From an uncultured Desulfosarcina sp. (lineage in GTDB: Bacteria > Desulfobacterota > Desulfobacteria > Desulfobacterales > Desulfosarcinaceae), in contig CAXXWQ010000003.1 in assembly GCA_963674945.2 (NCBI GenBank), positions 192,001 through 256,000 on the forward strand: a DNA stretch of 64,000 bases, given 5' to 3'. Position numbers and translations under genes: made by a program. Of this stretch, positions 1-64,000 are shown one piece after another (within the stretch, counting starts at the first letter, position 1; each line of letters opens with the position of its first letter). A model generated the notes under the pieces. The model searched no databases. It was not told where the DNA came from and worked only from the letters and a program-made list of their open reading frames with translations.

Positions 1-735
1 TTCTTTGGCAGGACAATTGATGCCACGACGCTGACCGATGGTATACCGGTGCAGCCCCTTGTGGGTGCCGATGCGGTTTCCGGCAGCATCGGTGATCTCT
101 CCCGGTTGGGGAAGAACCGCACCGCTTTCCACGAGAAAATCGATATACCGCCGACCTTTTATAAAACATACGTCTTGACTCTCTTTTTGGACAGCCGGCT
201 GCAAACCGTTTTTTTTCGCATAGCGCAAGACCGCCGCCTTTGTCCATTCCCCCAAGGGAAACCGCGCCCGTGCCAGTTGGTCCTGGGAAAGTCGGGATAA
301 AAAATAGGATTGGTCTTTTTTCTCGTCCATACCTTTTTTAAGACGAAACCGGCCGTCCGGTCCCGGCACCACACGGGCATAATGCCCGGTCGCCAGGAAA
401 GTGGCGCCCAACTGCCTTACCGTCTCGAACAAAACACCGAACTTGATGGTCGGGTTGCATATCAAACAGGGACTGGGGGTCCTTCCCTCGTGGTAGGCCT
501 TCGTGAAATAGTCAACCACGAGGGATGAAAACGGTTTTGCCAGATTGATGATGCGGACGGGTACGCCGATCTTTTTAAAAAGCTGTCGTATCCGTCTGAC
601 CGACGGATCCCCGGAATTTTCAAACCCGGTGAGAAAGTGCACCCCCCAGATATCGTGCCCCCGTTTTTGCAAAAGGTGGGCACAAACCAATGAATCGATG
701 CCGCCGGAAACGGCAATGGCAACGGGGTCGGTCAT
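1..735 (-). CDS. mnmA: tRNA 2-thiouridine(34) synthase MnmA, 3'-truncated by the window edge
   Basis: Hand translation from ATG at 735 gives MTDPVAIAVSGGIDS (PP-loop), TPSPCLICNPTIKFG, ATGHYAR, KDQSYFL, SQDVCF and TIGQRRG. The frame is open to base 1. The start overlaps the upstream stop (ATGA). Confidence 0.95.
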   Translation of the reverse strand, partial: MTDPVAIAVSGGIDSLVCAHLLQKRGHDIWGVHFLTGFENSGDPSVRRIRQLFKKIGVPVRIINLAKPFSSLVVDYFTKAYHEGRTPSPCLICNPTIKFGVLFETVRQLGATFLATGHYARVVPGPDGRFRLKKGMDEKKDQSYFLSRLSQDQLARARFPLGEWTKAAVLRYAKKNGLQPAVQKESQDVCFIKGRRYIDFLVESGAVLPQPGEITDAAGNRIGTHKGLHRYTIGQRRGINCPAKE

Positions 736-1160
736 GAAAAGAAGAGTGTGTCGGTTGGCCGCACCTGCATCGCCCGGGGCGGACAGGCAGTGATGCATAG
801 TTCGCAGACAATGCATTTTTTCTGATCGAACTCCACTTCCATCTCTGGACGTTTGATGGAAAGGGCGCCGGTAGGACAAACCGCAGTACACGATCCGCAA
901 TGGGTGCACTGCTTTTCAATCCGCTTCATCTCCTGGGATGCGTTTTGAACATCCACACCCTGTCGTTTCAGGTAGTCAACACCCGCCTTGAAGTTTCTTC
1001 TGGTACCGGAAACTTCCAGTACCATGAATCCCTCCTTGCGCGGGTAGATACCGGCATTTAGAACATTGAACGTCAGATCGTATTCCCGGGCAAGGTTACA
1101 GACCAACGGTTTATGAACTTCCGTTACGGGAAATCGAAGTTTTAGTATTTTCTGGTACAC
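732..1160 (-). CDS. NIL domain plus 2x[4Fe-4S] ferredoxin
   Basis: N-terminal NIL-like domain (LTFNVLNA) and two CxxCxxCxxxCP motifs (CTHCGSCTAVCP, CIVCELCITACP); GTG start. Confidence 0.85.
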   Translation of the reverse strand: MYQKILKLRFPVTEVHKPLVCNLAREYDLTFNVLNAGIYPRKEGFMVLEVSGTRRNFKAGVDYLKRQGVDVQNASQEMKRIEKQCTHCGSCTAVCPTGALSIKRPEMEVEFDQKKCIVCELCITACPPRAMQVRPTDTLFFS

Positions 1161-1472
1161 CTGTCGTCTCCATCCCTATGCAAAATTATTTCATCGAGGA
1201 TCTGTGCCATGAGCCATCTTCGGTATAAAGGGGCAATTTTCTTTACTTTCCCCATGGGAAATGTAACCTAATGGCTTCGAGAAATACTGTCAACCGATAA
1301 CTGGTAACCATCGGGAAATGACAAATTTGCTCGATATCTTTGTTGATTTTGGAAAGAAAAATTCATTAAAAAGGATGCATCCGCCGATTAAACATTAGAA
1401 TACGGTGAGTTGAAAGCCGTTGCGCCAGCTGCCGAAACCGAGGACACCGCTACCAACACCACATTGTAAAAA

Positions 1473-3767
1473 ATGAATCAATTCGCCTATCTCACAACAG
1501 GACTGGCCATCAAGACCCTATCCGGTCTCACCCGTGCCCGGGTGAAGATTCACGGCCAGGAGAAGCTTCCATCGGGCCCCACTATTTTCGTTGTCAATCA
1601 CTTTACCCGTATTGAGACCTTCCTGCTTCCCTATCACCTTTATCGGTTGCTGAAGACGCCGGTCTGGTCCCTGGCGGCGGCCGAGTTGTTTGTCGGCAAA
1701 TTCGGTAGCTACCTGGAGCAGGTTGGCGCCGTTTCAACCCGGGCACCGGATCGGGACAAGTTGATGGTAAAGACCCTCCTGACGGCAGAGGCCGCATGGA
1801 TCGTATTCCCCGAAGGCCGCATGGTAAAAAACAAGAAGATCATAGATAAGGGGCGTTTCATGATTACCGCCGCCAGCGGAAAACATCCTCCCCATACCGG
1901 TGCCGCCACGTTGGCCCTTCGGACTGAATTCTACCGGCAGCGCCTTTTGCAGCTTCGTAGCTGCGCACCGGATGGCGCAAGACAACTGGCGGAAAGGTTC
2001 GATCTGCGCTCACTGGATCTGGTAAGCCAGCAGCCCACCACCATCGTTCCGGTGAACCTCACCTACTATCCCTTGCGGGCAAGGGAAAACGCATTGAGCC
2101 GGCTGGCAGAACGAATCGTGGAGGATCTTCCAGAGCGCGTCGCCGAAGAGATCATGACCGAGGGCGCCATGCTTCTCTCGGGCGTGGATATCGACCTTCG
2201 ATTCGGTACGCCCATCGAAATTTCCCATCGTCTCTCCAGTCGCCCCATTCAGTACGATATCTGTTCGGCAAAGGATATCGGCTTCGACGATCCCATCCCT
2301 TCGCGCAAACGCATGCGAAAAGAGGCGATCAGGATCATGGAGCGATACATGTCCGCCATCTATCAGATGACAACGGTAAATCACGATCATCTGTTCGCCG
2401 CCTGCCTGAAGAAAACACCCATGGCACGCATGAAGAAAGAAAACCTGAAACGACGCGTCTTTTTAACCTGCCAGCGGGATAAGGAAAGCCTGGGGGTCCA
2501 TTTTCACAATAGTTTCGATCAGGACCAGGTTCACCTTCTCACCGATGATCGGTATAAAAAATTCAGTGAGTTCATCGATTTTGCCCAAGAAAAGAAGGTA
2601 GTCTCGGTCATGGGAGAAATGTTGGAAAAAGATACGCACCGCCTCTCCCCGATTCTGGATTTCCACCGTTCCCGGATCGATAATCCCATCGCGGTAATCG
2701 CCAATGAAGTGGAACCGTTGACACGGTTGCAGCGGCGCATCTTCCGCCTCTGCTGGCAACCCGAATTCTGGCTGAGACGCAGGATCGCGCGATACCTGTT
2801 GAAAAGGGCGGTAAAAAACTTCGATCAAGATTATCAAACTTTTGCCCACCTGGGTGTTTCCAAACCCAAGGATGTGGGACGGCCGTTTCTCATCAGAGGT
2901 GACCGGCGGCGAATCGGCGTTCTGCTGGCCCACGGTTATATGGCGGCACCGGCAGAGGTAAGGGGCCTTGCCGAAAATTTGGGGAAAAAGGGGTACTGGG
3001 TCTATGTCCCTAGAATGAAGGGCCATGGAACCGCACCGGAGGATCTGGCCGGCCGCACGTATCACGATTGGACCGACGACATGGATGTCGGCTATGGCAT
3101 CATCAGCAACCTTTGCCGACGCGTGGTGGTGGGTGGATTTTCAACTGGCGCCGGCCTGGCGTTGGACCTCGCCGAAAGGGTTCGTTCCGTCTGCGGCGTC
3201 TTTGCCGTCTCCACTCCTTTGCGGCTCCAGGACATGGCGTCCCGCTTCGTTCCTGCGGTGAATGCATGGAACCGATTCATGGCCCGATTTCACCTCGACG
3301 AAGCCCAGAAGACATTCGTTGACAACCATCCGGAGAACCCGCACATCAACTATCATAAGAATCCCATCTCCGGAATTCGTGAATTGGAACGACTCATGTC
3401 CTCCTTAGAACCAAGGTTGTCCCGGATTACGACACCGGCTCTGGTGATCCAATCCAAAGAAGATCCCGTTGTAAACCCCAAAGGTTCTGAAAAAATCTTC
3501 AAACTATTGGGCTCGACAGACAAACAGATGGTCTTGTTCAACTTCGATCGTCACGGTATCTTACTGGGCCGGGGCGCAGAGCGGGTCTACCGAACCATTG
3601 GTGATTTTATCGATCACATCGGCAAATACCCGGCGCGGGCATCGCAATCGGAAGATGAAGTCCCAACGGCATCATCGAAAAATAGGACTTCACACGAAAA
3701 AGAAGATGACCGGGGCGGACAAACCTTCGATGAACACGAACAGACGACTCCATCTGAAAGGCAGTAG
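1473..3767 (+). CDS. Fusion of a PlsC/LPLAT-type acyltransferase and an alpha/beta-hydrolase (carboxylesterase)
   Basis: N-terminal NHFTRIE and FPEG acyltransferase blocks; C-terminal HGY oxyanion motif, GFSTG nucleophile elbow, EDPVV and a downstream His. Confidence 0.8.
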   Translation: MNQFAYLTTGLAIKTLSGLTRARVKIHGQEKLPSGPTIFVVNHFTRIETFLLPYHLYRLLKTPVWSLAAAELFVGKFGSYLEQVGAVSTRAPDRDKLMVKTLLTAEAAWIVFPEGRMVKNKKIIDKGRFMITAASGKHPPHTGAATLALRTEFYRQRLLQLRSCAPDGARQLAERFDLRSLDLVSQQPTTIVPVNLTYYPLRARENALSRLAERIVEDLPERVAEEIMTEGAMLLSGVDIDLRFGTPIEISHRLSSRPIQYDICSAKDIGFDDPIPSRKRMRKEAIRIMERYMSAIYQMTTVNHDHLFAACLKKTPMARMKKENLKRRVFLTCQRDKESLGVHFHNSFDQDQVHLLTDDRYKKFSEFIDFAQEKKVVSVMGEMLEKDTHRLSPILDFHRSRIDNPIAVIANEVEPLTRLQRRIFRLCWQPEFWLRRRIARYLLKRAVKNFDQDYQTFAHLGVSKPKDVGRPFLIRGDRRRIGVLLAHGYMAAPAEVRGLAENLGKKGYWVYVPRMKGHGTAPEDLAGRTYHDWTDDMDVGYGIISNLCRRVVVGGFSTGAGLALDLAERVRSVCGVFAVSTPLRLQDMASRFVPAVNAWNRFMARFHLDEAQKTFVDNHPENPHINYHKNPISGIRELERLMSSLEPRLSRITTPALVIQSKEDPVVNPKGSEKIFKLLGSTDKQMVLFNFDRHGILLGRGAERVYRTIGDFIDHIGKYPARASQSEDEVPTASSKNRTSHEKEDDRGGQTFDEHEQTTPSERQ

Positions 3768-3779
3768 GCAAAACCAACG

Positions 3780-5024
3780 ATGACCCTGACAACCAACTGG
3801 ATTTTTTTGACGATCCTCTTCTTTCTGCTGGCCCACTATCTTCTTCACCGCTTGGCCGACCGGATGAATCTTTCCGCCTTGTCCGATGAAATACCAAAGC
3901 CGTTCAAAGATGTTTTTGATCCCCAAAAATACAAAATATCCCAACGATATCTGCGTGTTAATACACGTTTCGGTCGGGTCACCGCCTCCGTGGATCTTGG
4001 TCTGCTCCTTCTCTTCTGGTTCTTTGGCGGATTTGCCTATGTGGATACCCTGACGCGCGGTTTTGGCTGGGGGCCATTGCCTACCGGACTTGCTTATATC
4101 GCCATCCTGGCCGCACTCAAGGCCATCGCCGGCATACCATTTGACCTTTGGTCCACGTTTGTCATCGAGCAGCGGTTCGGTTTCAACAAAACCACACCGA
4201 CCACCTGGATCATGGATCGCGTGAAGGGACTGATGCTGGCAATCGTGTTGGGTGCCCCCCTTGCGGCAGGCGTTCTGGCGTTTTTCCATTACACCGGTCC
4301 CACGGCCTGGATCTGGTGCTGGATGATGATCGTCGCCTTCGCCATCGTGATTCAGTTTCTGGCTCCCACATACATCATGCCCATGTTCAACCGTTTCGAA
4401 CCATTGGAAGAGGGGGAATTGAAGGGTGCTATCATGGATTACGCCCGAACCATCGGTTTTTCCCTTGACAACATCTACGTTATGGATGGATCCAAACGAT
4501 CGTCGAAATCCAATGCCTTTTTCACGGGATTCGGTCGTCATCGCCGCATCGCTCTCTTTGACACCCTCATCGATCAGCACACCATCGAGGAATTGGTGGC
4601 GATCCTGGGTCATGAAATGGGCCACTATCAAATGCGGCATCTGTTCAAGATGATGTTGGTGGGCATACTACAGGCCGGTGCGTTGCTCTATCTCATGTCC
4701 CTGATGATCACACAGCCGGCATTGTTTGAGGCGTTCTATGTCACGAATCCATCCGTTCATGCCGGACTCGTATTTTTCGGGATGCTTTTCGCGCCGGTGG
4801 ACTTTTTTTTGGGCCTCGCCGCACAATACATCTCGCGGCGGCACGAATTCGCCGCCGATCGCTTCGCCGCATCCACCACAGGCAAAATCCGTCCTATGAT
4901 CGACGCATTGAAAAAACTCAGCGTCAACAACCTATCCAACCTGTCCCCCCACCCGCTGTACGTCTTTTTGAACTACTCCCACCCGCCTGTATGTCAACGG
5001 ATTGAAGCACTGGAAAGAGTTTGA
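3780..5024 (+). CDS. M48 family (Ste24-like) membrane zinc metallopeptidase
   Basis: HEMGH zinc motif, NAFFTG, HEFAAD, SHPP and several hydrophobic segments. Confidence 0.92.
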   Translation: MTLTTNWIFLTILFFLLAHYLLHRLADRMNLSALSDEIPKPFKDVFDPQKYKISQRYLRVNTRFGRVTASVDLGLLLLFWFFGGFAYVDTLTRGFGWGPLPTGLAYIAILAALKAIAGIPFDLWSTFVIEQRFGFNKTTPTTWIMDRVKGLMLAIVLGAPLAAGVLAFFHYTGPTAWIWCWMMIVAFAIVIQFLAPTYIMPMFNRFEPLEEGELKGAIMDYARTIGFSLDNIYVMDGSKRSSKSNAFFTGFGRHRRIALFDTLIDQHTIEELVAILGHEMGHYQMRHLFKMMLVGILQAGALLYLMSLMITQPALFEAFYVTNPSVHAGLVFFGMLFAPVDFFLGLAAQYISRRHEFAADRFAASTTGKIRPMIDALKKLSVNNLSNLSPHPLYVFLNYSHPPVCQRIEALERV

Positions 5025-5085
5025 TCCGTATATTGCGGTGCAGGCAATTTGGTTCTCTGGAATAGATCAGGGTTCATTGCGTTTA

Positions 5086-5787
5086 CTAGCTCACGTCCTG
5101 AATGAGCATGGTGGATGGATCTAAAAGCTGCGCATTGGCCTGCGACCCTTGGGGCCCGCCTTTAAGGCATTGGATATGGATGCGCTTTCCTTCCGGTTGA
5201 AGCTGAATGATGGCATCGAACAGGTCCTGAAAGGACTGCATCTGTACGGGCATCCCATCCGGTCCCGGTGCCTCGTGGCGATGGGTGGTTACGGTGAACC
5301 AGAGGTGAAGCCGGTGGTTGTAAGAAAAGGTTTTAAAGCCCTCCAAGGGGGATCGGAGGCGTTCGTCGAAAGGAAGACCGTCGATGATGACCATGTGGGG
5401 ATTGAAAATCTTCTGTTCCGTCAGATCCGTGACCCGCTCTTCCAGTTTCGGAACACTGAATCCCTCCACCTTGAAGGTCATGATGAATCGATGTATCTGA
5501 ATGGCTTCCCACAACTCCTTGATCTGGCGCACATGATACTGGTTGGCAAAGCTGCTGAGCACCTGTTTGTACCATAGCTTCACTTTATCCACAGGGTCAT
5601 TGAGGCTCACATGAAGAACGTTTTTTTGCTGCAGCATGCTGTTAAGCGCCACTTGGACGATCAATGCGGTTTTCCCCACACCGGCACGGGCCAACACCGC
5701 GCCGAAACCACCTTCGGGAACGATCGCTTCGTTTTCGTGTCCCATCAATCGGAGCGGATTTCTTATAATGAGGTCGTTTCGTAGCAT
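5086..5787 (-). CDS. RecA/KaiC-superfamily P-loop protein of unknown function
   Basis: Walker A-like ARAGVGKT and Walker B-like MVIIDG. Start moved to ATG 5787 because an AAGGAGAGG ribosome-binding site lies just upstream. Confidence 0.7.
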   Translation of the reverse strand: MLRNDLIIRNPLRLMGHENEAIVPEGGFGAVLARAGVGKTALIVQVALNSMLQQKNVLHVSLNDPVDKVKLWYKQVLSSFANQYHVRQIKELWEAIQIHRFIMTFKVEGFSVPKLEERVTDLTEQKIFNPHMVIIDGLPFDERLRSPLEGFKTFSYNHRLHLWFTVTTHRHEAPGPDGMPVQMQSFQDLFDAIIQLQPEGKRIHIQCLKGGPQGSQANAQLLDPSTMLIQDVS

Positions 5788-6019
5788 GGTAAGGTTCCTC
5801 TCCTTCAGATTAATTACGCTGCCCCCCTGGTGGTAAACACCGCAGCGAGTCTTCCTTTTTCTACTCGAAAAAAGTTCGTCGTCGGTAAAAAGCAGACGAT
5901 TATTTTTTCTGACGCGCTTTCGAAGGTTTTCCAATTCCCCGACACGTTGTCCGGCATCTTGATTGATCAATGGCCCCACAATACTCCTTTTCATTCAAAT
6001 GAAGAAAAAGCATTTCCCC

Positions 6020-8104
6020 TTAGGCGACGTTCTTCTCTTCCTGACGCTTTTTGGCGATCTCCTCTGAAATGCTTTGGGGGACCTGTCTGTACGTGGCAAA
6101 CTCCATGGTAAACTGGGCCTTTCCCTGTGTCAGGGAGCGGAGCACCGTCGAATACCCGAACATCTCGGACAATGGCACCTGGGCTTCGATGACACACATG
6201 GGTCCCTCTTCCTGGGACCCTACGATCATTCCACGCCGCTGGTTCAATGATCCCATGACACTGCCCTGGAATTCGTTCGGGGTCTCTACGGCCACCTTCA
6301 TGATCGGCTCGTGAATCACCGGTGCGGCTTTTTGATATCCCTCCCGAAAGGCCCCGCGGGCCGCGGCCTGAAATGCCATATCCGATGAGTCCACACTGTG
6401 GGCGGCGCCGTCGTTGATCACCACTTTGACACCCGTGACCGGGAACTCCATTTTCGGCCCCTTGGCCATACAACGTTGAAATCCCTTTTCACAGGCTGGT
6501 ATGAACTGCGTTGGAATGGCGCCCCCGGTAATTTCGTTGACAAAGAGAAAATCTTGACCGTCTACAGGCTCCATGTAACCAGCGATCCGGCCGAACTGTC
6601 CCGACCCACCGGTCTGCTTTTTGTGAGTGTAATTGAATTCCGCCCTCTTCGTAATGGTTTCCCGATAGGCGACCTTTGGCGCCCCGGTGGTCACGATCGC
6701 TTTGTATTCCCGGCGCATGCGTTCCACATAGACTTCCAAATGGAGTTCTCCCATGCCGGATATGATCGTATCGCCGGTTTCATCACTCACATATGCGCGG
6801 AATGTGGGATCCTCTTTGGCAAAACGGTTCAAGGCCTTGGACATGTTGATTTCCGCCTTGTTGTCCTTGGGAACGATGGCCAGGGAAATCACGGGCTCCG
6901 GCACGAACATGGAAGTCATGGTCAAGTTGACCGACGGATCGGTAAAGGTATCACCCGACGCGCAATCGACACCGAAAAGGGCTCCGATGTATCCGGCACG
7001 GATCTCGGAAATATCCTCCATTTGGTTCGCGTGCATGCGCACAAGGCGCCCGATCTTGACCTTGCGGCCGGTTCGGACGTTCACCACGGTGTCTCCCTTG
7101 GTCAGTTTTCCTTGGTAAACACGGATATAAGTGAGCTGACCGTATTGGCCGTCCTCCAGCTTAAAAGCAAGGGCCACGGTAGGTTTCGTATCATCGGAAA
7201 TAAGGGCCACCTCGGCCTCGTCGGCACTTATGTCCAGCGCTTGGTTCTGCACATCCGACGGGCAGGGCAAAAGCCGGGTCACCCCATCCAAAAGGGGCTG
7301 CACACCCTTGTTCTTGTAAGCCGAACCCATGAATACGGGCGTGATCTGCCGGGAAAGAACGCCTGTTCGCAATGCTTCGATGAGCATTTCGTCGGTAATG
7401 GTCACCTCCTCCAATACGGCTTCGGTGAGTTCGTCGGAGAAAAGCGTTGCGGCATCGATGAGCACATCCCTTTTTTCCACGGCCAGATCGAGCAAGGATT
7501 CCGGGATCTCTTCCATGCGGATCGTCTGGCCACTGTCACCATCGAAGTAGATCGCCTTCATGGACACCAGATCGACGACGCCCTCGTGGTCTGCCTCCAA
7601 TCCGATGGGAATTTGCATGGCCACTGCATTGTGCCCCAATTTCTCCCTGAGTTGTTCGATGACGCGAAATGGATTGGCACCGCTTCGGTCACACTTGTTG
7701 ATAAAAGCGATGCAAGGAACCTTGTACCGTTTCATCTGTTGATCTACGGTGATGGACTGGCTCTGAACGCCACCCACCGAGCAGAGCACGAGGATGGCAC
7801 CGTCGAGAACACGAAGGCTGCGCTCAACTTCGATGGTAAAGTCCACATGGCCCGGTGTGTCGATGATGTTGATCTGATGTTTGTTCCACTCACAATAGGT
7901 AGCGGCGGAAGCGATGGTGATCCCCCGCTCCTTTTCCAGCTCCATGGAGTCCATGGTGGCCCCCACGCCGTCTTTTCCCTTGACGTCATGGATGGCATGG
8001 ATCCGATTCGTATAGAAAAGGATTCGTTCTGTGAGTGTGGTTTTTCCCGAATCGATATGGGCACTGATGCCGATATTTCTGATTCTGTCGATTTGCGATG
8101 CCAT
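6020..8104 (-). CDS. fusA: Elongation factor G
   Basis: [30 protein letters not shown] and HKKQTGG; 694 aa. Confidence 0.97.
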
Positions 8105-8171
8105 GATTTTCCTCTGCCGTTAGCGCACTGTTTATCAGTCCTTTGCGCTCTTTTGTTTCGAATATGGTAAT

Positions 8172-8274
8172 AAAAAAAGATCCCGAATTTGGCAGTATTC
8201 GCACCAGATTGGGACCTTTGAACGTCGCTTCGCATTCTCGAGCGCTAATATAGTGTTGTTATAGAGGATGTCAA
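8172..8274 (-). promoter_or_regulatory. Sigma70-type promoter and hairpin/U-tract leader of fusA
   Basis: Minus strand TTGACA (8274-8269)-16 nt-TATATT (8252-8247), then an AAAGGTCCC...GGGATCTTT stem running into a T7 tract. Confidence 0.45.
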
Positions 8275-8624
8275 CAACAATTCTGGCCAAAATCAAAATC
8301 TATCGGACCGCGCCGCCTTTTTCTATCCGGATTGTGTAAAATTCCCACGATCGAAATGCTCCCCTAAGAAAGACAGGGCTGATGAAGCGCATGCGCTGAT
8401 ATCGAACCTTTTTCGAAGACCGATAGGTTGTTTATCCCATCCCCTTATTGACGAAGGGGAGTCAACCGGTCTATGGATAGACGATGCCCATTGCGCACTT
8501 CGTTCCTGCTTCCGGAAGCCTTGTCGGCCTTCGCGGCACGTTCATGCTCTTTTTTGCATCGGTATCGGCACCGCCCCAAAACGTTCCAAATCAACGATAT
8601 GGCAAGTAATGCGGAAAACCCCCC

Positions 8625-10727
8625 ATGGACCCAATGGATGAAAACCAAGACATAAACACCCTTCGCATCGAAAATCAGCATCTTCGGGAGAAACTGCAGA
8701 ACCTGGAAGAGGAAAAGGAAGCGCTTCGAAAAACAAAGTTCATCGCCAACGTGGCCGATCAACTGCTCACCATGATTGATCGCAACTATGTTTATGAAAG
8801 CGTCAATCAAGCCTATTGCCGTGCGAGGGGACAACGGCAAGAAGATCTGGTGGGAAAAAGCGTCGCCGAAGTTTGGGGAAAAGCAGAATTCGATGGGATC
8901 ATCCGCCCGAAACTGGACAGTTGTTTCGACGGCATTGTAACCAGCTCCGAAGATTGGTTCAAGTTCGACGGCAAGGATGTAAGATGCTACCAGGTCACGT
9001 ACAATCCATACCTGGACGACCAGGGCCGTGTCACGCATGCCGTCGTTGTCACCCACGACATCACCGACCGAAAAAACGCGGAAGCCGGGATGGAAAAGGC
9101 GAAAGAACGCCTGGAAAAGCGGGTCCGGCTTCGTACGGCGGAATTGGAAACCGCGAACGAGGAATTGCGGCGTCAGATTGAAGAGAGAAAACGGGTGGAA
9201 AAGGCGCTGCGGGAGAGCGAGTATCGATATCGATCCGTTTCCCGGGACATGCCGGCCATGGTATGCCGTTTTCTACCCGATGGTTCGCTGACCTTCGCCA
9301 ACCTCCGCTTTAAAAATCATTTTTCCATTTCCGGCGATTCCCTTCTGGACACAAATATTTTCGCGTTCTTCTCCAAAAAAGAACAGCAACGGATGAAAAA
9401 CAGGCTGTTTCACCTCAGCCCGGAAAAGCCCATGGAGACGTACGAACAACACACGGTGGATGAAACCGGAGAGATTCGGTGGTGGCAATGGACCGATCGT
9501 GCATTGTTCGACGAGGGCGACGCGCCCATGGAGTATCAGAGCGTCAGCATCGACATTACCGAAAAAAAGAGCGTGGAAGGAAAACTCCAGCAGGCACAGA
9601 AGATGGAGGCCGTCGGAACGCTTGCCGGTGGCATCGCCCACGATTTCAACAATCTGCTCATGGGGATCCAGGGGAACCTGTCACTCATGTTTCTGGATGT
9701 AGACAAACATCATCCACTATACGAAAACATCCGCAGTATAGAGCAACTGGTGGAAAGCGGTGCGAACCTGACCCGCCAGCTACTGGGATTCGCCCGGGGT
9801 GGAAAGTATGTGGTGAAGGCGGTGAACATCAACGATGTGGTATCGGAAACGGCCTCCCTGTTCGGAAGAACGCGCAAATCCATTCGTATTCATGAAACAT
9901 ATGAACCGAATATCCATATGATCGCAGCCGACCGAGGGCAGATCGAACAGGTGTTGATCAATCTCTACTTGAACGCATGGCAGGCCATGTCGGAAAAAGG
10001 AGACCTTTATCTAAGGACCGAGAATGTCACCATCGATGAAAAGTTCGTGAAACCATTTGAAATCCAGTATGGCCAATATGTACGGGTATCAGTGACCGAT
10101 ACGGGGAAAGGAATCGACCCGGAAATCGCCCACCGGATCTTCGACCCGTTTTTTACCACCAAGGATTTCGGTTGCGGGTCCGGCTTGGGATTGGCCTCGG
10201 TGTTTGGAATCGTGAAAAATCATGGCGGTATCGTCGACTTTGAAAGCCATCAAGGCCGCGGCACGACCTTTTCCGTATACCTTCCCCTCACCGATGAGTC
10301 CGGCGGTACACCGAGGCCCAAACAAAAAAAAATACTAAAGGGACCGGAGACCGTCCTGCTCGTGGACGACGAGCCGTATGTGTTGCAGGTTGGCGAGAAA
10401 ATGCTGGAAAAAATGGGGTACACCGTCCTTACGGCATGTTGCGGGAAAGAAGCGGTTCGTATTTTCGCCGACACCTACCACCGTATCGACCTGGTGATTC
10501 TGGACATGATCATGCCGGACATTGGTGGCGAAGAGGTTTTCGATCGTATGCGCAAGATAAAAAAGGACATAAAGGTGCTCTTGGCCTCCGGATATAGTAT
10601 GGGTGACGCTGCAAATATCATCGAAAGGGGCTGTGAGGGATTTATCCAGAAACCCTTTGGCATGGAACAATTTTCCCATGCCGTCCGGAAGGTTATCGAC
10701 AAGAAGCATCGAAAATCGGCGATCTGA
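8625..10727 (+). CDS. PAS-PAS hybrid sensor histidine kinase/response regulator
   Basis: Two PAS/PAC domains, H-box AHDFNN, N box LNAWQAM, DTGKG, FFTTK, GLGL, and a C-terminal receiver domain (VDDE, LDMIMP, KPF). Confidence 0.93.
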   Translation: MDPMDENQDINTLRIENQHLREKLQNLEEEKEALRKTKFIANVADQLLTMIDRNYVYESVNQAYCRARGQRQEDLVGKSVAEVWGKAEFDGIIRPKLDSCFDGIVTSSEDWFKFDGKDVRCYQVTYNPYLDDQGRVTHAVVVTHDITDRKNAEAGMEKAKERLEKRVRLRTAELETANEELRRQIEERKRVEKALRESEYRYRSVSRDMPAMVCRFLPDGSLTFANLRFKNHFSISGDSLLDTNIFAFFSKKEQQRMKNRLFHLSPEKPMETYEQHTVDETGEIRWWQWTDRALFDEGDAPMEYQSVSIDITEKKSVEGKLQQAQKMEAVGTLAGGIAHDFNNLLMGIQGNLSLMFLDVDKHHPLYENIRSIEQLVESGANLTRQLLGFARGGKYVVKAVNINDVVSETASLFGRTRKSIRIHETYEPNIHMIAADRGQIEQVLINLYLNAWQAMSEKGDLYLRTENVTIDEKFVKPFEIQYGQYVRVSVTDTGKGIDPEIAHRIFDPFFTTKDFGCGSGLGLASVFGIVKNHGGIVDFESHQGRGTTFSVYLPLTDESGGTPRPKQKKILKGPETVLLVDDEPYVLQVGEKMLEKMGYTVLTACCGKEAVRIFADTYHRIDLVILDMIMPDIGGEEVFDRMRKIKKDIKVLLASGYSMGDAANIIERGCEGFIQKPFGMEQFSHAVRKVIDKKHRKSAI

Positions 10728-10733
10728 ATATTC

Positions 10734-11144
10734 TCAAAGCAGCTTGAGACTGATCTTCCCGTCACTTGCGGCCAGGAGTTGAAACAGATGATCTCCCATG
10801 CGAAATCCGTCCCGGGCCTTGCGGGCCTCGATTCGATGGGGATAGCCGTATTGCGGATCCAATGCAAGAATGTACAGTTCCAGTAAAAGGGCGCCATCGT
10901 CACTACCGCGATACACGATCCGATCATTGCCGATCTGTCTGCTTCGGTTTTTTGTCAACAGGATTCGCTTTTCCGTCGTCGGGTGGCCCAGCGTCCCTGA
11001 TGAGGCCTGCTCCGATTCCTTTTGCCAATGGTATTCGGGATTTTTCATACCGATCCAAAGATACCAGACACAACCTAAGAAAAAGAGACCACAGACGGAA
11101 AAAAAGACGACGGGTGGCCATTTGGGTTCATTATCATCATTCAC
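10734..11144 (-). CDS. Hypothetical protein with an N-terminal transmembrane segment
   Basis: 136 aa ORF with a hydrophobic N-terminus; converges on the kinase stop with a 6 bp gap. Confidence 0.6.
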   Translation of the reverse strand: MNDDNEPKWPPVVFFSVCGLFFLGCVWYLWIGMKNPEYHWQKESEQASSGTLGHPTTEKRILLTKNRSRQIGNDRIVYRGSDDGALLLELYILALDPQYGYPHRIEARKARDGFRMGDHLFQLLAASDGKISLKLL

Positions 11145-11314
11145 GAGAAAATCCTGCCGTTACGAGTTCCAGCGTCAAAGGGAAACGAAAAAGAGAATAA
11201 ATATCGATCTTACACTCTTTTTTCAAGCTGAAATTCCTTTTCCATAACAGGAACGTAGAAATCGATGCTACGCGTATTCCAATCCGAAATTTTAAATTTA
11301 ATAGAGGCGCAATC

Positions 11315-11620
11315 ATGAATGTCATCGCAGACCTGTGTATCGTTCCCTTAGGTGTCGGCGTATCGGTATCTCCCTACGTTGCAGCCTGTCATCGAATTCT
11401 TCAAGGGGCCGGCCTCGATCCCCATTTACACGCCTACGGAACCAATATCGAGGGCGATTGGGAGACCGTTTTTACGGCCATTCGCCGTTGTCATGAAGAG
11501 ATCCACCGAATGGGGGCACCGAGAATCACCACTACGCTGAAGTTCGGGACCCGAACGGACAGAGAGCAGCACATGGCCGACAAGGTGAAAAGTGTACAGG
11601 AGAAACTTGAAGACGTGTAA
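11315..11620 (+). CDS. MTH1187/YqgV (thiamine-binding-like, DUF77) family protein
   Basis: VPLGVGVSVSPYVA, HAYGTNIEG, GAPRI and RTDR motifs; GAGG RBS. Confidence 0.88.
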   Translation: MNVIADLCIVPLGVGVSVSPYVAACHRILQGAGLDPHLHAYGTNIEGDWETVFTAIRRCHEEIHRMGAPRITTTLKFGTRTDREQHMADKVKSVQEKLEDV

Positions 11621-11758
11621 AACGTCAGATTTCGGACGGCTTCGTAAAAAGCCCGCGATCAAGGATTGCGAACCCTGAGGAATGAGGCGTATGGTTGAAT
11701 ACGTCGCAGTGACGAGGGGTGAAGCGTAACGCCGATATCGGACTTTTTACGAAGTCGG
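11609..11758. mobile_element. MITE-like palindromic repeat, family 1, copy 1
   Basis: Core 11635-11758 has terminal inverted repeats GACGGCTTCGTAAAAAGCC...GGACTTTTTACGAAGTCG. It is nearly the reverse complement of 16504-16627. A degenerate extra TIR-like unit lies at 11609-11627. Confidence 0.8.
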
Positions 11759-11953
11759 AGGATCCTTTTCGACGAATCTGCGATTATTGGGATATCCAAG
11801 TACCAGTCGAAGACGCCGGTCGTATCCGCTTCTTCGCTCCCAGTTCGTTCGCCGATCCCCTTCAAAGGGTATCGAAACGAGAAACCGCCGATCCCGACGC
11901 CGACGTCTGCCCCCATTGTCCGTAACGATACCGGATATTAGCGACTCTTTCAC
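11747..11953 (-). CDS. Small Arg-rich protein with repeated (D/E)RR motifs
   Basis: GGGAGGTG RBS before GTG 11953; product contains DNGGRRRRRDRR...DRRTNWERRSGYDRR; its stop lies in the MITE TIR. Confidence 0.55.
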   Translation of the reverse strand: MKESLISGIVTDNGGRRRRRDRRFLVSIPFEGDRRTNWERRSGYDRRLRLVLGYPNNRRFVEKDPPTS

Positions 11954-12191
11954 GAAGCACCTCCCATCTGGGTGTTTGCTGGATCGCAATTCATGGCTGT
12001 CGAATCAATGCAGACGGAGAGAAACAAGAAAATGCGATACAACGTACGAAGAGTGATCAAGGGGCGCTCGAAAATGCCATGCGATCATTGCGACCCAATC
12101 GGTCGCGGATTTCTTTTTTATATTATCCGCAGTGCGTTTGGCTGTCAAAACGATTTTTACCAGGAAAACCGGTGGTAATAGGAGAGCGTGT

Positions 12192-13391
12192 ATGAACATC
12201 CAGGATTATCTCGATTTGGAAAACAAGTTTGGTGCCCACAATTACAAACCCCTGGACGTCGTCCTGACAAAGGGAAAAGGCGTATGGGTGTGGGATATAA
12301 ACGGGAAGAAATACCTGGATTGTCTGGCCGCTTACAGTGCCGTCAACCAGGGACATTGCCACCCGAAGATTCTTTCAGCCATGGTGGAACAGGCACGCAA
12401 CCTGACCCTCACCTCCCGGGCATTTCGCAACGACCAATTGGGTCTTTTTTACAAGGAGATTTGCGAATTGACCCGTTCCCACAAAGTGTTGCCCATGAAT
12501 AGCGGAGCCGAGGCAGTGGAGACGGTTATCAAGGCGGTTCGAAAATGGGGTTACACAGTCAAGGGGATCCCCGAGAATCGATCTGAGATCATCGTTTGTG
12601 CCAATAATTTTCACGGCCGTACCATCACCATCGTGGGATTTTCCACCGATCCGACGGCGAGAAGCGGTTTCGGTCCCTTCACGCCGGGATTTACGATCAT
12701 TCCCTTCGGCGATGCCGACGCCCTGGAGGCGGCCATCACGGAAAATACCGCCGGTTTTCTCGTGGAACCCATCCAGGGAGAGGCCGGCGTAATCATTCCA
12801 CCGGACGGCTACCTCAGGGCCGTCCGTGAAATCTGCACCCGTCGTAACGTCGTGTTGATTTTAGACGAGATTCAGACCGGTCTGGGGCGAACCGGTCGTC
12901 TGCTGGCCGAGGCCCACGAAGGTATCGAAGCCGACCTCACCCTGGTGGGAAAGGCTCTGTCCGGCGGCTTCTATCCCATATCCGCGGTCCTGTCCAACAA
13001 GGAGGTAATGGACGTCCTTCAACCGGGTGAACACGGGTCCACGTTTGGCGGCAATCCTCTGGCGTGCGCCATCGCCAGGACCGCCATGCGGGTCCTCATA
13101 GAAGAAAAGATGGTTGAAAATGCGAAAAAAATGGGCGACTATTTTCTCGCGGGTTTCCGCCGTATCCAAAGCCCGCATATTAAAGAGGTACGCGGCAAAG
13201 GACTGATGATCGCCATGGAGCTTGCCCCCGAAGCCGGCGGAGCCCGTCCTTTTTGCCTCAAACTTGCCCAAAAGGGATTGCTTTGCAAAGAGACCCATGA
13301 ACACACTATCCGGTTCGCGCCGCCGCTGGTCATCGATAAAAATGAGGTGGATTGGGCCCTTGAACGAATCGGTAAGGTAATGGCAAATTAG
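12192..13391 (+). CDS. rocD: Ornithine-oxo-acid aminotransferase
   Basis: [44 protein letters not shown] lysine in [23 protein letters not shown] before ATG 12192. Confidence 0.95.
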
Positions 13392-14348
<957 letters not shown>

Positions 14349-14353
14349 CGGCG

Positions 14354-15295
14354 ATGAAACGCCACGACAACCCGATCCTGCTGGTCGCACTGGGTGGCAA
14401 TGCCTTGATCCGGAAGGGACAGGCCGGAACCGTACAGGAGCAGTTTGCCAACCTGAAGGTTCCCATGACCCAGATTGCCCGTCTATCGAAATCATACCGG
14501 ATCATTATCACCCACGGCAACGGCCCCCAGGTTGGCGATCTGCTGCTGCAACAAGAGTATTGCGAAACCGCTGTCCGTTTGCCATTGGAGATCCTCGTCG
14601 CCCAGACCCAGGGTCAAATCGGCTATATGATCGAATCGACCCTGGATGAAGCCCTCATGGCACAAGGTATCGACGACCAACCCCTTGTCAGCCTCATCAG
14701 TTACGTGGTCGTGGACCGGTCAGATGAAGCGTTTCGATCGCCTTCGAAACCGGTGGGACCGGTTTTTTCAAAGGAAAAGGCCGCCACCCTGCCCTATCCC
14801 ACGATCCGGACGCCCAAGGGGTATCGAAGGGTCGTGGTCTCCCCAAAACCGGTGACCATCGTGGAAAAACGGGAGATCAAGACCCTGATCGACACGGGTT
14901 TCATCGTGATCTGCTGCGGCGGCGGCGGTATTCCCGTGGTACGTTCCGGGCGCACATTCGACGGGGTGGATGCCGTCATCGACAAGGATCTGGCCAGTGC
15001 TCGCCTGGCAGAAGAGGTGGGTGTGGATCTTTTCGTGATCGCCACCGATGTGGATGGCGTGGCCCTTGATTTTAAAAAGCCCGGCGAGCGGTACCTGAAA
15101 CGTCTGAATCTGGTGTCCGCTGCCAAGTTCGCCGCCGCGGGCCAATTCTCCCCCGGTGCCATGCTTCCGAAAGTGGAAGCGGCAATGCAGTTTGTGGCCT
15201 ATGGCGGCAAACGGGCCGTCATTACCCGTGTGGATCGTATCGCTGATGCGGTGGCGGGAAAATCCGGCACCACGATCGTATCGGAAAACGGATGA
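14354..15295 (+). CDS. arcC: Carbamate kinase
   Basis: ALGGNAL, THGNGPQVG, QGQIGY, KPVGP, GGGGIPV, AVIDKD and MLPKV. Confidence 0.95.
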   Translation: MKRHDNPILLVALGGNALIRKGQAGTVQEQFANLKVPMTQIARLSKSYRIIITHGNGPQVGDLLLQQEYCETAVRLPLEILVAQTQGQIGYMIESTLDEALMAQGIDDQPLVSLISYVVVDRSDEAFRSPSKPVGPVFSKEKAATLPYPTIRTPKGYRRVVVSPKPVTIVEKREIKTLIDTGFIVICCGGGGIPVVRSGRTFDGVDAVIDKDLASARLAEEVGVDLFVIATDVDGVALDFKKPGERYLKRLNLVSAAKFAAAGQFSPGAMLPKVEAAMQFVAYGGKRAVITRVDRIADAVAGKSGTTIVSENG

Positions 15296-15356
15296 TCCCA
15301 ACGATTTCGAGGCATACACCGGGCCACGACGAGGAAATTCCCAACCAGAATAAAAG

Positions 15357-15500
15357 TCAGCTACTGGCTTTTCGCAATTCGCCATTAGCATTGATGTGTT
15401 GGCCATTTATCAGTATTTCAATTACCACCCATTGAATTGTGTACAGACCTTCGGTAATTTTATGCAATCATTCTGCAAATCGCTAACAGCTAACGGCTAA
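15357..15500. repeat. Heptamer-ended dispersed element, family 2, copy A
   Basis: Left (TTAGCNN)-like heptamers, AT-rich core, right (NNGCTAA)n heptamers; the core aligns by eye with 16654-16796 and 20685-20765. Confidence 0.65.
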
Positions 15501-15556
15501 GAACGCAATTTAGACAAAAATAAAAATCATTAACCTTTCTATACAAAGGAGGCACG

Positions 15557-16492
15557 ATGACCCCTTTTCCACTGTCCCACGTAATCGAATCCCAGCAGTT
15601 CGACCGGGAGTTGCTGGAAGTCGTTTTTGCAACCGCAGACCGGATGAAGGAAGATCTTCAAGGTGAACGCCGTCTGGCGAAAAGTCTGGAGGGAAAGATC
15701 ATGGCCTCCATGTTTTACGAACCCTCCACCCGGACTCGATTCTCATTCGAAAGTGCCATGCTGCGGCTGGGCGGATCGGTCATCACCACGGAAAACGCCC
15801 GTGAATTCTCCAGCGCCGCCAAGGGGGAGAGTCTTTCCGACTCCACCCGTATCTTGAACGGCTACGCCGATGTGATTGTCATGCGTCACAACGAGGCGGG
15901 AAGTGCGGCGCGGGCGGCGGAAATCTCCCGCGTACCGGTAATCAACGCAGGGGACGGCGCCGGCCAACATCCCACCCAGGCCCTTTTGGACACCTACACC
16001 ATCGTGGACGCATTCCCGGACATGGACAACCTGAAGATTGCCATGGTCGGCGACCTGCGGTACGGTCGAACGGTACGCTCTTTGTCCTACCTGCTCACCA
16101 AGTATGAAAATGTCCAAATCATCTTCGTCTCACCGCCGGTTTGCAAGATGGAGGGAGACATCAAGGCATACCTGGACAAATACGCGGTATCCTGGCGTGA
16201 GGAGAGTGATTTGGATAGCGTCGCGTCGGAAGTGGACTGCATCTATATGACCCGTATCCAGAAGGAACGGTTTCATAGCCCCGAAGATTACCAGGAAGCC
16301 GCCGGGAAATATATTCTGACGCTCGAGCGGGTCCAGGCCATGAAACCGAATGCCATCATCATGCACCCCTTGCCGCGGGTGGACGAGATTCCCATGGATG
16401 TGGACGCGGATCCCCGCGCCCGGTATTTTCAGCAGGCCCAAAACGGCCTTTTCATTCGTATGGCCTTGCTATATCTGCTGTTGACAAGGTAA
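15557..16492 (+). CDS. pyrB: Aspartate carbamoyltransferase catalytic chain
   Basis: EPSTRT, HPTQALLD, GDLRYGRT, TRIQKER and MHPLPR; AAGGAGG RBS. Confidence 0.96.
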   Translation: MTPFPLSHVIESQQFDRELLEVVFATADRMKEDLQGERRLAKSLEGKIMASMFYEPSTRTRFSFESAMLRLGGSVITTENAREFSSAAKGESLSDSTRILNGYADVIVMRHNEAGSAARAAEISRVPVINAGDGAGQHPTQALLDTYTIVDAFPDMDNLKIAMVGDLRYGRTVRSLSYLLTKYENVQIIFVSPPVCKMEGDIKAYLDKYAVSWREESDLDSVASEVDCIYMTRIQKERFHSPEDYQEAAGKYILTLERVQAMKPNAIIMHPLPRVDEIPMDVDADPRARYFQQAQNGLFIRMALLYLLLTR

Positions 16493-16503
16493 GCGATAGC
16501 ATT

Positions 16504-16655
16504 AACGGCTTCGTAAAACGTCCGATATCGGCGTTACGCTTCATCCTTCGTCATTGCAGCGTACGATAGGTACGCCTCATTCCTCAGGACTCGCAATCCT
16601 TGATCTCGGGCTTTTTACGAAGCCGTCCGAACAGTGAATTTTTTATCAGACCATC
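16504..16655. mobile_element. MITE-like palindromic repeat, family 1, copy 2 (inverted relative to copy 1)
   Basis: ACGGCTTCGTAAAACGTCC...GGGCTTTTTACGAAGCCGTC, plus a degenerate TIR-like tail GAATTTTTTATCAGACCATC. Confidence 0.8.
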
Positions 16656-16796
16656 AGCCTTTAGCGATCAGCTGTTAGCCCCTATTTGTTGAGCGTTGAT
16701 CAATAGCTCAATGTTCAACGATTGGATTATACGCATAATTTCAGCAATTCTGTAAATTATGCTGCTAATTCCGAAAAGCTAACGGCGAATCGCTAA
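16654..16796. repeat. Heptamer-ended dispersed element, family 2, copy B
   Basis: tcagcct|ttagcga|tcagctg|ttagccc ... aagctaa|cggcgaa|tcgctaa; core colinear with copy A. Confidence 0.65.
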
Positions 16797-17042
16797 ATGC
16801 AGGACTCGTTCAGATTGCCGGCGCTCCACTCGGACACACCATATGTAGTATCACAATCCGACAAACTACCCCCCAAATTGTGCTTTCCCCTTTACAACCA
16901 CAGACAATGATGGTATGAAAAACGTAATTTTCGATCCAATCGGAAAAGGGCGATCGCACTTCATCGATGTTCTTCACGCCCATGATCATCATTCGTTGAT
17001 ACAATAGATTGTTTCGTATGCGCCAGGTAGGAGCAGGCAAAG

Positions 17043-20000
17043 ATGAAACTGAAAAAACTGGATATCGTCGGTTTCAAGTCCTTTTTTGAAAAAGCCACCA
17101 TCGCCTTTCCGCCGGGTATCTGTGCGGTAGTCGGGCCCAATGGATGCGGAAAAAGCAACGTTGTGGATGCCCTTCGCTGGGTGATGGGCGAGCAGAGCCT
17201 CAAACAACTTCGGGGAAAAAACAAGGAAGACATCATTTTCTCCGGTGCCAACGGTAAGCCGCCGTTGAATATGGCCGAAGTCTCCGTCACCCTGGTCAAC
17301 GATAACGGATCCATGCCCGACGAGTACCGCGATTTCAGCGAAATCATGGTGACCCGACGCCTCTTTCGCAGCGGGGAAACCGCCTACCTGATCAACAAAC
17401 GGCCCTGCCGTCTCAAGGATATCCATAATATTTTCATGGGCAGCGGGGTGGGTGCCCGCACCTACGCCGTCATCCAACAGGGAAATATCGGCGCCATCAC
17501 CGATGCCGGTCCCGAAGAGCGTCGGGTATTCATCGAAGAGGCGGCCGGTGTCACACGCTATAAAATGCGCAAGACCGAAGCATTGCGAAAGGTAGCTGCC
17601 ACCAATCAGAACCTTTTGCGGGTCAAGGACATCATCATCGAGATCGACAGACAGATGAACGGTCTGAAACGCCAGGCCCGAAAAGCCGAACGGTTCAAAC
17701 GACTCAAGGAAAAGGCGCGGCAACTGGACATTCGGCTGATCCGCCACCACGACACCGAATTGCACCGGCAGGAGACCGAAGCAAACGCACTGCTTACATC
17801 CTTGAAAGACGAGGAGATCGGCTACACGACGAACTTGAAAAAAATCGATGCGGCCATCGAGGCGATCAAACTTCGAAAACAACAAAAAGACAAGGATATT
17901 TCCCAGCGCAAATCGCGACAATTCGAGATCCAGCGCAAGATCGATCGCATGGAGGCCGAGCTTGCCCACATGAAAACGGACCGGGAACGCCTGGTGGGCG
18001 AGGTCGGCGAGCTCAAGACGATGCGATGCGACCTTGAGGCGAAAAACGTCTCCATTATATCGGAAATCGATTCGGTCCAGGCACAGCACGAAACGCTGCA
18101 AAGCCAGATTGACCGGATCAAAGCAGCCATCGAGCAGGAGAATCAAAACTCCACCGGTATTCGGGAACAGATTGCGGCTCTCAACCGAACGCTGGAAAGC
18201 GGAAAAAATGACCTGATGAAGATCGTTGCCGAAGAGGCTCGCATCAAAAACACACACCAAAACACCGCCAGCAACCGTGAAAGCCTTGTGCGAAGACGCA
18301 AACGGGCCGACGAGGAGGCGGTGCTAGCCGAAAAAAACGTACGGGAAGCGTCGGACCGAAAGGCGGTGGTTGAAGCCGAACTGCAGCAGGTAAAAAAGGT
18401 GATCCGGGATCTGGACAATCAAATCGAACAGTCGAAAACGGAATTGGACGGCGCCATCGCCGATCTCTCCGCCCAGGTCAAGACCACCCAGACGCTGGAA
18501 ATGGAGCGCAGCAAGGCACACAGCAGCCTCGCCGCATTAAAAAAGATGGAGGCGAACCTGGACTGGTACAAAGACGGTGTCAAGGCCGTCTTGTCGGCAG
18601 CCGGCAAGCAGACGGATTCCCTTTGCGGCATCGTCGGACTTCTGGCCGATGTGATCGAGCCGGCACCCACCTATGACACGGCCGTGGAAGCGGCCCTGGG
18701 CGAATCCCTCCAGTACATTCTGGTAGCGGATCAATCGTCCGGTGCCGGTGCCATTGGCTATTTACAGCAAAACGACGGGGGGCGTTGCGGATTTATCCCC
18801 GTGGGAACCGTACGCAGCGTGGATGACCGCCCGGAAAAACGGCCGGAAGCAGACCATCGCCTGTTGAATCATGTTCATGTCAAGGAAGGATTCGGATCTG
18901 TGGCCGAAGCCCTTTTGGGACACGTGGCCGTGGTCGACACCCTGGAAGATGCACGGGAACGGTTCAACCGCAACGGCCGGGTTCAGACAATCGTTACCCG
19001 CGATGGAGACCTGCTTTCCCACCAGGGACTGATGGTCGGCGGGAGCCCGGACAAGCTCTCGGGCATCTTGGCGAAAAAACAGGAAATCAAGTCCCTGGCA
19101 GAACAGTGCCAACGACTGGAGGACCAGCTGGTGGCTGCCCACGACACCCAGAAGGAGATGGAAAGCAGGGTGCGCGGTCTTGAAAAACGGCTGCAAGAGA
19201 CCATTGCCGAAAAAAACGATTCGGCACAGGAGGCGGTGGAAGCGGAAAAAACCCTCTACCGATCCGAAGAAGATCTGAAGAACGCGAAGCGCCACCTGGA
19301 AATCGCCCGGCTCGAACAGGATCAGCTCATGGGCGAGGAGATGGATCTGGACGAAGAGCTGCAACGCTACAACACCCTTTTGCAAACCGTCGCAGGTGAA
19401 GTTGCCGAGGCGCAGGAACGGGTAGCCCAGACAGCTGCCGAAATCGACGCGACGTCATCGAAACTGGAATCTTTCAACCAGAAAATGATGGACCTGAAAC
19501 TCGAACTCACCTCCGCCACCGCCAACCAGGAAAACTGCAGAGGCACCCTTCGTCGCCTGAAAGATTTTCAGTCGGATGGCATCCGGCGGTTGGAACAATT
19601 GTCCCGGGACATTACCACAAAATCGGAAAAGATCGAAGGAACCGGAAAGCGAGATGAAATCATCAATCGGGACCTTGCCACCCATTACGACGCCTTGCAG
19701 GAACTTTCCGCCCGCTTGCAGACCGACGAAAAAGAGTTTGTAGACATCGATACCCGGCTCAAGGAAAGCGATTCCCAGGTTTCCCAAATTCAAAGCCAAC
19801 GGGAGGCGCTTTTTCAGAAGATTCGTCTGATAGAGACGGATTTGGCAGAAAAACGAATCAAACGGGAAAACCTGGAAAATCGCTGTCAGGAATACTACCA
19901 TTGCACCATCGCGGAACTAAAAAAACCGGCGTCGGGTCAAGAAGAAGGCAATATCGGTGAGCAAGCTCCGGAAATGATAGAAAAGTCTCTCTTTGCCCTT

Positions 20001-20645
20001 CGCAAGAAGATTTCCGCCATCGGCGACGTCAATCTGGAAGCCATCGGCGAATATGAGGCACAAAAGGAGCGATACGACTTCCTTTGCGAGCAGCGGGACG
20101 ATCTGGTCAAGGCCATAGAGGGGCTGCAAAAGGTCATTCGCAAGATCAACCGCATCACCCAGGAACGGTTCCTTGACACCTTCAACCGCATCAACGAAAA
20201 GCTTGCGGAAGTATTTCCGCGCCTGTTCGAAGGCGGCACCGCGAGGCTGGAACTGACCAACCCTCAGGAACCACTGGAAACCGGTGTGGAGTTCATGGTC
20301 CATCCACCCGGAAAGAAACTGACCCGTATGAGTCTGCTCTCCGGTGGAGAGAAGGCCCTTTCGGCCATCAGCTTCATCTTCTCCATCTTCCTGCTCAAGC
20401 CGGCGTCCTTCTGCCTGATGGACGAGATCGATGCCCCCTTGGACGACGCCAACGTCATGCGATTCAACAATTTGATGAAAGTGATCGGAGAAAAGTCCCA
20501 GATCATCATGGTCACCCACAACAAAAACTCCATGGAATTCGCCGATACCTTGTTCGGCATCACCATGGAGCAAAAAGGACTTTCCAAGGTGGTGTCGGTG
20601 GACCTGAACCGCAGGCAAAATACCCCGGAACTGACTGCCGCGTGA
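17043..20645 (+). CDS. smc: Chromosome segregation protein SMC
   Basis: GFKSF, Walker A GPNGCGKSN, long coiled coils with a hinge, LSGGE signature and Walker B LMDEID; 1200 aa. Confidence 0.97.
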   Translation: MKLKKLDIVGFKSFFEKATIAFPPGICAVVGPNGCGKSNVVDALRWVMGEQSLKQLRGKNKEDIIFSGANGKPPLNMAEVSVTLVNDNGSMPDEYRDFSEIMVTRRLFRSGETAYLINKRPCRLKDIHNIFMGSGVGARTYAVIQQGNIGAITDAGPEERRVFIEEAAGVTRYKMRKTEALRKVAATNQNLLRVKDIIIEIDRQMNGLKRQARKAERFKRLKEKARQLDIRLIRHHDTELHRQETEANALLTSLKDEEIGYTTNLKKIDAAIEAIKLRKQQKDKDISQRKSRQFEIQRKIDRMEAELAHMKTDRERLVGEVGELKTMRCDLEAKNVSIISEIDSVQAQHETLQSQIDRIKAAIEQENQNSTGIREQIAALNRTLESGKNDLMKIVAEEARIKNTHQNTASNRESLVRRRKRADEEAVLAEKNVREASDRKAVVEAELQQVKKVIRDLDNQIEQSKTELDGAIADLSAQVKTTQTLEMERSKAHSSLAALKKMEANLDWYKDGVKAVLSAAGKQTDSLCGIVGLLADVIEPAPTYDTAVEAALGESLQYILVADQSSGAGAIGYLQQNDGGRCGFIPVGTVRSVDDRPEKRPEADHRLLNHVHVKEGFGSVAEALLGHVAVVDTLEDARERFNRNGRVQTIVTRDGDLLSHQGLMVGGSPDKLSGILAKKQEIKSLAEQCQRLEDQLVAAHDTQKEMESRVRGLEKRLQETIAEKNDSAQEAVEAEKTLYRSEEDLKNAKRHLEIARLEQDQLMGEEMDLDEELQRYNTLLQTVAGEVAEAQERVAQTAAEIDATSSKLESFNQKMMDLKLELTSATANQENCRGTLRRLKDFQSDGIRRLEQLSRDITTKSEKIEGTGKRDEIINRDLATHYDALQELSARLQTDEKEFVDIDTRLKESDSQVSQIQSQREALFQKIRLIETDLAEKRIKRENLENRCQEYYHCTIAELKKPASGQEEGNIGEQAPEMIEKSLFALRKKISAIGDVNLEAIGEYEAQKERYDFLCEQRDDLVKAIEGLQKVIRKINRITQERFLDTFNRINEKLAEVFPRLFEGGTARLELTNPQEPLETGVEFMVHPPGKKLTRMSLLSGGEKALSAISFIFSIFLLKPASFCLMDEIDAPLDDANVMRFNNLMKVIGEKSQIIMVTHNKNSMEFADTLFGITMEQKGLSKVVSVDLNRRQNTPELTAA

Positions 20646-20684
20646 GCGATCCTATCCAACAGTTATCAAATCCCAAGGTAAGTA

Positions 20685-20765
20685 TAGCAATTGTCTGTCA
20701 GCATCCGTACATTGGACGTTTATCGGTATTTTATCTGCTAGTCGCTACCAGTTAAGGGCGAATCC
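20685..20765. repeat. Heptamer-ended element, family 2, internally deleted copy C
   Basis: tagcaattgtctgtcagcatccgtacattggacgtttatcggtattt matches the left part of copy A; ctgctagtcgctaccagttaagggcgaa matches its right end. Confidence 0.5.
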
Positions 20766-20907
20766 CTCAATTTAAGCCAATCACAAATACATCATGACTA
20801 TATTCAAAATATTCGGTATAACCGGATGCTGAAATGATGCGACGATCTCATTGACAAAGGCCCTGAGCGATTGTCGAGCTTGCCGCAGATGTAAGGAAAG
20901 GATTGCC

Positions 20908-22011
20908 ATGGCACTGAACTGGTTCAAAAAGAAAAAAGACAAGCAGACTCCGGAGACGCCCGACGAAGAAACGGCGGTCGAACAATCCATTGATGCACCA
21001 CCGGAAAGCGAACCGGTATCCTCTCTTGCCGCGGAAGAAAACGACGATCACGGCGTTGCGGAAACCGAAGCCCAGGCAGCAGACGATCCTCCTATGGAAA
21101 AAAAACGCCGCGGCATGTTTTCCCGATTGAAATCCGGTCTTTCCAAGACCCGGGAAATTCTCACAACGGACATCGACGAACTGTTTCTCGGCAAGAAGCT
21201 GGTGGATGACGACATGCTGGAAGAGTTGGAGGAACGGCTGATTACGGCGGACATGGGTGTTGCCACCACCATGGAAATCATAGAGAAGGTCGGCAACAAA
21301 CGATCGCGTATCGGAGGCGCAAAGGAACTCAAACGGGTGCTGCAGGAAGAGATTCTCACTTACTTTGCGACGACCGCTGAAACACCCGCCGAAGAATCCA
21401 CCGCTCCCCGTGTGGTCATGGTGGTCGGCGTCAACGGCGTGGGGAAAACCACCACTATCGGTAAGCTGGCAGCCCATGAATCGGAAAAGGGAAACAAGGT
21501 ATTGGTGGCCGCCGCCGATACCTTCCGGGCCGCCGCCATCGAACAGATTGCCATATGGGCCGAACGCGCCGGTGCGGACATCGTCCGTCACAAGGACAAC
21601 GCCGATCCGGCGGCCGTGGCCTATGACGGTCTCGATGCCGCCATTGCAAGAAAAATGGATGTGGTATTCGTGGATACCGCCGGCCGGCTCCACACCAAGG
21701 TCAACCTCATGGAGGAGATCAAGAAGATCCAGCGCACCCTGAATAAACGCCTGCCCGGTGCGCCACACGAAGTCCTGCTGGTGCTGGACGCCACAACAGG
21801 ACAAAACGCCCTGTCCCAGGCCAAGATGTTCGACGAAGCGTTGGGCGTCACCGGCATTGCACTGACCAAGCTGGACGGTACGGCCAAGGGAGGGATCGTC
21901 GTCAGCATCTGCAAAGAGCTTTCCATTCCACTGCGATACATCGGCGTGGGTGAGGATGTCCAGGATCTTCAGGTATTCGATCCGCAGCGTTTTGTGGAGG
22001 CGTTGTTTTAG
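20908..22011 (+). CDS. ftsY: Signal recognition particle receptor FtsY
   Basis: Acidic N-terminus, GVNGVGKTT, DTFRAAA, DTAGR and TKLDGTAKGG; start placed at ATG 20908. Confidence 0.96.
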   Translation: MALNWFKKKKDKQTPETPDEETAVEQSIDAPPESEPVSSLAAEENDDHGVAETEAQAADDPPMEKKRRGMFSRLKSGLSKTREILTTDIDELFLGKKLVDDDMLEELEERLITADMGVATTMEIIEKVGNKRSRIGGAKELKRVLQEEILTYFATTAETPAEESTAPRVVMVVGVNGVGKTTTIGKLAAHESEKGNKVLVAAADTFRAAAIEQIAIWAERAGADIVRHKDNADPAAVAYDGLDAAIARKMDVVFVDTAGRLHTKVNLMEEIKKIQRTLNKRLPGAPHEVLLVLDATTGQNALSQAKMFDEALGVTGIALTKLDGTAKGGIVVSICKELSIPLRYIGVGEDVQDLQVFDPQRFVEALF

Positions 22012-22152
22012 GAAGGGTTTGAGGGGCCGAGGGGTCAGGTGTGTTTTCCCAAAACCGGCATCGTCGACATCCCACAGCTCCCGCCCCTCCGGGAGACGAG
22101 CATTCCCCTCCAAGCACAGGATTCGCCGGTGCAACGTAACGCACCACTCGTT

Positions 22153-22725
22153 TTACAAAGCCATCAGCCTCCCGGTCTTACGGTAAAAGTGAAGGCCGAT
22201 CAGTCCTGACTTTTTGATCTGGTTGGCCGCTTCGAAGGATTCGATGGATTTGATCTCATCGTCATGGAAGCCGGGAACGGCTACCACCGGAGAGATGTAT
22301 TGTTCGGGAGGATTTTTTAATTCGGCACAGTGAAGATCCGTCGTCGTCAGAATGCCGAGCAGGGTATAGCGGCTGGGAGCTTCGGCCAAAAGGGCCATGA
22401 TCGACGGATCACATCGAAGCTTGTTTAGGAAAAGATCCAAGGGATTGCGTGTCCAGCGGATGGAAAAAATCCAGCGGCTCAGTTTCTCGGAATATCCGGT
22501 AAGTTGCCATTTTTCGATCCGCCGGTTGTTGATAACCGCCACGGCGGAAAACTCACAGGACCGCCCCTTGGAAATGGTAGTGTTGCGATTGTAACTCAGA
22601 TACTTCAGATTTTGGGTCTTTTCCGGCATACCGCCGATTACCAGCACGTCCTTTAACAACACGACATTTGGCGTCACCACCCGGTGAACCGCTTGAATAA
22701 GATCATCAATGTAATTGTTGCCCAT
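22153..22725 (-). CDS. Hypothetical protein
   Basis: 190 aa ORF with a GGGAGG RBS that fills the gap between ftsY and xth; no motif recognised. Confidence 0.6.
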   Translation of the reverse strand: MGNNYIDDLIQAVHRVVTPNVVLLKDVLVIGGMPEKTQNLKYLSYNRNTTISKGRSCEFSAVAVINNRRIEKWQLTGYSEKLSRWIFSIRWTRNPLDLFLNKLRCDPSIMALLAEAPSRYTLLGILTTTDLHCAELKNPPEQYISPVVAVPGFHDDEIKSIESFEAANQIKKSGLIGLHFYRKTGRLMAL

Positions 22726-22953
22726 CCCGGCATCCTCCCCGACGCGACCCGTTTCACGTTTGATTCTATTTTCAAGCAGGTTATGACGATGCTTTCGGTG
22801 TAGCCAAGAGAGGGGAGCGTTCGTATAATTCGGCCACAGGCACGGGACACACAGCAGTCCGAAGACATGATCAAACGCCTACACACCTTACTTGACATTT
22901 CATCCCGCCATTCGTCAACCGCTTTTTTCAGGGGCGAAAACCGTGGGTAAAAA

Positions 22954-23742
22954 CTATATTTCCAGGATTACCCCCACCGGACAATGATCCGACCCGAATA
23001 TGTCATTATCGATCAGCGCCTGCTTCACACACCCATTTTGGACGATATCATCGGAAACGAAAAAGTAGTCGATACGCCAGCCGGCGTTGTTCTTCCGGGC
23101 GTTGAAACGATAGGACCACCAGGAGTATTTGACCGTATCGGGATAGAGGTGGCGAAAGGTATCCACATATCCCATGTCGACGATTCGGTCGAGCCATTTT
23201 CGTTCGACGGGCAAGAAACCGGAGCGTTTTGAATTGGGTCCGGGATTCTTCAGATCGATCTCGTTGTGAGCCGTATTGAAATCACCGGAGATCACCAGGC
23301 TTTTTCCCTGCTTGCGCAAATTTTCGGCATAATCGAAAAATGCCCGATAAAAATCCAACTTGTACTGGAGACGTTCGTCGCTCATCTGACCATTGGGGAA
23401 GTAGACGACAAACAAGGTGAAGGCGTCGAATTCCATCTCGATGATTCGGCCCTCGTCGTCAAACCGGGAAATGCCGATGCCGTGGCGTACCGCCCTGGGA
23501 GTCAGTCGCGAATAGGCGGCCACCCCGCTGTAGCCCTTTTTCACCGATGCGAAGGAAAAGGCGGACGTGTAATCATCAATGGTCTTCATGGCGTCAGTCA
23601 GCTGATTCTCCTGAAGCTTTGTTTCCTGAAGTCCAACGATATCCGCATCCAACCGGCGGATGGATGCCAGAAAATCTTTTTTCATGACGGCGCGGTAACC
23701 ATTGACATTCCAGGAGATCAGCTTGATGGTCTGTTTGGGCAT
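22954..23742 (-). CDS. xth: Exodeoxyribonuclease III (AP endonuclease)
   Basis: SWNVNG, LQETK, GDFN, WWSYR, WRIDY and SDHCP. Confidence 0.96.
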   Translation of the reverse strand: MPKQTIKLISWNVNGYRAVMKKDFLASIRRLDADIVGLQETKLQENQLTDAMKTIDDYTSAFSFASVKKGYSGVAAYSRLTPRAVRHGIGISRFDDEGRIIEMEFDAFTLFVVYFPNGQMSDERLQYKLDFYRAFFDYAENLRKQGKSLVISGDFNTAHNEIDLKNPGPNSKRSGFLPVERKWLDRIVDMGYVDTFRHLYPDTVKYSWWSYRFNARKNNAGWRIDYFFVSDDIVQNGCVKQALIDNDIFGSDHCPVGVILEI

Positions 23743-23774
23743 CTTTGATTACTCCTTGTGCGTTTGCACTGCTG

Positions 23775-24446
23775 TCATCGATGACGTTCCACCCCTATTT
23801 TCGGACACATATCGGCCACCGGACAACGGCTGCAAAATGGGGAGATGGGGCGACACAGCACCTGGCCGAAAGCCACGAGCAGTTCATTGTATCGTACCCA
23901 GTGTCGCTCGGGCAGTTTTTTCCGAAGGGCCATTTCCGTCTTGTCCGGCGTCTTCGTCTTCACATAGCCGATGCGGTTGCTGATCCGATGGACATGGGTA
24001 TCCACGCAGATCGCCGGAATCTTGAATCCCTCCACGAGGACCAGGTTGGCGGTTTTCCGCCCCACGCCGGGCAGGGCCGTGAGTTCTTCCATGGTATGGG
24101 GCACCCGACCGTCATATTGATCCAACAATATGTGGCAAATTTCCAGCAGCCGCTTGGCCTTGGTGGGGTAAAATCCCACCGGATAGATCAATTTTTCGAT
24201 TTTCCCGGGCGAAAGTTTCACCATTTCTTCCGGGGTGCAGGCGACGGAGAGCAGCCGTCGGGCCGCCACGCTGGTCACTTCGTCCTTGGTGCGCAGCGAC
24301 AATATGGTGGAAACCAGCACCTCGAAGGGGGTCGCCCCACGGTTGGCGATGAAGGTGATGATGGGCGGGTTCCACTTCCGGTAGTTTGCTTCGATGGCGG
24401 CAACGAAGCGGTCGATATCGAGGGTACACTTTTTGGGCATGGGCAT
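23775..24446 (-). CDS. nth: Endonuclease III (HhH-GPD DNA glycosylase/AP lyase)
   Basis: LPGVGRKTAN helix-hairpin-helix, VDTHV and C-x6-C-x2-C-x5-C Fe-S motif. Confidence 0.95.
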   Translation of the reverse strand: MPMPKKCTLDIDRFVAAIEANYRKWNPPIITFIANRGATPFEVLVSTILSLRTKDEVTSVAARRLLSVACTPEEMVKLSPGKIEKLIYPVGFYPTKAKRLLEICHILLDQYDGRVPHTMEELTALPGVGRKTANLVLVEGFKIPAICVDTHVHRISNRIGYVKTKTPDKTEMALRKKLPERHWVRYNELLVAFGQVLCRPISPFCSRCPVADMCPKIGVERHR

Positions 24447-24536
24447 CGGATTCCGTTATTTTCTCCACTTTCAATCGATGGTTTCATACACCGGCTGGCG
24501 GTTCGGGTAAATGATTCTTTTCATCCCATATCGATT

Positions 24537-24596
24537 TGTAAAGTTATAAAAAAATATAAAACTTTACATTGACATTTACATTATAGCTTCTATAAT
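24537..24596 (+). promoter_or_regulatory. lexA promoter with candidate operator repeats
   Basis: TTGACA (24569-74)-16 nt-TATAAT (24591-96); palindrome TGTAAAGTT-N14-AACTTTACA and direct repeat TTTACATT-GACA-TTTACATT over the -35 box. Confidence 0.7.
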
Positions 24597-24635
24597 AAAA
24601 AATACGCTTGTGATTTTTGAAGGAAGAAAGATTTT

Positions 24636-25256
24636 ATGTCCACCCGACTGACACCCGGACAGCGGCGACTCTTCGACTATTTCAAGACCGCCGTCGAACG
24701 GACCGGAAGCATTCCCACCTTACGCCAGGCGGCGAGTGATTTGGGCGTCAGCCACGCGGCCGTGTCTCAGGGGTTGAAGCTCTTGGAGCAAAAGGGAGCG
24801 GTCAAGCGCCAGGGGCGATACAGCCGCACCCTTCACCTGCTCACCCCGGTCGGCGAAACGCTGGCGGCCCAAAGGTGGGTGGAAGTCCCGGTGGTAGGCC
24901 GGGTCACGGCGGGGCTCCCCCTATATGCCCAGCAGGAGTGGGAAGGCAGCCTGGTAATCGATGGCAACCTGTACCACGGTCAGAATTTGTTCGCCCTTCG
25001 GGTGAAGGGAGACTCCATGAAAGGGGCCGGCATCCTGGACGGCGACATGGCCGTGTGCACGCCCCGTCAGTACGCCGAAAACGGAGAAATCGTCGTGGTA
25101 CTGATCAACGAAGAAGAAGCCACGGTGAAACGATTCTTTCTCCACGGCGACCATGTGGAATTGCGACCCGAAAACCCCGATTACCCGGTCATGCGGTACG
25201 GCTTCGACGAGGTGTTGGTGCAGGGGCGGGTCATCGGAATCCAACGGGTACTGTAA
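24636..25256 (+). CDS. lexA: SOS repressor LexA
   Basis: N-terminal winged HTH, Ala-Gly cleavage site VTAGLP, catalytic Ser in GDSM and Lys in TVKR. Confidence 0.92.
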   Translation: MSTRLTPGQRRLFDYFKTAVERTGSIPTLRQAASDLGVSHAAVSQGLKLLEQKGAVKRQGRYSRTLHLLTPVGETLAAQRWVEVPVVGRVTAGLPLYAQQEWEGSLVIDGNLYHGQNLFALRVKGDSMKGAGILDGDMAVCTPRQYAENGEIVVVLINEEEATVKRFFLHGDHVELRPENPDYPVMRYGFDEVLVQGRVIGIQRVL

Positions 25257-25358
25257 ATTTCCCGACAATGCCTGTGGACTGCGTTATCGGTCGTCGCGGT
25301 ATAACCACATACAGCTTCCTCCCTCTGGCCTTGCCACAGACATTGCCGGGAAATTTAC
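25253..25358. mobile_element. 106 bp MITE-like element with 25 bp terminal inverted repeats
   Basis: GTAAATTTCCCGACAATGCCTGTGG ... CCACAGACATTGCCGGGAAATTTAC (23/25 match); contains the lexA TAA stop. Confidence 0.55.
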
Positions 25359-25495
25359 CGGATGAAACGAATGAATGTCTCCCGCAAGCGAACGGGAGAT
25401 TAGATTCAAAACTGTGCAGTCAGCAAATGACATTTAGCTAAAAGCGAATTGCGAATCGCTATTCCCAGGAAACACTACCGCAACCGATAAGAACC

Positions 25496-26335
25496 ATGAC
25501 AACCACGGACAACAACGATCACAACCCCCGAATATTGGTAGGAACCTGCGGATATGCCTACAGCGAATGGGTGGATGCCGGCTTCTATCCGCCGGGGACA
25601 GGTACCGCCCGGATGCTGGCACACTATGCCCGAGTCTTTCCGGTCACCGAAATCAACTACACCTGGTACCAGATGCCCAAGGCGACGGCCATGGATCGCA
25701 TGCGCCGCCGGGCACCGGAAGGATTTCGCTTTGCCACCAAACTCACCCGCACCCTGACCCACGAGGTGGATCCCGGCGGATGGCCCTCCCAGGCCACCCG
25801 CTACCGGGAAGGCATCGCCCCCTTGATGCAATCCGGCCAGCTGTTGGCCGTGCTGATTCAACTCCCCCCCTCTTTCCGACGCAGTCCCGAAAACCGGCGG
25901 TACCTGGCACGCCTCCTGGATGCCCTGGACAGCCTGCCCCTGGCCGTCGAATTTCGACACGCATCCTGGGCCGTAGATAAGGTGTTCGAGGGCCTTCGGC
26001 AGCGCCGTGTCGCCCTGGCCTGTGTAGACGCGCCGGACCTGCCGGACCTGTTCCCGTCCCTGGACGTAGTCACCTGCCCGGATCTGTTCTACATTCGCTT
26101 TCACGGCCGCAATACCAAAGGATGGCGGTCTGGCAGCATGCAGCATCAGTTCGACTACGATTACAATTACGAGGAATTGGCCCAATGGTCCCGATCGCGC
26201 ATTCCCCGCATGGCCGAAGAGGCGAATACCGGCATCATCTTTTTCAACAACCACGTCCGGGGCCAGGCGCCGAAGAATGCACGGATGTTGGTGGAACAGT
26301 TAACCGAAGGACGAAAGACGAGGGATGAGGGATGA
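25496..26335 (+). CDS. DUF72 (YecE-like) protein
   Basis: VGTCGYAY, EINYTWY, LIQLPPSF, AVEFRH, YIRFHGRN, DYDY and FFNNH are typical DUF72 blocks. Confidence 0.9.
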   Translation: MTTTDNNDHNPRILVGTCGYAYSEWVDAGFYPPGTGTARMLAHYARVFPVTEINYTWYQMPKATAMDRMRRRAPEGFRFATKLTRTLTHEVDPGGWPSQATRYREGIAPLMQSGQLLAVLIQLPPSFRRSPENRRYLARLLDALDSLPLAVEFRHASWAVDKVFEGLRQRRVALACVDAPDLPDLFPSLDVVTCPDLFYIRFHGRNTKGWRSGSMQHQFDYDYNYEELAQWSRSRIPRMAEEANTGIIFFNNHVRGQAPKNARMLVEQLTEGRKTRDEG

Positions 26336-26358
26336 AATGAAAACTGATAAATCAATAT

Positions 26359-26432
26359 TTATCAGAATGTTAAGTGGTTACGTTGTAAGTGTTAAGTGAA
26401 TGAATTCTATCGATTGTAGCGGGTAGGAACCC
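26359..26432. repeat. Left arm of a ~74 bp inverted repeat bracketing imuB-ROK
   Basis: Reverse complement of 28976-29049; perfect 21 bp core AATGAATTCTATCGATTGTAG (26399-26419); GTTAAGT heptamers. Confidence 0.8.
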
Positions 26433-26765
26433 GACATTTGATCGCCCTACAGTCGAACCCCATCGGCTATAGGATATTGTTTTGAGGCTATGGGGAAAAA
26501 CTCAACTTCTGGGATTCATTCCAAACGGAGTGAGCAGGATGATTTGATGACGTTTTGCGCTGTCTGAGCCACTTCGGAGGCCGAGCATCAGCGCCTGGGA
26601 AAGTATATTGTTGATGATAATGTTCCTGAAAACGAAATTGTATCGTAAATGTTTGGACTGCGCTGATGTCCGGCATCCTTGGGGGCGAGTTCGCAAGTCG
26701 TCATCAAATTATTCTGTTCGCTGAAACACAAAAAACATTATCCTGAAATCACAACCACCAGAGAA

Positions 26766-27965
26766 ATGGACCGTGCCATCATTCACATCAACGTCGCCGA
26801 TTTCGCCGTGGCCGTGGAGCGGGTGCTGGACCGCCGCCTCGTGGACCGACCGGTGATCGTCGCCTCACGGGGAGCCGCCCGGGCCGCGGTCTACGACATG
26901 AGCGAGGAGGCCTTTCAAGCCGGCGTGAGAAAGAACATGCTCCTGGACCGGGCCCGGAGACGGTGCCGGGACGCCCGGGTGCTCACCCCCCGTCCGGATC
27001 GCTACGGCCAGGCCATGGTCCGGATGTGCAACGCCGCCCTGCCCTGCTCTCCCCTCGTGGAACCGGGAGACGGCGACGGGCACCTGTTCGTGGATGTAAC
27101 CGGCAGCAACCGTCTGCTGGGACCGCCGGTGGACGTTGCCTGGCGGCTGAGCCAACGGATTCGACAGGACCTGGGCTTTGCACCCATCTGGTCGGTGGCC
27201 ACCAGCAAATTGATCGCCAAGACCGCCACGCGCCTGGTCAAGCCCCTTGGCGAATACATCGTGGAACCCGGTGACGAGGCGGCCTTTCTGGCTCCCCTGC
27301 CCCTTTTTCTGGTGCCCGGTATCGAGCCGGCCGAACTGACACGACTAAAAGAATTCAACGTAACACGGGTGTCCCAGGCCACAATGCTGACGAATAACCA
27401 GATGCGGCTCCTCTTGGGGCCACGGGGGGCTTTTATCCACGATTGCCTTCGCGGAATCGATCCGTCACCCGTTCGCCCGGTCCATCGGCCGCCGCCGCGG
27501 ATCATCCAGCACCGGGAATTTGACACCGACACCAATGACCGCCCTCATGTGCTGGCAACCCTTTACCAATTGGTGGAGCAAGCCGGCCGTCGGTTGCGCC
27601 GGCAAGGCATGGCCGCCGGGCGAATCGCCCTGGTGGCGGAACACTCCGACGGCGTTCGAAGACCCCGCCAAGTCAAGGCGCAGCCGGCTATTGCCGACGA
27701 CACCACCCTTTTCGCCCATGCCCGTCGGGTGCTGGATCTGGCATGGACCCGGCGAACCCGAATCCGTCGCATTACCCTGACCCTCGACCGGCTGACCCGC
27801 CCACCGACCCAGCAACTCCTGTTCACCTCCGAACGCCGCCAGGCCATGCGGCAGGAACGGTTGATGGCGACCATGGATCGAATTCGCAACCGATTTGGCA
27901 ATACGGCCTTGAAAGTGGGCCGAACGATGTCCAATACAGAGGAAAAAGCAATGGTGAAATCATGA
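26766..27965 (+). CDS. imuB: ImuB-like, probably catalytically inactive Y-family polymerase
   Basis: DinB-like N-terminus IIHINVADF with the catalytic Asp replaced by Asn, no SIDE motif, and clamp-binding-like QQLLF; lies upstream of dnaE2. Confidence 0.8.
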   Translation: MDRAIIHINVADFAVAVERVLDRRLVDRPVIVASRGAARAAVYDMSEEAFQAGVRKNMLLDRARRRCRDARVLTPRPDRYGQAMVRMCNAALPCSPLVEPGDGDGHLFVDVTGSNRLLGPPVDVAWRLSQRIRQDLGFAPIWSVATSKLIAKTATRLVKPLGEYIVEPGDEAAFLAPLPLFLVPGIEPAELTRLKEFNVTRVSQATMLTNNQMRLLLGPRGAFIHDCLRGIDPSPVRPVHRPPPRIIQHREFDTDTNDRPHVLATLYQLVEQAGRRLRRQGMAAGRIALVAEHSDGVRRPRQVKAQPAIADDTTLFAHARRVLDLAWTRRTRIRRITLTLDRLTRPPTQQLLFTSERRQAMRQERLMATMDRIRNRFGNTALKVGRTMSNTEEKAMVKS

Positions 27966-28885
27966 ACACGGCAAGTCCCCAACACACGTATCGCCTGGGC
28001 ATCGACCTCGGCGGTACCAAGATCGAGACCATTTTGCTGGATCCCGCCGGCCATACCCTGCTGCGAGATCGCATGGCCACACCCCGCGATTCCCACGGTC
28101 CCATCGAATACGCGAACATCCGAGATGCCGTCGCCACATTGATACGGGACACACTGGAAAACGTATCCAAAAACGACACCTGTACCATCGGCGTGGGCAT
28201 CCCAGGCACCATCAACGACCGGACCGGTCGGGTCCAAAACGCCAACACCACCGGCCTCATCGGTCATCGGTTCCAAGAGGATCTGGAAAAGATCCTCCAT
28301 CGTCCCGTTGCCATGGAAAACGACGCCAACTGCTTTACCCTGGCCGAAGCCACGCAGGGTTCGGCCAAGGGGTATTATCTGGTGTTCGGCATCATCCTCG
28401 GCACCGGCTGTGGCGGCGGCATCAGCATCGGCGGCCGGATTCACACCGGCAGGCATCGCATCGGCGGTGAGTGGGGGCATTTTTCCGTGGATCCTGACGG
28501 TGCCCGTTGCTACTGCGGTAACCGGGGATGCGTGGAGACCAAGATCAGCGGTGGTGGTGTGGAGCGTTCCTTTTACGAGCGGACTGGTCGTCGGGTCTCC
28601 TTCAAGCAGATCCTCGACGGATATCACCACGGCGATTCCCTCTGCACCGCCGTTTTCGAACAATTTTTGGACGACTTCGGCCGCTGCCTGGGGGGACTGA
28701 TCTCCGTTCTGGATCCCGATGCGGTGGTGTTGGGAGGCGGGGTCTCGAACATCGACGAACTTTACACCCTCGGCATCGAACGGGTACGGCGCTACGCCTT
28801 TCACGAACGGGTGGAAACCCCCATCTTGCGACACCAGCTGGGCGACTCGGCCGGCGTCATCGGCGCCGCCTGGATCGGGAAATGA
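27962..28885 (+). CDS. ROK family sugar kinase (Mak/fructokinase-like)
   Basis: GIDLGGTKIE, ENDAN, GTGCGGG, GEWGH and CYCGNRGCVE zinc motif; no HTH; ATG overlaps the imuB stop (ATGA). Confidence 0.9.
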   Translation: MNTASPQHTYRLGIDLGGTKIETILLDPAGHTLLRDRMATPRDSHGPIEYANIRDAVATLIRDTLENVSKNDTCTIGVGIPGTINDRTGRVQNANTTGLIGHRFQEDLEKILHRPVAMENDANCFTLAEATQGSAKGYYLVFGIILGTGCGGGISIGGRIHTGRHRIGGEWGHFSVDPDGARCYCGNRGCVETKISGGGVERSFYERTGRRVSFKQILDGYHHGDSLCTAVFEQFLDDFGRCLGGLISVLDPDAVVLGGGVSNIDELYTLGIERVRRYAFHERVETPILRHQLGDSAGVIGAAWIGK

Positions 28886-28898
28886 GGATATGATGCAT

Positions 28899-28947
28899 GA
28901 ACGTCGAACATCGAACGTCCAACTTCGAACATCGAATATGGAATATT
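28899..28947 (+). repeat. Degenerate heptamer tandem repeat (GAACRTC) x7
   Basis: gaacgtc|gaacatc|gaacgtc|caacttc|gaacatc|gaatatg|gaatatt. Confidence 0.8.
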
Positions 28948-28975
28948 ATCAATCAGATGTTTATAAACGCATCAT

Positions 28976-29049
28976 GAGTTCCCGTCCACTACAATCGATA
29001 GAATTCATTAACTTAACACTTAACGCTTAACCACTTAATACTTTGATAA
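28976..29049. repeat. Right arm of the ~74 bp inverted repeat
   Basis: CTACAATCGATAGAATTCATT (28989-29009) plus ACTTAAC heptamers; reverse complement of 26359-26432. Confidence 0.8.
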
Positions 29050-29079
29050 TATAGTTTTTTACTGTGCAACTAAACTACA

Positions 29080-32000
29080 ATGCGCAAAGCCCCCCCATTC
29101 GTCCCCCTCGCCGTAAGCTCCCACTACTCCCTCATGCGGGGCACGGACTCGCCGGCGGCCATCTGCCGGGCGGCCAAACAGATGGGATACGACCGCCTGG
29201 CCCTGACCGACACGGACAACATCTATGGTTTGTGGACGTTTCTGCATGCCTGTCGGGAGGAGGAACTCACCCCCATCGTCGGGGCGCGGATCACCGACCC
29301 GAAGAGAAAATACGATGCCGTCTGTCTCGTCAAAAATGATAGGGGATATGCCAACTTGTGCCGGTTGATCACCCGGCGGCACAGGGATCCGGCCTTCGAC
29401 CTGTCAAACACCCTACCCGGTCTGGCCGATGGCCTGCTGGTGCTCACCGCCGATGCCGGGCAGTTGAACCGATGGCGCCGTGCCGGCGTTCACACGGCGG
29501 CGGCCCTGCCCAGGCGCCCCCTATCGCCGTTTCACCCCCTGGTACAGACGGCCCGGCAGTTGAAAATCCCCCTGGTGGCCACCCCGGACAGCTTCTTTCT
29601 GGATTCGGACGGCTTCATTGTCCATCGCCTGTTGCGGGCCATCGCCGGCAACACGACCCTCTCCCGACTCGACGACCATGACACGGTCTCCCCGGACAGC
29701 AGACTGGCAACGCCCGACGAATATCGCCAACGATTCGCTCCATTTCCCGAAGCCGTGGCCAACACCTTCGCCATGGCCGACGAATTGGCCTTCACCGGAC
29801 CGGATTTCGGTCTGGTCATGCCGCCGTGGGAAGAAAAGCAGGGGTGCGACGCCGATGCCTGCCTGCGCCAGGCAGCCTATACCGGTGCACGGAAGCGATA
29901 TGGCCATGAACTGGGCGAGGCGGTGGTGCAGCGAATGGAGCATGAATTGTCCATCATCGCCCGCATGGGATTTTCCGCCTATTTTCTGGTGGTGCAACAG
30001 ATCGTTCGCAAGAGCCCGCGCACCTGCGGCCGGGGGTCGGCTGCCGCATCCCTGGTCGCCTATTGCCTGGGCATCACCAACGTCTGCCCCATCAAACACA
30101 ATCTCTATTTCGGCCGATTCCTCAACCCCGGACGAAGCGACCCGCCGGACATCGACGTGGATTTTGCCTGGGACGAGCGGGACGCGGTCATCGCCAGCGT
30201 ATTGAAACGCTTTGCCGGCCGCTGCGCCATGGTGGCCAGCCACATACTGCTCCAGCCGCGCATGGCCCTGCGGGAAACGGCCAAGGTTTTCGGCATGCCC
30301 GATGGCGAAATCGGCAAGATCACCCGGCGCCTGCCCTGGTTCTGGCGCCGGGGGGAACTGGACACGGGACTGCTGGACAGTCTGCGGCGCCGCCCGGAGA
30401 CCCGTCACCTGGATTTCGCCCATCCATGGCCCCGGATCATGGCCCTGGCACAGAAAATTATCGGCAACCCCCGCCACCTGTCCGTCCACCCCGGAGGCGT
30501 GGTGATCACCCCTTCGGCCATCGACGGATACGTTCCCCTGGAAGACGCGCCCAAGGAAGTGCCCATCATCCAATGGGACAAGGACGGAACCGAAGATGCC
30601 GGCCTGGTAAAGATCGATCTGTTGGGCAATCGCAGCATCGGGGTAATCCGGGACGCACTGGCCAACCTGCGGGCCAACGGACTTGCCATGGATGAGATCC
30701 ACTGGGAGCCCGAAGACGACCCGGAGACTCAGAAGGCCGTGGCACAGGGGCGCACCATGGGCTGTTTTTACATCGAGAGCCCTGCCATGCGGCTGCTTCA
30801 CCAGAAAGCCGGCAAGGGGGACTTCGATCACCTGATCATTCACTCTTCGATCATCCGGCCGGCGGCCAACGTCTACATCCAGGAGTACCTGCGCCGCCTC
30901 CACGGCGGTGGATGGGCCCCCATCCACCCGCTGCTGTCCGATGTCCTGGACGAAACCTTCGGCATCATGGTCTACCAGGAGGACGTCTCCCGGGCGGCCG
31001 TGGCCCTGGCCGGTTTCTCCGATGCCGAGGCCGACGGCCTGCGAAAGATCATCGCCAAGAAGGACAGAAGGCGGCAGCTGGCCGACTATCACGACCGGTT
31101 TCTGGCCGGCACGGCAGAGCGGGGCGTCTTGCCGGATCAGGCCCATGCCGTGTGGCAGATGATGACGAGCTTTTCCGGATACTCCTTTTGCAAGCCCCAC
31201 AGCGCATCCTACGCCCGGGTCTCCTTCCAGGCGGCCTATCTGAAAACCCACCATCCGGCCGAATTCATGGCCGGGGTAATCAGCAACCGGGGCGGATTCT
31301 ATTCCACCTTCGCCTATGTTTCCGAGGCGCGGCGAATGGGGCTCTCCATCGATCCGCCGGACGTGAACGCCAGTACGATCCGTTGGACGGGAAAGGGACG
31401 GCGGCTTCGGGTGGGCCTTTCGGCAGTGGGTGGACTTTCCGGCGGCACCATGGAGAAAATCATCGAGGAACGAAAAGCAGGCTTTTTTACCGGCATCAAC
31501 GATTTTTTGGATCGGGTGGGCCCTGACGAAGACGAGGCGCGCGCCCTGATCCTTTGCGGGGCGTTGGATGCCAAGGACAAACGCCGATCACGCACCCGGA
31601 TGCTGTGGACCCTGGCCCGGTGGCAGGCCGATCCGAGGCGGACCAGAAGACAGGAATCTTTGTTCGTCGACCCGCTTTTCGATACGGACGAGATGTCGTC
31701 CCCCTTTTTCCCGCCGGCCGATGCCACCGAACGCCTCCGCCGGGAGTTCTCCGTCCTGGGTTTTCTATGTGATCGACATCCCATCACCCTGTTTGCCGAG
31801 GCCATCCGATCCGGAAAGACCGTGAAGGTCCATCGCCTCTCCAACCTGGTGGGAAGGCGGGTGCGCGTCGCCGCCTGGCTGGTCACCGGAAAGACCGTTC
31901 ACACCCGAAAGGGCGACCCCATGGAATTTCTCACCTTCGAGGACGAGACCGGCATCGTGGAGACCACATTCTTTCCGGAGGCGTACCGGCGCTTTTGCCA

Positions 32001-32097
32001 CATGCTCGACCGCAACCGGCCTTACCTCTTGTCGGGAAAGGTGGAGACCAACTGGGGGGCGGTGACCCTTACCGTGGATGGGGTGGAAAGGATCTAA
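29080..32097 (+). CDS. dnaE2: Error-prone DNA polymerase III alpha, DnaE2/ImuC-like
   Basis: Degenerate PHP domain, GRGSAA, catalytic PDIDVDF and KIDLLG, YSFCKPH, C-terminal OB fold, no tau-binding extension; 1005 aa; SOS cassette context. Confidence 0.88.
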   Translation: MRKAPPFVPLAVSSHYSLMRGTDSPAAICRAAKQMGYDRLALTDTDNIYGLWTFLHACREEELTPIVGARITDPKRKYDAVCLVKNDRGYANLCRLITRRHRDPAFDLSNTLPGLADGLLVLTADAGQLNRWRRAGVHTAAALPRRPLSPFHPLVQTARQLKIPLVATPDSFFLDSDGFIVHRLLRAIAGNTTLSRLDDHDTVSPDSRLATPDEYRQRFAPFPEAVANTFAMADELAFTGPDFGLVMPPWEEKQGCDADACLRQAAYTGARKRYGHELGEAVVQRMEHELSIIARMGFSAYFLVVQQIVRKSPRTCGRGSAAASLVAYCLGITNVCPIKHNLYFGRFLNPGRSDPPDIDVDFAWDERDAVIASVLKRFAGRCAMVASHILLQPRMALRETAKVFGMPDGEIGKITRRLPWFWRRGELDTGLLDSLRRRPETRHLDFAHPWPRIMALAQKIIGNPRHLSVHPGGVVITPSAIDGYVPLEDAPKEVPIIQWDKDGTEDAGLVKIDLLGNRSIGVIRDALANLRANGLAMDEIHWEPEDDPETQKAVAQGRTMGCFYIESPAMRLLHQKAGKGDFDHLIIHSSIIRPAANVYIQEYLRRLHGGGWAPIHPLLSDVLDETFGIMVYQEDVSRAAVALAGFSDAEADGLRKIIAKKDRRRQLADYHDRFLAGTAERGVLPDQAHAVWQMMTSFSGYSFCKPHSASYARVSFQAAYLKTHHPAEFMAGVISNRGGFYSTFAYVSEARRMGLSIDPPDVNASTIRWTGKGRRLRVGLSAVGGLSGGTMEKIIEERKAGFFTGINDFLDRVGPDEDEARALILCGALDAKDKRRSRTRMLWTLARWQADPRRTRRQESLFVDPLFDTDEMSSPFFPPADATERLRREFSVLGFLCDRHPITLFAEAIRSGKTVKVHRLSNLVGRRVRVAAWLVTGKTVHTRKGDPMEFLTFEDETGIVETTFFPEAYRRFCHMLDRNRPYLLSGKVETNWGAVTLTVDGVERI

Positions 32098-32237
32098 CGC
32101 CATGTTGCATGCCAATTGATTCAAGGAATATGGCAGTCACATCAAGGCTGGCGAATTTTATCGTGTGTCTTGTCTATTTCACGAATCAATCGCAATCGAT
32201 TGCCGTCACGAAGGGGATCGGCTTCATGGCCGTTTCT

Positions 32238-34382
32238 TCACCCCTTGATCAATAATTCTCTCTTGAAAGGTAGCTCTCGTAACCGGACGCCCGTCGCCGC
32301 AAAGACTGCATTGGCCACAGCAGGGGCGACCGATGGAAAAACAGGCTCACCAACTCCTCCTGCGTTACGGTCGTTTTTCGCGATATGCACCTCTATTTCG
32401 GGCACCTCGGACATGGTCAGCACAGGGTATTCATCATAGTTGGCCGTCTTCACGCCGCCGTTGTCAAAACTGACCTTTTCATGAAACGCCACGCTCAATC
32501 CCATGACAACACCGGCTTCGGCCTGAGCCCGGATCGCATCCGGGTACACGGCAGTTCCGCAATCTATGGCGCAGTGCATCTTATGCACGGTAATGCTCCC
32601 GTTTTTTCCGACCGATACCTCTGCCATATGAGCAGCAAAGGAGTCAAAACATGACGTTACGGCAACCCCTCTCGCTCTGCCCTTGGGAACAGGGCTGTTC
32701 CATCCTCCCTTCTCAGCTGCGAGAGACAGAACCTCATAGGGCCTGGAGCCTTTTTCCATGTGATCCAGGCGGAATCGAACCGGATCTTTTCCGGCTGCAT
32801 GGGCCATCTCGTCCATAAAAGACTCCACAACGAACGCATTCACCGAGTATCCCACCGAACGCCACCACCCCACGGTGATGGGAAGATTCATCATCACGTA
32901 GTCCACATACATGTTCGGAAACGAATAAGGCATATCCCGGATGCCTGAAACCGCATCGGGATCGATGCCGTTTTGCACGGCCTGGGGCATCAACCGGGAC
33001 ATGACGGACGGGGCAACAACCTTATGCGACCAGGCGATCAACCGGCCCTCTTTATCCAATCCGGCTTTTATCGTGCACTGACTTGCCGGACGAAACCGAT
33101 CGTTGGCAAAATCATCCTCGCGGGTCCAGATCACTTTTACCGGACGGTCCAGTGTTTTGGAAAGCAATACCGAGTCGACAACCGCATCCTGTTCCCCGCG
33201 CAGACCGAATCCTCCGCCGGCCGGCAAGGTCATGACCTCCACTTTCTCAACTGGCAGACCTGTTAACCTGGATGCCGTTGCCTGGGTGGCGGTTTGACCC
33301 TGGGTCGGCACCCATATTCTGCAGCAACCTTTTTCCACATGGGCGGTGCAATTGATCGGTTCTGCCTGGGCGTGAGAAATGTAAGGAAGTTTGTAAGATT
33401 GTTCCATCGTCTGAGCAGATTGCGCCAATGCCTTGTGAACATCACCGCTGTTTTCGGCCACTGCCCCCGGTTTTTCAAGATGGGCTTTGAACGAAGCATC
33501 GATCGACTGATCATTCAAGTCAGGACGGGACCCCTCGGACCACTTGATGTCGAGCGCATTCCGCCCCTGCATGGCGGCATACGTCGTTTCCGCACATACG
33601 GCGACCCTGTCTTCCAATGGTACTACCCTGATCACCCCTTTGACGGCCAGTGCCGCCTTGGCATCATAGGATTGAAGAGACGCTCCGTATCGGGACGGCC
33701 TGGCCACAACGGCGATGCACATGCCGGGTATGGTGAAATCGAGACCAAAAATCGTTTTTCCCATCACTTTGTCCGGAATATCCAATCTTTTCCTTGGGGT
33801 GCCGATAATGCGATAATTCTTTGGATCTTTAAGGGGAGGATTTTCGGGAACCGGACGTTTTGCGGCGACTTCCGCCAACTGTCCATAGGTTCGGCTACGC
33901 CCGTCCGGATGGTTGACGTTTCCATCCTTTGCGATACATTTTTTAGCGGAAAGCCCCCACTGTTCGGCTGCCGCTTCAACCAGCATCTGCCTGGCCGCGG
34001 CGCCGACCTTGCGAAGCAACGCCCACCGATGGCGGATGCTGCTGCTTCCGCCGGTCACCTGTGCATGCCACACGGGACTTTTGAAAGGCTCGGCGGCAAG
34101 CGCCATTTTTACCTGCACCCTTTCCCAGGCCGCATCCAGTTCATCGGCGATAATCATCGGGATGCCGGTGTGCGTTCCCTGGCCGAGATTGGTCTGACCG
34201 ACCCAAACGGTGACCGTATCATCGGTCGCAATCTCCAGAAACGCGTGGGGTTTGAACGGAAGTCCCGAAGCGCCCCTTGCCGAAGATGCATTAAACAGGT
34301 TTATAGAACCCGAAAAAGCGGTGGCGGCAATCACCAAACTGCTTTTCTGTAAAAATGATCTTCTCGTCATATCGGTTCTCAT
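32238..34382 (-). CDS. Xanthine oxidase family molybdopterin-binding subunit, IorB-like, Tat-exported
   Basis: Tat signal TRRSFLQ, LGQG, VTGGSSS, GGGFG, WWRSVG and GVGEP. Confidence 0.9.
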   Translation of the reverse strand: MRTDMTRRSFLQKSSLVIAATAFSGSINLFNASSARGASGLPFKPHAFLEIATDDTVTVWVGQTNLGQGTHTGIPMIIADELDAAWERVQVKMALAAEPFKSPVWHAQVTGGSSSIRHRWALLRKVGAAARQMLVEAAAEQWGLSAKKCIAKDGNVNHPDGRSRTYGQLAEVAAKRPVPENPPLKDPKNYRIIGTPRKRLDIPDKVMGKTIFGLDFTIPGMCIAVVARPSRYGASLQSYDAKAALAVKGVIRVVPLEDRVAVCAETTYAAMQGRNALDIKWSEGSRPDLNDQSIDASFKAHLEKPGAVAENSGDVHKALAQSAQTMEQSYKLPYISHAQAEPINCTAHVEKGCCRIWVPTQGQTATQATASRLTGLPVEKVEVMTLPAGGGFGLRGEQDAVVDSVLLSKTLDRPVKVIWTREDDFANDRFRPASQCTIKAGLDKEGRLIAWSHKVVAPSVMSRLMPQAVQNGIDPDAVSGIRDMPYSFPNMYVDYVMMNLPITVGWWRSVGYSVNAFVVESFMDEMAHAAGKDPVRFRLDHMEKGSRPYEVLSLAAEKGGWNSPVPKGRARGVAVTSCFDSFAAHMAEVSVGKNGSITVHKMHCAIDCGTAVYPDAIRAQAEAGVVMGLSVAFHEKVSFDNGGVKTANYDEYPVLTMSEVPEIEVHIAKNDRNAGGVGEPVFPSVAPAVANAVFAATGVRLRELPFKRELLIKG

Positions 34383-34385
34383 GGC

Positions 34386-34847
34386 CTACCCTCCCTGTTT
34401 AGCGGTCATTTCGGCAGCCAGCATGATGGCCTGTTTAATCCTCGGATGTGAACCGCATCTGCAAATGACGTTATCCATGGCGTCGTTGACCTGGTCTTCG
34501 GATGGATTGGGTACCCGAGACAAAAAATCAACGGCCTGCAGCATAATGCCGGGCTGGCAGTATCCGCACTGGGGCACCTGTTTTTCGATCCAGGCAACCT
34601 TCACCGGATGATCGTCGGGCAAGCCTTCGATGGTCGTGATGTCACTTCCTTCGACATCTTCCATACTGACCACGCAAGAACGTCGAGCCTCGCCGTTAAT
34701 GAGTACCGTGCACATACCGCACTCTGCAATACCGCAGGTGTATTTCACGCTTGTAATCCCCAGGTTGTCCCGCAGGACCCATAACAAAGGGGTCTCCGGA
34801 GTCGCATCGACCTTCTTTTCCATACCGTTCACAATTAATGTAAACAT
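34386..34847 (-). CDS. 2x[2Fe-2S] small subunit, IorA-like
   Basis: LLWVLRD, CGIAECGMC, QCGYCQPG and CRCG. Confidence 0.93.
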   Translation of the reverse strand: MFTLIVNGMEKKVDATPETPLLWVLRDNLGITSVKYTCGIAECGMCTVLINGEARRSCVVSMEDVEGSDITTIEGLPDDHPVKVAWIEKQVPQCGYCQPGIMLQAVDFLSRVPNPSEDQVNDAMDNVICRCGSHPRIKQAIMLAAEMTAKQGG

Positions 34848-35069
34848 TTCGTCTCCTCTATTCGGTTATCCTGTTTATGGTAAGAATGAACCCGGCATTC
34901 CCTGTGCCGATCAGGATGAAGACACCAAACCCAATCCTGGGTTCTTCAGGCGTTCACTTGATTACGATTTGCTCATCGTCTCGCGGACCGATGCCGATCT
35001 TCTCCGTGTGTTCTATACAGTTGCGCCATTTAGAATCAGGTCTGGAAATTGAATCGATATTAACTTTAC

Positions 35070-36725
35070 CCTGAATCAGTGGCCTAATTTTTGCTGTTAG
35101 GATTGGCGCGGGGCGATTGCCTCACACACCATCATTTGTTGATAATTTTTCTCACTATTTTCAAATTTCGAAGGAATTTTGCTCCTGTTTCTCATTCTTT
35201 AGCCATAGCAAATCACCAAGCAAATGCCTGTAAAATTGTTCTTTTAAAAATTATAGCTACTTCATAGCGGAAAGCAAATTCAGACGAAGATAAATCCGAT
35301 CCATCAGTTTGGAAAATGGATTGAGTTGGCCAAAGGATATGTACCATTTTCTACTTCTGGTTACTAATCGACCGGCCATATACATCAAGTCCTGCATGAC
35401 TGTCCGGATTCGACGCCGGGTAACTTTCTTCCGGCGTATACCGGGCAATTCAGTCGGATCACTCTCTTCGATGCTGATTTGTCCGATAATCCGTAGCATG
35501 TTGTACGTCAGCATCGCCAAATGAAGAATCAAGCTATTGGTGGAAAAATGACCGCTCGGCAAGCGCTCCAGGCCCATGTCGGATTTGAGTTCGGAGTGAA
35601 ACTGCTCGCTGGTACCGTGATCGTGATAAAGTCGAATCACCTCATCCGGTGGCAACTGTGCGAGGCTGCACCAATAGGTATCGATCTGATACTCGGGGAA
35701 CAGCAGTACTTGGCCCTTTTTGGTATGCCTTTCGGTAACCTCAAAGATGATTGGGTAGCGCAATGGATTGCCGTTGATGTCTTCAATCGTCTTTCCGATC
35801 CATACACATTTTCCTGAGCGGCAATGCTGTTGCTTGCCGGATTTTTTTGCCAGATCAACCCACTTTTGAACAGATTCTCTACGCAAATTGCGTTTGATGA
35901 TAAAGTGGACATTCTTTCGTGAATCGTCAGGAAAGTTGTCTTGACTGTCGTTTCCTGAATCCAACCTCATCAAAATAGGCTGATCGGTAATTTGCCTGGC
36001 ATAATCCAAGGTGGCGTTGATAAATTCGGGGGTGTTTTTCTGGCAGTGTTGTTTTCCTTCTCTGAACTCAAGATTCACCAGATACCCCTCGGTGCCCAGG
36101 TAGGCAAAGATCGGAGCGAAGCCATCCGTGCCTTTGTAGGTTCTGGAAACGCCTTCCTTTTGAGTCTTTGAGTTGTCAAACGGACTCACATCCATATCCA
36201 AAGGAAGGAAATCACCCGCACTGGTTTGGATGGGTGAAATCGCCGGAGCGCAGGATCGAACCAAATCAACGCCTGCATCCTTAATCAGCTTATCGGCTTG
36301 GTTGCCGATCAAATCGATTCGCTGACGCAATGTCGGGCTTGACGGGCATGCACGATTGCCAATGGCCTTGTTGAAAAATTCTTGCTTCTCACGAAAAATC
36401 TCGATCGCATCGTAATCAGGTTTACCAATACTCATGAGAGCAATCATCGAAGCTAAAATGTCACCATGAGAAATTTTCGGGTCTACACAATGGACGCCGT
36501 TGATCTTTTCGAAACGGAACCTGAAATTTATCGCATCAAGTAATGCGCCGATATTGATCAATCCGCTATGACTGGCAAGTTTTTCCATCTCGTGTTTTAT
36601 GGTGATCGGACGCCGCATTGATTTCACCTCCGAAGTGAGCGTTTAGTGCCCTAATATTACCATAATATATATGTTTTATCAATTGGTTATAGTGTTTTAA
36701 TCAGGTTTTGTGCCACGGAAACAGG
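35070..36725 (-). mobile_element. IS1380 family insertion sequence, apparently complete (1656 bp)
   Basis: TIRs CCTGAATCAGTGGC / GCCACGGAAACAGG (11/14 match); direct repeat TTTAC at 35065-35069 and 36726-36730. Confidence 0.9.
35257..36618 (-). CDS. IS1380 family DDE transposase
   Basis: LDMDVSPFDNS, RLDSGND and YHDHGTSEQFHSELK; GGAGGTG RBS before ATG 36618; frame intact. Confidence 0.9.
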   Translation of the reverse strand: MRRPITIKHEMEKLASHSGLINIGALLDAINFRFRFEKINGVHCVDPKISHGDILASMIALMSIGKPDYDAIEIFREKQEFFNKAIGNRACPSSPTLRQRIDLIGNQADKLIKDAGVDLVRSCAPAISPIQTSAGDFLPLDMDVSPFDNSKTQKEGVSRTYKGTDGFAPIFAYLGTEGYLVNLEFREGKQHCQKNTPEFINATLDYARQITDQPILMRLDSGNDSQDNFPDDSRKNVHFIIKRNLRRESVQKWVDLAKKSGKQQHCRSGKCVWIGKTIEDINGNPLRYPIIFEVTERHTKKGQVLLFPEYQIDTYWCSLAQLPPDEVIRLYHDHGTSEQFHSELKSDMGLERLPSGHFSTNSLILHLAMLTYNMLRIIGQISIEESDPTELPGIRRKKVTRRRIRTVMQDLMYMAGRLVTRSRKWYISFGQLNPFSKLMDRIYLRLNLLSAMK

Positions 36726-37159
36726 TTTACGTTAGCGTTTCATCAGAGAATATTTCGATCCGAAAACAGTCAATGTCGTGTCCGGTCGAGCTGCAGGGTT
36801 TCACGGTACTGATGGTAGGCACAAAAGGTTAATTCTTTTCGCGATCCCTATGATAATAGATTCATATATCGCACGACAATAGAGCGGATAAAAAAGATAG
36901 ATACCTTGATCGTCTATTGATTTCAAGGCAAACATCATCGATCCCATATATTGCAGTCGCCCATTTTGTCCCGAAGCACAGATTAGGAATCACCAACGTA
37001 TTGCAACATCAACTTACCGATCTATTAATTTTAAAACTTACAGTTAGTTATTTTCTTATATGATTTCTTTCTTCCGGGTATTGCGTCGGCCGGATGTTAT
37101 TGGCCATCACCTCAAAGTCAGCGTGACTTGATATTCTTTAAAATTTCGTTATACCCGAA

Positions 37160-37188
37160 TTGACACAGTGCCATGAATGCGATAGAAT
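37160..37188 (+). promoter_or_regulatory. Sigma70-type promoter upstream of the mop operon
   Basis: TTGACA-17 nt-TAGAAT about 350 bp before ATG 37535. Confidence 0.5.
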
Positions 37189-37534
37189 ATTTGCACATGC
37201 TTCAATTCCGAATGAAACTTTGCGAACGTCTCATTCCTTGTTGAATAGCGAGGTTCTTTTTTCATTCTCTTTCTGAGCGGAAACGCATATTCCAAAGTTC
37301 GACGATCGCACCGTATGACTGATGCGGTAAGATCGGCAATTCAAGCGGTTCAAGCGGCCGAGACGGGTTTCGCCTGATTTCAGATATATTCATTCGATTT
37401 TTCCTTTTCCCCATTTGCTCACAGCAATGGTGTTCATGGAGAACGCCAGCAGAGCGGGCTGTGATTTTTTGGATTTCGTCTTGCCACATTGGCATGACAA
37501 TCTTCATGTTTCTACCGGTTGAGGTACGCAATCG

Positions 37535-38560
37535 ATGAAAGCAATTCCCGTTGCCGAGGCCGTCGGTATGGTTTTGGGACATGATGTGACCCGAATCATA
37601 CCTGGAAAAGAAAAAGGTCCCGCCTTTAAAAAAGGCCACATTATCCGTCAGGAGGAGATTAGAGATTTTTTACGTATGGGCAAAGAGAATATTTTTGTTC
37701 TCGATTTGCATCCGGGCATGCTTCACGAAGACGTAGCCGCCGGGCGCATCGCCAGTGCGGCGGCGGGCGCAGGAATACGCCTGGGCGATCCCGCGGAGGG
37801 CCGTGTGAACATGTTCGCCGAAGACGCCGGCTTGCTCAAAATCGATGTTCCTGCCCTCAAACGGATCAACAGCCTCGGTCAGATCGCTTTTTCGACCCTG
37901 CACACCTTTCAGCCCGTGCGTGCCGGCCAGACCGTTGCCGGTACCCGGGTCGTACCGTTGATTATCGACGAGCGGGAAGTCGTCGAGGCCGAGGCGCTCT
38001 GCGCGGCGAATTTCCCCCTGATTCAGGTCAGGCCATACAAAACTTGCCGTGTGGGGGTGGTGACCACCGGCAGCGAAATCTATCATGGCCGCATCAAAGA
38101 CGGTTTCGGACCGGTGGTCGAGAAGAAATTCCAGGCCCTGGGCAGTAGTGTGATCCGCCAGATCCTGGTTTCCGATGACCGGCAGATGACCGTCGACGCC
38201 ATCCATGAACTGATTGCCGACGGTGCCGAGATGATCATGGTCACCGGCGGCATGTCCGTGGATCCCGACGACCAGACGCCGGCCAGCATCCGGGCCGCCG
38301 GTGGCCGGGTGATCGCCTATGGCGCACCGGTTTTTCCGGGGGCCATGTTCATGCTGGCCACAATCGGGGATATCCCCGTGGCCGGTCTGCCGGGATGTGT
38401 CATGTACTATCCCAACAGCATTTTCGATCTGGTGATCCCGCGTCTTCTGGCCAGCGAGCCGGTGACGCGTGAAGATATCGCCGCCCTGGGACACGGTGGG
38501 CTATGCGCCGGATGTGACGTATGCCGCTATCCCGCGTGCGGCTTCGGCAAAGGCTTCTGA
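37535..38560 (+). CDS. Molybdopterin-binding (MoeA/MogA-like) protein with a C-terminal Cys cluster
   Basis: VTTGSE, TGGMSVDPDD, GAPVFPGAM, GLPGC and terminal CAGCDVCRYPAC. Confidence 0.85.
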   Translation: MKAIPVAEAVGMVLGHDVTRIIPGKEKGPAFKKGHIIRQEEIRDFLRMGKENIFVLDLHPGMLHEDVAAGRIASAAAGAGIRLGDPAEGRVNMFAEDAGLLKIDVPALKRINSLGQIAFSTLHTFQPVRAGQTVAGTRVVPLIIDEREVVEAEALCAANFPLIQVRPYKTCRVGVVTTGSEIYHGRIKDGFGPVVEKKFQALGSSVIRQILVSDDRQMTVDAIHELIADGAEMIMVTGGMSVDPDDQTPASIRAAGGRVIAYGAPVFPGAMFMLATIGDIPVAGLPGCVMYYPNSIFDLVIPRLLASEPVTREDIAALGHGGLCAGCDVCRYPACGFGKGF

Positions 38561-38615
38561 TGAAAGGCCCGAACTTCATTGACAGGTTTTTTTATCAAAC
38601 AAAAGGAGAGGAATT

Positions 38616-41336
38616 ATGATTTCACGCAATATCCTGCTCAACGGCACCAACAAGGTTGTGATTGCCTCGGAAAAGGATCGCCTGTCCGATATCCTGCGTG
38701 CCCAGTTGGGGCTGACCGGGACAAAGGTAGGCTGCGGCCAGGGGCAGTGCGGTGCCTGCAACGTCATCATGAACGGCAAGCTGGTACGCTCCTGTATCAC
38801 CAAATTCTCACGGGTCCCCGAGGGGGCGGCCGTGACCACCATCGAAGGCATCGGAACCCCGGGCGGATTGCATCCCCTGCAATTGGCCTGGATCGCCCAC
38901 GGCTGCGCCCAGTGCGGGTTCTGCAGCCCCGGTTTTATCGTCTCGGCCAAGGCCCTTCTGGATGAAAATCCAAGCCCCACCCGCGAAGAAGTCCGTGATT
39001 GGTTCCAGAAAAGCCGCAACGCCTGCCGTTGTACCGGTTACAAGCCCCTGGTGGACGCGGTCATGGACGCCGCCAAGGTACTGCGAAAAGAGATGCCGGC
39101 CGATGAACTCAATTTCAAGATTCCCGCCGACGGACGCATCTGGGGGACCAAATACCCGCGACCGACGGCCATCGCAAAAGTGACCGGCACTCTGGATTAC
39201 GGTGCCGACCTGGGCCTCAAACTTCCCGAGGACCGCCTGAACATGGCGCTGGTGCAGGCCATGATTTCCCATGCCAACATCAACGGCATCGATACCTCCG
39301 AGGCGGAGAAAATGCCCGGCGTGTTCAAGGTCATCACCCACAAGGATGTCCCCGGCAAAAACCGCATCACCGGGCTGATCACCTTTCCTTCCAACAAGGG
39401 AGACGGCTGGGATCGCCCCATCTTGAATGACAGCAAGGTCTTCCAGTACGGCGACGCCATCGCCATTGTCTGTGCCGACACCGAACACCACGCCAAGGAG
39501 GCGGCCGAAAAGGTCAAGGTGGATCTGGAGCCGTTGCCCGAATACATGAGCGCCCCGGCGGCCATGGCCGACGATGCCATCGAGATCCATCCGGGCACGC
39601 CCAATGTCTACTACATTCAGAAAATCGCCAAGGGTGGTGAGATCGCACCGATTTTCGATTCGGCCGACGCGACGGTGGAGGACGACTTCTACGTCGGCCG
39701 CCAGCCACACATGCCCATCGAGCCCGACGTGGGGTTTGCCTATAAAAATGATGACGGCAAACTGGTGATTCACTCCAAGTCCATCGGCCTGCACCTGCAT
39801 GCCTCCATGATCGCTCCCGGCATGGGTGTGGAGCTGGACAACCTGATCATGGTCCAGAATCCGGCCGGCGGTACGTTTGGCTATAAGTTCAGCCCTACCA
39901 TGGAAGCCCTGGTGGGCGTGGCCGCCCTGGTCACCGGACGGCCCTGTTTCCTCAAATACGATTACCACCAGCAACAAACCTACACGGGCAAACGTTCACC
40001 GTTCTTCATGAACATGCGTTTTGCAGCGGACAAGGACGGCAAGCTTCTGGCCATGGAAACCGACTACAGCGTGGACCATGGGCCTTACTCGGAGTTCGGC
40101 GACCTGTTGACCCTGCGTGGTACCCAGTTTATGGGTGCCGGTTACGACATCCCCAATATTCGTGGTGAGGGGCGCACGGTCTGTACCAACCATGCCTGGG
40201 GATCGGCGTTCAGGGCCTATGGTTCCCCCCAGAGCGAGTTCGCCTCGGAAGTACTGATGGACGAACTGGCCGAAAAACTGGGTATGGATCCTTTGGAGAT
40301 CCGCTACAAGAACGTTTACAGGAAAGGTTCCACGACGCCTACCGGTCAGGATCCGGAAGTCTACAGCCTGCCCGAAATGATCGATATCCTGCGTCCAAAA
40401 TACAAGGCGGCCCTGGACAAGGCCAAGGCCGAATCCACCGCCGGGACGAAAAAAGGCGTCGGCATCTCCGTTGGCGTATACGGCTGCGGTCTCGACGGCC
40501 CGGATGCCTCAGAGGCCTGGGTGGAACTCAACGCCGACGATACGATCACCGTCTACTCCTGCTGGGAGGACCACGGCCAGGGCGCCGATGCCGGTGCGCT
40601 GGGATCGGCCTTCGAGACGCTACGGGTGACAGGAATTACGCCGGATCGGGTGAAACTGGTGATGAACGACACGAGCAAGGCTCCCAATTCCGGTCCGGCC
40701 GGCGGCAGCCGCTCCCAGGTCATGACCGGCCAGGCCATTCGAAAGGCCTCCGAAGCGCTGGTGGCGGCCATGAAAAAACCGGACGGCGCTTACCGCAACT
40801 ATGCCGAAATGCAGGCCGATAAAATCCCGGTGCATTATGCAGGGCAGTGGACCGCCCCGGCCACCAACTGCGACGAAAACAGCCAGGGTTCGCCGTTCTC
40901 GGTCTACATGTACGGTGTTTTCATGGCCCAGGTGGCCGTGGAGACGGCCACCGGCAAGACCACGGTGGAGAAAATGACCCTGGTATCCGACATCGGCAAG
41001 ATCAACAACCGCCTGGTGGTGGATGGCCAGATGTACGGTGGCATGGCCCAGGGCATCGGCCTGGCGCTCACAGAGGACTACGAGGATATTAAAAAGCATT
41101 CCACCATGGCCGGTGCGGGATTTCCCTACATCAAGCAGATTCCTGACGACATGGAATTGATTTATGTGGAAACCCCGCGTAAGGACGGCCCATACGGCGC
41201 CGCCGGCGTGGGCGAGATGCCGTTGACCAGCCCCCATGCGGCGATCATTAACGGGATTTACAATGCCTGCGGCGTTCGCATCACCCGATTGCCGGCCTTG
41301 CCGGAAAAGGTGCTGGCCGGATTGCAAGCCAAGTAG
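38616..41336 (+). CDS. mop: Molybdenum aldehyde oxidoreductase, Mop/MOD type
   Basis: 906 aa; two [2Fe-2S] motifs ([14 protein letters not shown]...CRCTGY), no FAD domain, [21 protein letters not shown] and GVGE; layout matches Desulfovibrio Mop as I recall it. Confidence 0.93.
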
Positions 41337-41368
41337 CAGCCTAGCGCGTTAGTGGCGTTTAAAAAGAG

Positions 41369-41405
41369 AAGGCGACCGTTGGCAAAGACTGCCAACGGTC
41401 GCCTT
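41369..41405. terminator. Perfect 16 bp intercistronic hairpin after mop
   Basis: AAGGCGACCGTTGGCA-aagac-TGCCAACGGTCGCCTT; T-tract on the minus strand only. Confidence 0.6.
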
Positions 41406-41425
41406 GACATAACGGGAATACCACC

Positions 41426-43714
41426 ATGGAACAAAGCGAGCTACGCCAATGGGAGCGCCTTTGCATCCAGGACGAACCGGCACCCTGCGCGGCGTCATGC
41501 CCGCTGCATGTGGATGTGCGTGCATTTATCGGGCATGTGGCAAACGGTAACTGGGCCAAGGCAAGAACCGTCTTGAACAAGACCATGCCCCTGGCAGGAA
41601 TTCTGGGTCGCATTTGCGACGCTCCCTGCCAGGCGGCATGTAACCGCGCCAAGATCGGCGGGGCGATTCGCATCGGCGCGTTGGAGCGGGCCATCGTGGC
41701 CCGTGACGACAAGCCCAAACGGGTGCTGCCCCTTCCAAAAAAAACAATCCGGGTGGCGGCGATCGGCAGCGGTTTGAGCAGTCTGACCGTGGCCTGGGAC
41801 CTGGCGCGCAAGGGCTATGACCTCACGGTATTCGAAACCGGTGGTCAAATCGGTGGCGTCTTGGCAAGGCAGTATCCGCAGCAGCTTTCGAAGGAAACGA
41901 TCGAAATTGAAGTCAAACGCATCGGCCAATTGGGTGTGCGCTTTGAAACCCACGCCGTCCTGGACGAAACTGCCATACGGGAATCCTTTGCCGCCGTGTT
42001 TGTGGGCCTGGACGGGATTTCCGATCCCATCTTCGCTTTTACGCCGGCAAGTCCGCTTCCCGAGGGACGCTTTGCCGGGGATACCCGAACGGACGGGGTC
42101 TTCGCCGCCGGCGGTTACGCCTCGCCGGTGTGGCAGGCCGCTTCCGGGCGCTGGTGCGCCACCTCCATGGACCGCTGGCTGCAAAAGGTCTCCATGGACG
42201 CCGGTCGGGAAAACGAGGGGCCTTACGAAACCCGGCTTTTTACCGACCTGGAGGGGATCACCTCGGTGCCGGCGATAGCCGTGGCCGACGCCATCGAAGG
42301 TTATTCACAAGACGAAGCCCGGGCCGAGGCGGGCCGTTGTCTGCAGTGCCAGTGTCTGGAATGTGTCAAGGTTTGTACCTTTCTGGAATCCTTCGGCGCT
42401 TATCCAAGACGATACGCCAGGGAAATATACAATAACGAATCCATCGTCATGGGCGAACGCAAGGCCAATAAGCTGATCAATTCGTGCAGCCTGTGCGGGC
42501 TGTGCGAGGCGGTCTGCCCCAACGATTTCGCCATGCAGGACCTCTGCCTGGCGGCCCGGCAGAGCATGGTCAGCCGGAATAAAATGCCGCCGTCGGCCCA
42601 CGATTTCGCCCTCCAGGACATGGCCTTTTCCCAAAGCGAGGCCTTTTTCATGGCGCGCCACCCCCCCGGCGGCTCCCAAAGCCAATATCTCTTTTTTCCC
42701 GGCTGTCAGCTTTGCGCTTCGGCACCGGGACAGGCAATGCAGGTATATGATTATCTGAGGCAAACGTTGACCGGCGGCGTGGGTCTGATGCTGGGCTGCT
42801 GCGGGGCACCGGCCCATTGGGCAGGTCGCCAAGAGCAGTTTTCCGAGGAACTATACCGCTGGGAAGAGGCCTGGAAAGCCCTTGGCAGACCGCGGCCGGT
42901 AGTTGCCTGCGCGACCTGTCGAAAGGTGCTTACGGACCATCTACCGAAAACCCATCCAATTTCATTGTGGGAAGTGTTCCTGGAAACCGGCATTCCCCAG
43001 TCCGGTCTGTATCGACCCAATGGAATGCTGGCCATCCACGATCCCTGTACGTCGCGCGACGCGCCGGCGGTTCAGGAGGCCGTGCGACAACTGGCCGCAA
43101 TCATCGGCATCGCCGTCGAAGAACTGGATCTGGGACGGCAAAAGACCGAGTGCTGCGGGTTCGGCGGTCTCATGGAAAATGCCAATCCGGCCATGGCAAA
43201 AACCGTGATCGAGGCTCGCGGAAAGCGCAGCAGCAGCGATTATTTGGCATACTGCGCCATGTGCCGGGATGCCCTGGCCGGCGTGGGCAAGCGTACCCTG
43301 CACCTTCTGGACGTTTTGTTTCCGGACCCGAGGGTAGCCGATCCGGCGGCCCGGCCCCGTCCCGGCTGGTCCCGAAGGCGGGAAAACCGTCAGCGGCTGA
43401 AAACCAATTCTTTGCGTGACTTGTGGAAAGAAGCCGTCGAAGATCCAGCGCATGATGAAACGTCGATATCGCTTCGCTTTGCACCGGGTGTGGAAGCGAT
43501 TTTGGAATCTCGACGCATTCTGAAGGAAAACCTGCGCCACGTGATCCGGCATGCCGAAGCCGGTGGCACCCGTTTTCGTCACGGCGAGACCGGCCGCTTT
43601 CTGAGCACATGCAGGGTGGGACATGCCTTCTTCTGGGTGGCTTACGAACCAACCGGCGACGGCTACCTGGTTCATAACGCCTATTCCCATCGCATGAAGG
43701 TACTGGGGCCATGA
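41426..43714 (+). CDS. Flavin/Fe-S oxidoreductase: GltD-like N-terminus, 4Fe-4S dicluster and CCG domains
   Basis: CIQDEPAPCAASCP, GRICDAPC, degenerate Rossmann motif AIGSGLSS, CLQCQCLECVKVC, CSLCGLCEAVCP, FFPGC, GCCG, HDPC and CCGFGG. Confidence 0.85.
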   Translation: MEQSELRQWERLCIQDEPAPCAASCPLHVDVRAFIGHVANGNWAKARTVLNKTMPLAGILGRICDAPCQAACNRAKIGGAIRIGALERAIVARDDKPKRVLPLPKKTIRVAAIGSGLSSLTVAWDLARKGYDLTVFETGGQIGGVLARQYPQQLSKETIEIEVKRIGQLGVRFETHAVLDETAIRESFAAVFVGLDGISDPIFAFTPASPLPEGRFAGDTRTDGVFAAGGYASPVWQAASGRWCATSMDRWLQKVSMDAGRENEGPYETRLFTDLEGITSVPAIAVADAIEGYSQDEARAEAGRCLQCQCLECVKVCTFLESFGAYPRRYAREIYNNESIVMGERKANKLINSCSLCGLCEAVCPNDFAMQDLCLAARQSMVSRNKMPPSAHDFALQDMAFSQSEAFFMARHPPGGSQSQYLFFPGCQLCASAPGQAMQVYDYLRQTLTGGVGLMLGCCGAPAHWAGRQEQFSEELYRWEEAWKALGRPRPVVACATCRKVLTDHLPKTHPISLWEVFLETGIPQSGLYRPNGMLAIHDPCTSRDAPAVQEAVRQLAAIIGIAVEELDLGRQKTECCGFGGLMENANPAMAKTVIEARGKRSSSDYLAYCAMCRDALAGVGKRTLHLLDVLFPDPRVADPAARPRPGWSRRRENRQRLKTNSLRDLWKEAVEDPAHDETSISLRFAPGVEAILESRRILKENLRHVIRHAEAGGTRFRHGETGRFLSTCRVGHAFFWVAYEPTGDGYLVHNAYSHRMKVLGP

Positions 43715-43923
43715 AAAACGACGATATCCGGCCCGAAGATTTGAAATGGCGCTGCGAGACCTGCCAGCGCGAACTGGTGGTGGGGCCGGTGACGGTGACC
43801 TACATGGATAATCGGTTTACCACGGAGCTGCCTTATTGCCCGACGTGTAAAGCCGTGCTGATTACCGATCGGGTGGCATTGGGGAAGATGGCGGAAGTGG
43901 AGCAGATCCTTGAAGACAAATAA
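43711..43923 (+). CDS. Small CxxC...CxxC metal-binding or redox protein (DVU_1557-like)
   Basis: WRCETC and YCPTC, ends LEDK; ATGA overlap with the upstream gene. Confidence 0.8.
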   Translation: MKNDDIRPEDLKWRCETCQRELVVGPVTVTYMDNRFTTELPYCPTCKAVLITDRVALGKMAEVEQILEDK

Positions 43924-43924
43924 A

Positions 43925-44632
43925 ATGGATCGACCCTACGAATCCGCCGCGTTACGTGCCGTCACAGGGCCGACGATCCGGCCGGGCGGTTTGGCGCTCA
44001 CGCATCGGGCGGTCGAAGTCTGTGGCTTGGGTTCCGGTGCACGGGTGTTGGACGTAGGCTGCGGAACAGGTGCCACGGCAGCCTGTTTGGAAGATCATCA
44101 TGACGCCTCCGTGGTGGGCATGGATCTTTCGTCCACCCTGCTTTCCGACGCGATCCGGCATTACCCTGAAATGGCGGCGGTCAGGGCCGACGCCATGGTG
44201 CTTCCATTTACGGCAGGAGCATTCGATGCGGTATTTGCCGAGTGTGTCTGCTCCCTGCTGCCCGATGCAGCCGCAGCGATAGAGGGCTTTTTCCGGATAT
44301 TGCGGCCGGGCGGCCATCTGGTGGTGGCGGACCTGTATTGGCGGACATGGAATTCGGCGGCGATTCGGCCCAAAGTCTCCTTTTACGGCTGCCTGGCGGG
44401 CGCCGTTGACCGGCACACCATGATCCGGCGCATCGAAACCGCCGGGTTCAAAATCCATTTATGGGAAGATCACTCGGATTTTCTCAAACAGCTTGCCGCC
44501 CAGCTCGTATGGGCCGGTATTCCGCTCAGCAACTGGTTGGATGGCGATTGTGCATCAAGGACCTGCCGATACGGCCGGCGTCCCGGATACTGTGTAATCG
44601 TTGCTCGCAAGAAAGAAAAAACCCATGGATGA
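43925..44632 (+). CDS. Class I SAM-dependent methyltransferase (DVU_1556-like)
   Basis: RPGGLALT, VLDVGCGTG, FDAVFAEC and LRPGG. Confidence 0.88.
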   Translation: MDRPYESAALRAVTGPTIRPGGLALTHRAVEVCGLGSGARVLDVGCGTGATAACLEDHHDASVVGMDLSSTLLSDAIRHYPEMAAVRADAMVLPFTAGAFDAVFAECVCSLLPDAAAAIEGFFRILRPGGHLVVADLYWRTWNSAAIRPKVSFYGCLAGAVDRHTMIRRIETAGFKIHLWEDHSDFLKQLAAQLVWAGIPLSNWLDGDCASRTCRYGRRPGYCVIVARKKEKTHG

Positions 44633-45071
44633 TTACCAGATTCAAATGTTGAAGATGGCAGGTACCGGTTACTCTTGCAGCCAGATTCTCATCCGAATGG
44701 CCTTGGAAACACGGGGCGAGGAGAATCCGGCCCTGGTACGCACCATGGCCGGGCTGGCCTACGGTTGCGGCAGTGGGAGGGGAAGCTGCGGTGCCCTGAC
44801 CGGCGGTTGCTGCCTTCTGGCCCTGTATGCCGGTAAGGGGGCCGATGCGGAGTCGGAATCGGATCAATTCCCTTTGATGCTCGATGAAATGAGCGCGTGG
44901 TTTGAAGAAAGGGTGGGCGCCCAATACGGCGGCACCACGTGCCAGATCATCACCGGCGAGGACGGCCCCGCAGCATCACGCAAGCGCTGCGGACAGATCG
45001 TGGCCGAAACCTTCGCCAAAGCCATGACAATCCTGACCACCCATGGTTTCGACCCTTATGACGCCGACTGA
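44625..45071 (+). CDS. C-GCAxxG-C-C family putative redox protein (DVU_1555-like)
   Basis: YSCSQ, SCGALTGG, TTC and KRC Cys pattern. Confidence 0.85.
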   Translation: MDDYQIQMLKMAGTGYSCSQILIRMALETRGEENPALVRTMAGLAYGCGSGRGSCGALTGGCCLLALYAGKGADAESESDQFPLMLDEMSAWFEERVGAQYGGTTCQIITGEDGPAASRKRCGQIVAETFAKAMTILTTHGFDPYDAD

Positions 45072-46422
45072 ACAGACCACCCAAAGCCTCTGCCCTGTCT
45101 GCCTAAAGCGGATCGACGCCCGGCGCACGATTCGTGGCGATCGGGTCTTTCTGGAAAAAATCTGCCCCGATCATGGCAGCTTCAGCGTACGCATCTGGGA
45201 CGGAGAGCCTGGATTTTCCACCTGGCAGCGACCCAAAACCCCCACTCATCCGGCTATCCCCGGTCATGCCGTGGAAAAGGGCTGCCCTTTCGATTGTGGA
45301 TTGTGCCCGGAGCATCGCCAGCGCTCCTGCACGGTAATTTTGGAGGTTACCGACCGCTGTAACATGGACTGTCCGGTCTGTTACGCCGATTCAAGAAGCG
45401 CCGGCGACGATCCGCCCATTGCGACAATCGAAGGCTGGTTCAAGGCGGCGTTCCACGTCAGTGCCGGCAGCAACATCCAGCTTTCCGGCGGCGAGCCGAC
45501 CCTTCGGGACGATCTTCCCCGCATCGTTGCCATGGGGCGCGAGGCGGGTTTCGATTTTATCCAGATCAACACCAACGGGCTGCGGCTGGCCAGTGACGAG
45601 GCGTTCCTTCGCGACCTCAAAGATGCCGGGTTGTCCTCGGTCTTCCTGCAATTTGACGGGACACGTGATGCCGTCTACGAAAAACTTCGCGGCCGGCCGC
45701 TTTTGGCAACAAAAAAAACCGCTATCGAGAAGTGCGGACGGTACGGTGTCGGCGTTGTGCTGGTTCCCACCCTGGTGCCGGGCATCAACGATGACGACAT
45801 CGGCAATCTGATGCGCCTGGCCGCAGACCATGTGCCGGTAGTGCGATCCATTCACTTTCAGCCGGTCAGCTATTTCGGTCGTTTTTTTCATTCTCCGACC
45901 GATGGCGATCGCATCACCCTACCGCAACTCATGCGCCTGATCGAAGAAGAGACTGATGGCGTCTTCAAAGCCTCCGCGTTTTCGCCGCCGGGCTGTGAGA
46001 ACAGCCTTTGCAGTTTCAGCGCCAGCTATCTGGTCATGCCGGACGGCGATGTGCGGGCCGTGGGTCGCTCCGCGGGCACCTGCTGTCCCAAACCGATCCC
46101 TGCCGAAGTCGGTGCTGCCGCCGCTATCGATTTCGTATCCCGGCAGTGGCGGGCGCCGCAGTCATGCTGCGGAACACTTTCTCCCCGATCGTCCGGCAGC
46201 GGCTCAAACAGTCCGGATACCATGGATCTGGATGTTTTTATCCAGCGCGCCCGCACTTACCTGCTCTCCGTGTCGGCCATGGCCTTTCAGGACGTTTGGA
46301 ACCTGGACCTGGAGCGGGTGCGCGACTGCTGCATTCACGTCATGGCACCGGATACACGGCTGATTCCCTTTTGTCTTTACAATCTGACCAGTCAGACCGG
46401 TGAAAGGCTCTACCGCCCATGA
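45058..46422 (+). CDS. Radical SAM protein, TrsS-like
   Basis: N-terminal SLCPVC/KICPDHG and CPFDCGLCPEH, CNMDCPVC, LSGGEPT, NTNG, and C-terminal CCIH...IPFC. Confidence 0.88.
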   Translation: MTPTEQTTQSLCPVCLKRIDARRTIRGDRVFLEKICPDHGSFSVRIWDGEPGFSTWQRPKTPTHPAIPGHAVEKGCPFDCGLCPEHRQRSCTVILEVTDRCNMDCPVCYADSRSAGDDPPIATIEGWFKAAFHVSAGSNIQLSGGEPTLRDDLPRIVAMGREAGFDFIQINTNGLRLASDEAFLRDLKDAGLSSVFLQFDGTRDAVYEKLRGRPLLATKKTAIEKCGRYGVGVVLVPTLVPGINDDDIGNLMRLAADHVPVVRSIHFQPVSYFGRFFHSPTDGDRITLPQLMRLIEEETDGVFKASAFSPPGCENSLCSFSASYLVMPDGDVRAVGRSAGTCCPKPIPAEVGAAAAIDFVSRQWRAPQSCCGTLSPRSSGSGSNSPDTMDLDVFIQRARTYLLSVSAMAFQDVWNLDLERVRDCCIHVMAPDTRLIPFCLYNLTSQTGERLYRP

Positions 46423-47768
46423 CGACGGTTCCCATCACACCGTTGGATGACTGGATTCGCCGCAAGATCGGCATGGACGGGGATCGATCCTTGACCAGGA
46501 CCGCCCTGGCAGAATACCAGCTTCAGGCCCTCAACCGTACCATCGACCTTGCCCGGAGCAATAGTTCCTTTTACCGGACGCATCTGGCCGGCCTTCCCGA
46601 TTCGTCCCTACCCGACCTGGATCGCTTGCGCGAACTGCCGTTTACCACAACCGATGATATCCTCCGGGACCCACTCGCCCTGGTCTGCGTTTCCCAAAGT
46701 GACATCGCCCGGGTGATCACCATGGAGAGTTCCGGCACCACGGGGCGGCCGAAGCGAATCTTCTTTACCGACGCCGATCTGGAATTGACTATCGATTTTT
46801 TTCACCACGGCATGTCCACACTGGTGGAACCGGGCCAGCGGGTACTGATTCTGTTGCCCGGGGCGCTTCCGGACAGCGTCGGTGATCTGTTGACCAGGGC
46901 ACTTGACCGCATGGCAGTGACCGGCATCGTCCACGGACCTGTACACGATCCTGCCGCCGCCGTCCATGCGGCGATCACAAATAACGTCGACAGCCTGGTG
47001 GGCATCCCCGTCCAGGTACTGGCGATGGCTTGCGTGGATGAGGGAGATCGCCTGTCCGGTCTGATCCGGACCGTTCTGCTCAGCACCGACTATGTTCCCG
47101 ATGCAATCGTTCGGCGCATCCAAGCGGCGTGGAAATGCCGGGTCTTCAAACATTACGGCATGACCGAAATGGGCCTTGGCGGTGGTGTCGAGTGTGCGGC
47201 CCTTTCGGGCTATCACGTGAGAGAATCCGACCTGTTGGTGGAGATTGTCGATCCTCAGACAGGTTCACCGGTGCCGGGCGGCAGTATCGGTGAACTGGTA
47301 TTCACGACCCTGACCCGGCGGGGCATGCCCCTGATTCGATACCGAACCGGCGACCTGGCCGCCCTCGATACCGGTGCCTGCATTTGTGGAACAACGCTTG
47401 CGTCCCTTGCCGTCGTCATGGGGCGGGAAACGGGGGCGGTTGACCTCGGCGGGCATCGGCTTCACCTCGCCGAGATAGACGACGTGCTGTTCAATGTTGA
47501 ATCCATCCTGGATTTTTCGGTTCGGATCGACACGTCCCATGCCGTGGACAGACTCGATCTGACGATCAGCCGGCGGCCGGAGGTATCTTTGGAAGCGGTA
47601 ACGGCATCGGTAGAAAAGGCTCTTTCGAAAATACCCGCCATATCAAATGCCAAGGCGGCCAAGCGACTGAAACTTCGGGTAAAACCGGCAAAAAGCGCTA
47701 CGGCAGCCTCCTCCGGCAGTACCAAACGGCAAATGCACGACCACCGAAAAAGGACGCAAAAACCATGA
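46419..47768 (+). CDS. PaaK-like AMP-dependent (CoA) ligase (DVU_1553-like)
   Basis: SSGTTGRPK, HYGMTE, MPLIRYRTGD and GR. Confidence 0.88.
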   Translation: MTTVPITPLDDWIRRKIGMDGDRSLTRTALAEYQLQALNRTIDLARSNSSFYRTHLAGLPDSSLPDLDRLRELPFTTTDDILRDPLALVCVSQSDIARVITMESSGTTGRPKRIFFTDADLELTIDFFHHGMSTLVEPGQRVLILLPGALPDSVGDLLTRALDRMAVTGIVHGPVHDPAAAVHAAITNNVDSLVGIPVQVLAMACVDEGDRLSGLIRTVLLSTDYVPDAIVRRIQAAWKCRVFKHYGMTEMGLGGGVECAALSGYHVRESDLLVEIVDPQTGSPVPGGSIGELVFTTLTRRGMPLIRYRTGDLAALDTGACICGTTLASLAVVMGRETGAVDLGGHRLHLAEIDDVLFNVESILDFSVRIDTSHAVDRLDLTISRRPEVSLEAVTASVEKALSKIPAISNAKAAKRLKLRVKPAKSATAASSGSTKRQMHDHRKRTQKP

Positions 47769-48823
47769 ATACCATTTTTGACACGGCCTATGCTTATCTT
47801 GAAGCGGACACGCCTTTTGTCCTGGCCACCATCGTCACGCATGCCGGATCCACGCCGCGTGAATCTGGCAGCAAGATGATCATCACATCAAAGGGCAACG
47901 GCATCGGTACCATTGGCGGCGGCCTTCTGGAGGCCCGGGCCATGTCGCGGGCCGTTGAGTTGATGGGATGCCGTGCTTCGGCCCTCATCTCTTTTGATCT
48001 TACCGCCCGGACGGTTTCGACCATGGACATGATTTGCGGCGGTAAGGCCGAAGTGCTGCTCGACTATATCGCGGTCACACCAGAAAATCGTGCTGTGTTC
48101 GGGGCCTGGTCGAAGATGCTGGCCGCCGGCGGTAAGGGATGCCTGCTCACCCGCGTGTTGGCGCCTGTCGAGGATGGGGAAACCCTCCGGGTGGATCATG
48201 CCCTGGCCAACGCTCGGGGAGAGATCGAAGTCGGTTCGTTTGCGCCGTCAGCCGGACTATTGGACCAACTGGCCGCGTCCGCCACGTCACCGGAGATGCG
48301 ATCCATCTCCATCGATGGCGGATTCGTTGTGCTGGAACCGGCCCTTCGCGTCTGCACGGCTTACATTTTCGGCGCCGGCCACGTCTCACGACCGACGGCT
48401 CAGATGGCTGCCCTGGTCGGTTTCCAGGTAAATGTGGCCGACGACAGGGATGAATACGCCAATGCCCGGCGGTTTCCCGAGGCCCATGAGATCCGCGTCC
48501 TGAAGGACTTCGTTCACTGCATGCCCGACAAGGATCTGGGACCGGACGACTTCGTGGTCATTCTCACTCGGGGGCATCTTCACGACAAGACCGTACTGGC
48601 CCAAGCCCTTCGGACCGAAGCCGGTTACGTCGGCATGATCGGCAGCCGGAAGAAACGGGACGCCATCTACCGCATGCTGCAGGATGAAAGCTTCACACAG
48701 GCTGATATTGATCGGGTGCACGCGCCCATTGGCTTGAACATCGGCGCCGAAACCCCGGAGGAAATCGCCCTGAGCATCGTCAGCGAAATGGTCGCCGTTC
48801 GGGCAGGGCATAAATTGAGGTAG
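47765..48823 (+). CDS. XdhC/CoxI family Moco insertion chaperone
   Basis: GSTPR, GTIGGG, MICGG, FGAGHV, TRGH, GMIGSRKK and PIGL...ETPEEIA. Confidence 0.92.
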   Translation: MNTIFDTAYAYLEADTPFVLATIVTHAGSTPRESGSKMIITSKGNGIGTIGGGLLEARAMSRAVELMGCRASALISFDLTARTVSTMDMICGGKAEVLLDYIAVTPENRAVFGAWSKMLAAGGKGCLLTRVLAPVEDGETLRVDHALANARGEIEVGSFAPSAGLLDQLAASATSPEMRSISIDGGFVVLEPALRVCTAYIFGAGHVSRPTAQMAALVGFQVNVADDRDEYANARRFPEAHEIRVLKDFVHCMPDKDLGPDDFVVILTRGHLHDKTVLAQALRTEAGYVGMIGSRKKRDAIYRMLQDESFTQADIDRVHAPIGLNIGAETPEEIALSIVSEMVAVRAGHKLR

Positions 48824-48824
48824 C

Positions 48825-50018
48825 GTGGCGGGAAGAAATACAATGCAGAATCGACCAAATCTTTCGGCAGTCGTTCTGGCCGCCGGGCTCTCCACCCGCA
48901 TGAAACGGTTCAAGCCCTTGCTGAAGTTAGGGAAACGGCGTGTGGTAGAACGAGTCGTCTTTTCGTACCGGAATGCCGGCATCGAGGATATCGTCGTGGT
49001 CGTGGGGTATCGAGGGGAAGAGGTGCGCCGGGTGCTTGCACCGCTCGGTGTGCAATGTGCGGACAATCCCGATTACCAAAAGGGAATGTTATCATCGGTT
49101 TTGGCCGGTGTCCGGACTCTGCCGTTGGATTGCCGCGCCTTCTTTCTTCATCCGGCGGATATCCCGTTGGTGCGTCCCCAGACCGTGGTTCGACTGGCGG
49201 AAACGTTTCAGGCAAGCCACAGCACTGTTGTGTACCCGACATTTAACGGACGACGGGGGCACCCCCCCTTGATTGATGCCGGTGTGGTGCCTCGACTGCT
49301 GCGGTGGTCAGGGCGTGGCGGGATGCGGGCCTTTCTCGGCGGATACGATGCCGCCAGTCTCGATTTGGCGGTTGCGGATGAAGCCGTCGGATTGGATATG
49401 GACACGCCGGCCGACTACCGGCGGATGCTGGATCGGCTTCAACACGAGGGTGTACCATCCAGAGATGAATGCCGGATGCTGATGGAAGGTATAATCGCGC
49501 TGCCTCCGGTGATCCAGGCCCATAGCCGCGCGGTAGCCAGGATTGCCCGGCAAGTGGCGATGGCCGTGAAAAAAGCGGGCATCCGGATCGATGTCGATCA
49601 GGTATACGCGGCGGCCCTGCTTCACGATATCGCCAGACTTGAGGAAGATCACGCAAGTGCCGGTGCACGGCTGCTCGAGCGGCACGGCTTTTTCCGCATT
49701 GCCCCTGCCGTGGCCACCCACATGGCACTTGATGTGGAAGACGGCCGTCCCATCGACGTGGCACAGATCGTCTATCTGGCCGACAAGCTGGTCCAAGGAG
49801 ATCGATCAGTTGGTTTGAATCAACGGTTTTCTCGGGCCATGGAGAAATTCGGTCAGGACCCTGCAACCGCTTCCGCCATTGAACACCGGCTTGACACGGC
49901 CCGTCGCATTAAAAAGCGAGTGGAGGCGATCACAGAGCATTCCCTTGAAAGCTTGATCCATGGTGCCGGCGAAAAGGAGGGGACGGATATTGACATCGGA
50001 AGAATCAAACCCGAGTAA
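48825..50018 (+). CDS. MocA/MobA-like nucleotidyltransferase fused to an HD domain (DVU_1551-like)
   Basis: LAAGLSTRM, DIP, GHPP and DMDTPADY, then AHS...LLHDI...H...LADK. The start may be ATG 48843. Confidence 0.87.
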   Translation: MAGRNTMQNRPNLSAVVLAAGLSTRMKRFKPLLKLGKRRVVERVVFSYRNAGIEDIVVVVGYRGEEVRRVLAPLGVQCADNPDYQKGMLSSVLAGVRTLPLDCRAFFLHPADIPLVRPQTVVRLAETFQASHSTVVYPTFNGRRGHPPLIDAGVVPRLLRWSGRGGMRAFLGGYDAASLDLAVADEAVGLDMDTPADYRRMLDRLQHEGVPSRDECRMLMEGIIALPPVIQAHSRAVARIARQVAMAVKKAGIRIDVDQVYAAALLHDIARLEEDHASAGARLLERHGFFRIAPAVATHMALDVEDGRPIDVAQIVYLADKLVQGDRSVGLNQRFSRAMEKFGQDPATASAIEHRLDTARRIKKRVEAITEHSLESLIHGAGEKEGTDIDIGRIKPE

Positions 50019-50634
50019 AACCGAGGATCATCTCATCTATCTGTTGCGACATGGCGAAATCGAGAATCCGGGCGGGAAGCGTTGTTATATTGGCCGTCAG
50101 GATCTGAAACTCAATGAAAAGGGCCGAAGCCAGGCATGCAGTTGGGCCGAGCAATTCGCCGACGTCGAACTGGAGTCAATTTACTGCAGTCCTCTGCGTC
50201 GCTGCCTGGAAACGGCCGAAATTATCGGCACACGATGCGGTCTGACGCCGGAGCCTGTCCGAGCGATGCAGGAGATCAACCTGGGGACGTGGGAAGGGCA
50301 GCGCATGGAGACCATCCGGACCCGACATCCCAAAGACTTTTCCCGGCGCGGCGAAGAGCTCGCCGATTTTCGCATACCCGGCGGGGAATCCTTTTCGGAT
50401 CTGCAACAGCGTTCGTGGTCGGCCTTCGAGGAACTGGCCAGTCGTCACCGGCGGCCGGTCCTGATGGTGACCCATGCCGGCGTAATACGCGTAGTGTTAT
50501 GCCGGCTACTGGGCATTCCGCTGCAGCACCTCTTTCGTATCGGTCAAACGTACGCCGGTCTGACGCTGGTCCACCGGGGGCCGGCCGGCTATCGCCTGCA
50601 ATCGCTCAACCTGACGAACCTTCCGGCCCTCTGA
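49990..50634 (+). CDS. Histidine phosphatase (CobC/phosphoglycerate mutase family)
   Basis: LLRHGE, SPLRRC, EINLGTWEG and VTHAG; TTG start after AGGAGG. Confidence 0.88.
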   Translation: MTSEESNPSKTEDHLIYLLRHGEIENPGGKRCYIGRQDLKLNEKGRSQACSWAEQFADVELESIYCSPLRRCLETAEIIGTRCGLTPEPVRAMQEINLGTWEGQRMETIRTRHPKDFSRRGEELADFRIPGGESFSDLQQRSWSAFEELASRHRRPVLMVTHAGVIRVVLCRLLGIPLQHLFRIGQTYAGLTLVHRGPAGYRLQSLNLTNLPAL

Positions 50635-50693
50635 CCGGCCGCTGCATCAAACCGATGTACGGCAGCCTGCTTTATGGAAAACTGCTATTTTCG

Positions 50694-52142
50694 TCAGTCT
50701 TCGATAAAAGTATATACTGTTTTCGTTTTCAGATAGGCGTCTACGCCTGCCCAGCCATATTCGAGCCCCCAACCCGATTGCTTGTACCCACCAAAGGGCA
50801 TGGCCGGATCGGCTACCAGCTGGCAATTGAGCCAGACCATACCGGCTTCCACCCGCTTGGCCAGTCTATGTGCCCGTGCACTGTCCTGGGTCCAAACGGC
50901 GCCCGCAAGCCCGTAAGGCGTATCATTGGCCATGGCAATCGCCTCTTCCTCCTCATCAAACGGAACGACGGCGACAACCGGCCCGAAGATCTCCTCGCGC
51001 ATCAGTCGCATGTCCTCGCGAACATTGGTGAGCACCGCAGGTTCCACGAAATAACCGCGCCGATCCAGTCTCTTTCCACCCGTGACCACCTCCACACCCT
51101 GCTCTTTTCCTTCTTCGATAAAGCCCATGACACGTTTCAGCTGTGATTCACTGATGATTGGACCAATGTGGGCGCCCTCATCCTGTGGCCCGCCAAGCTG
51201 CAACGTTTTCGCGAAGTTCGCCAGTCCTTCCACGACCTGTTCGTATATGCCTCGCTGGGCATAAATTCGCGAACCGCAGACACATCCCTGCCCGGACCCG
51301 GCAAAAATACCCACTCCGGCCCCGAGTATGGTCTTGGATAAATCCGCGTCGTCGAAAATCAGAACGGGTGACTTGCCCCCCAGCTCGAGGGTCAGCCGTT
51401 TCAGGTTGCCTGCCGATGCCAGAACAAGTTTTTTTCCAACCTCCACCGAACCGGTAAATGAGAGTTTGTCCACACCTGGATGTGCGGATAGCGCCGCACC
51501 GGTGATGCTGCCGGAACCATTTACCAGATTGACGACACCGTCGGGGACACCCGCTTCTTTCAGTAAATCCATCAATTTCATCGCGGAAAGAGGCGTCAAG
51601 GATGATGGTTTCAACACGCAGGAACAGCCCGCAGCCAGCGCCGGGGCCACCTTTGACAAAGCAACGTACAGCGGCCCGTTCCAGGAAACGATCAGACCGG
51701 CCACTCCGTATGGCTCCTTCAATGTATAGGCATGAAATTGAGACGTTGTGCCGGTAATTCCACCCGTCATCCGGATATCATTTGAGATTCCATAGAGTTT
51801 TGTGCACCAGCCGGCGAAATATCGCACGAACTCCGAACTCGTTGAAATGAGAATGTTAAGCTGCATCTCATTCATTCCCGTATTGCGGGATTCGATTGCC
51901 GCGAGTTCAGCCACATCGCGCTCGAGGATATCGGCCAACCGCCACAGAATCTTGCCTTTCTCGGATGCAGGCTTGAGTCTCCATATACCGGATTCGAAAG
52001 TCTCTCTTGCACGCGCAACAGCCTCGTCGACAGCGTTCTGCCCACCTTCAGGAATCTCAGTGATTTGTTCTTCCGTCGAGGGATCAATGACCGGAATCAT
52101 CTTTGTGCTGCTGTTCTTTTCTCCCGCAATTTGATTCGACAT
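50694..52142 (-). CDS. NAD(P)-dependent aldehyde dehydrogenase
   Basis: WNGP, LKPS, FTGS, catalytic Glu in LELGGKSP, catalytic Cys in GQGCVCGS, EEIFGP and PFGGYKQSG; start 52142 after AGGAG. Confidence 0.95.
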   Translation of the reverse strand: MSNQIAGEKNSSTKMIPVIDPSTEEQITEIPEGGQNAVDEAVARARETFESGIWRLKPASEKGKILWRLADILERDVAELAAIESRNTGMNEMQLNILISTSSEFVRYFAGWCTKLYGISNDIRMTGGITGTTSQFHAYTLKEPYGVAGLIVSWNGPLYVALSKVAPALAAGCSCVLKPSSLTPLSAMKLMDLLKEAGVPDGVVNLVNGSGSITGAALSAHPGVDKLSFTGSVEVGKKLVLASAGNLKRLTLELGGKSPVLIFDDADLSKTILGAGVGIFAGSGQGCVCGSRIYAQRGIYEQVVEGLANFAKTLQLGGPQDEGAHIGPIISESQLKRVMGFIEEGKEQGVEVVTGGKRLDRRGYFVEPAVLTNVREDMRLMREEIFGPVVAVVPFDEEEEAIAMANDTPYGLAGAVWTQDSARAHRLAKRVEAGMVWLNCQLVADPAMPFGGYKQSGWGLEYGWAGVDAYLKTKTVYTFIED

Positions 52143-52278
52143 GATTTTCTCCTTCTTGCAGTTTTGAAGCATTGTTAAAAGGCGAAGTCATCTACCTACA
52201 ACACCGTATATTAGAACGACGACGAATTCAGATATCAGGATCAAAAGTCATTGTTGTCGTAACAGGCAAACGCAATCA

Positions 52279-52737
52279 CTAGGTAGCAAGCAACCTTCTT
52301 ACGAATTGAGTGACTTTGCCCAAAGAGACCAACAATTCATCTAGCTCCTTCTTAGAAAGTGGCTCCAGTCTCTCTCGGGTAGTCTTGTAGAACCGATCCA
52401 TCACCAATGAAATGCATTGCCGTCCCTCGTCTGTCAGGGAAACAATGCTCTTTCTACGATCAGTGGGATCCGGCTCTCTGGATATTTTCCCGGTAGCCGA
52501 TAACTCACTGGTGAGCCGCGTCATCTGTGTTTTGGAGATCACTAGTATATCACCGAGTTCAGAAATGCTCATCTTTCCACTGTCATGTAACACCTTCAGC
52601 ACCTCGAAATGATAGCGCGAAATATCGATACCGGGATCTCTCAGCTCTTTTTTGAAGACTTTTTCAATAATTTCACGGAGCACTTTTGGTGAATCCACAA
52701 GCAGTTCCATGATTTTTTCGATGGATTTATCTTCCAT
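52279..52737 (-). CDS. MarR family transcriptional regulator
   Basis: Winged HTH with the DPTDRR...LTDEG wing motif; 152 aa. Confidence 0.9.
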   Translation of the reverse strand: MEDKSIEKIMELLVDSPKVLREIIEKVFKKELRDPGIDISRYHFEVLKVLHDSGKMSISELGDILVISKTQMTRLTSELSATGKISREPDPTDRRKSIVSLTDEGRQCISLVMDRFYKTTRERLEPLSKKELDELLVSLGKVTQFVRRLLAT

Positions 52738-52767
52738 GGAGGCAGTTTAACCCTTTGCATGTAATAC

Positions 52768-52794
52768 ACAATGTAAATAGTTTACAATGTAAAT
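52768..52794. promoter_or_regulatory. Candidate MarR operator
   Basis: ACAATGTAAAT twice at 16 bp period; palindrome TTTACA-A-TGTAAA (52781-52793), 30-60 bp upstream of marR. Confidence 0.55.
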
Positions 52795-52943
52795 TGTATT
52801 AGCACCGGCAAAGCACCACTGTCAAACTCTTTTTACTGCATGGTCAAAGATGTTGTTGTCAAAACGGACAAATACTCGCGGGCCGTCTGGTGGCAAGGAA
52901 ACGAACAAAAAGGAATAGTGAGTGGTAGAATAAAACGAAGGCT

Positions 52944-53885
52944 CTATTTGAAAGGATATGCCGAACCGAGGATGTTCAATGAGAATTTAAGAATTTTTAC
53001 GATGTGAATTACCTCGAACGCAAGAACGCCGGGGATTGGGAGCATAGTATCCGAAATAAAATTGTGCATTTGTTCACTATCTTTGAATTGTGCAGCGACA
53101 AATATCTGCCATTGACCGGTGATCAGGCTTACATGCCTGGAATTGCTTTGCATTGACAACTCGTTGGCCACTCCATAGAGTGAATCCGCTTGGGATTTAA
53201 TCAGAATGATAACGCTAATTTCATATCCCAGTGCCCTTGGATTAACGATACTGGCAAACCGGATGACTCCGTCGGACAAGAGTTTGTCCAGCCTGGTTTT
53301 TGCATCGGACCTGCTGCAACCAACTGTTTTGGCCAGCGTCGCCATGGTTTGTCTGGGATCCATTTCCATCGCATTGACAATAGACAGATCGATGTCGCTG
53401 GGGAAATGCTTCAACGGTTCTCGAATGGTATCGACTTGGGGCTTGAAATACCTCCATGAATCTCTAACCCATTGATAAGAATGCATAAGATCGAAAGAAA
53501 GAATACCAAGTATATTTGTCAGTTGCTCGGATATCAAGTTTGCCAAGGAAAGCCGATCACGCAAAAGTGCCCATGCCATAATATTGTATCTACCGGCAGT
53601 AAGGGTCACGACCGTCATTGCCGGTAGAGGGGCCAATTCATTGGTCACATCGTCCACTCTTCCTGGATAAGCGTTGATCCCAATCACGATTAAAAACTGG
53701 TATCCCAAAAGCTCAGGGTTGCCAACACACGCTATTTTCAGAATGCCTGCCGATTTTAGTCGGTTCAATCGATAATTAACGGTTGTGCGCTTCATACCGA
53801 TTTTTTTCGCTAAGGTGTGGATCGATTGCCGGGCATCCTCTTCCAGCTCTTCCAGGATCTTGAGGTCGAGTTCGTCGAGTAACAT
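52944..53885 (-). CDS. Tandem (double) Lrp/AsnC family regulator
   Basis: Two HTH plus RAM units (LDELDLKIL...DAR and SDIDLSIV...DPR; TAGRYN and ITGQWQ). Confidence 0.85.
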   Translation of the reverse strand: MLLDELDLKILEELEEDARQSIHTLAKKIGMKRTTVNYRLNRLKSAGILKIACVGNPELLGYQFLIVIGINAYPGRVDDVTNELAPLPAMTVVTLTAGRYNIMAWALLRDRLSLANLISEQLTNILGILSFDLMHSYQWVRDSWRYFKPQVDTIREPLKHFPSDIDLSIVNAMEMDPRQTMATLAKTVGCSRSDAKTRLDKLLSDGVIRFASIVNPRALGYEISVIILIKSQADSLYGVANELSMQSNSRHVSLITGQWQIFVAAQFKDSEQMHNFISDTMLPIPGVLAFEVIHIVKILKFSLNILGSAYPFK

Positions 53886-54159
53886 GATTTCCTCTATACA
53901 TTTTGGTCAAACATCTATTTTCATTTATTATTTTTCGTGGCCCGCACTTATCCTAGTAATTTCGAAATGTCCAGATGATTTTGACAAAAAGGGGCCGCCC
54001 TCCAAGATGTTTAGACGACTTGGTTATGCCCTATTTGCCATATCGTAATTTTTTAGGCCATTTATTAGTCATTTGGTCAATTTAAATTATTTATTATTGT
54101 CATACACAAAACACCGTGATACAGTCAATTGAATAATATGCAAACAGGAGGATTATACC

Positions 54160-56010
54160 ATGACGCAATTGGGTGGGTTTATGGGGAAAGTTCTGCGGGT
54201 TGACTTGAGTTCCGAGAATTTCACCGATGAAACAATAGACGAATCAACTTTGAGGAAGTATTTGGGCGGTACGGGACTGGGCGCTAAAATCATGTATGAT
54301 GAGGTTCCTGCGAATGTCGAGTGGTCTGATCCCGAGAATCGACTGATCTGGTTGACCGGGCCGTTCAATGGTACGAAAGTACCAGGATCTGGACTATATA
54401 CAGTGGCGACGAAAGGTCCCTTGAGCAACATGTTCGTCGCCTCACACTGTAATGGATTCTTCGGTGCCAGATTGAAGTTTGCCGGATATGACACAATCAT
54501 ATTTCAGGGTGCTGCCAAGAATTGGGTCTATCTATACATACATGACGGCACCGCTGAAATTCGCGACGCCTCCCACTTGGTAGGCATGGACAGTTGGGAT
54601 ACCGAGGCAAAACTGAAAGAAGAGATCGGAGAGAAAAAAGTATCCGTTTCATGTATCGGAACTGCGGGAGAAAACCTCGTGAAATATGCCTGCATCTGCT
54701 CCGATCGGGGGCATGTTGCAGCCAGTAATGGGTGCGGTGCGGTAATGGGATCCAAAAAAATAAAAGCAATTGTCGTCCACGGGAATGCAAAAGTTCCCAT
54801 ACACGATAAAGAGAGTTTCAACGCCGATGTCAAAGCATGGTGGCAAGAACTGGAAACGACACTATGGGGCATGATGATCCCTCCGATGGGTACAAGTTGC
54901 CAGTACTCCGCATCCCACGATATAGGATTTCTCGCGGTAAGGAATTACACGGCCAGTATCTTTCCGGAACACACCAAGTTTAACGGGGACAGCCAGCGGG
55001 CCTACTACCAGGGCAAACGCCGTCCTTGCTACGCCTGCAAGTGGGGCCATTGTCACGAGATTGAGCTGAAGTCGGGCCCCCATAAGGGAGAAATTGTCGA
55101 GGAGTCGGAGTATGAGGGCGCGGTTGCATTCAGCAGCAATATCGGCAACACCGACCTTGATGCAACCCATTGGCTGAATAACGTGAACGATCGCCTGGGA
55201 ATGGATGCCAAGGAACAGGCGTCTGTCATCGGCCTGGCCATCGAGTGCTATGAGAAAGGCTTGATCACCAAAGAGGATACCGATGGAATCGAATTGACCT
55301 GGGGCAATGTCGATGCGGTGGAGACCTTGCTGCACAAGATCGCCAAACGGGAAGGGTTTGGTGAAGTATTGGCCGAAGGTGTCATGAGAGCGGCGCAGAA
55401 GATCGGCGGCGATGCCCCGAATTTTGCAGTCCACAATAAAAAGGGACACGCGCCCCATGTCATCGATAGCAGAGGGATGTGGTTCATCATGTTTTCCATG
55501 GCCACCACCGATATGGGCGCCGGCGCAGCCGGGGATATGGGAGACGTTGGAGACCTCTTGCCTACTGTGGGCGCCGAATTTATGAGTCCCGATGCGGCCC
55601 ATTCTCCGGACCATGCCCCCAAAATGCTTCCCATAACGATGCGCAGGGCACAATTCATCGATAGCCTGGGAATCTGTATGTTTGTCTCCGGAGTTCAACT
55701 AAAGCATGTCGCCAAAACGCTAAGTTCCGTTACCGGTTGGGATTTCACCTGGGAGGAGGCCGCAGAAGTCGGTTACAGAATCCATTGCCTGTTACGGCTC
55801 TTTAACATGCGATGCGGACTCACCCGGGAAAACGACGGCGTTTCTCCCAGGATCGCCGAAGCGCCGATCGAGGGGCCTGCCAAAGGGATAAGTGTCGCCG
55901 ATAAATGGGATCAAATGCTCGACACCTATTATGACGGCCTGGGTTGGGATCGAGAAGGCCGCCCGCTTCCCGAAACACTGAATAAACTTGGGTTGGAAAT
56001 GGTGCCATAG
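54160..56010 (+). CDS. Aldehyde:ferredoxin oxidoreductase family (tungstopterin) protein
   Basis: GKVLRVDLS, LGGTGLG, LKFAGYD, GAVMGSK, CYACKWGHC, EYE, DRLGMD and DSLGIC. Confidence 0.92.
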   Translation: MTQLGGFMGKVLRVDLSSENFTDETIDESTLRKYLGGTGLGAKIMYDEVPANVEWSDPENRLIWLTGPFNGTKVPGSGLYTVATKGPLSNMFVASHCNGFFGARLKFAGYDTIIFQGAAKNWVYLYIHDGTAEIRDASHLVGMDSWDTEAKLKEEIGEKKVSVSCIGTAGENLVKYACICSDRGHVAASNGCGAVMGSKKIKAIVVHGNAKVPIHDKESFNADVKAWWQELETTLWGMMIPPMGTSCQYSASHDIGFLAVRNYTASIFPEHTKFNGDSQRAYYQGKRRPCYACKWGHCHEIELKSGPHKGEIVEESEYEGAVAFSSNIGNTDLDATHWLNNVNDRLGMDAKEQASVIGLAIECYEKGLITKEDTDGIELTWGNVDAVETLLHKIAKREGFGEVLAEGVMRAAQKIGGDAPNFAVHNKKGHAPHVIDSRGMWFIMFSMATTDMGAGAAGDMGDVGDLLPTVGAEFMSPDAAHSPDHAPKMLPITMRRAQFIDSLGICMFVSGVQLKHVAKTLSSVTGWDFTWEEAAEVGYRIHCLLRLFNMRCGLTRENDGVSPRIAEAPIEGPAKGISVADKWDQMLDTYYDGLGWDREGRPLPETLNKLGLEMVP

Positions 56011-56132
56011 GTTTATTGATTCCCATTATAACAAGCATACAGAATGAAAAATTAATTGCGATCTCAATGATAGCGAAGCATTCGAACAGCTCTTCTTTCC
56101 ATTTTTTAATCACATTTCTATAGGAGGATAAG

Positions 56133-56948
56133 ATGACCGATTTTAGTAGCGTAAAGGGTAAAGTTGCGGTTGTGACCGGTGCAGCAAGCGGGATGGGGAA
56201 ATCCATTGCCTCTCTATTTGCCGAAAACGGAATGAAGGTGGTGCTGGCCGACTTCAATGAAGAGGCTGGACAAAAAATCACCAATGACCTGAAAGCCAAG
56301 GGATGCGATGTCGTATTCTGCAAAACGGATGTCAGTAAGGAAAGTGACGTGCAGAACATGGTGAATACAGCCGTTACCACCTGGGGACGCCTCGACGGTA
56401 TCGTCAATAATGCCGGAATTGGTGGCGATTTTGCCCCCCTTCATGAATTCTCCGTGGAAGAGTATGATAAACTCATGGCCATCAACCAGAGAGGTGTCTT
56501 CATGGGTATGAAATATGGCATAGAAGCCATATTGAAGACAAAATCAACATGCGGTTTCGTCATTTGTACCGCCTCCCTTGGTGGCCTGCAGGGAAGTGCA
56601 GGCGTCGGGCTTTATACGGCTTCGAAACATGCAGTGGTCGGTCTTGTACAAAATGCTGCGTTGGATTATGCGAAACATAATATCACCGTCAACGCGCTTT
56701 GTCCCGGAGCAGTGAGAACCGGTATCTGGATGGGGCTGCCCGATGAAGAGATCGATAAATTGGCCGCAGACATGGCGCTCTCTCCCAACGGAAGAGTAGC
56801 GGAACCGTGGGAAATCGGCCACATGGCACTGTTTTTGGCCACGGATATGGCGCGATACATTTCAGGTGCAGCGATTCGGATTGATGCGGCGGCAGGTTCA
56901 GGAAAAGCAATGGATATACCATGGAGACATCCGGAAATTCTTGAATAG
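56133..56948 (+). CDS. Short-chain dehydrogenase/reductase
   Basis: TGAASGMG, NNAG, YTASK and VNALCPG. Confidence 0.94.
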   Translation: MTDFSSVKGKVAVVTGAASGMGKSIASLFAENGMKVVLADFNEEAGQKITNDLKAKGCDVVFCKTDVSKESDVQNMVNTAVTTWGRLDGIVNNAGIGGDFAPLHEFSVEEYDKLMAINQRGVFMGMKYGIEAILKTKSTCGFVICTASLGGLQGSAGVGLYTASKHAVVGLVQNAALDYAKHNITVNALCPGAVRTGIWMGLPDEEIDKLAADMALSPNGRVAEPWEIGHMALFLATDMARYISGAAIRIDAAAGSGKAMDIPWRHPEILE

Positions 56949-57084
56949 AAGGACAAGTCCAACATACAAAGCTCATCTTGCCTTTGTCAGCCTCTCTTAC
57001 AATTTCAGAATCGGCGTGATGTCCCCTATTATTGGACAAACCGCCGGATGTGAAAAGAAATAAAAAAATAACGTGTTGGTGTAA

Positions 57085-57144
57085 GTCAACGACCACCCAC
57101 AACAAGGGTGGCTTGGATATCCGGTCCATCGGCCGGATATCCAA
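57085..57144 (+). repeat. Double hairpin resembling an IS200/IS605-type end
   Basis: GTCAACGA-CCACCC-acaacaa-GGGTGG-CTTG, overlapping a perfect 12 bp stem TTGGATATCCGG-N8-CCGGATATCCAA. Confidence 0.4.
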
Positions 57145-57237
57145 AAGCATACCGGCGCTATCGTTCGGGTTGTAACCGAGTGCAAAACATCCAGTTTGAA
57201 TACCACCACTCAAACACAAAAACGGGAGGAGTATTAC

Positions 57238-58611
57238 ATGAACGGTACCACGCTGAAAACCACATTGCCCCTGGTGTTAGTGACATTACTGGTGTGTGTG
57301 GCGATGCCGGCTATGGCAAAAGTGACGCCTGAAGAAGCCGCGAAACTGAAAACAGACTTAACCCCCATGGGAAGTGAACGAGCGGGGAACAAAGAAGGAA
57401 CCATTCCTGCCTGGACCGGCGGACTCCCAAAAATCCCCGACGGTATAGACTATGTTACCAAATCCGGAGAACCACACCCGGATCCGTTCGCCGAGGACAA
57501 AATCCTGTTTACCATAACGGCGCAAAATGTCGATCAATATAAAAATAAACTATCTGCGGGTATATTGGAAATGTTCACACTATATCCGGAGACCTTTACA
57601 ATACATGTCTATCCCACCAGAAGATCTGCCGCATATGGTGAAAAATATTATGAGGGGATGTATAAAAATGCCTTGACGGCAGAGGTGCTCGATGACTATG
57701 GCAGTGTAACAAATTTCGTCAGAGGGTTTCCGTTTCCAATTCCCAGAAGCGGCATAGAGGCCATGTGTAATTTTGTTCTCAAACCAATGGGCGCAAAAAA
57801 TATGGTATATAATGTAGGAGGCGGGATTGTACAGGGAAGCGGAAAATGGAACAAACAAGATGCAAAGGATTATTGGGCATATCATATCGATAGTGGAGAA
57901 CCATTTAACCCACAAGACTATATTACTGCAAATATAATTGAAATGACAATGCCCGGCCGCGTGGGCGAATTGTATCTCATGATGGACCCGGCAGACTATA
58001 CGAAAAACGACGCGATCGGCTGGTCATATATACCAGGAATGCGCCGGGTTCGCCGGAACCCCAACATGTTTTACGATGGGCTCGATTCTTCCGCCGGCGG
58101 CATTGGGTGCAGTGACGAATCGTGGATGTGGAAGGGGAAACTCGACCGGTTCGATTGGAAATTGGTCGGAAAAAAAGAGATGTTCATTCCCTATAACACC
58201 TACATGATCGACTCGCTTCCTGACTTTGACGTGATGATGACACCCCATCATCCCAACCCGGAATATGTCCGCTGGGAGCTTCACCGGGTATGGGAAGTCG
58301 TCGGGACCCTTAAGGAAGGTTCTCGGCATATTTACGGCAAAAGACATTACTATCTGGATGAAGACACATGGATAATTTCCATTATCGACAAATACGATAA
58401 GCGTGGAAACCTGTGGCGACTGTCATATGGTTGTGGGACAGAATATTATGACTTTCCTGTATTCCGTCAGACCCAGTACTGGCATTTTGATTTCCAGGTG
58501 GACTATTATGCTGCATTTACTTTTTACAACGGGTATCCGCCCGCTTCTTACGACCCCATACCTGACGATTTCTTCTCGATTCAAAATTTGCGAAAATTGG
58601 GCCGGCGGTAG
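57238..58611 (+). CDS. DUF1329 family exported protein, copy 1
   Basis: Signal peptide ending AMA, LTPMGSERAGN, GTIPAW, PFPIP, PGMRRVRR, WELHRVW and LDEDTW; GGGAGGAG RBS. Confidence 0.9.
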   Translation: MNGTTLKTTLPLVLVTLLVCVAMPAMAKVTPEEAAKLKTDLTPMGSERAGNKEGTIPAWTGGLPKIPDGIDYVTKSGEPHPDPFAEDKILFTITAQNVDQYKNKLSAGILEMFTLYPETFTIHVYPTRRSAAYGEKYYEGMYKNALTAEVLDDYGSVTNFVRGFPFPIPRSGIEAMCNFVLKPMGAKNMVYNVGGGIVQGSGKWNKQDAKDYWAYHIDSGEPFNPQDYITANIIEMTMPGRVGELYLMMDPADYTKNDAIGWSYIPGMRRVRRNPNMFYDGLDSSAGGIGCSDESWMWKGKLDRFDWKLVGKKEMFIPYNTYMIDSLPDFDVMMTPHHPNPEYVRWELHRVWEVVGTLKEGSRHIYGKRHYYLDEDTWIISIIDKYDKRGNLWRLSYGCGTEYYDFPVFRQTQYWHFDFQVDYYAAFTFYNGYPPASYDPIPDDFFSIQNLRKLGRR

Positions 58612-58644
58612 CAGGATGAAAGACAGCATGTGAAACACGAAGAC

Positions 58645-58683
58645 AACGATAAGGTCGGTAAAACACCGACCTTATCGTTTTTT
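58645..58683 (+). terminator. Rho-independent terminator
   Basis: 15 bp stem AACGATAAGGTCGGT/ACCGACCTTATCGTT followed by a T run. Confidence 0.8.
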
Positions 58684-58831
58684 ACGAAGCCACTTGTACT
58701 TACCCCGTGAACGACCATGAATAAAAATTTACATCGAACAGTTGTGTAATTTCGGTCGACCGATTTGATTATATACCCGAGGTTTTCCCTCGGGTATATA
58801 TTGCTTTAACAACGAAGAAGGATCCTTCACG

Positions 58832-59134
58832 ATGGCAAGAGTCGAATTACATGTATATCCCCCACTTTCCTATGAAATGACTTCAAAACGACTTGGCCCA
58901 CATGTTATAGAGGAAGAAATTGACCTTGGTGAAAGACTTGGGGACCTTCTAACCAGATTAGCCAACGGCAGCCAAATCGCATGGAAGAAAATCTTTAATA
59001 CCGATTTGCATCAGATGCGGCCGGGTATCCTGGCAATTCTCAATGGTACAGTTTTGGCCTGGAAAAAAGCGCCAAACACATGTTTGTCAGAAGGTGATCA
59101 GGTAGGTTTCCGAATAACATATCTCGGAGGATGA
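58832..59134 (+). CDS. MoaD/ThiS family sulfur-carrier protein
   Basis: 100 aa, ILNG...LSEGDQV and C-terminal GG. Confidence 0.85.
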   Translation: MARVELHVYPPLSYEMTSKRLGPHVIEEEIDLGERLGDLLTRLANGSQIAWKKIFNTDLHQMRPGILAILNGTVLAWKKAPNTCLSEGDQVGFRITYLGG

Positions 59135-59281
59135 TTAGTAGTATTCAAACCGGGTGCTTTGTGCCCGGGACCAACCCAAACAAAGAAAGCAATGATATGC
59201 TATTGGATATTCGGCCTACGGTCGAATATCCGAGTCACCCGCTTTGTGGGTGTTCGTTTACTCTGCGCAAGGTGTTTGATT

Positions 59282-60586
59282 ATGCCAAAAGAATTTTCCA
59301 GTAATACGACCAGCTCAAATCAAAATCATGGTATTTGTCTTCAAATCGATGAAAAAGGACGTATCGTACTGCCTCCTGAAATGAAAACCCAATATGGGCT
59401 CAAACCAGGTGCAAAGGTATACCTTTCTGCAGAGAAAAATGGGTTACGCATACGCAACCCGTCGCAACTATTGAAGCTATACATCGAACCAACAAATCGA
59501 TGCAATCTGAATTGCCGTACATGCATTCGCCACAATTGGACGGATCCAGTGGGCATGATGTCCGATGATACCTTTTCCCGCGCAATGAAAGGACTATCTC
59601 AAATTCATCCCAGACCAACAGTGTTTTTCGGTGGTTTCGGAGAGCCGCTTTCTCATCCCAAGATCGTTCAAATGATCGCAACAGTGAAAGGTCTTGGCGC
59701 ATCGGCCGAATTGATCACCAACGGAACATTGCTTACACCGGAACTTTCGCAGCGATTAACAGAGGCAGGAATTGATGTGCTATGGGTATCCATTGATGGC
59801 GCGACGCAGGGAAGTTATTCTTGTATCCGACCTGGTGCTTCACTGCCACAAGTGCTTGAAAATGTAGCCAACTTCCATAACACCATCAAATCGAAATCGA
59901 TTATATCGGATTGTGGCGTTTTCCCCGGTTCCAGGACAAAACTGGGGATTGCGTTTGTCGCAACGAAACGCAATATCGCCGATTTACCTAAGATATTGAA
60001 ATTGGCCCGTGACTTCGAGGCGAGACACCTGATTGTCACCAACGTCTTGCCACACACAAGGGAGATGTGTGATGAACTCCTTTACGATATCACCTCAACC
60101 GAGGATTTATCTCCGGAAACAGTATTGCGCATAAACATTCCAAGGATTGATATGACAGAAACCACTCGCACGCCTTTATATGAAATAATGCGCTACGGTA
60201 CCAATGTCAGCTGGGCCGGCAGCAATTTTGAATCCGTAATGAATAGCTGTCCATTCATAGAAAGTGGTGCTGGGGTAATCGGATGGGACGGCAGTTTCAC
60301 CCCGTGTCTATCACTATTGCATAGTCATACGAGTTTTGTTTTTGGTCGTGAGCGTTTTTCAAAAAAATGGATAATCGGCAACCTGGAAGAAAAAAGTTTA
60401 TCAGACCTATGGAACGACCCGGAACATATTTCTTTTAGAGAACGCGTTCAATCCTTCGATTTTGCACCGTGTACATCCTGCGGTGGTTGTGAACTTGCAG
60501 AGTCCAACGAGGAGGATTGCTGGGGCAATGACTTTCCAACCTGCGGCGGCTGCCTTTGGGCACAAGGTTTAATTCAATGCCCATGA
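59282..60586 (+). CDS. Radical SAM/SPASM maturase of the type found with tungsten oxidoreductases, with an AbrB-like N-terminal domain
   Basis: IDEKGRIVLP, CNLNCRTC, GGFGEPL, ITNG, and C-terminal CPF...PC...CTSCGGC...C...CGGCLWAQGLIQCP; start uncertain. Confidence 0.82.
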   Translation: MPKEFSSNTTSSNQNHGICLQIDEKGRIVLPPEMKTQYGLKPGAKVYLSAEKNGLRIRNPSQLLKLYIEPTNRCNLNCRTCIRHNWTDPVGMMSDDTFSRAMKGLSQIHPRPTVFFGGFGEPLSHPKIVQMIATVKGLGASAELITNGTLLTPELSQRLTEAGIDVLWVSIDGATQGSYSCIRPGASLPQVLENVANFHNTIKSKSIISDCGVFPGSRTKLGIAFVATKRNIADLPKILKLARDFEARHLIVTNVLPHTREMCDELLYDITSTEDLSPETVLRINIPRIDMTETTRTPLYEIMRYGTNVSWAGSNFESVMNSCPFIESGAGVIGWDGSFTPCLSLLHSHTSFVFGRERFSKKWIIGNLEEKSLSDLWNDPEHISFRERVQSFDFAPCTSCGGCELAESNEEDCWGNDFPTCGGCLWAQGLIQCP

Positions 60587-60630
60587 CATCGACGGACACC
60601 ACAATACGCTGCTGACTTCTGGTTTTGCAA

Positions 60631-60692
60631 AACGTGTTTTTCAGCATGGTACCGTTCATGTAATACTCTTCCCTTTTTATGTTTGAATACAA
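60631..60692 (-). pseudogene. 5' stub (RBS plus about 9 codons) of a DUF1329 gene
   Basis: Minus strand tcaaacataaaaagggaagagtattacATGaacggtaccatgctgaaaaacacgtt nearly matches 57210-57266; similarity then stops. Confidence 0.7.
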
Positions 60693-60789
60693 CTAGTAAA
60701 TCTGCAAGTCGGACCGATGTAAACTTCATCATGGGTTCTTCCTTCAAGAGATAAATGCCCATTTATCAAATTGAAATACTAAATCCATT

Positions 60790-61330
60790 TGAAAACCGTG
60801 ATCTTGGTCGGTGTTAAAGATTTAGGAACTCCAAAAAGGCTCAGCACCTCTTCAAGGGCATTGACACAAAGAACAGGTTCCAATAATATATTGGAAGGTT
60901 TTGCGGCTGTGCCAAAACAGGATCGCCACAAGATTCATGATTCCGCGTTCCATGGTAATGTATGTGATATCGTCGGTTGAGGGTCAACCTCGGTAGCAAA
61001 CAGGGATGCGCTTTTTGCTGTGGGCGAGGCCCGGCGGTCTGTGATTTTGGGACAAATTGCTTCCCAATTGCCATCGCATAGTAGACGCTGTACTTTCTTT
61101 TCGATAAACGGTAATGTCTTGACGCTTTCGTTGGCGATGGATCGTTCGACTACCGGAAGATGAGTTTTCAGGCGCAATTCATCAATCTTTCGATGCGTTC
61201 CCAGATCTTCTTTTGTAGACTGTAAGCAATAATCGTACGACGAACGCTTAACAGCCAATATTTTGCATTGCAGGGAAATGGTCCGCTTCAGTTCCTTGGC
61301 TTGAATCATTACTTCGCGTCGTTCTGGGGA
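60790..61330 (-). pseudogene. Decayed IS3 family transposase (OrfB) remnant
   Basis: ISLQCKILAVKRSSY, IDEL and KKVQRL; in shifted frames DITYITMERGIMNLVAILFWHSRK, CVNALEEVL and FNTDQ. Confidence 0.8.
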
Positions 61331-61683
61331 TAGCTGCCGTGAACCGCAACGGAAATCGTGGCGTAATGTATCAACGATCAGGATGAAAATGCCGTTTTTG
61401 AGTTTACACCTGCCGGGATTTTTTTATTTATTGTATTCAGAAGACATCAAGCAGTATGGCTTCAGCGTCAGTTCATTGATCGAAAATGATATCGATTGGC
61501 ACCAGGTATTTCGACAAACTAGGATTAGGATTGAACCTTCAATTTTCCGATACTCTCAAAGGCCGGCTCCCCTTTTTGATTTAAGAGGAGAGTGTATAGC
61601 CATCATATAGCGGGTCGCGACACTGTTTCTTTTGAGCTGTCGTATTCATTGTAATTAAAACATGAAAGAGGGAGGAGAGTTAG

Positions 61684-63060
61684 ATGAACACTACTATGGG
61701 TAGAACTCTATTGTCCATGATGTTGGTAATCCTACTGGTGTGTACGGCAATACCGGCTCTTTCGAAAGTGACGTCTGAAGAGGCAGCGAAACTAAAAGCA
61801 GAATTAAACCCCATGGGAGGCGAACGGGCAGGAAACAGAGAAGGGACCATCCCTGAATGGACCGGCGGGCTTTCCAAGATTCCCGAAGACATAGATTATG
61901 AAGCCAAATCCGGTTTGCCCCACCCGGACCCCTTTGCCGATGACAAAATCCTGTTTACCATTACAGCCCAAAATGTCGACCAGTATAAAGACAAACTATC
62001 TGCTGGTATAGTGAAAATGTTCGCACTATACCCGGAAACTTTCAAGATCCATGTCTATCCAACCAGAAGATCTGCCGCATTCGGTGAAAAATATTATGAG
62101 GGAATGTATAGCAATGCCCTGACGGCGGAAGTGATCGATGAATATGGCAGCGTAACCAATTTCATCAAAGGGTTTCCTTTCCCAATTCCCAAAAGCGGCA
62201 TAGAGGCCATGTGTAATTTTATTTTGAGACCGCATGGTGCGAAAAATATAAAAGGCACTTATGGTGGAGGAATCGTGCAGGGAGACGGAAAATGGTCGAA
62301 AACATTCGCAACTGATTATTTTTTATACAAAATTGACGGCGATGAACCATTTGATCCAGAAGAATATGTCTTTGGAAAAATCGTTGAGATGGATATGCCC
62401 GGTCGTGTCGGCGAATTGTATCTGATGATGGACCCCGCAAACTATACGAAAAACGACGCGATCGGCTGGTCCTATATACCAGGAATGCGTCGGGTACGCC
62501 GGAACCCCAACATGTTTTACGATGGGCTCGATTCTTCCGCCGGCGGCATTGGGTGCAGTGACGAATCGTGGATGTGGAAAGGAAAACTCGACCGGTTTGA
62601 TTGGAAGCTGATCGGGAAAAAAGAGATGTACATCCCCTATAACACTTACAAGGTCGAATTGATTCCCGACACCTGGGATCCGATGCAGACGCCCCATTTT
62701 CCAAACCCGGAATACATACGCTGGGAGCTTCACCGGGTGTGGGAAGTAGAATGTACACTTAAAGAAGGCGCTCGCCATCTTTACGGCAAAAGATATTATT
62801 ATCTGGACGAGGATACTTGGCTGATTGCCGTTATCGACAAATACGACAAGCGAGGAAACCTGTGGCGAATGTCATGGGCACATGGAAAACAATATTATGA
62901 CTTTCCTGTATTCCGTCAGACCCAGTACTATCATTTTGATTTCCAGGTGGAGTTTTATGCACCATTTACTTATTTCAACGGCCTTCCACATGAAGAGTAT
63001 ATAGAAATACCAGACGATTTCTTCTCAGTTCAGAATTTACGAAAATTGGGCAAGAGGTAG
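61684..63060 (+). CDS. DUF1329 family exported protein, copy 2
   Basis: Full-length colinear paralogue of 57238-58611. Confidence 0.9.
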   Translation: MNTTMGRTLLSMMLVILLVCTAIPALSKVTSEEAAKLKAELNPMGGERAGNREGTIPEWTGGLSKIPEDIDYEAKSGLPHPDPFADDKILFTITAQNVDQYKDKLSAGIVKMFALYPETFKIHVYPTRRSAAFGEKYYEGMYSNALTAEVIDEYGSVTNFIKGFPFPIPKSGIEAMCNFILRPHGAKNIKGTYGGGIVQGDGKWSKTFATDYFLYKIDGDEPFDPEEYVFGKIVEMDMPGRVGELYLMMDPANYTKNDAIGWSYIPGMRRVRRNPNMFYDGLDSSAGGIGCSDESWMWKGKLDRFDWKLIGKKEMYIPYNTYKVELIPDTWDPMQTPHFPNPEYIRWELHRVWEVECTLKEGARHLYGKRYYYLDEDTWLIAVIDKYDKRGNLWRMSWAHGKQYYDFPVFRQTQYYHFDFQVEFYAPFTYFNGLPHEEYIEIPDDFFSVQNLRKLGKR

Positions 63061-63091
63061 CAGGACGTGAGAAAGCATGTGAGACACGTAT

Positions 63092-63131
63092 AAAAAGAGA
63101 AGGTCGGTAAAAATACCGACCTTCTCTTTTT
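63092..63131. terminator. Bidirectional Rho-independent terminator
   Basis: AAAAAGAGAAGGTCGGTA-aaaa-TACCGACCTTCTCTTTTT between convergent DUF1329 genes. Confidence 0.85.
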
Positions 63132-63152
63132 ACGAACCCAGAGGCTGTCACT

Positions 63153-63314
63153 ATGGAAAAATTCGTATTATATGTATATCCCCACTTTCATATGAAACGA
63201 TTTCAAAACGATTTGGCCCACATGTTATACAGAAAAAAATTGATATTGGTGAAACACTTGGGGATCTTCTAATCCAGATTAACGGACAACAACCAAATCG
63301 CATGGAAGAAAATC
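63153..63314 (+). pseudogene. Frameshifted, truncated duplicate of the moaD-like gene
   Basis: Colinear with 58832-58995; a C5 run is reduced to C4 at about 63180, and the 3' half with the GG motif is missing. Confidence 0.85.
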
Positions 63315-63330
63315 TCTTCAACGATAGCGA

Positions 63331-64000
63331 TTACCGCCGGCCCAGTCTTCGCAGATTTTGAACTGTGAAGTAGTCTTCCGGCACCTCTTCGTAACTTTCG
63401 GGAGGTAACCCGTTGACCCATCCATTTGCGACCCAAAAGTCAACCTGGAAATCAAAAAGAAAGTACTGGGCGATTCGGTATACAGGAACGTCGTAATGTT
63501 GTACGCCGGTTGAATATGAGGTTTTCCATAGATTTCCACGCGTATCGTACATGTCCTTGACGCCAATCAGCCATGTGTCTTCATCCTGGTAATAAACCCT
63601 TTTGCCATACATATGCCGAGCACCTTTTTTCAAAGTCGCGACGTTTTCCCATACCCGGTGAAGCTCCCAGCGCATGTATTCCGGATTGGGATGATGTGGT
63701 GTGTGCATAACATCCCAATCCGGAAGCAAGTTAATCTGGTTGTTGTTATACGGTATAAACATCTCTTTTTTCTCTTTTGTTAAAACCCAATCAAACCTGT
63801 CGAGTTTGCCCCTGAACATCCAGCCATCGTCCATGCAGCCAATGCCGCCGCCAGTACTATCGATTCCATCATAAAACATGTTGGGGTTCCGGCGCACCCT
63901 GCGCATTCCCGGTATATAAGAATAGCCGATAGAGTCCTTCGTCTCATAATTCGCCGGGTCTTTCATGAGATAAATTTCGCCCTCGTGACCAGTCATTGTC
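63331..64000 (-). CDS. DUF1329 family protein, copy 3, 5'-truncated by the window edge
   Basis: YIPGMRRVRRNPNMFYDG, WELHRVW, DEDTW and QNLRRLGRR. Confidence 0.9.
   Translation of the reverse strand, partial: TMTGHEGEIYLMKDPANYETKDSIGYSYIPGMRRVRRNPNMFYDGIDSTGGGIGCMDDGWMFRGKLDRFDWVLTKEKKEMFIPYNNNQINLLPDWDVMHTPHHPNPEYMRWELHRVWENVATLKKGARHMYGKRVYYQDEDTWLIGVKDMYDTRGNLWKTSYSTGVQHYDVPVYRIAQYFLFDFQVDFWVANGWVNGLPPESYEEVPEDYFTVQNLRRLGRR

Follow-up and report, generated by a model that had tools for sequence, protein, structure and literature searches.

Mop, the molybdopterin aldehyde oxidoreductase, provided the earliest structure of the xanthine oxidase family. The enzymes closest to the Mop studied here, D. 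gigas AOR (1SIJ/1VLB) and D. desulfuricans MOD (1DGJ), are related to it at the ortholog level and are flavin-free, with Mo-MCD and two [2Fe-2S] clusters. Native D. gigas AOR contains plain MCD at 1.28 A, with an oxo and not a sulfido ligand (PMC10223205, PMC3877041), and its activity is tied to the redox state of the dithiolene (PMC3877041). The enzyme passes electrons to flavodoxin in vitro, and the electron acceptor of Mop is still termed 'putative' (PMC10223205); in the relevant literature passages flavodoxin is the only proposed partner and the adjacent dicluster-CCG protein is unmentioned.

In C. ljungdahlii, Mop is encoded in two tandem four-gene sets together with an FAD-CCG, a four-Cys and a C_GCAxxG_C_C protein, next to methyltransferase, radical SAM and XdhC genes, and the cluster genes are induced together approximately 3-fold on H2/CO2 and syngas (PMC5640608). 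The corresponding D. vulgaris genes are DVU_1551-1559, and the radical SAM enzyme TrsS is credited in PMC13188914 to Haft and Tolstoy 2025. NCBIfam already has models for the cluster, and part of it has been published (PMC5640608), which the initial annotation of the locus had missed.

Gene content of the mop locus

We analyzed a window of 64,000 nucleotides, the whole stretch of DNA presented above. All eleven open reading frames within 37535..50634 are intact and lie on the + strand (Table 1). The gap between the moeA-like gene and mop is 55 bp and that between mop and the first following gene 89 bp, and the nine genes 3' of mop are joined at -4, +1, -8, -29, -4, -4, +1 and -59 bp, where the +1 junctions were computed with ATG at 43925 and GTG at 48825 as starts. 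Nine of the eleven proteins score above the cut-off of dedicated NCBIfam models (NF045645, NF045646, NF045663-NF045669). The initial annotation, which had described mop, a MoeA-like gene and nine tightly spaced genes resembling the D. vulgaris set, is borne out, as are its family labels except for one discussed below. The order mop, dicluster protein, DVU_1557, methyltransferase, C-GCAxxG protein, TrsS and ligase is the conserved order of the DVU_1551-1559/TrsS neighbourhood. Judged by its sequence, the cluster is an intact copy of this already catalogued neighbourhood of anaerobic bacteria, with the same gene content and with Cys instead of Sec in TrsS.

Table 1. Features of the mop locus, with positions in the window.
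Feature	Position	Strand	Model or remark
Candidate sigma70-like promoter match TTGACA-17-TAGAAT	37160..37188	+	11/12; ~350 bp 5' of first gene
MoeA-like molybdopterin-binding protein, 341 aa, Mop-associated module	37535..38560	+	PF00994
Mop molybdopterin aldehyde oxidoreductase, 906 aa	38616..41336	+	NF045668, 1706 bits, cut-off 1100
17-bp stem-loop in the mop-to-dicluster gap	41369..41405	.	sequence scan
Dicluster/CCG oxidoreductase, 762 aa	41426..43714	+	NF045663, 1003 bits
D90 domain, ~residues 670-762 of the 762-aa protein	43433..43714	+	predicted BrnT/RelE-like fold, weak DUF4258 match
DVU_1557 zinc-ribbon protein, 70 aa	43711..43923	+	NF045645; two CxxC pairs, LEDK end
DVU_1556 SAM methyltransferase	43910..44632	+	NF045667; start TTG 43910 or ATG 43925
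DVU_1555 C-GCAxxG-C-C protein, 148 aa	44625..45071	+	NF045669, PF09719
TrsS radical SAM enzyme, 459 aa	45043..46422	+	NF045646, 667 bits; tetraether-synthase (GDGT-MAS/Tes) fold
DVU_1553 PaaK-like adenylating ligase, 449 aa	46419..47768	+	NF045666
XdhC-family maturation factor, Mop-associated module	47765..48823	+	NF045664
MocA-type nucleotidyltransferase-HD fusion (DVU_1551 family), Mop-associated module	48825..50018	+	NF045665, PF12804 + PF01966
Histidine phosphatase, CobC-like, Mop-associated module	49960..50634	+	PF00300; TIGR03162 barely over cut-off

Mop aligns with D. gigas AOR over its full length (1480 bits; E=0 against 1SIJ/1VLB and 1DGJ), and domain and family models describe a single chain of two [2Fe-2S] domains and Mo-binding domains that has no flavin domain. 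In the MoeA-like protein, a C-terminal CxxCxxCxxxxC motif is invariant (C324/327/330/335 in 51/51). The stem-loop behind mop has its T-run on the - strand only, which makes an mRNA stabilising or processing hairpin the more likely role, and a search of 34800-51000 found no Rfam family, including the Moco riboswitch.

Distribution of the TrsS cassette

The locus is made up of three layers: Mop with MCD-maturation genes, the 762-aa CCG partner, and a separable TrsS cassette of six parts (D90 domain, DVU_1557, C-GCAxxG protein, methyltransferase, TrsS and ligase). TrsS and DVU_1557 co-occur in an identical set of 28 of 301 genomes, of which 20 contain Mop (19 over the cut-off and one split by a contig end) and eight are Mop-less. 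Conversely, TrsS is present in 19/19 and 29/32 Mop genomes. We further examined 80 named Mop loci and scored for cassette genes those 51 that have 9 kb or more of downstream sequence, finding the dicluster protein and DVU_1557 in 50 each, the C-GCAxxG protein in 48, the ligase in 47, and the methyltransferase and TrsS in 44 each. The link between Mop and the cassette is not due to chance. The idea that genomes lacking TrsS beside mop can do without it was rejected, as 5/5 of them hold TrsS elsewhere. The XdhC, MocA-HD, phosphatase and MoeA-like genes occur at 0/11 loci lacking mop and at 43-55 of 89 loci with it; all four behave as Mop-specific maturation genes. Independence of the accessory genes from mop, which the initial annotation had named as evidence against its reading, is thus observed in part, for the TrsS cassette, which is present in Mop-less genomes.

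In the comparison sets, loci are numbered L and genomes G. At three loci (L167, L169, L174) the cassette lies directly 3' of HdrA-like, MvhD, Flx-like and dicluster-CCG genes, and other Mop-less cassettes adjoin W-AOR, DMSO-reductase-family enzymes, and BadFG or RACo ATPases. Two loci (L102/L123) encode two tandem Mop, each with its own dicluster protein and DVU_1557, and have one TrsS and one ligase in common. Tandem TrsS paralogs are found at L167, L168, L174, L172 and L185. No dicluster-CCG homolog of the family of the 762-aa protein was detected in three genomes with the cassette (G151, G221, G654), and neither D90 nor DVU_1557 was detected at two loci with TrsS, ligase and methyltransferase (L193, L198), in the first of which a Sir2 deacylase lies between ligase and TrsS. 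The only recurring extra neighbours, labelled by eye, are genes for molybdate/ABC transporters, regulators, formate dehydrogenase and alcohol dehydrogenase.

Since the cassette is present in Mop-less genomes and loci, it does not appear to be a Mop-cofactor pathway, and a role in supplying a modified Mop cofactor or an S/Se ligand, as suggested earlier, or in repairing the dithiolene, is quite unlikely. Such a role would fit the rarity of Mop without TrsS, the influence of the dithiolene redox state on D. gigas AOR (PMC3877041), and the other pterin enzymes among many Mop-less neighbours, with a W-AOR-family gene in 5/5 Mop-less genomes tested. It is opposed by the position of the cassette behind non-pterin Hdr/Flx operons and by its presence in genomes lacking the enzyme family altogether, as G118 (100% complete) and G151 (97%) gave no Mop-family or xanthine-oxidase-family match at 1e-30. 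A deep branch of the TrsS tree is also Mop-less (support 0.87), the native D. gigas enzyme carries the plain oxo form of MCD (PMC10223205, PMC3877041), and the GDGT-MAS pocket was judged unfit for pterins (PMC9433317). D. gigas itself is absent, among the matches listed, from the 80 named Mop loci and from 120 TrsS homologs.

Proteins of the cassette and the CCG partner

The 762-aa protein consists of a GltD-type N-terminal Fe-S domain, a Rossmann remnant, a 4Fe-4S dicluster, two complete CCG motifs and the C-terminal D90. All ten CCG cysteines are kept in 79/79 aligned dicluster proteins. The NAD(P)H domain is missing, with ~165 residues absent relative to paralogs from the same genome and a spacing of 123-184 aa between the two FAD-binding parts in 79/79 proteins; of the FAD motifs, GxG is kept, the ribose-binding Glu is found in 25/79 and the Asp of the C-terminal GD in 8/79. 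Because of this deletion and of the degenerate FAD motifs, the flavin of the earlier label 'flavin/Fe-S/CCG' is doubtful. The invariance of the CCG cysteines together with the deletion of the NAD(P)H exit indicates that another electron sink is needed. From their motifs and the Hdr/Flx context, the two CCG sites are predicted to perform HdrB/HdrD-type disulfide reduction. We know of no disulfide substrate for many Hdr-like CCG proteins of non-methanogens.

D90 itself has no Pfam match; at other loci it stands alone as a gene or is joined to DVU_1557. Its model resembles BrnT (Z 6.0, rmsd 2.2), a weak DUF4258 match is found in 4/50 sequences, and a natural D90-1557 fusion is modelled with pTM 0.85. 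In DVU_1557 four Cys are invariant, and matches at weak E-values were obtained to the YgiT finger (13/46), to MqsA (17/46) and to LysW (4/46, from which no kinship is claimed). A direct comparison found D90 and DVU_1557 to be mutually unrelated. In sequence and model, the two appear to resemble a BrnT/MqsR-MqsA toxin-antitoxin pair, a resemblance to RelE/BrnT and MqsA that is weak (Foldseek E 0.056; Z 6.0 and 2.5; HMM E 2e-3 and 3e-5).

A terminal Lys ends DVU_1557 in 165/170 copies. Fusion proteins combine DVU_1557 with the dicluster protein at 13 loci and, at L008, L130 and L208, with D90 alone; in all of them DVU_1557 comes last. The copies without the Lys are four intact ones (AKME, AKMG, KKRA) and one truncated one; both copies of G118 lack it, though this genome has a ligase. 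Covariation of Lys loss with ligase loss was rejected, because the G118 ligase scores over the cut-off elsewhere in the genome. That D90 and DVU_1557 continue to function as toxin and antitoxin, which would stabilise or regulate the operon and take no part in its chemistry, is suggested by the predicted BrnT/RelE/MqsR fold of the one and the MqsA-finger match of the other. We regard this as most improbable, considering that D90 is normally fused to an oxidoreductase, that 16 loci or more have it joined to DVU_1557, that DVU_1557 has no DNA-binding domain, and that its genome profile is that of TrsS and unlike that of a mobile pair.

TrsS matches the GDGT-MAS structure 7TOL at E 1e-87 (model TM 0.77) and keeps the overall Tes fold, the four metal-site motifs and the labile Met, the equivalent of Met439 being M413 in 161/172 sequences. 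C323 (172/172) and C429 and C444 (168/172) are, from the alignment, the putative ligands of the C-terminal cluster, which in GDGT-MAS forms a C-S bond with the substrate (PMC9433317). C96, present in 169/172, is specific to TrsS. The protein encoded here is the Cys form of a family that includes selenocysteine members, and three relatives have an in-frame TGA at C96 or C318. A complex prediction for TrsS and the D90-1557 fusion of L008 scored 0.47, with a control at 0.41, and was counted neither way.

The fold match over the whole length of TrsS raises the possibility that it cross-links or thiolates membrane acyl chains, with the ligase activating a fatty acid, as bacterial Tes homologs are proposed makers of membrane-spanning lipids (PMC8941075). 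This is very unlikely, as TrsS reaches only 344 bits against the Tes cut-off of 450 (NF045702), the true Tes-family members of the same phylum group in a clade of their own, which lacks the cassette, and the ligase is a PaaK-type, aryl-acid enzyme. TrsS also lacks, in a comparison of model and structure, the helical insertion of Tes-family members, and the position of Tyr459 is non-Tyr in at least 77/78 TrsS; Tyr459 variants of GDGT-MAS remain active (PMC9433317), so the latter absence marks divergence only.

The ligase matches PaaK (4R1L, E 7e-38) and conserves the P-loop, YGxTE and four Zn-site residues, scoring 118 bits against a PaaK model cut-off of 646; H245 is family-specific (74/75), and phenylacetate specificity is not supported. 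PaaK-family ligases usually form CoA thioesters rather than protein amides. The C-GCAxxG protein has C18/55/106/122 in 82/82 sequences, and a sequence search found no solved relative. In the methyltransferase, C112 (78/78) and C161 (71/78) fall in a stretch aligned to ArsM structures, where they may correspond to the arsenic-binding Cys pair, and the closest non-self NCBIfam matches are ArsM models (69 bits, cut-off 263).

These ArsM-like features, together with C96 and C318 of TrsS, which are Sec in some relatives, would suit a pathway that starts with methylation of As(III) or Se by the methyltransferase; TrsS would then attach an alkyl radical to the metalloid via the extra Cys/Sec to yield an organoarsenic or organoselenium acid. 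Such a pathway is unlikely, however: among PDB structures the methyltransferase best matches N-methyltransferases, the recurring neighbour families include neither an ars gene nor an arsenic transporter or efflux pump, and detoxification would hardly account for a near-obligate association with Mop in two phyla.

A possible thiol redox arm and its relation to known systems

Tentatively, we propose that the separable cassette builds a protein-bound, lipoate-like thiol redox arm and that the Hdr-like CCG partner reduces this arm with electrons from Mop. The 762-aa protein with a docked DVU_1557 finger can, with fair support, be regarded as the dedicated electron acceptor of Mop, and electrons would plausibly pass from the Fe-S centres of Mop through the clusters of this protein to its two non-cubane CCG sites with thiol/disulfide chemistry. 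Among the options of the initial annotation, a redox carrier dedicated to the CCG protein fits best. The ligase would adenylate a small carboxylic acid and attach it to the Lys at the end of DVU_1557. TrsS would then take a hydrogen from the tethered acyl group, trap the resulting radical on a C-terminal cluster sulfide, and release a thiol rather than join two chains. Trimming of the product or resupply of sulfur might fall to the methyltransferase and the C-GCAxxG protein. As a methyltransferase caps and does not create a redox-active thiol, its role fits the scheme poorly.

The thiol arm is favoured by the portability of the cassette, the Hdr/Flx context, the presence of one DVU_1557 per Mop, the CCG invariance and deleted NAD(P)H exit, the fusions and terminal Lys of DVU_1557, the TrsS fold, the tandem TrsS paralogs and the Sir2 deacylase of L193. 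Against it stand the Lys-less DVU_1557, the CoA habit of PaaK enzymes, cassettes without dicluster-CCG protein or DVU_1557, and the flavodoxin acceptor used in vitro; the conserved acidic tail of DVU_1557 could also merely dock on D90 in an antitoxin-like manner. Our literature search found no paper testing any step of the scheme, and the main text of the D. vulgaris fitness paper does not mention DVU15xx.

Electron flow could also be reversed, which we consider possible but doubtful. Mop or another low-potential donor would power the pathway, DVU_1557 would act as a rubredoxin-like iron protein that carries electrons from the dicluster protein to TrsS, which together with the ligase and the methyltransferase would make a diffusible sulfur or methylthio molecule from an acyl-CoA, perhaps of the acid produced by Mop. 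This would agree with the CoA esters of PaaK-type ligases, the four invariant Cys of DVU_1557, the joint induction on gas in C. ljungdahlii (PMC5640608) and the ability of the Mop, W-AOR, HdrA/Flx, BadFG and RACo neighbours to give low-potential electrons. It leaves unexplained the strictly terminal Lys and the DVU_1557 of each Mop paralog beside a single common TrsS, and no exporter or dedicated consumer recurs among the neighbouring genes.

The locus is known; copies without Mop, the Hdr/Flx setting, the loss of the NAD(P)H domain and a near-invariant terminal Lys make the vague notion of an 'accessory operon' more specific. The proposal of a thiol arm, if true, would give a first function to a branch of the tetraether-synthase family that is widespread in bacteria. 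In its fullest form, it describes an undescribed lipoate-like cofactor of several anaerobe phyla, in which a PaaK-type ligase loads, and a tetraether-synthase homolog sulfurates, a thiol arm on the C-terminal Lys of a toxin-antitoxin-derived zinc ribbon, this being both the missing disulfide substrate of the Hdr-like CCG class and the acceptor route of Mop; that all of this holds is rather improbable.

The four-gene unit described in C. ljungdahlii is also found here, but where the authors of that work suggest a membrane quinone/phenazine-like carrier and an FAD site (PMC5640608), the protein encoded here has no NAD(P)H domain and its FAD motifs have degenerated. TrsS shares with GDGT-MAS/Tes (7TOL, 7TOM) the rubredoxin, N-terminal, radical SAM and C-terminal cluster motifs and the labile Met, and differs in the extra C96 and C318 and in its redox-operon setting. 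D90 and DVU_1557 have the same order as BrnT, MqsR-MqsA and DUF4258-YgiT-finger pairs, toxin-like protein first and finger second, with a weak likeness to the N-terminal finger of MqsA; unlike these pairs they occur joined to one another or to an oxidoreductase, lack an HTH and have a strictly conserved terminus. The proposed scheme would resemble, in its logic alone, the assembly of lipoate on LbpA for sHdr by sLpl(AB) and LipS1/LipS2 (PMC10332631), with an Hdr-like enzyme, a small carrier, a ligase and radical SAM sulfur insertion, and the tandem TrsS paralogs recall the LipS1/LipS2 pair. The parts are unrelated: no cluster protein matched a lipoyl-domain, Lpl, LipS or LipA family in NCBIfam or Pfam, and the cassette has a zinc ribbon in place of the lipoyl domain, a PaaK-type ligase in place of Lpl and a Tes-type enzyme in place of LipS.

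The mop locus and its surroundings

The eleven ORFs of the initial annotation were confirmed, on the + strand, with all junctions among the nine genes downstream of mop overlapping or 1 bp long, and its family labels agree with the Pfam/NCBIfam assignments. Gaps of 55 bp (moeA-mop) and 89 bp (mop to the next gene) flank mop, and GC content across the cluster is 0.59-0.60 against 0.51 genome-wide. Nine proteins score over the cut-offs of dedicated NCBIfam models (NF045668 for Mop, NF045646 for TrsS, and NF045663, NF045645, NF045667, NF045669, NF045666, NF045664 and NF045665). The locus is a real, intact copy of an already catalogued system. Its three-layer architecture is secure, comprising Mop with its maturation genes (XdhC, MocA-HD, phosphatase, MoeA-like), the 762-aa dicluster/CCG protein, and a cassette of six parts: D90 (the last 90 residues of the dicluster protein), the 70-aa zinc-ribbon protein DVU_1557, a C-GCAxxG protein, a methyltransferase, TrsS and a ligase.

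Haft and Tolstoy 2025 reportedly place TrsS next to a molybdopterin aldehyde oxidoreductase. TrsS also appears, credited to those authors, in a table of a review (PMC13188914). For C. ljungdahlii, PMC5640608 describes two tandem Mop/CCG/four-Cys/C-GCAxxG sets; entries in its supplement give the neighbouring genes for the methyltransferase, radical SAM protein and XdhC as ~3-fold up on H2/CO2 and syngas, and the Mop and CCG genes of the second set as not up. A literature search with most subscription journals outside its scope found no publication testing the cassette or tying it to DUF4258/YgiT. New here are the occurrence of the cassette independently of Mop, its Hdr/Flx surroundings, the lack of an NAD(P)H domain in the dicluster protein, a suggested descent of D90-DVU_1557 from something like a toxin-antitoxin pair, and the terminal lysine.

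Around the cluster, GC is ~0.47 at the transposase, and the XdhC/MocA genes could also serve the xanthine-oxidase-family enzyme. Aldehyde-oxidising enzymes of three kinds lie within 20 kb, if the tungsten AOR label, assigned by eye, is accepted.

Coordinates of the cluster and of associated features (G000:C3, contig of the same genome; L numbers, compared loci)
Feature	Position	Strand	Remark
mop cluster, eleven ORFs	window 37535-50634	+	
Xanthine-oxidase-family enzyme, two subunits	window 32238-34847	-	714 aa large, 153 aa 2Fe-2S; divergently upstream
IS1380-family transposase	window 35257-36627	-	intact; just upstream of cluster
NAD-dependent aldehyde dehydrogenase	window 50694-52172	-	after cluster
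616-aa ORF	window 54160-56010	+	after cluster; tungsten AOR-like by eye
Second XdhC paralog	G000:C3:1748714-1749766		66% identity
tRNA-Sec genes (two)	G000:C3:572702 and 722697		called by ARAGORN
Second, more distant TrsS-like gene and neighbours	G000:C3:2610000-2620930		split in two frames
Mop-partner fusion	L047:10001-13813		1271 aa, in frame
GNAT acetyltransferases	L002:8623-9123; L199:5938-6378		just upstream of W-AOR-linked cassettes

Distribution of the cassette with and without Mop

From 567 Mop loci the best 80 were taken; downstream sequence of 9 kb or more was available for 51 of them. These 51 contain the dicluster protein (50), DVU_1557 (50), the C-GCAxxG protein (48), the ligase (47), the methyltransferase (44), TrsS (44), XdhC (36), MoeA-like (32), MocA-HD (30) and the phosphatase (24, a count partly constrained by the 10-kb flank). 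Among the taxa named in record titles are Desulfobacterota, Synergistaceae, Anaerolineae, Thermoleophilia and Desulfosporosinus. TrsS was found elsewhere in the genome in 5/5 tested genomes without it at the mop locus. In the window's phylum (301 genomes) Mop exceeded the cut-off in 19, all with TrsS; in a second phylum (351 genomes) Mop occurred in 32, TrsS in 30 (450 bits or more, a threshold chosen at a score gap) and both in 29. Because genome counts include kin and are not independent, no test statistic is given.

In its distribution, Mop needs the cassette, and not the reverse. DVU_1557 occurs in 28 of the 301 genomes, exactly the 28 with TrsS (27 over the cut-off, plus G084, where it is split in two pieces), and eight of these have no Mop. 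The first Mop count scored two candidates per genome; full re-searches of four of the eight and of a fifth genome, G654, gave none over the Mop cut-off, and neither G118 (100% complete) nor G151 (97%) had a Mop match at 1e-30. The full-length dicluster protein was absent from all five, as was its CCG part from G151, G221 and G654. XdhC, MocA-HD, phosphatase and MoeA-like were found in 0/11 loci that carry TrsS and DVU_1557 without mop (including two contig-edge cases and one with mop elsewhere), and in 52, 55, 43 and 47, respectively, of 89 loci with mop. The initial annotation had tied the whole gene set to mop; in neighbourhood profiling this stands for these four genes, found only at mop loci among those compared, and fails for TrsS and DVU_1557.

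Neighbours of Mop-less cassettes include W-AOR (L002, L004, L130, L199, L204), DMSO-reductase-family enzymes (L008, L130, L208), a hydroxyacyl-CoA dehydratase with BadFG ATPase (L015), RACo (L023) and, directly upstream in L167, L169 and L174, an HdrA-like, MvhD, Flx-like, dicluster-CCG operon, named from Pfam domains and gene order. In a FastTree phylogeny of 202 sequences, the sister group of the Mop-rich clade (support 0.90) is a Mop-less branch (0.87), and the W-AOR and DMSO-reductase cases are nested at three places within the Mop-rich clade; we claim no order of events.

Two variants of Mop were also observed. In L047 a truncated Mop is fused to the CCG-D90 half of its partner, and TrsS persists in the locus only as a C-terminal remnant; the fusion could be decay or misassembly. 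A divergent, longer Mop subgroup (L137-L139, L143, L145, L147-L153; ~1150-1200 bits, 950-990 aa) has its own dicluster and DVU_1557 subfamilies, with the D90-DVU_1557 pair repeated in two loci.

The dicluster protein and the cassette proteins

Residues 19-200 and 220-317 of the dicluster protein align with the start and end of same-genome GltD-like paralogs; the ~165-residue domain between them, which carries the NAD(P)H motif in the paralogs, is missing, as it is in all 79 homologs. Its FAD motifs are degenerate, and all ten cysteines of its two CCG motifs are invariant. From these three features we infer that it is probably an Fe-S wire that terminates in HdrB/D-type sites. In L102 and L123 there are two Mop genes in tandem, each with its own dicluster protein and DVU_1557; a single TrsS and a single ligase are common to both.

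D90 has no Pfam match. In Mop-less loci it is encoded separately, and in L008, L130 and L208 it is fused to DVU_1557. In 13 loci DVU_1557 is joined to the entire dicluster protein (of 14 long ORFs, that of L085 is in a different frame and is not counted). In the L008 fusion model (pLDDT 91, pTM 0.85), the best structural match of D90 is BrnT, a weak one (Foldseek E 0.056; Z 6.0, rmsd 2.2), followed by a series of RelE-family folds including MqsR, and the DVU_1557 finger weakly resembles the MqsA N-terminal domain (Z 2.5). Weak HMM matches link D90 to DUF4258 (4/50; Atlas 0.86, a lead only) and DVU_1557 to the YgiT finger (13/46) and MqsA (17/46). Individually these matches are weak; their agreement suggests a toxin-antitoxin-like ancestry. 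DVU_1557 ends in Lys in 165/170 copies, mostly as LEDK; the exceptions are four intact copies and one truncated.

TrsS has the GDGT-MAS fold (model pLDDT 91; TM 0.77) and scores under the Tes cut-off; unlike Tes members, it has neither Tyr459 nor their helical insertion. Its rubredoxin, N-terminal and radical SAM motifs are conserved without exception (78/78). Among 172 strong homologs, C323 is found in all, C429 and C444 in 168, family-specific C96 in 169 and M413 (Met439 equivalent) in 161. Three relatives have an in-frame TGA at C96 or C318; ARAGORN calls tRNA-Sec genes in the genome, though the window's TrsS has Cys. Since GDGT-MAS holds the radical of its substrate by bonding carbon to a sulfur of the C-terminal cluster (PMC9433317), TrsS could plausibly end its reaction by inserting sulfur. 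The second TrsS-like gene of this genome is flanked by a CCG gene and a molybdopterin oxidoreductase, near MoeA-like, MoaA, ModE-like and FmdE-like genes (most labelled by eye). L033 is arranged similarly and has a Mo enzyme-GNAT-DUF2064 fusion.

In the PaaK-like ligase the adenylation and Zn motifs are intact, and H245 is specific to the family. Short ligases (~350-380 aa; L011, L013, L016, L020-L022, L024-L026, L054, L055, L088) are missing the greater part of the C-terminal domain, and most of them keep, by eye, a Lys-containing tail. The methyltransferase has C112 in 78/78 and C161 in 71/78 sequences; its best non-self NCBIfam matches are ArsM models, far under cut-off, and its best PDB matches N-methyltransferases. 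Four Cys are invariant in the C-GCAxxG protein, for which a sequence search gave no solved relative.

A candidate role for the cassette

The initial annotation had offered a modified Mop cofactor as one possible product. We consider this unlikely because D. gigas AOR, whose own neighbourhood is not confirmed to hold the cassette, has plain MCD at 1.28 A (PMC10223205) and an oxo ligand (PMC3877041). We tentatively favour the view, itself somewhat doubtful, that the cassette builds a protein-bound thiol carrier. The ligase would load an acid onto the terminal Lys of DVU_1557, TrsS would then insert sulfur, and the CCG sites would cycle the thiol arm using electrons from Mop or another donor. Such a carrier fits the two TrsS paralogs per cassette in L167, L168, L174, L172, L185, L193 and L198, and the Sir2 deacylase between ligase and second TrsS in L193. 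Against it stand the DVU_1557 copies without terminal Lys, cassettes without a CCG partner, L193 and L198, in which DVU_1557 was not detected in the locus, the CoA chemistry usual for PaaK ligases, and the poor fit of a methyltransferase. The proposed thiol arm on DVU_1557 would be akin to the lipoate on LbpA that serves sHdr (PMC10332631).
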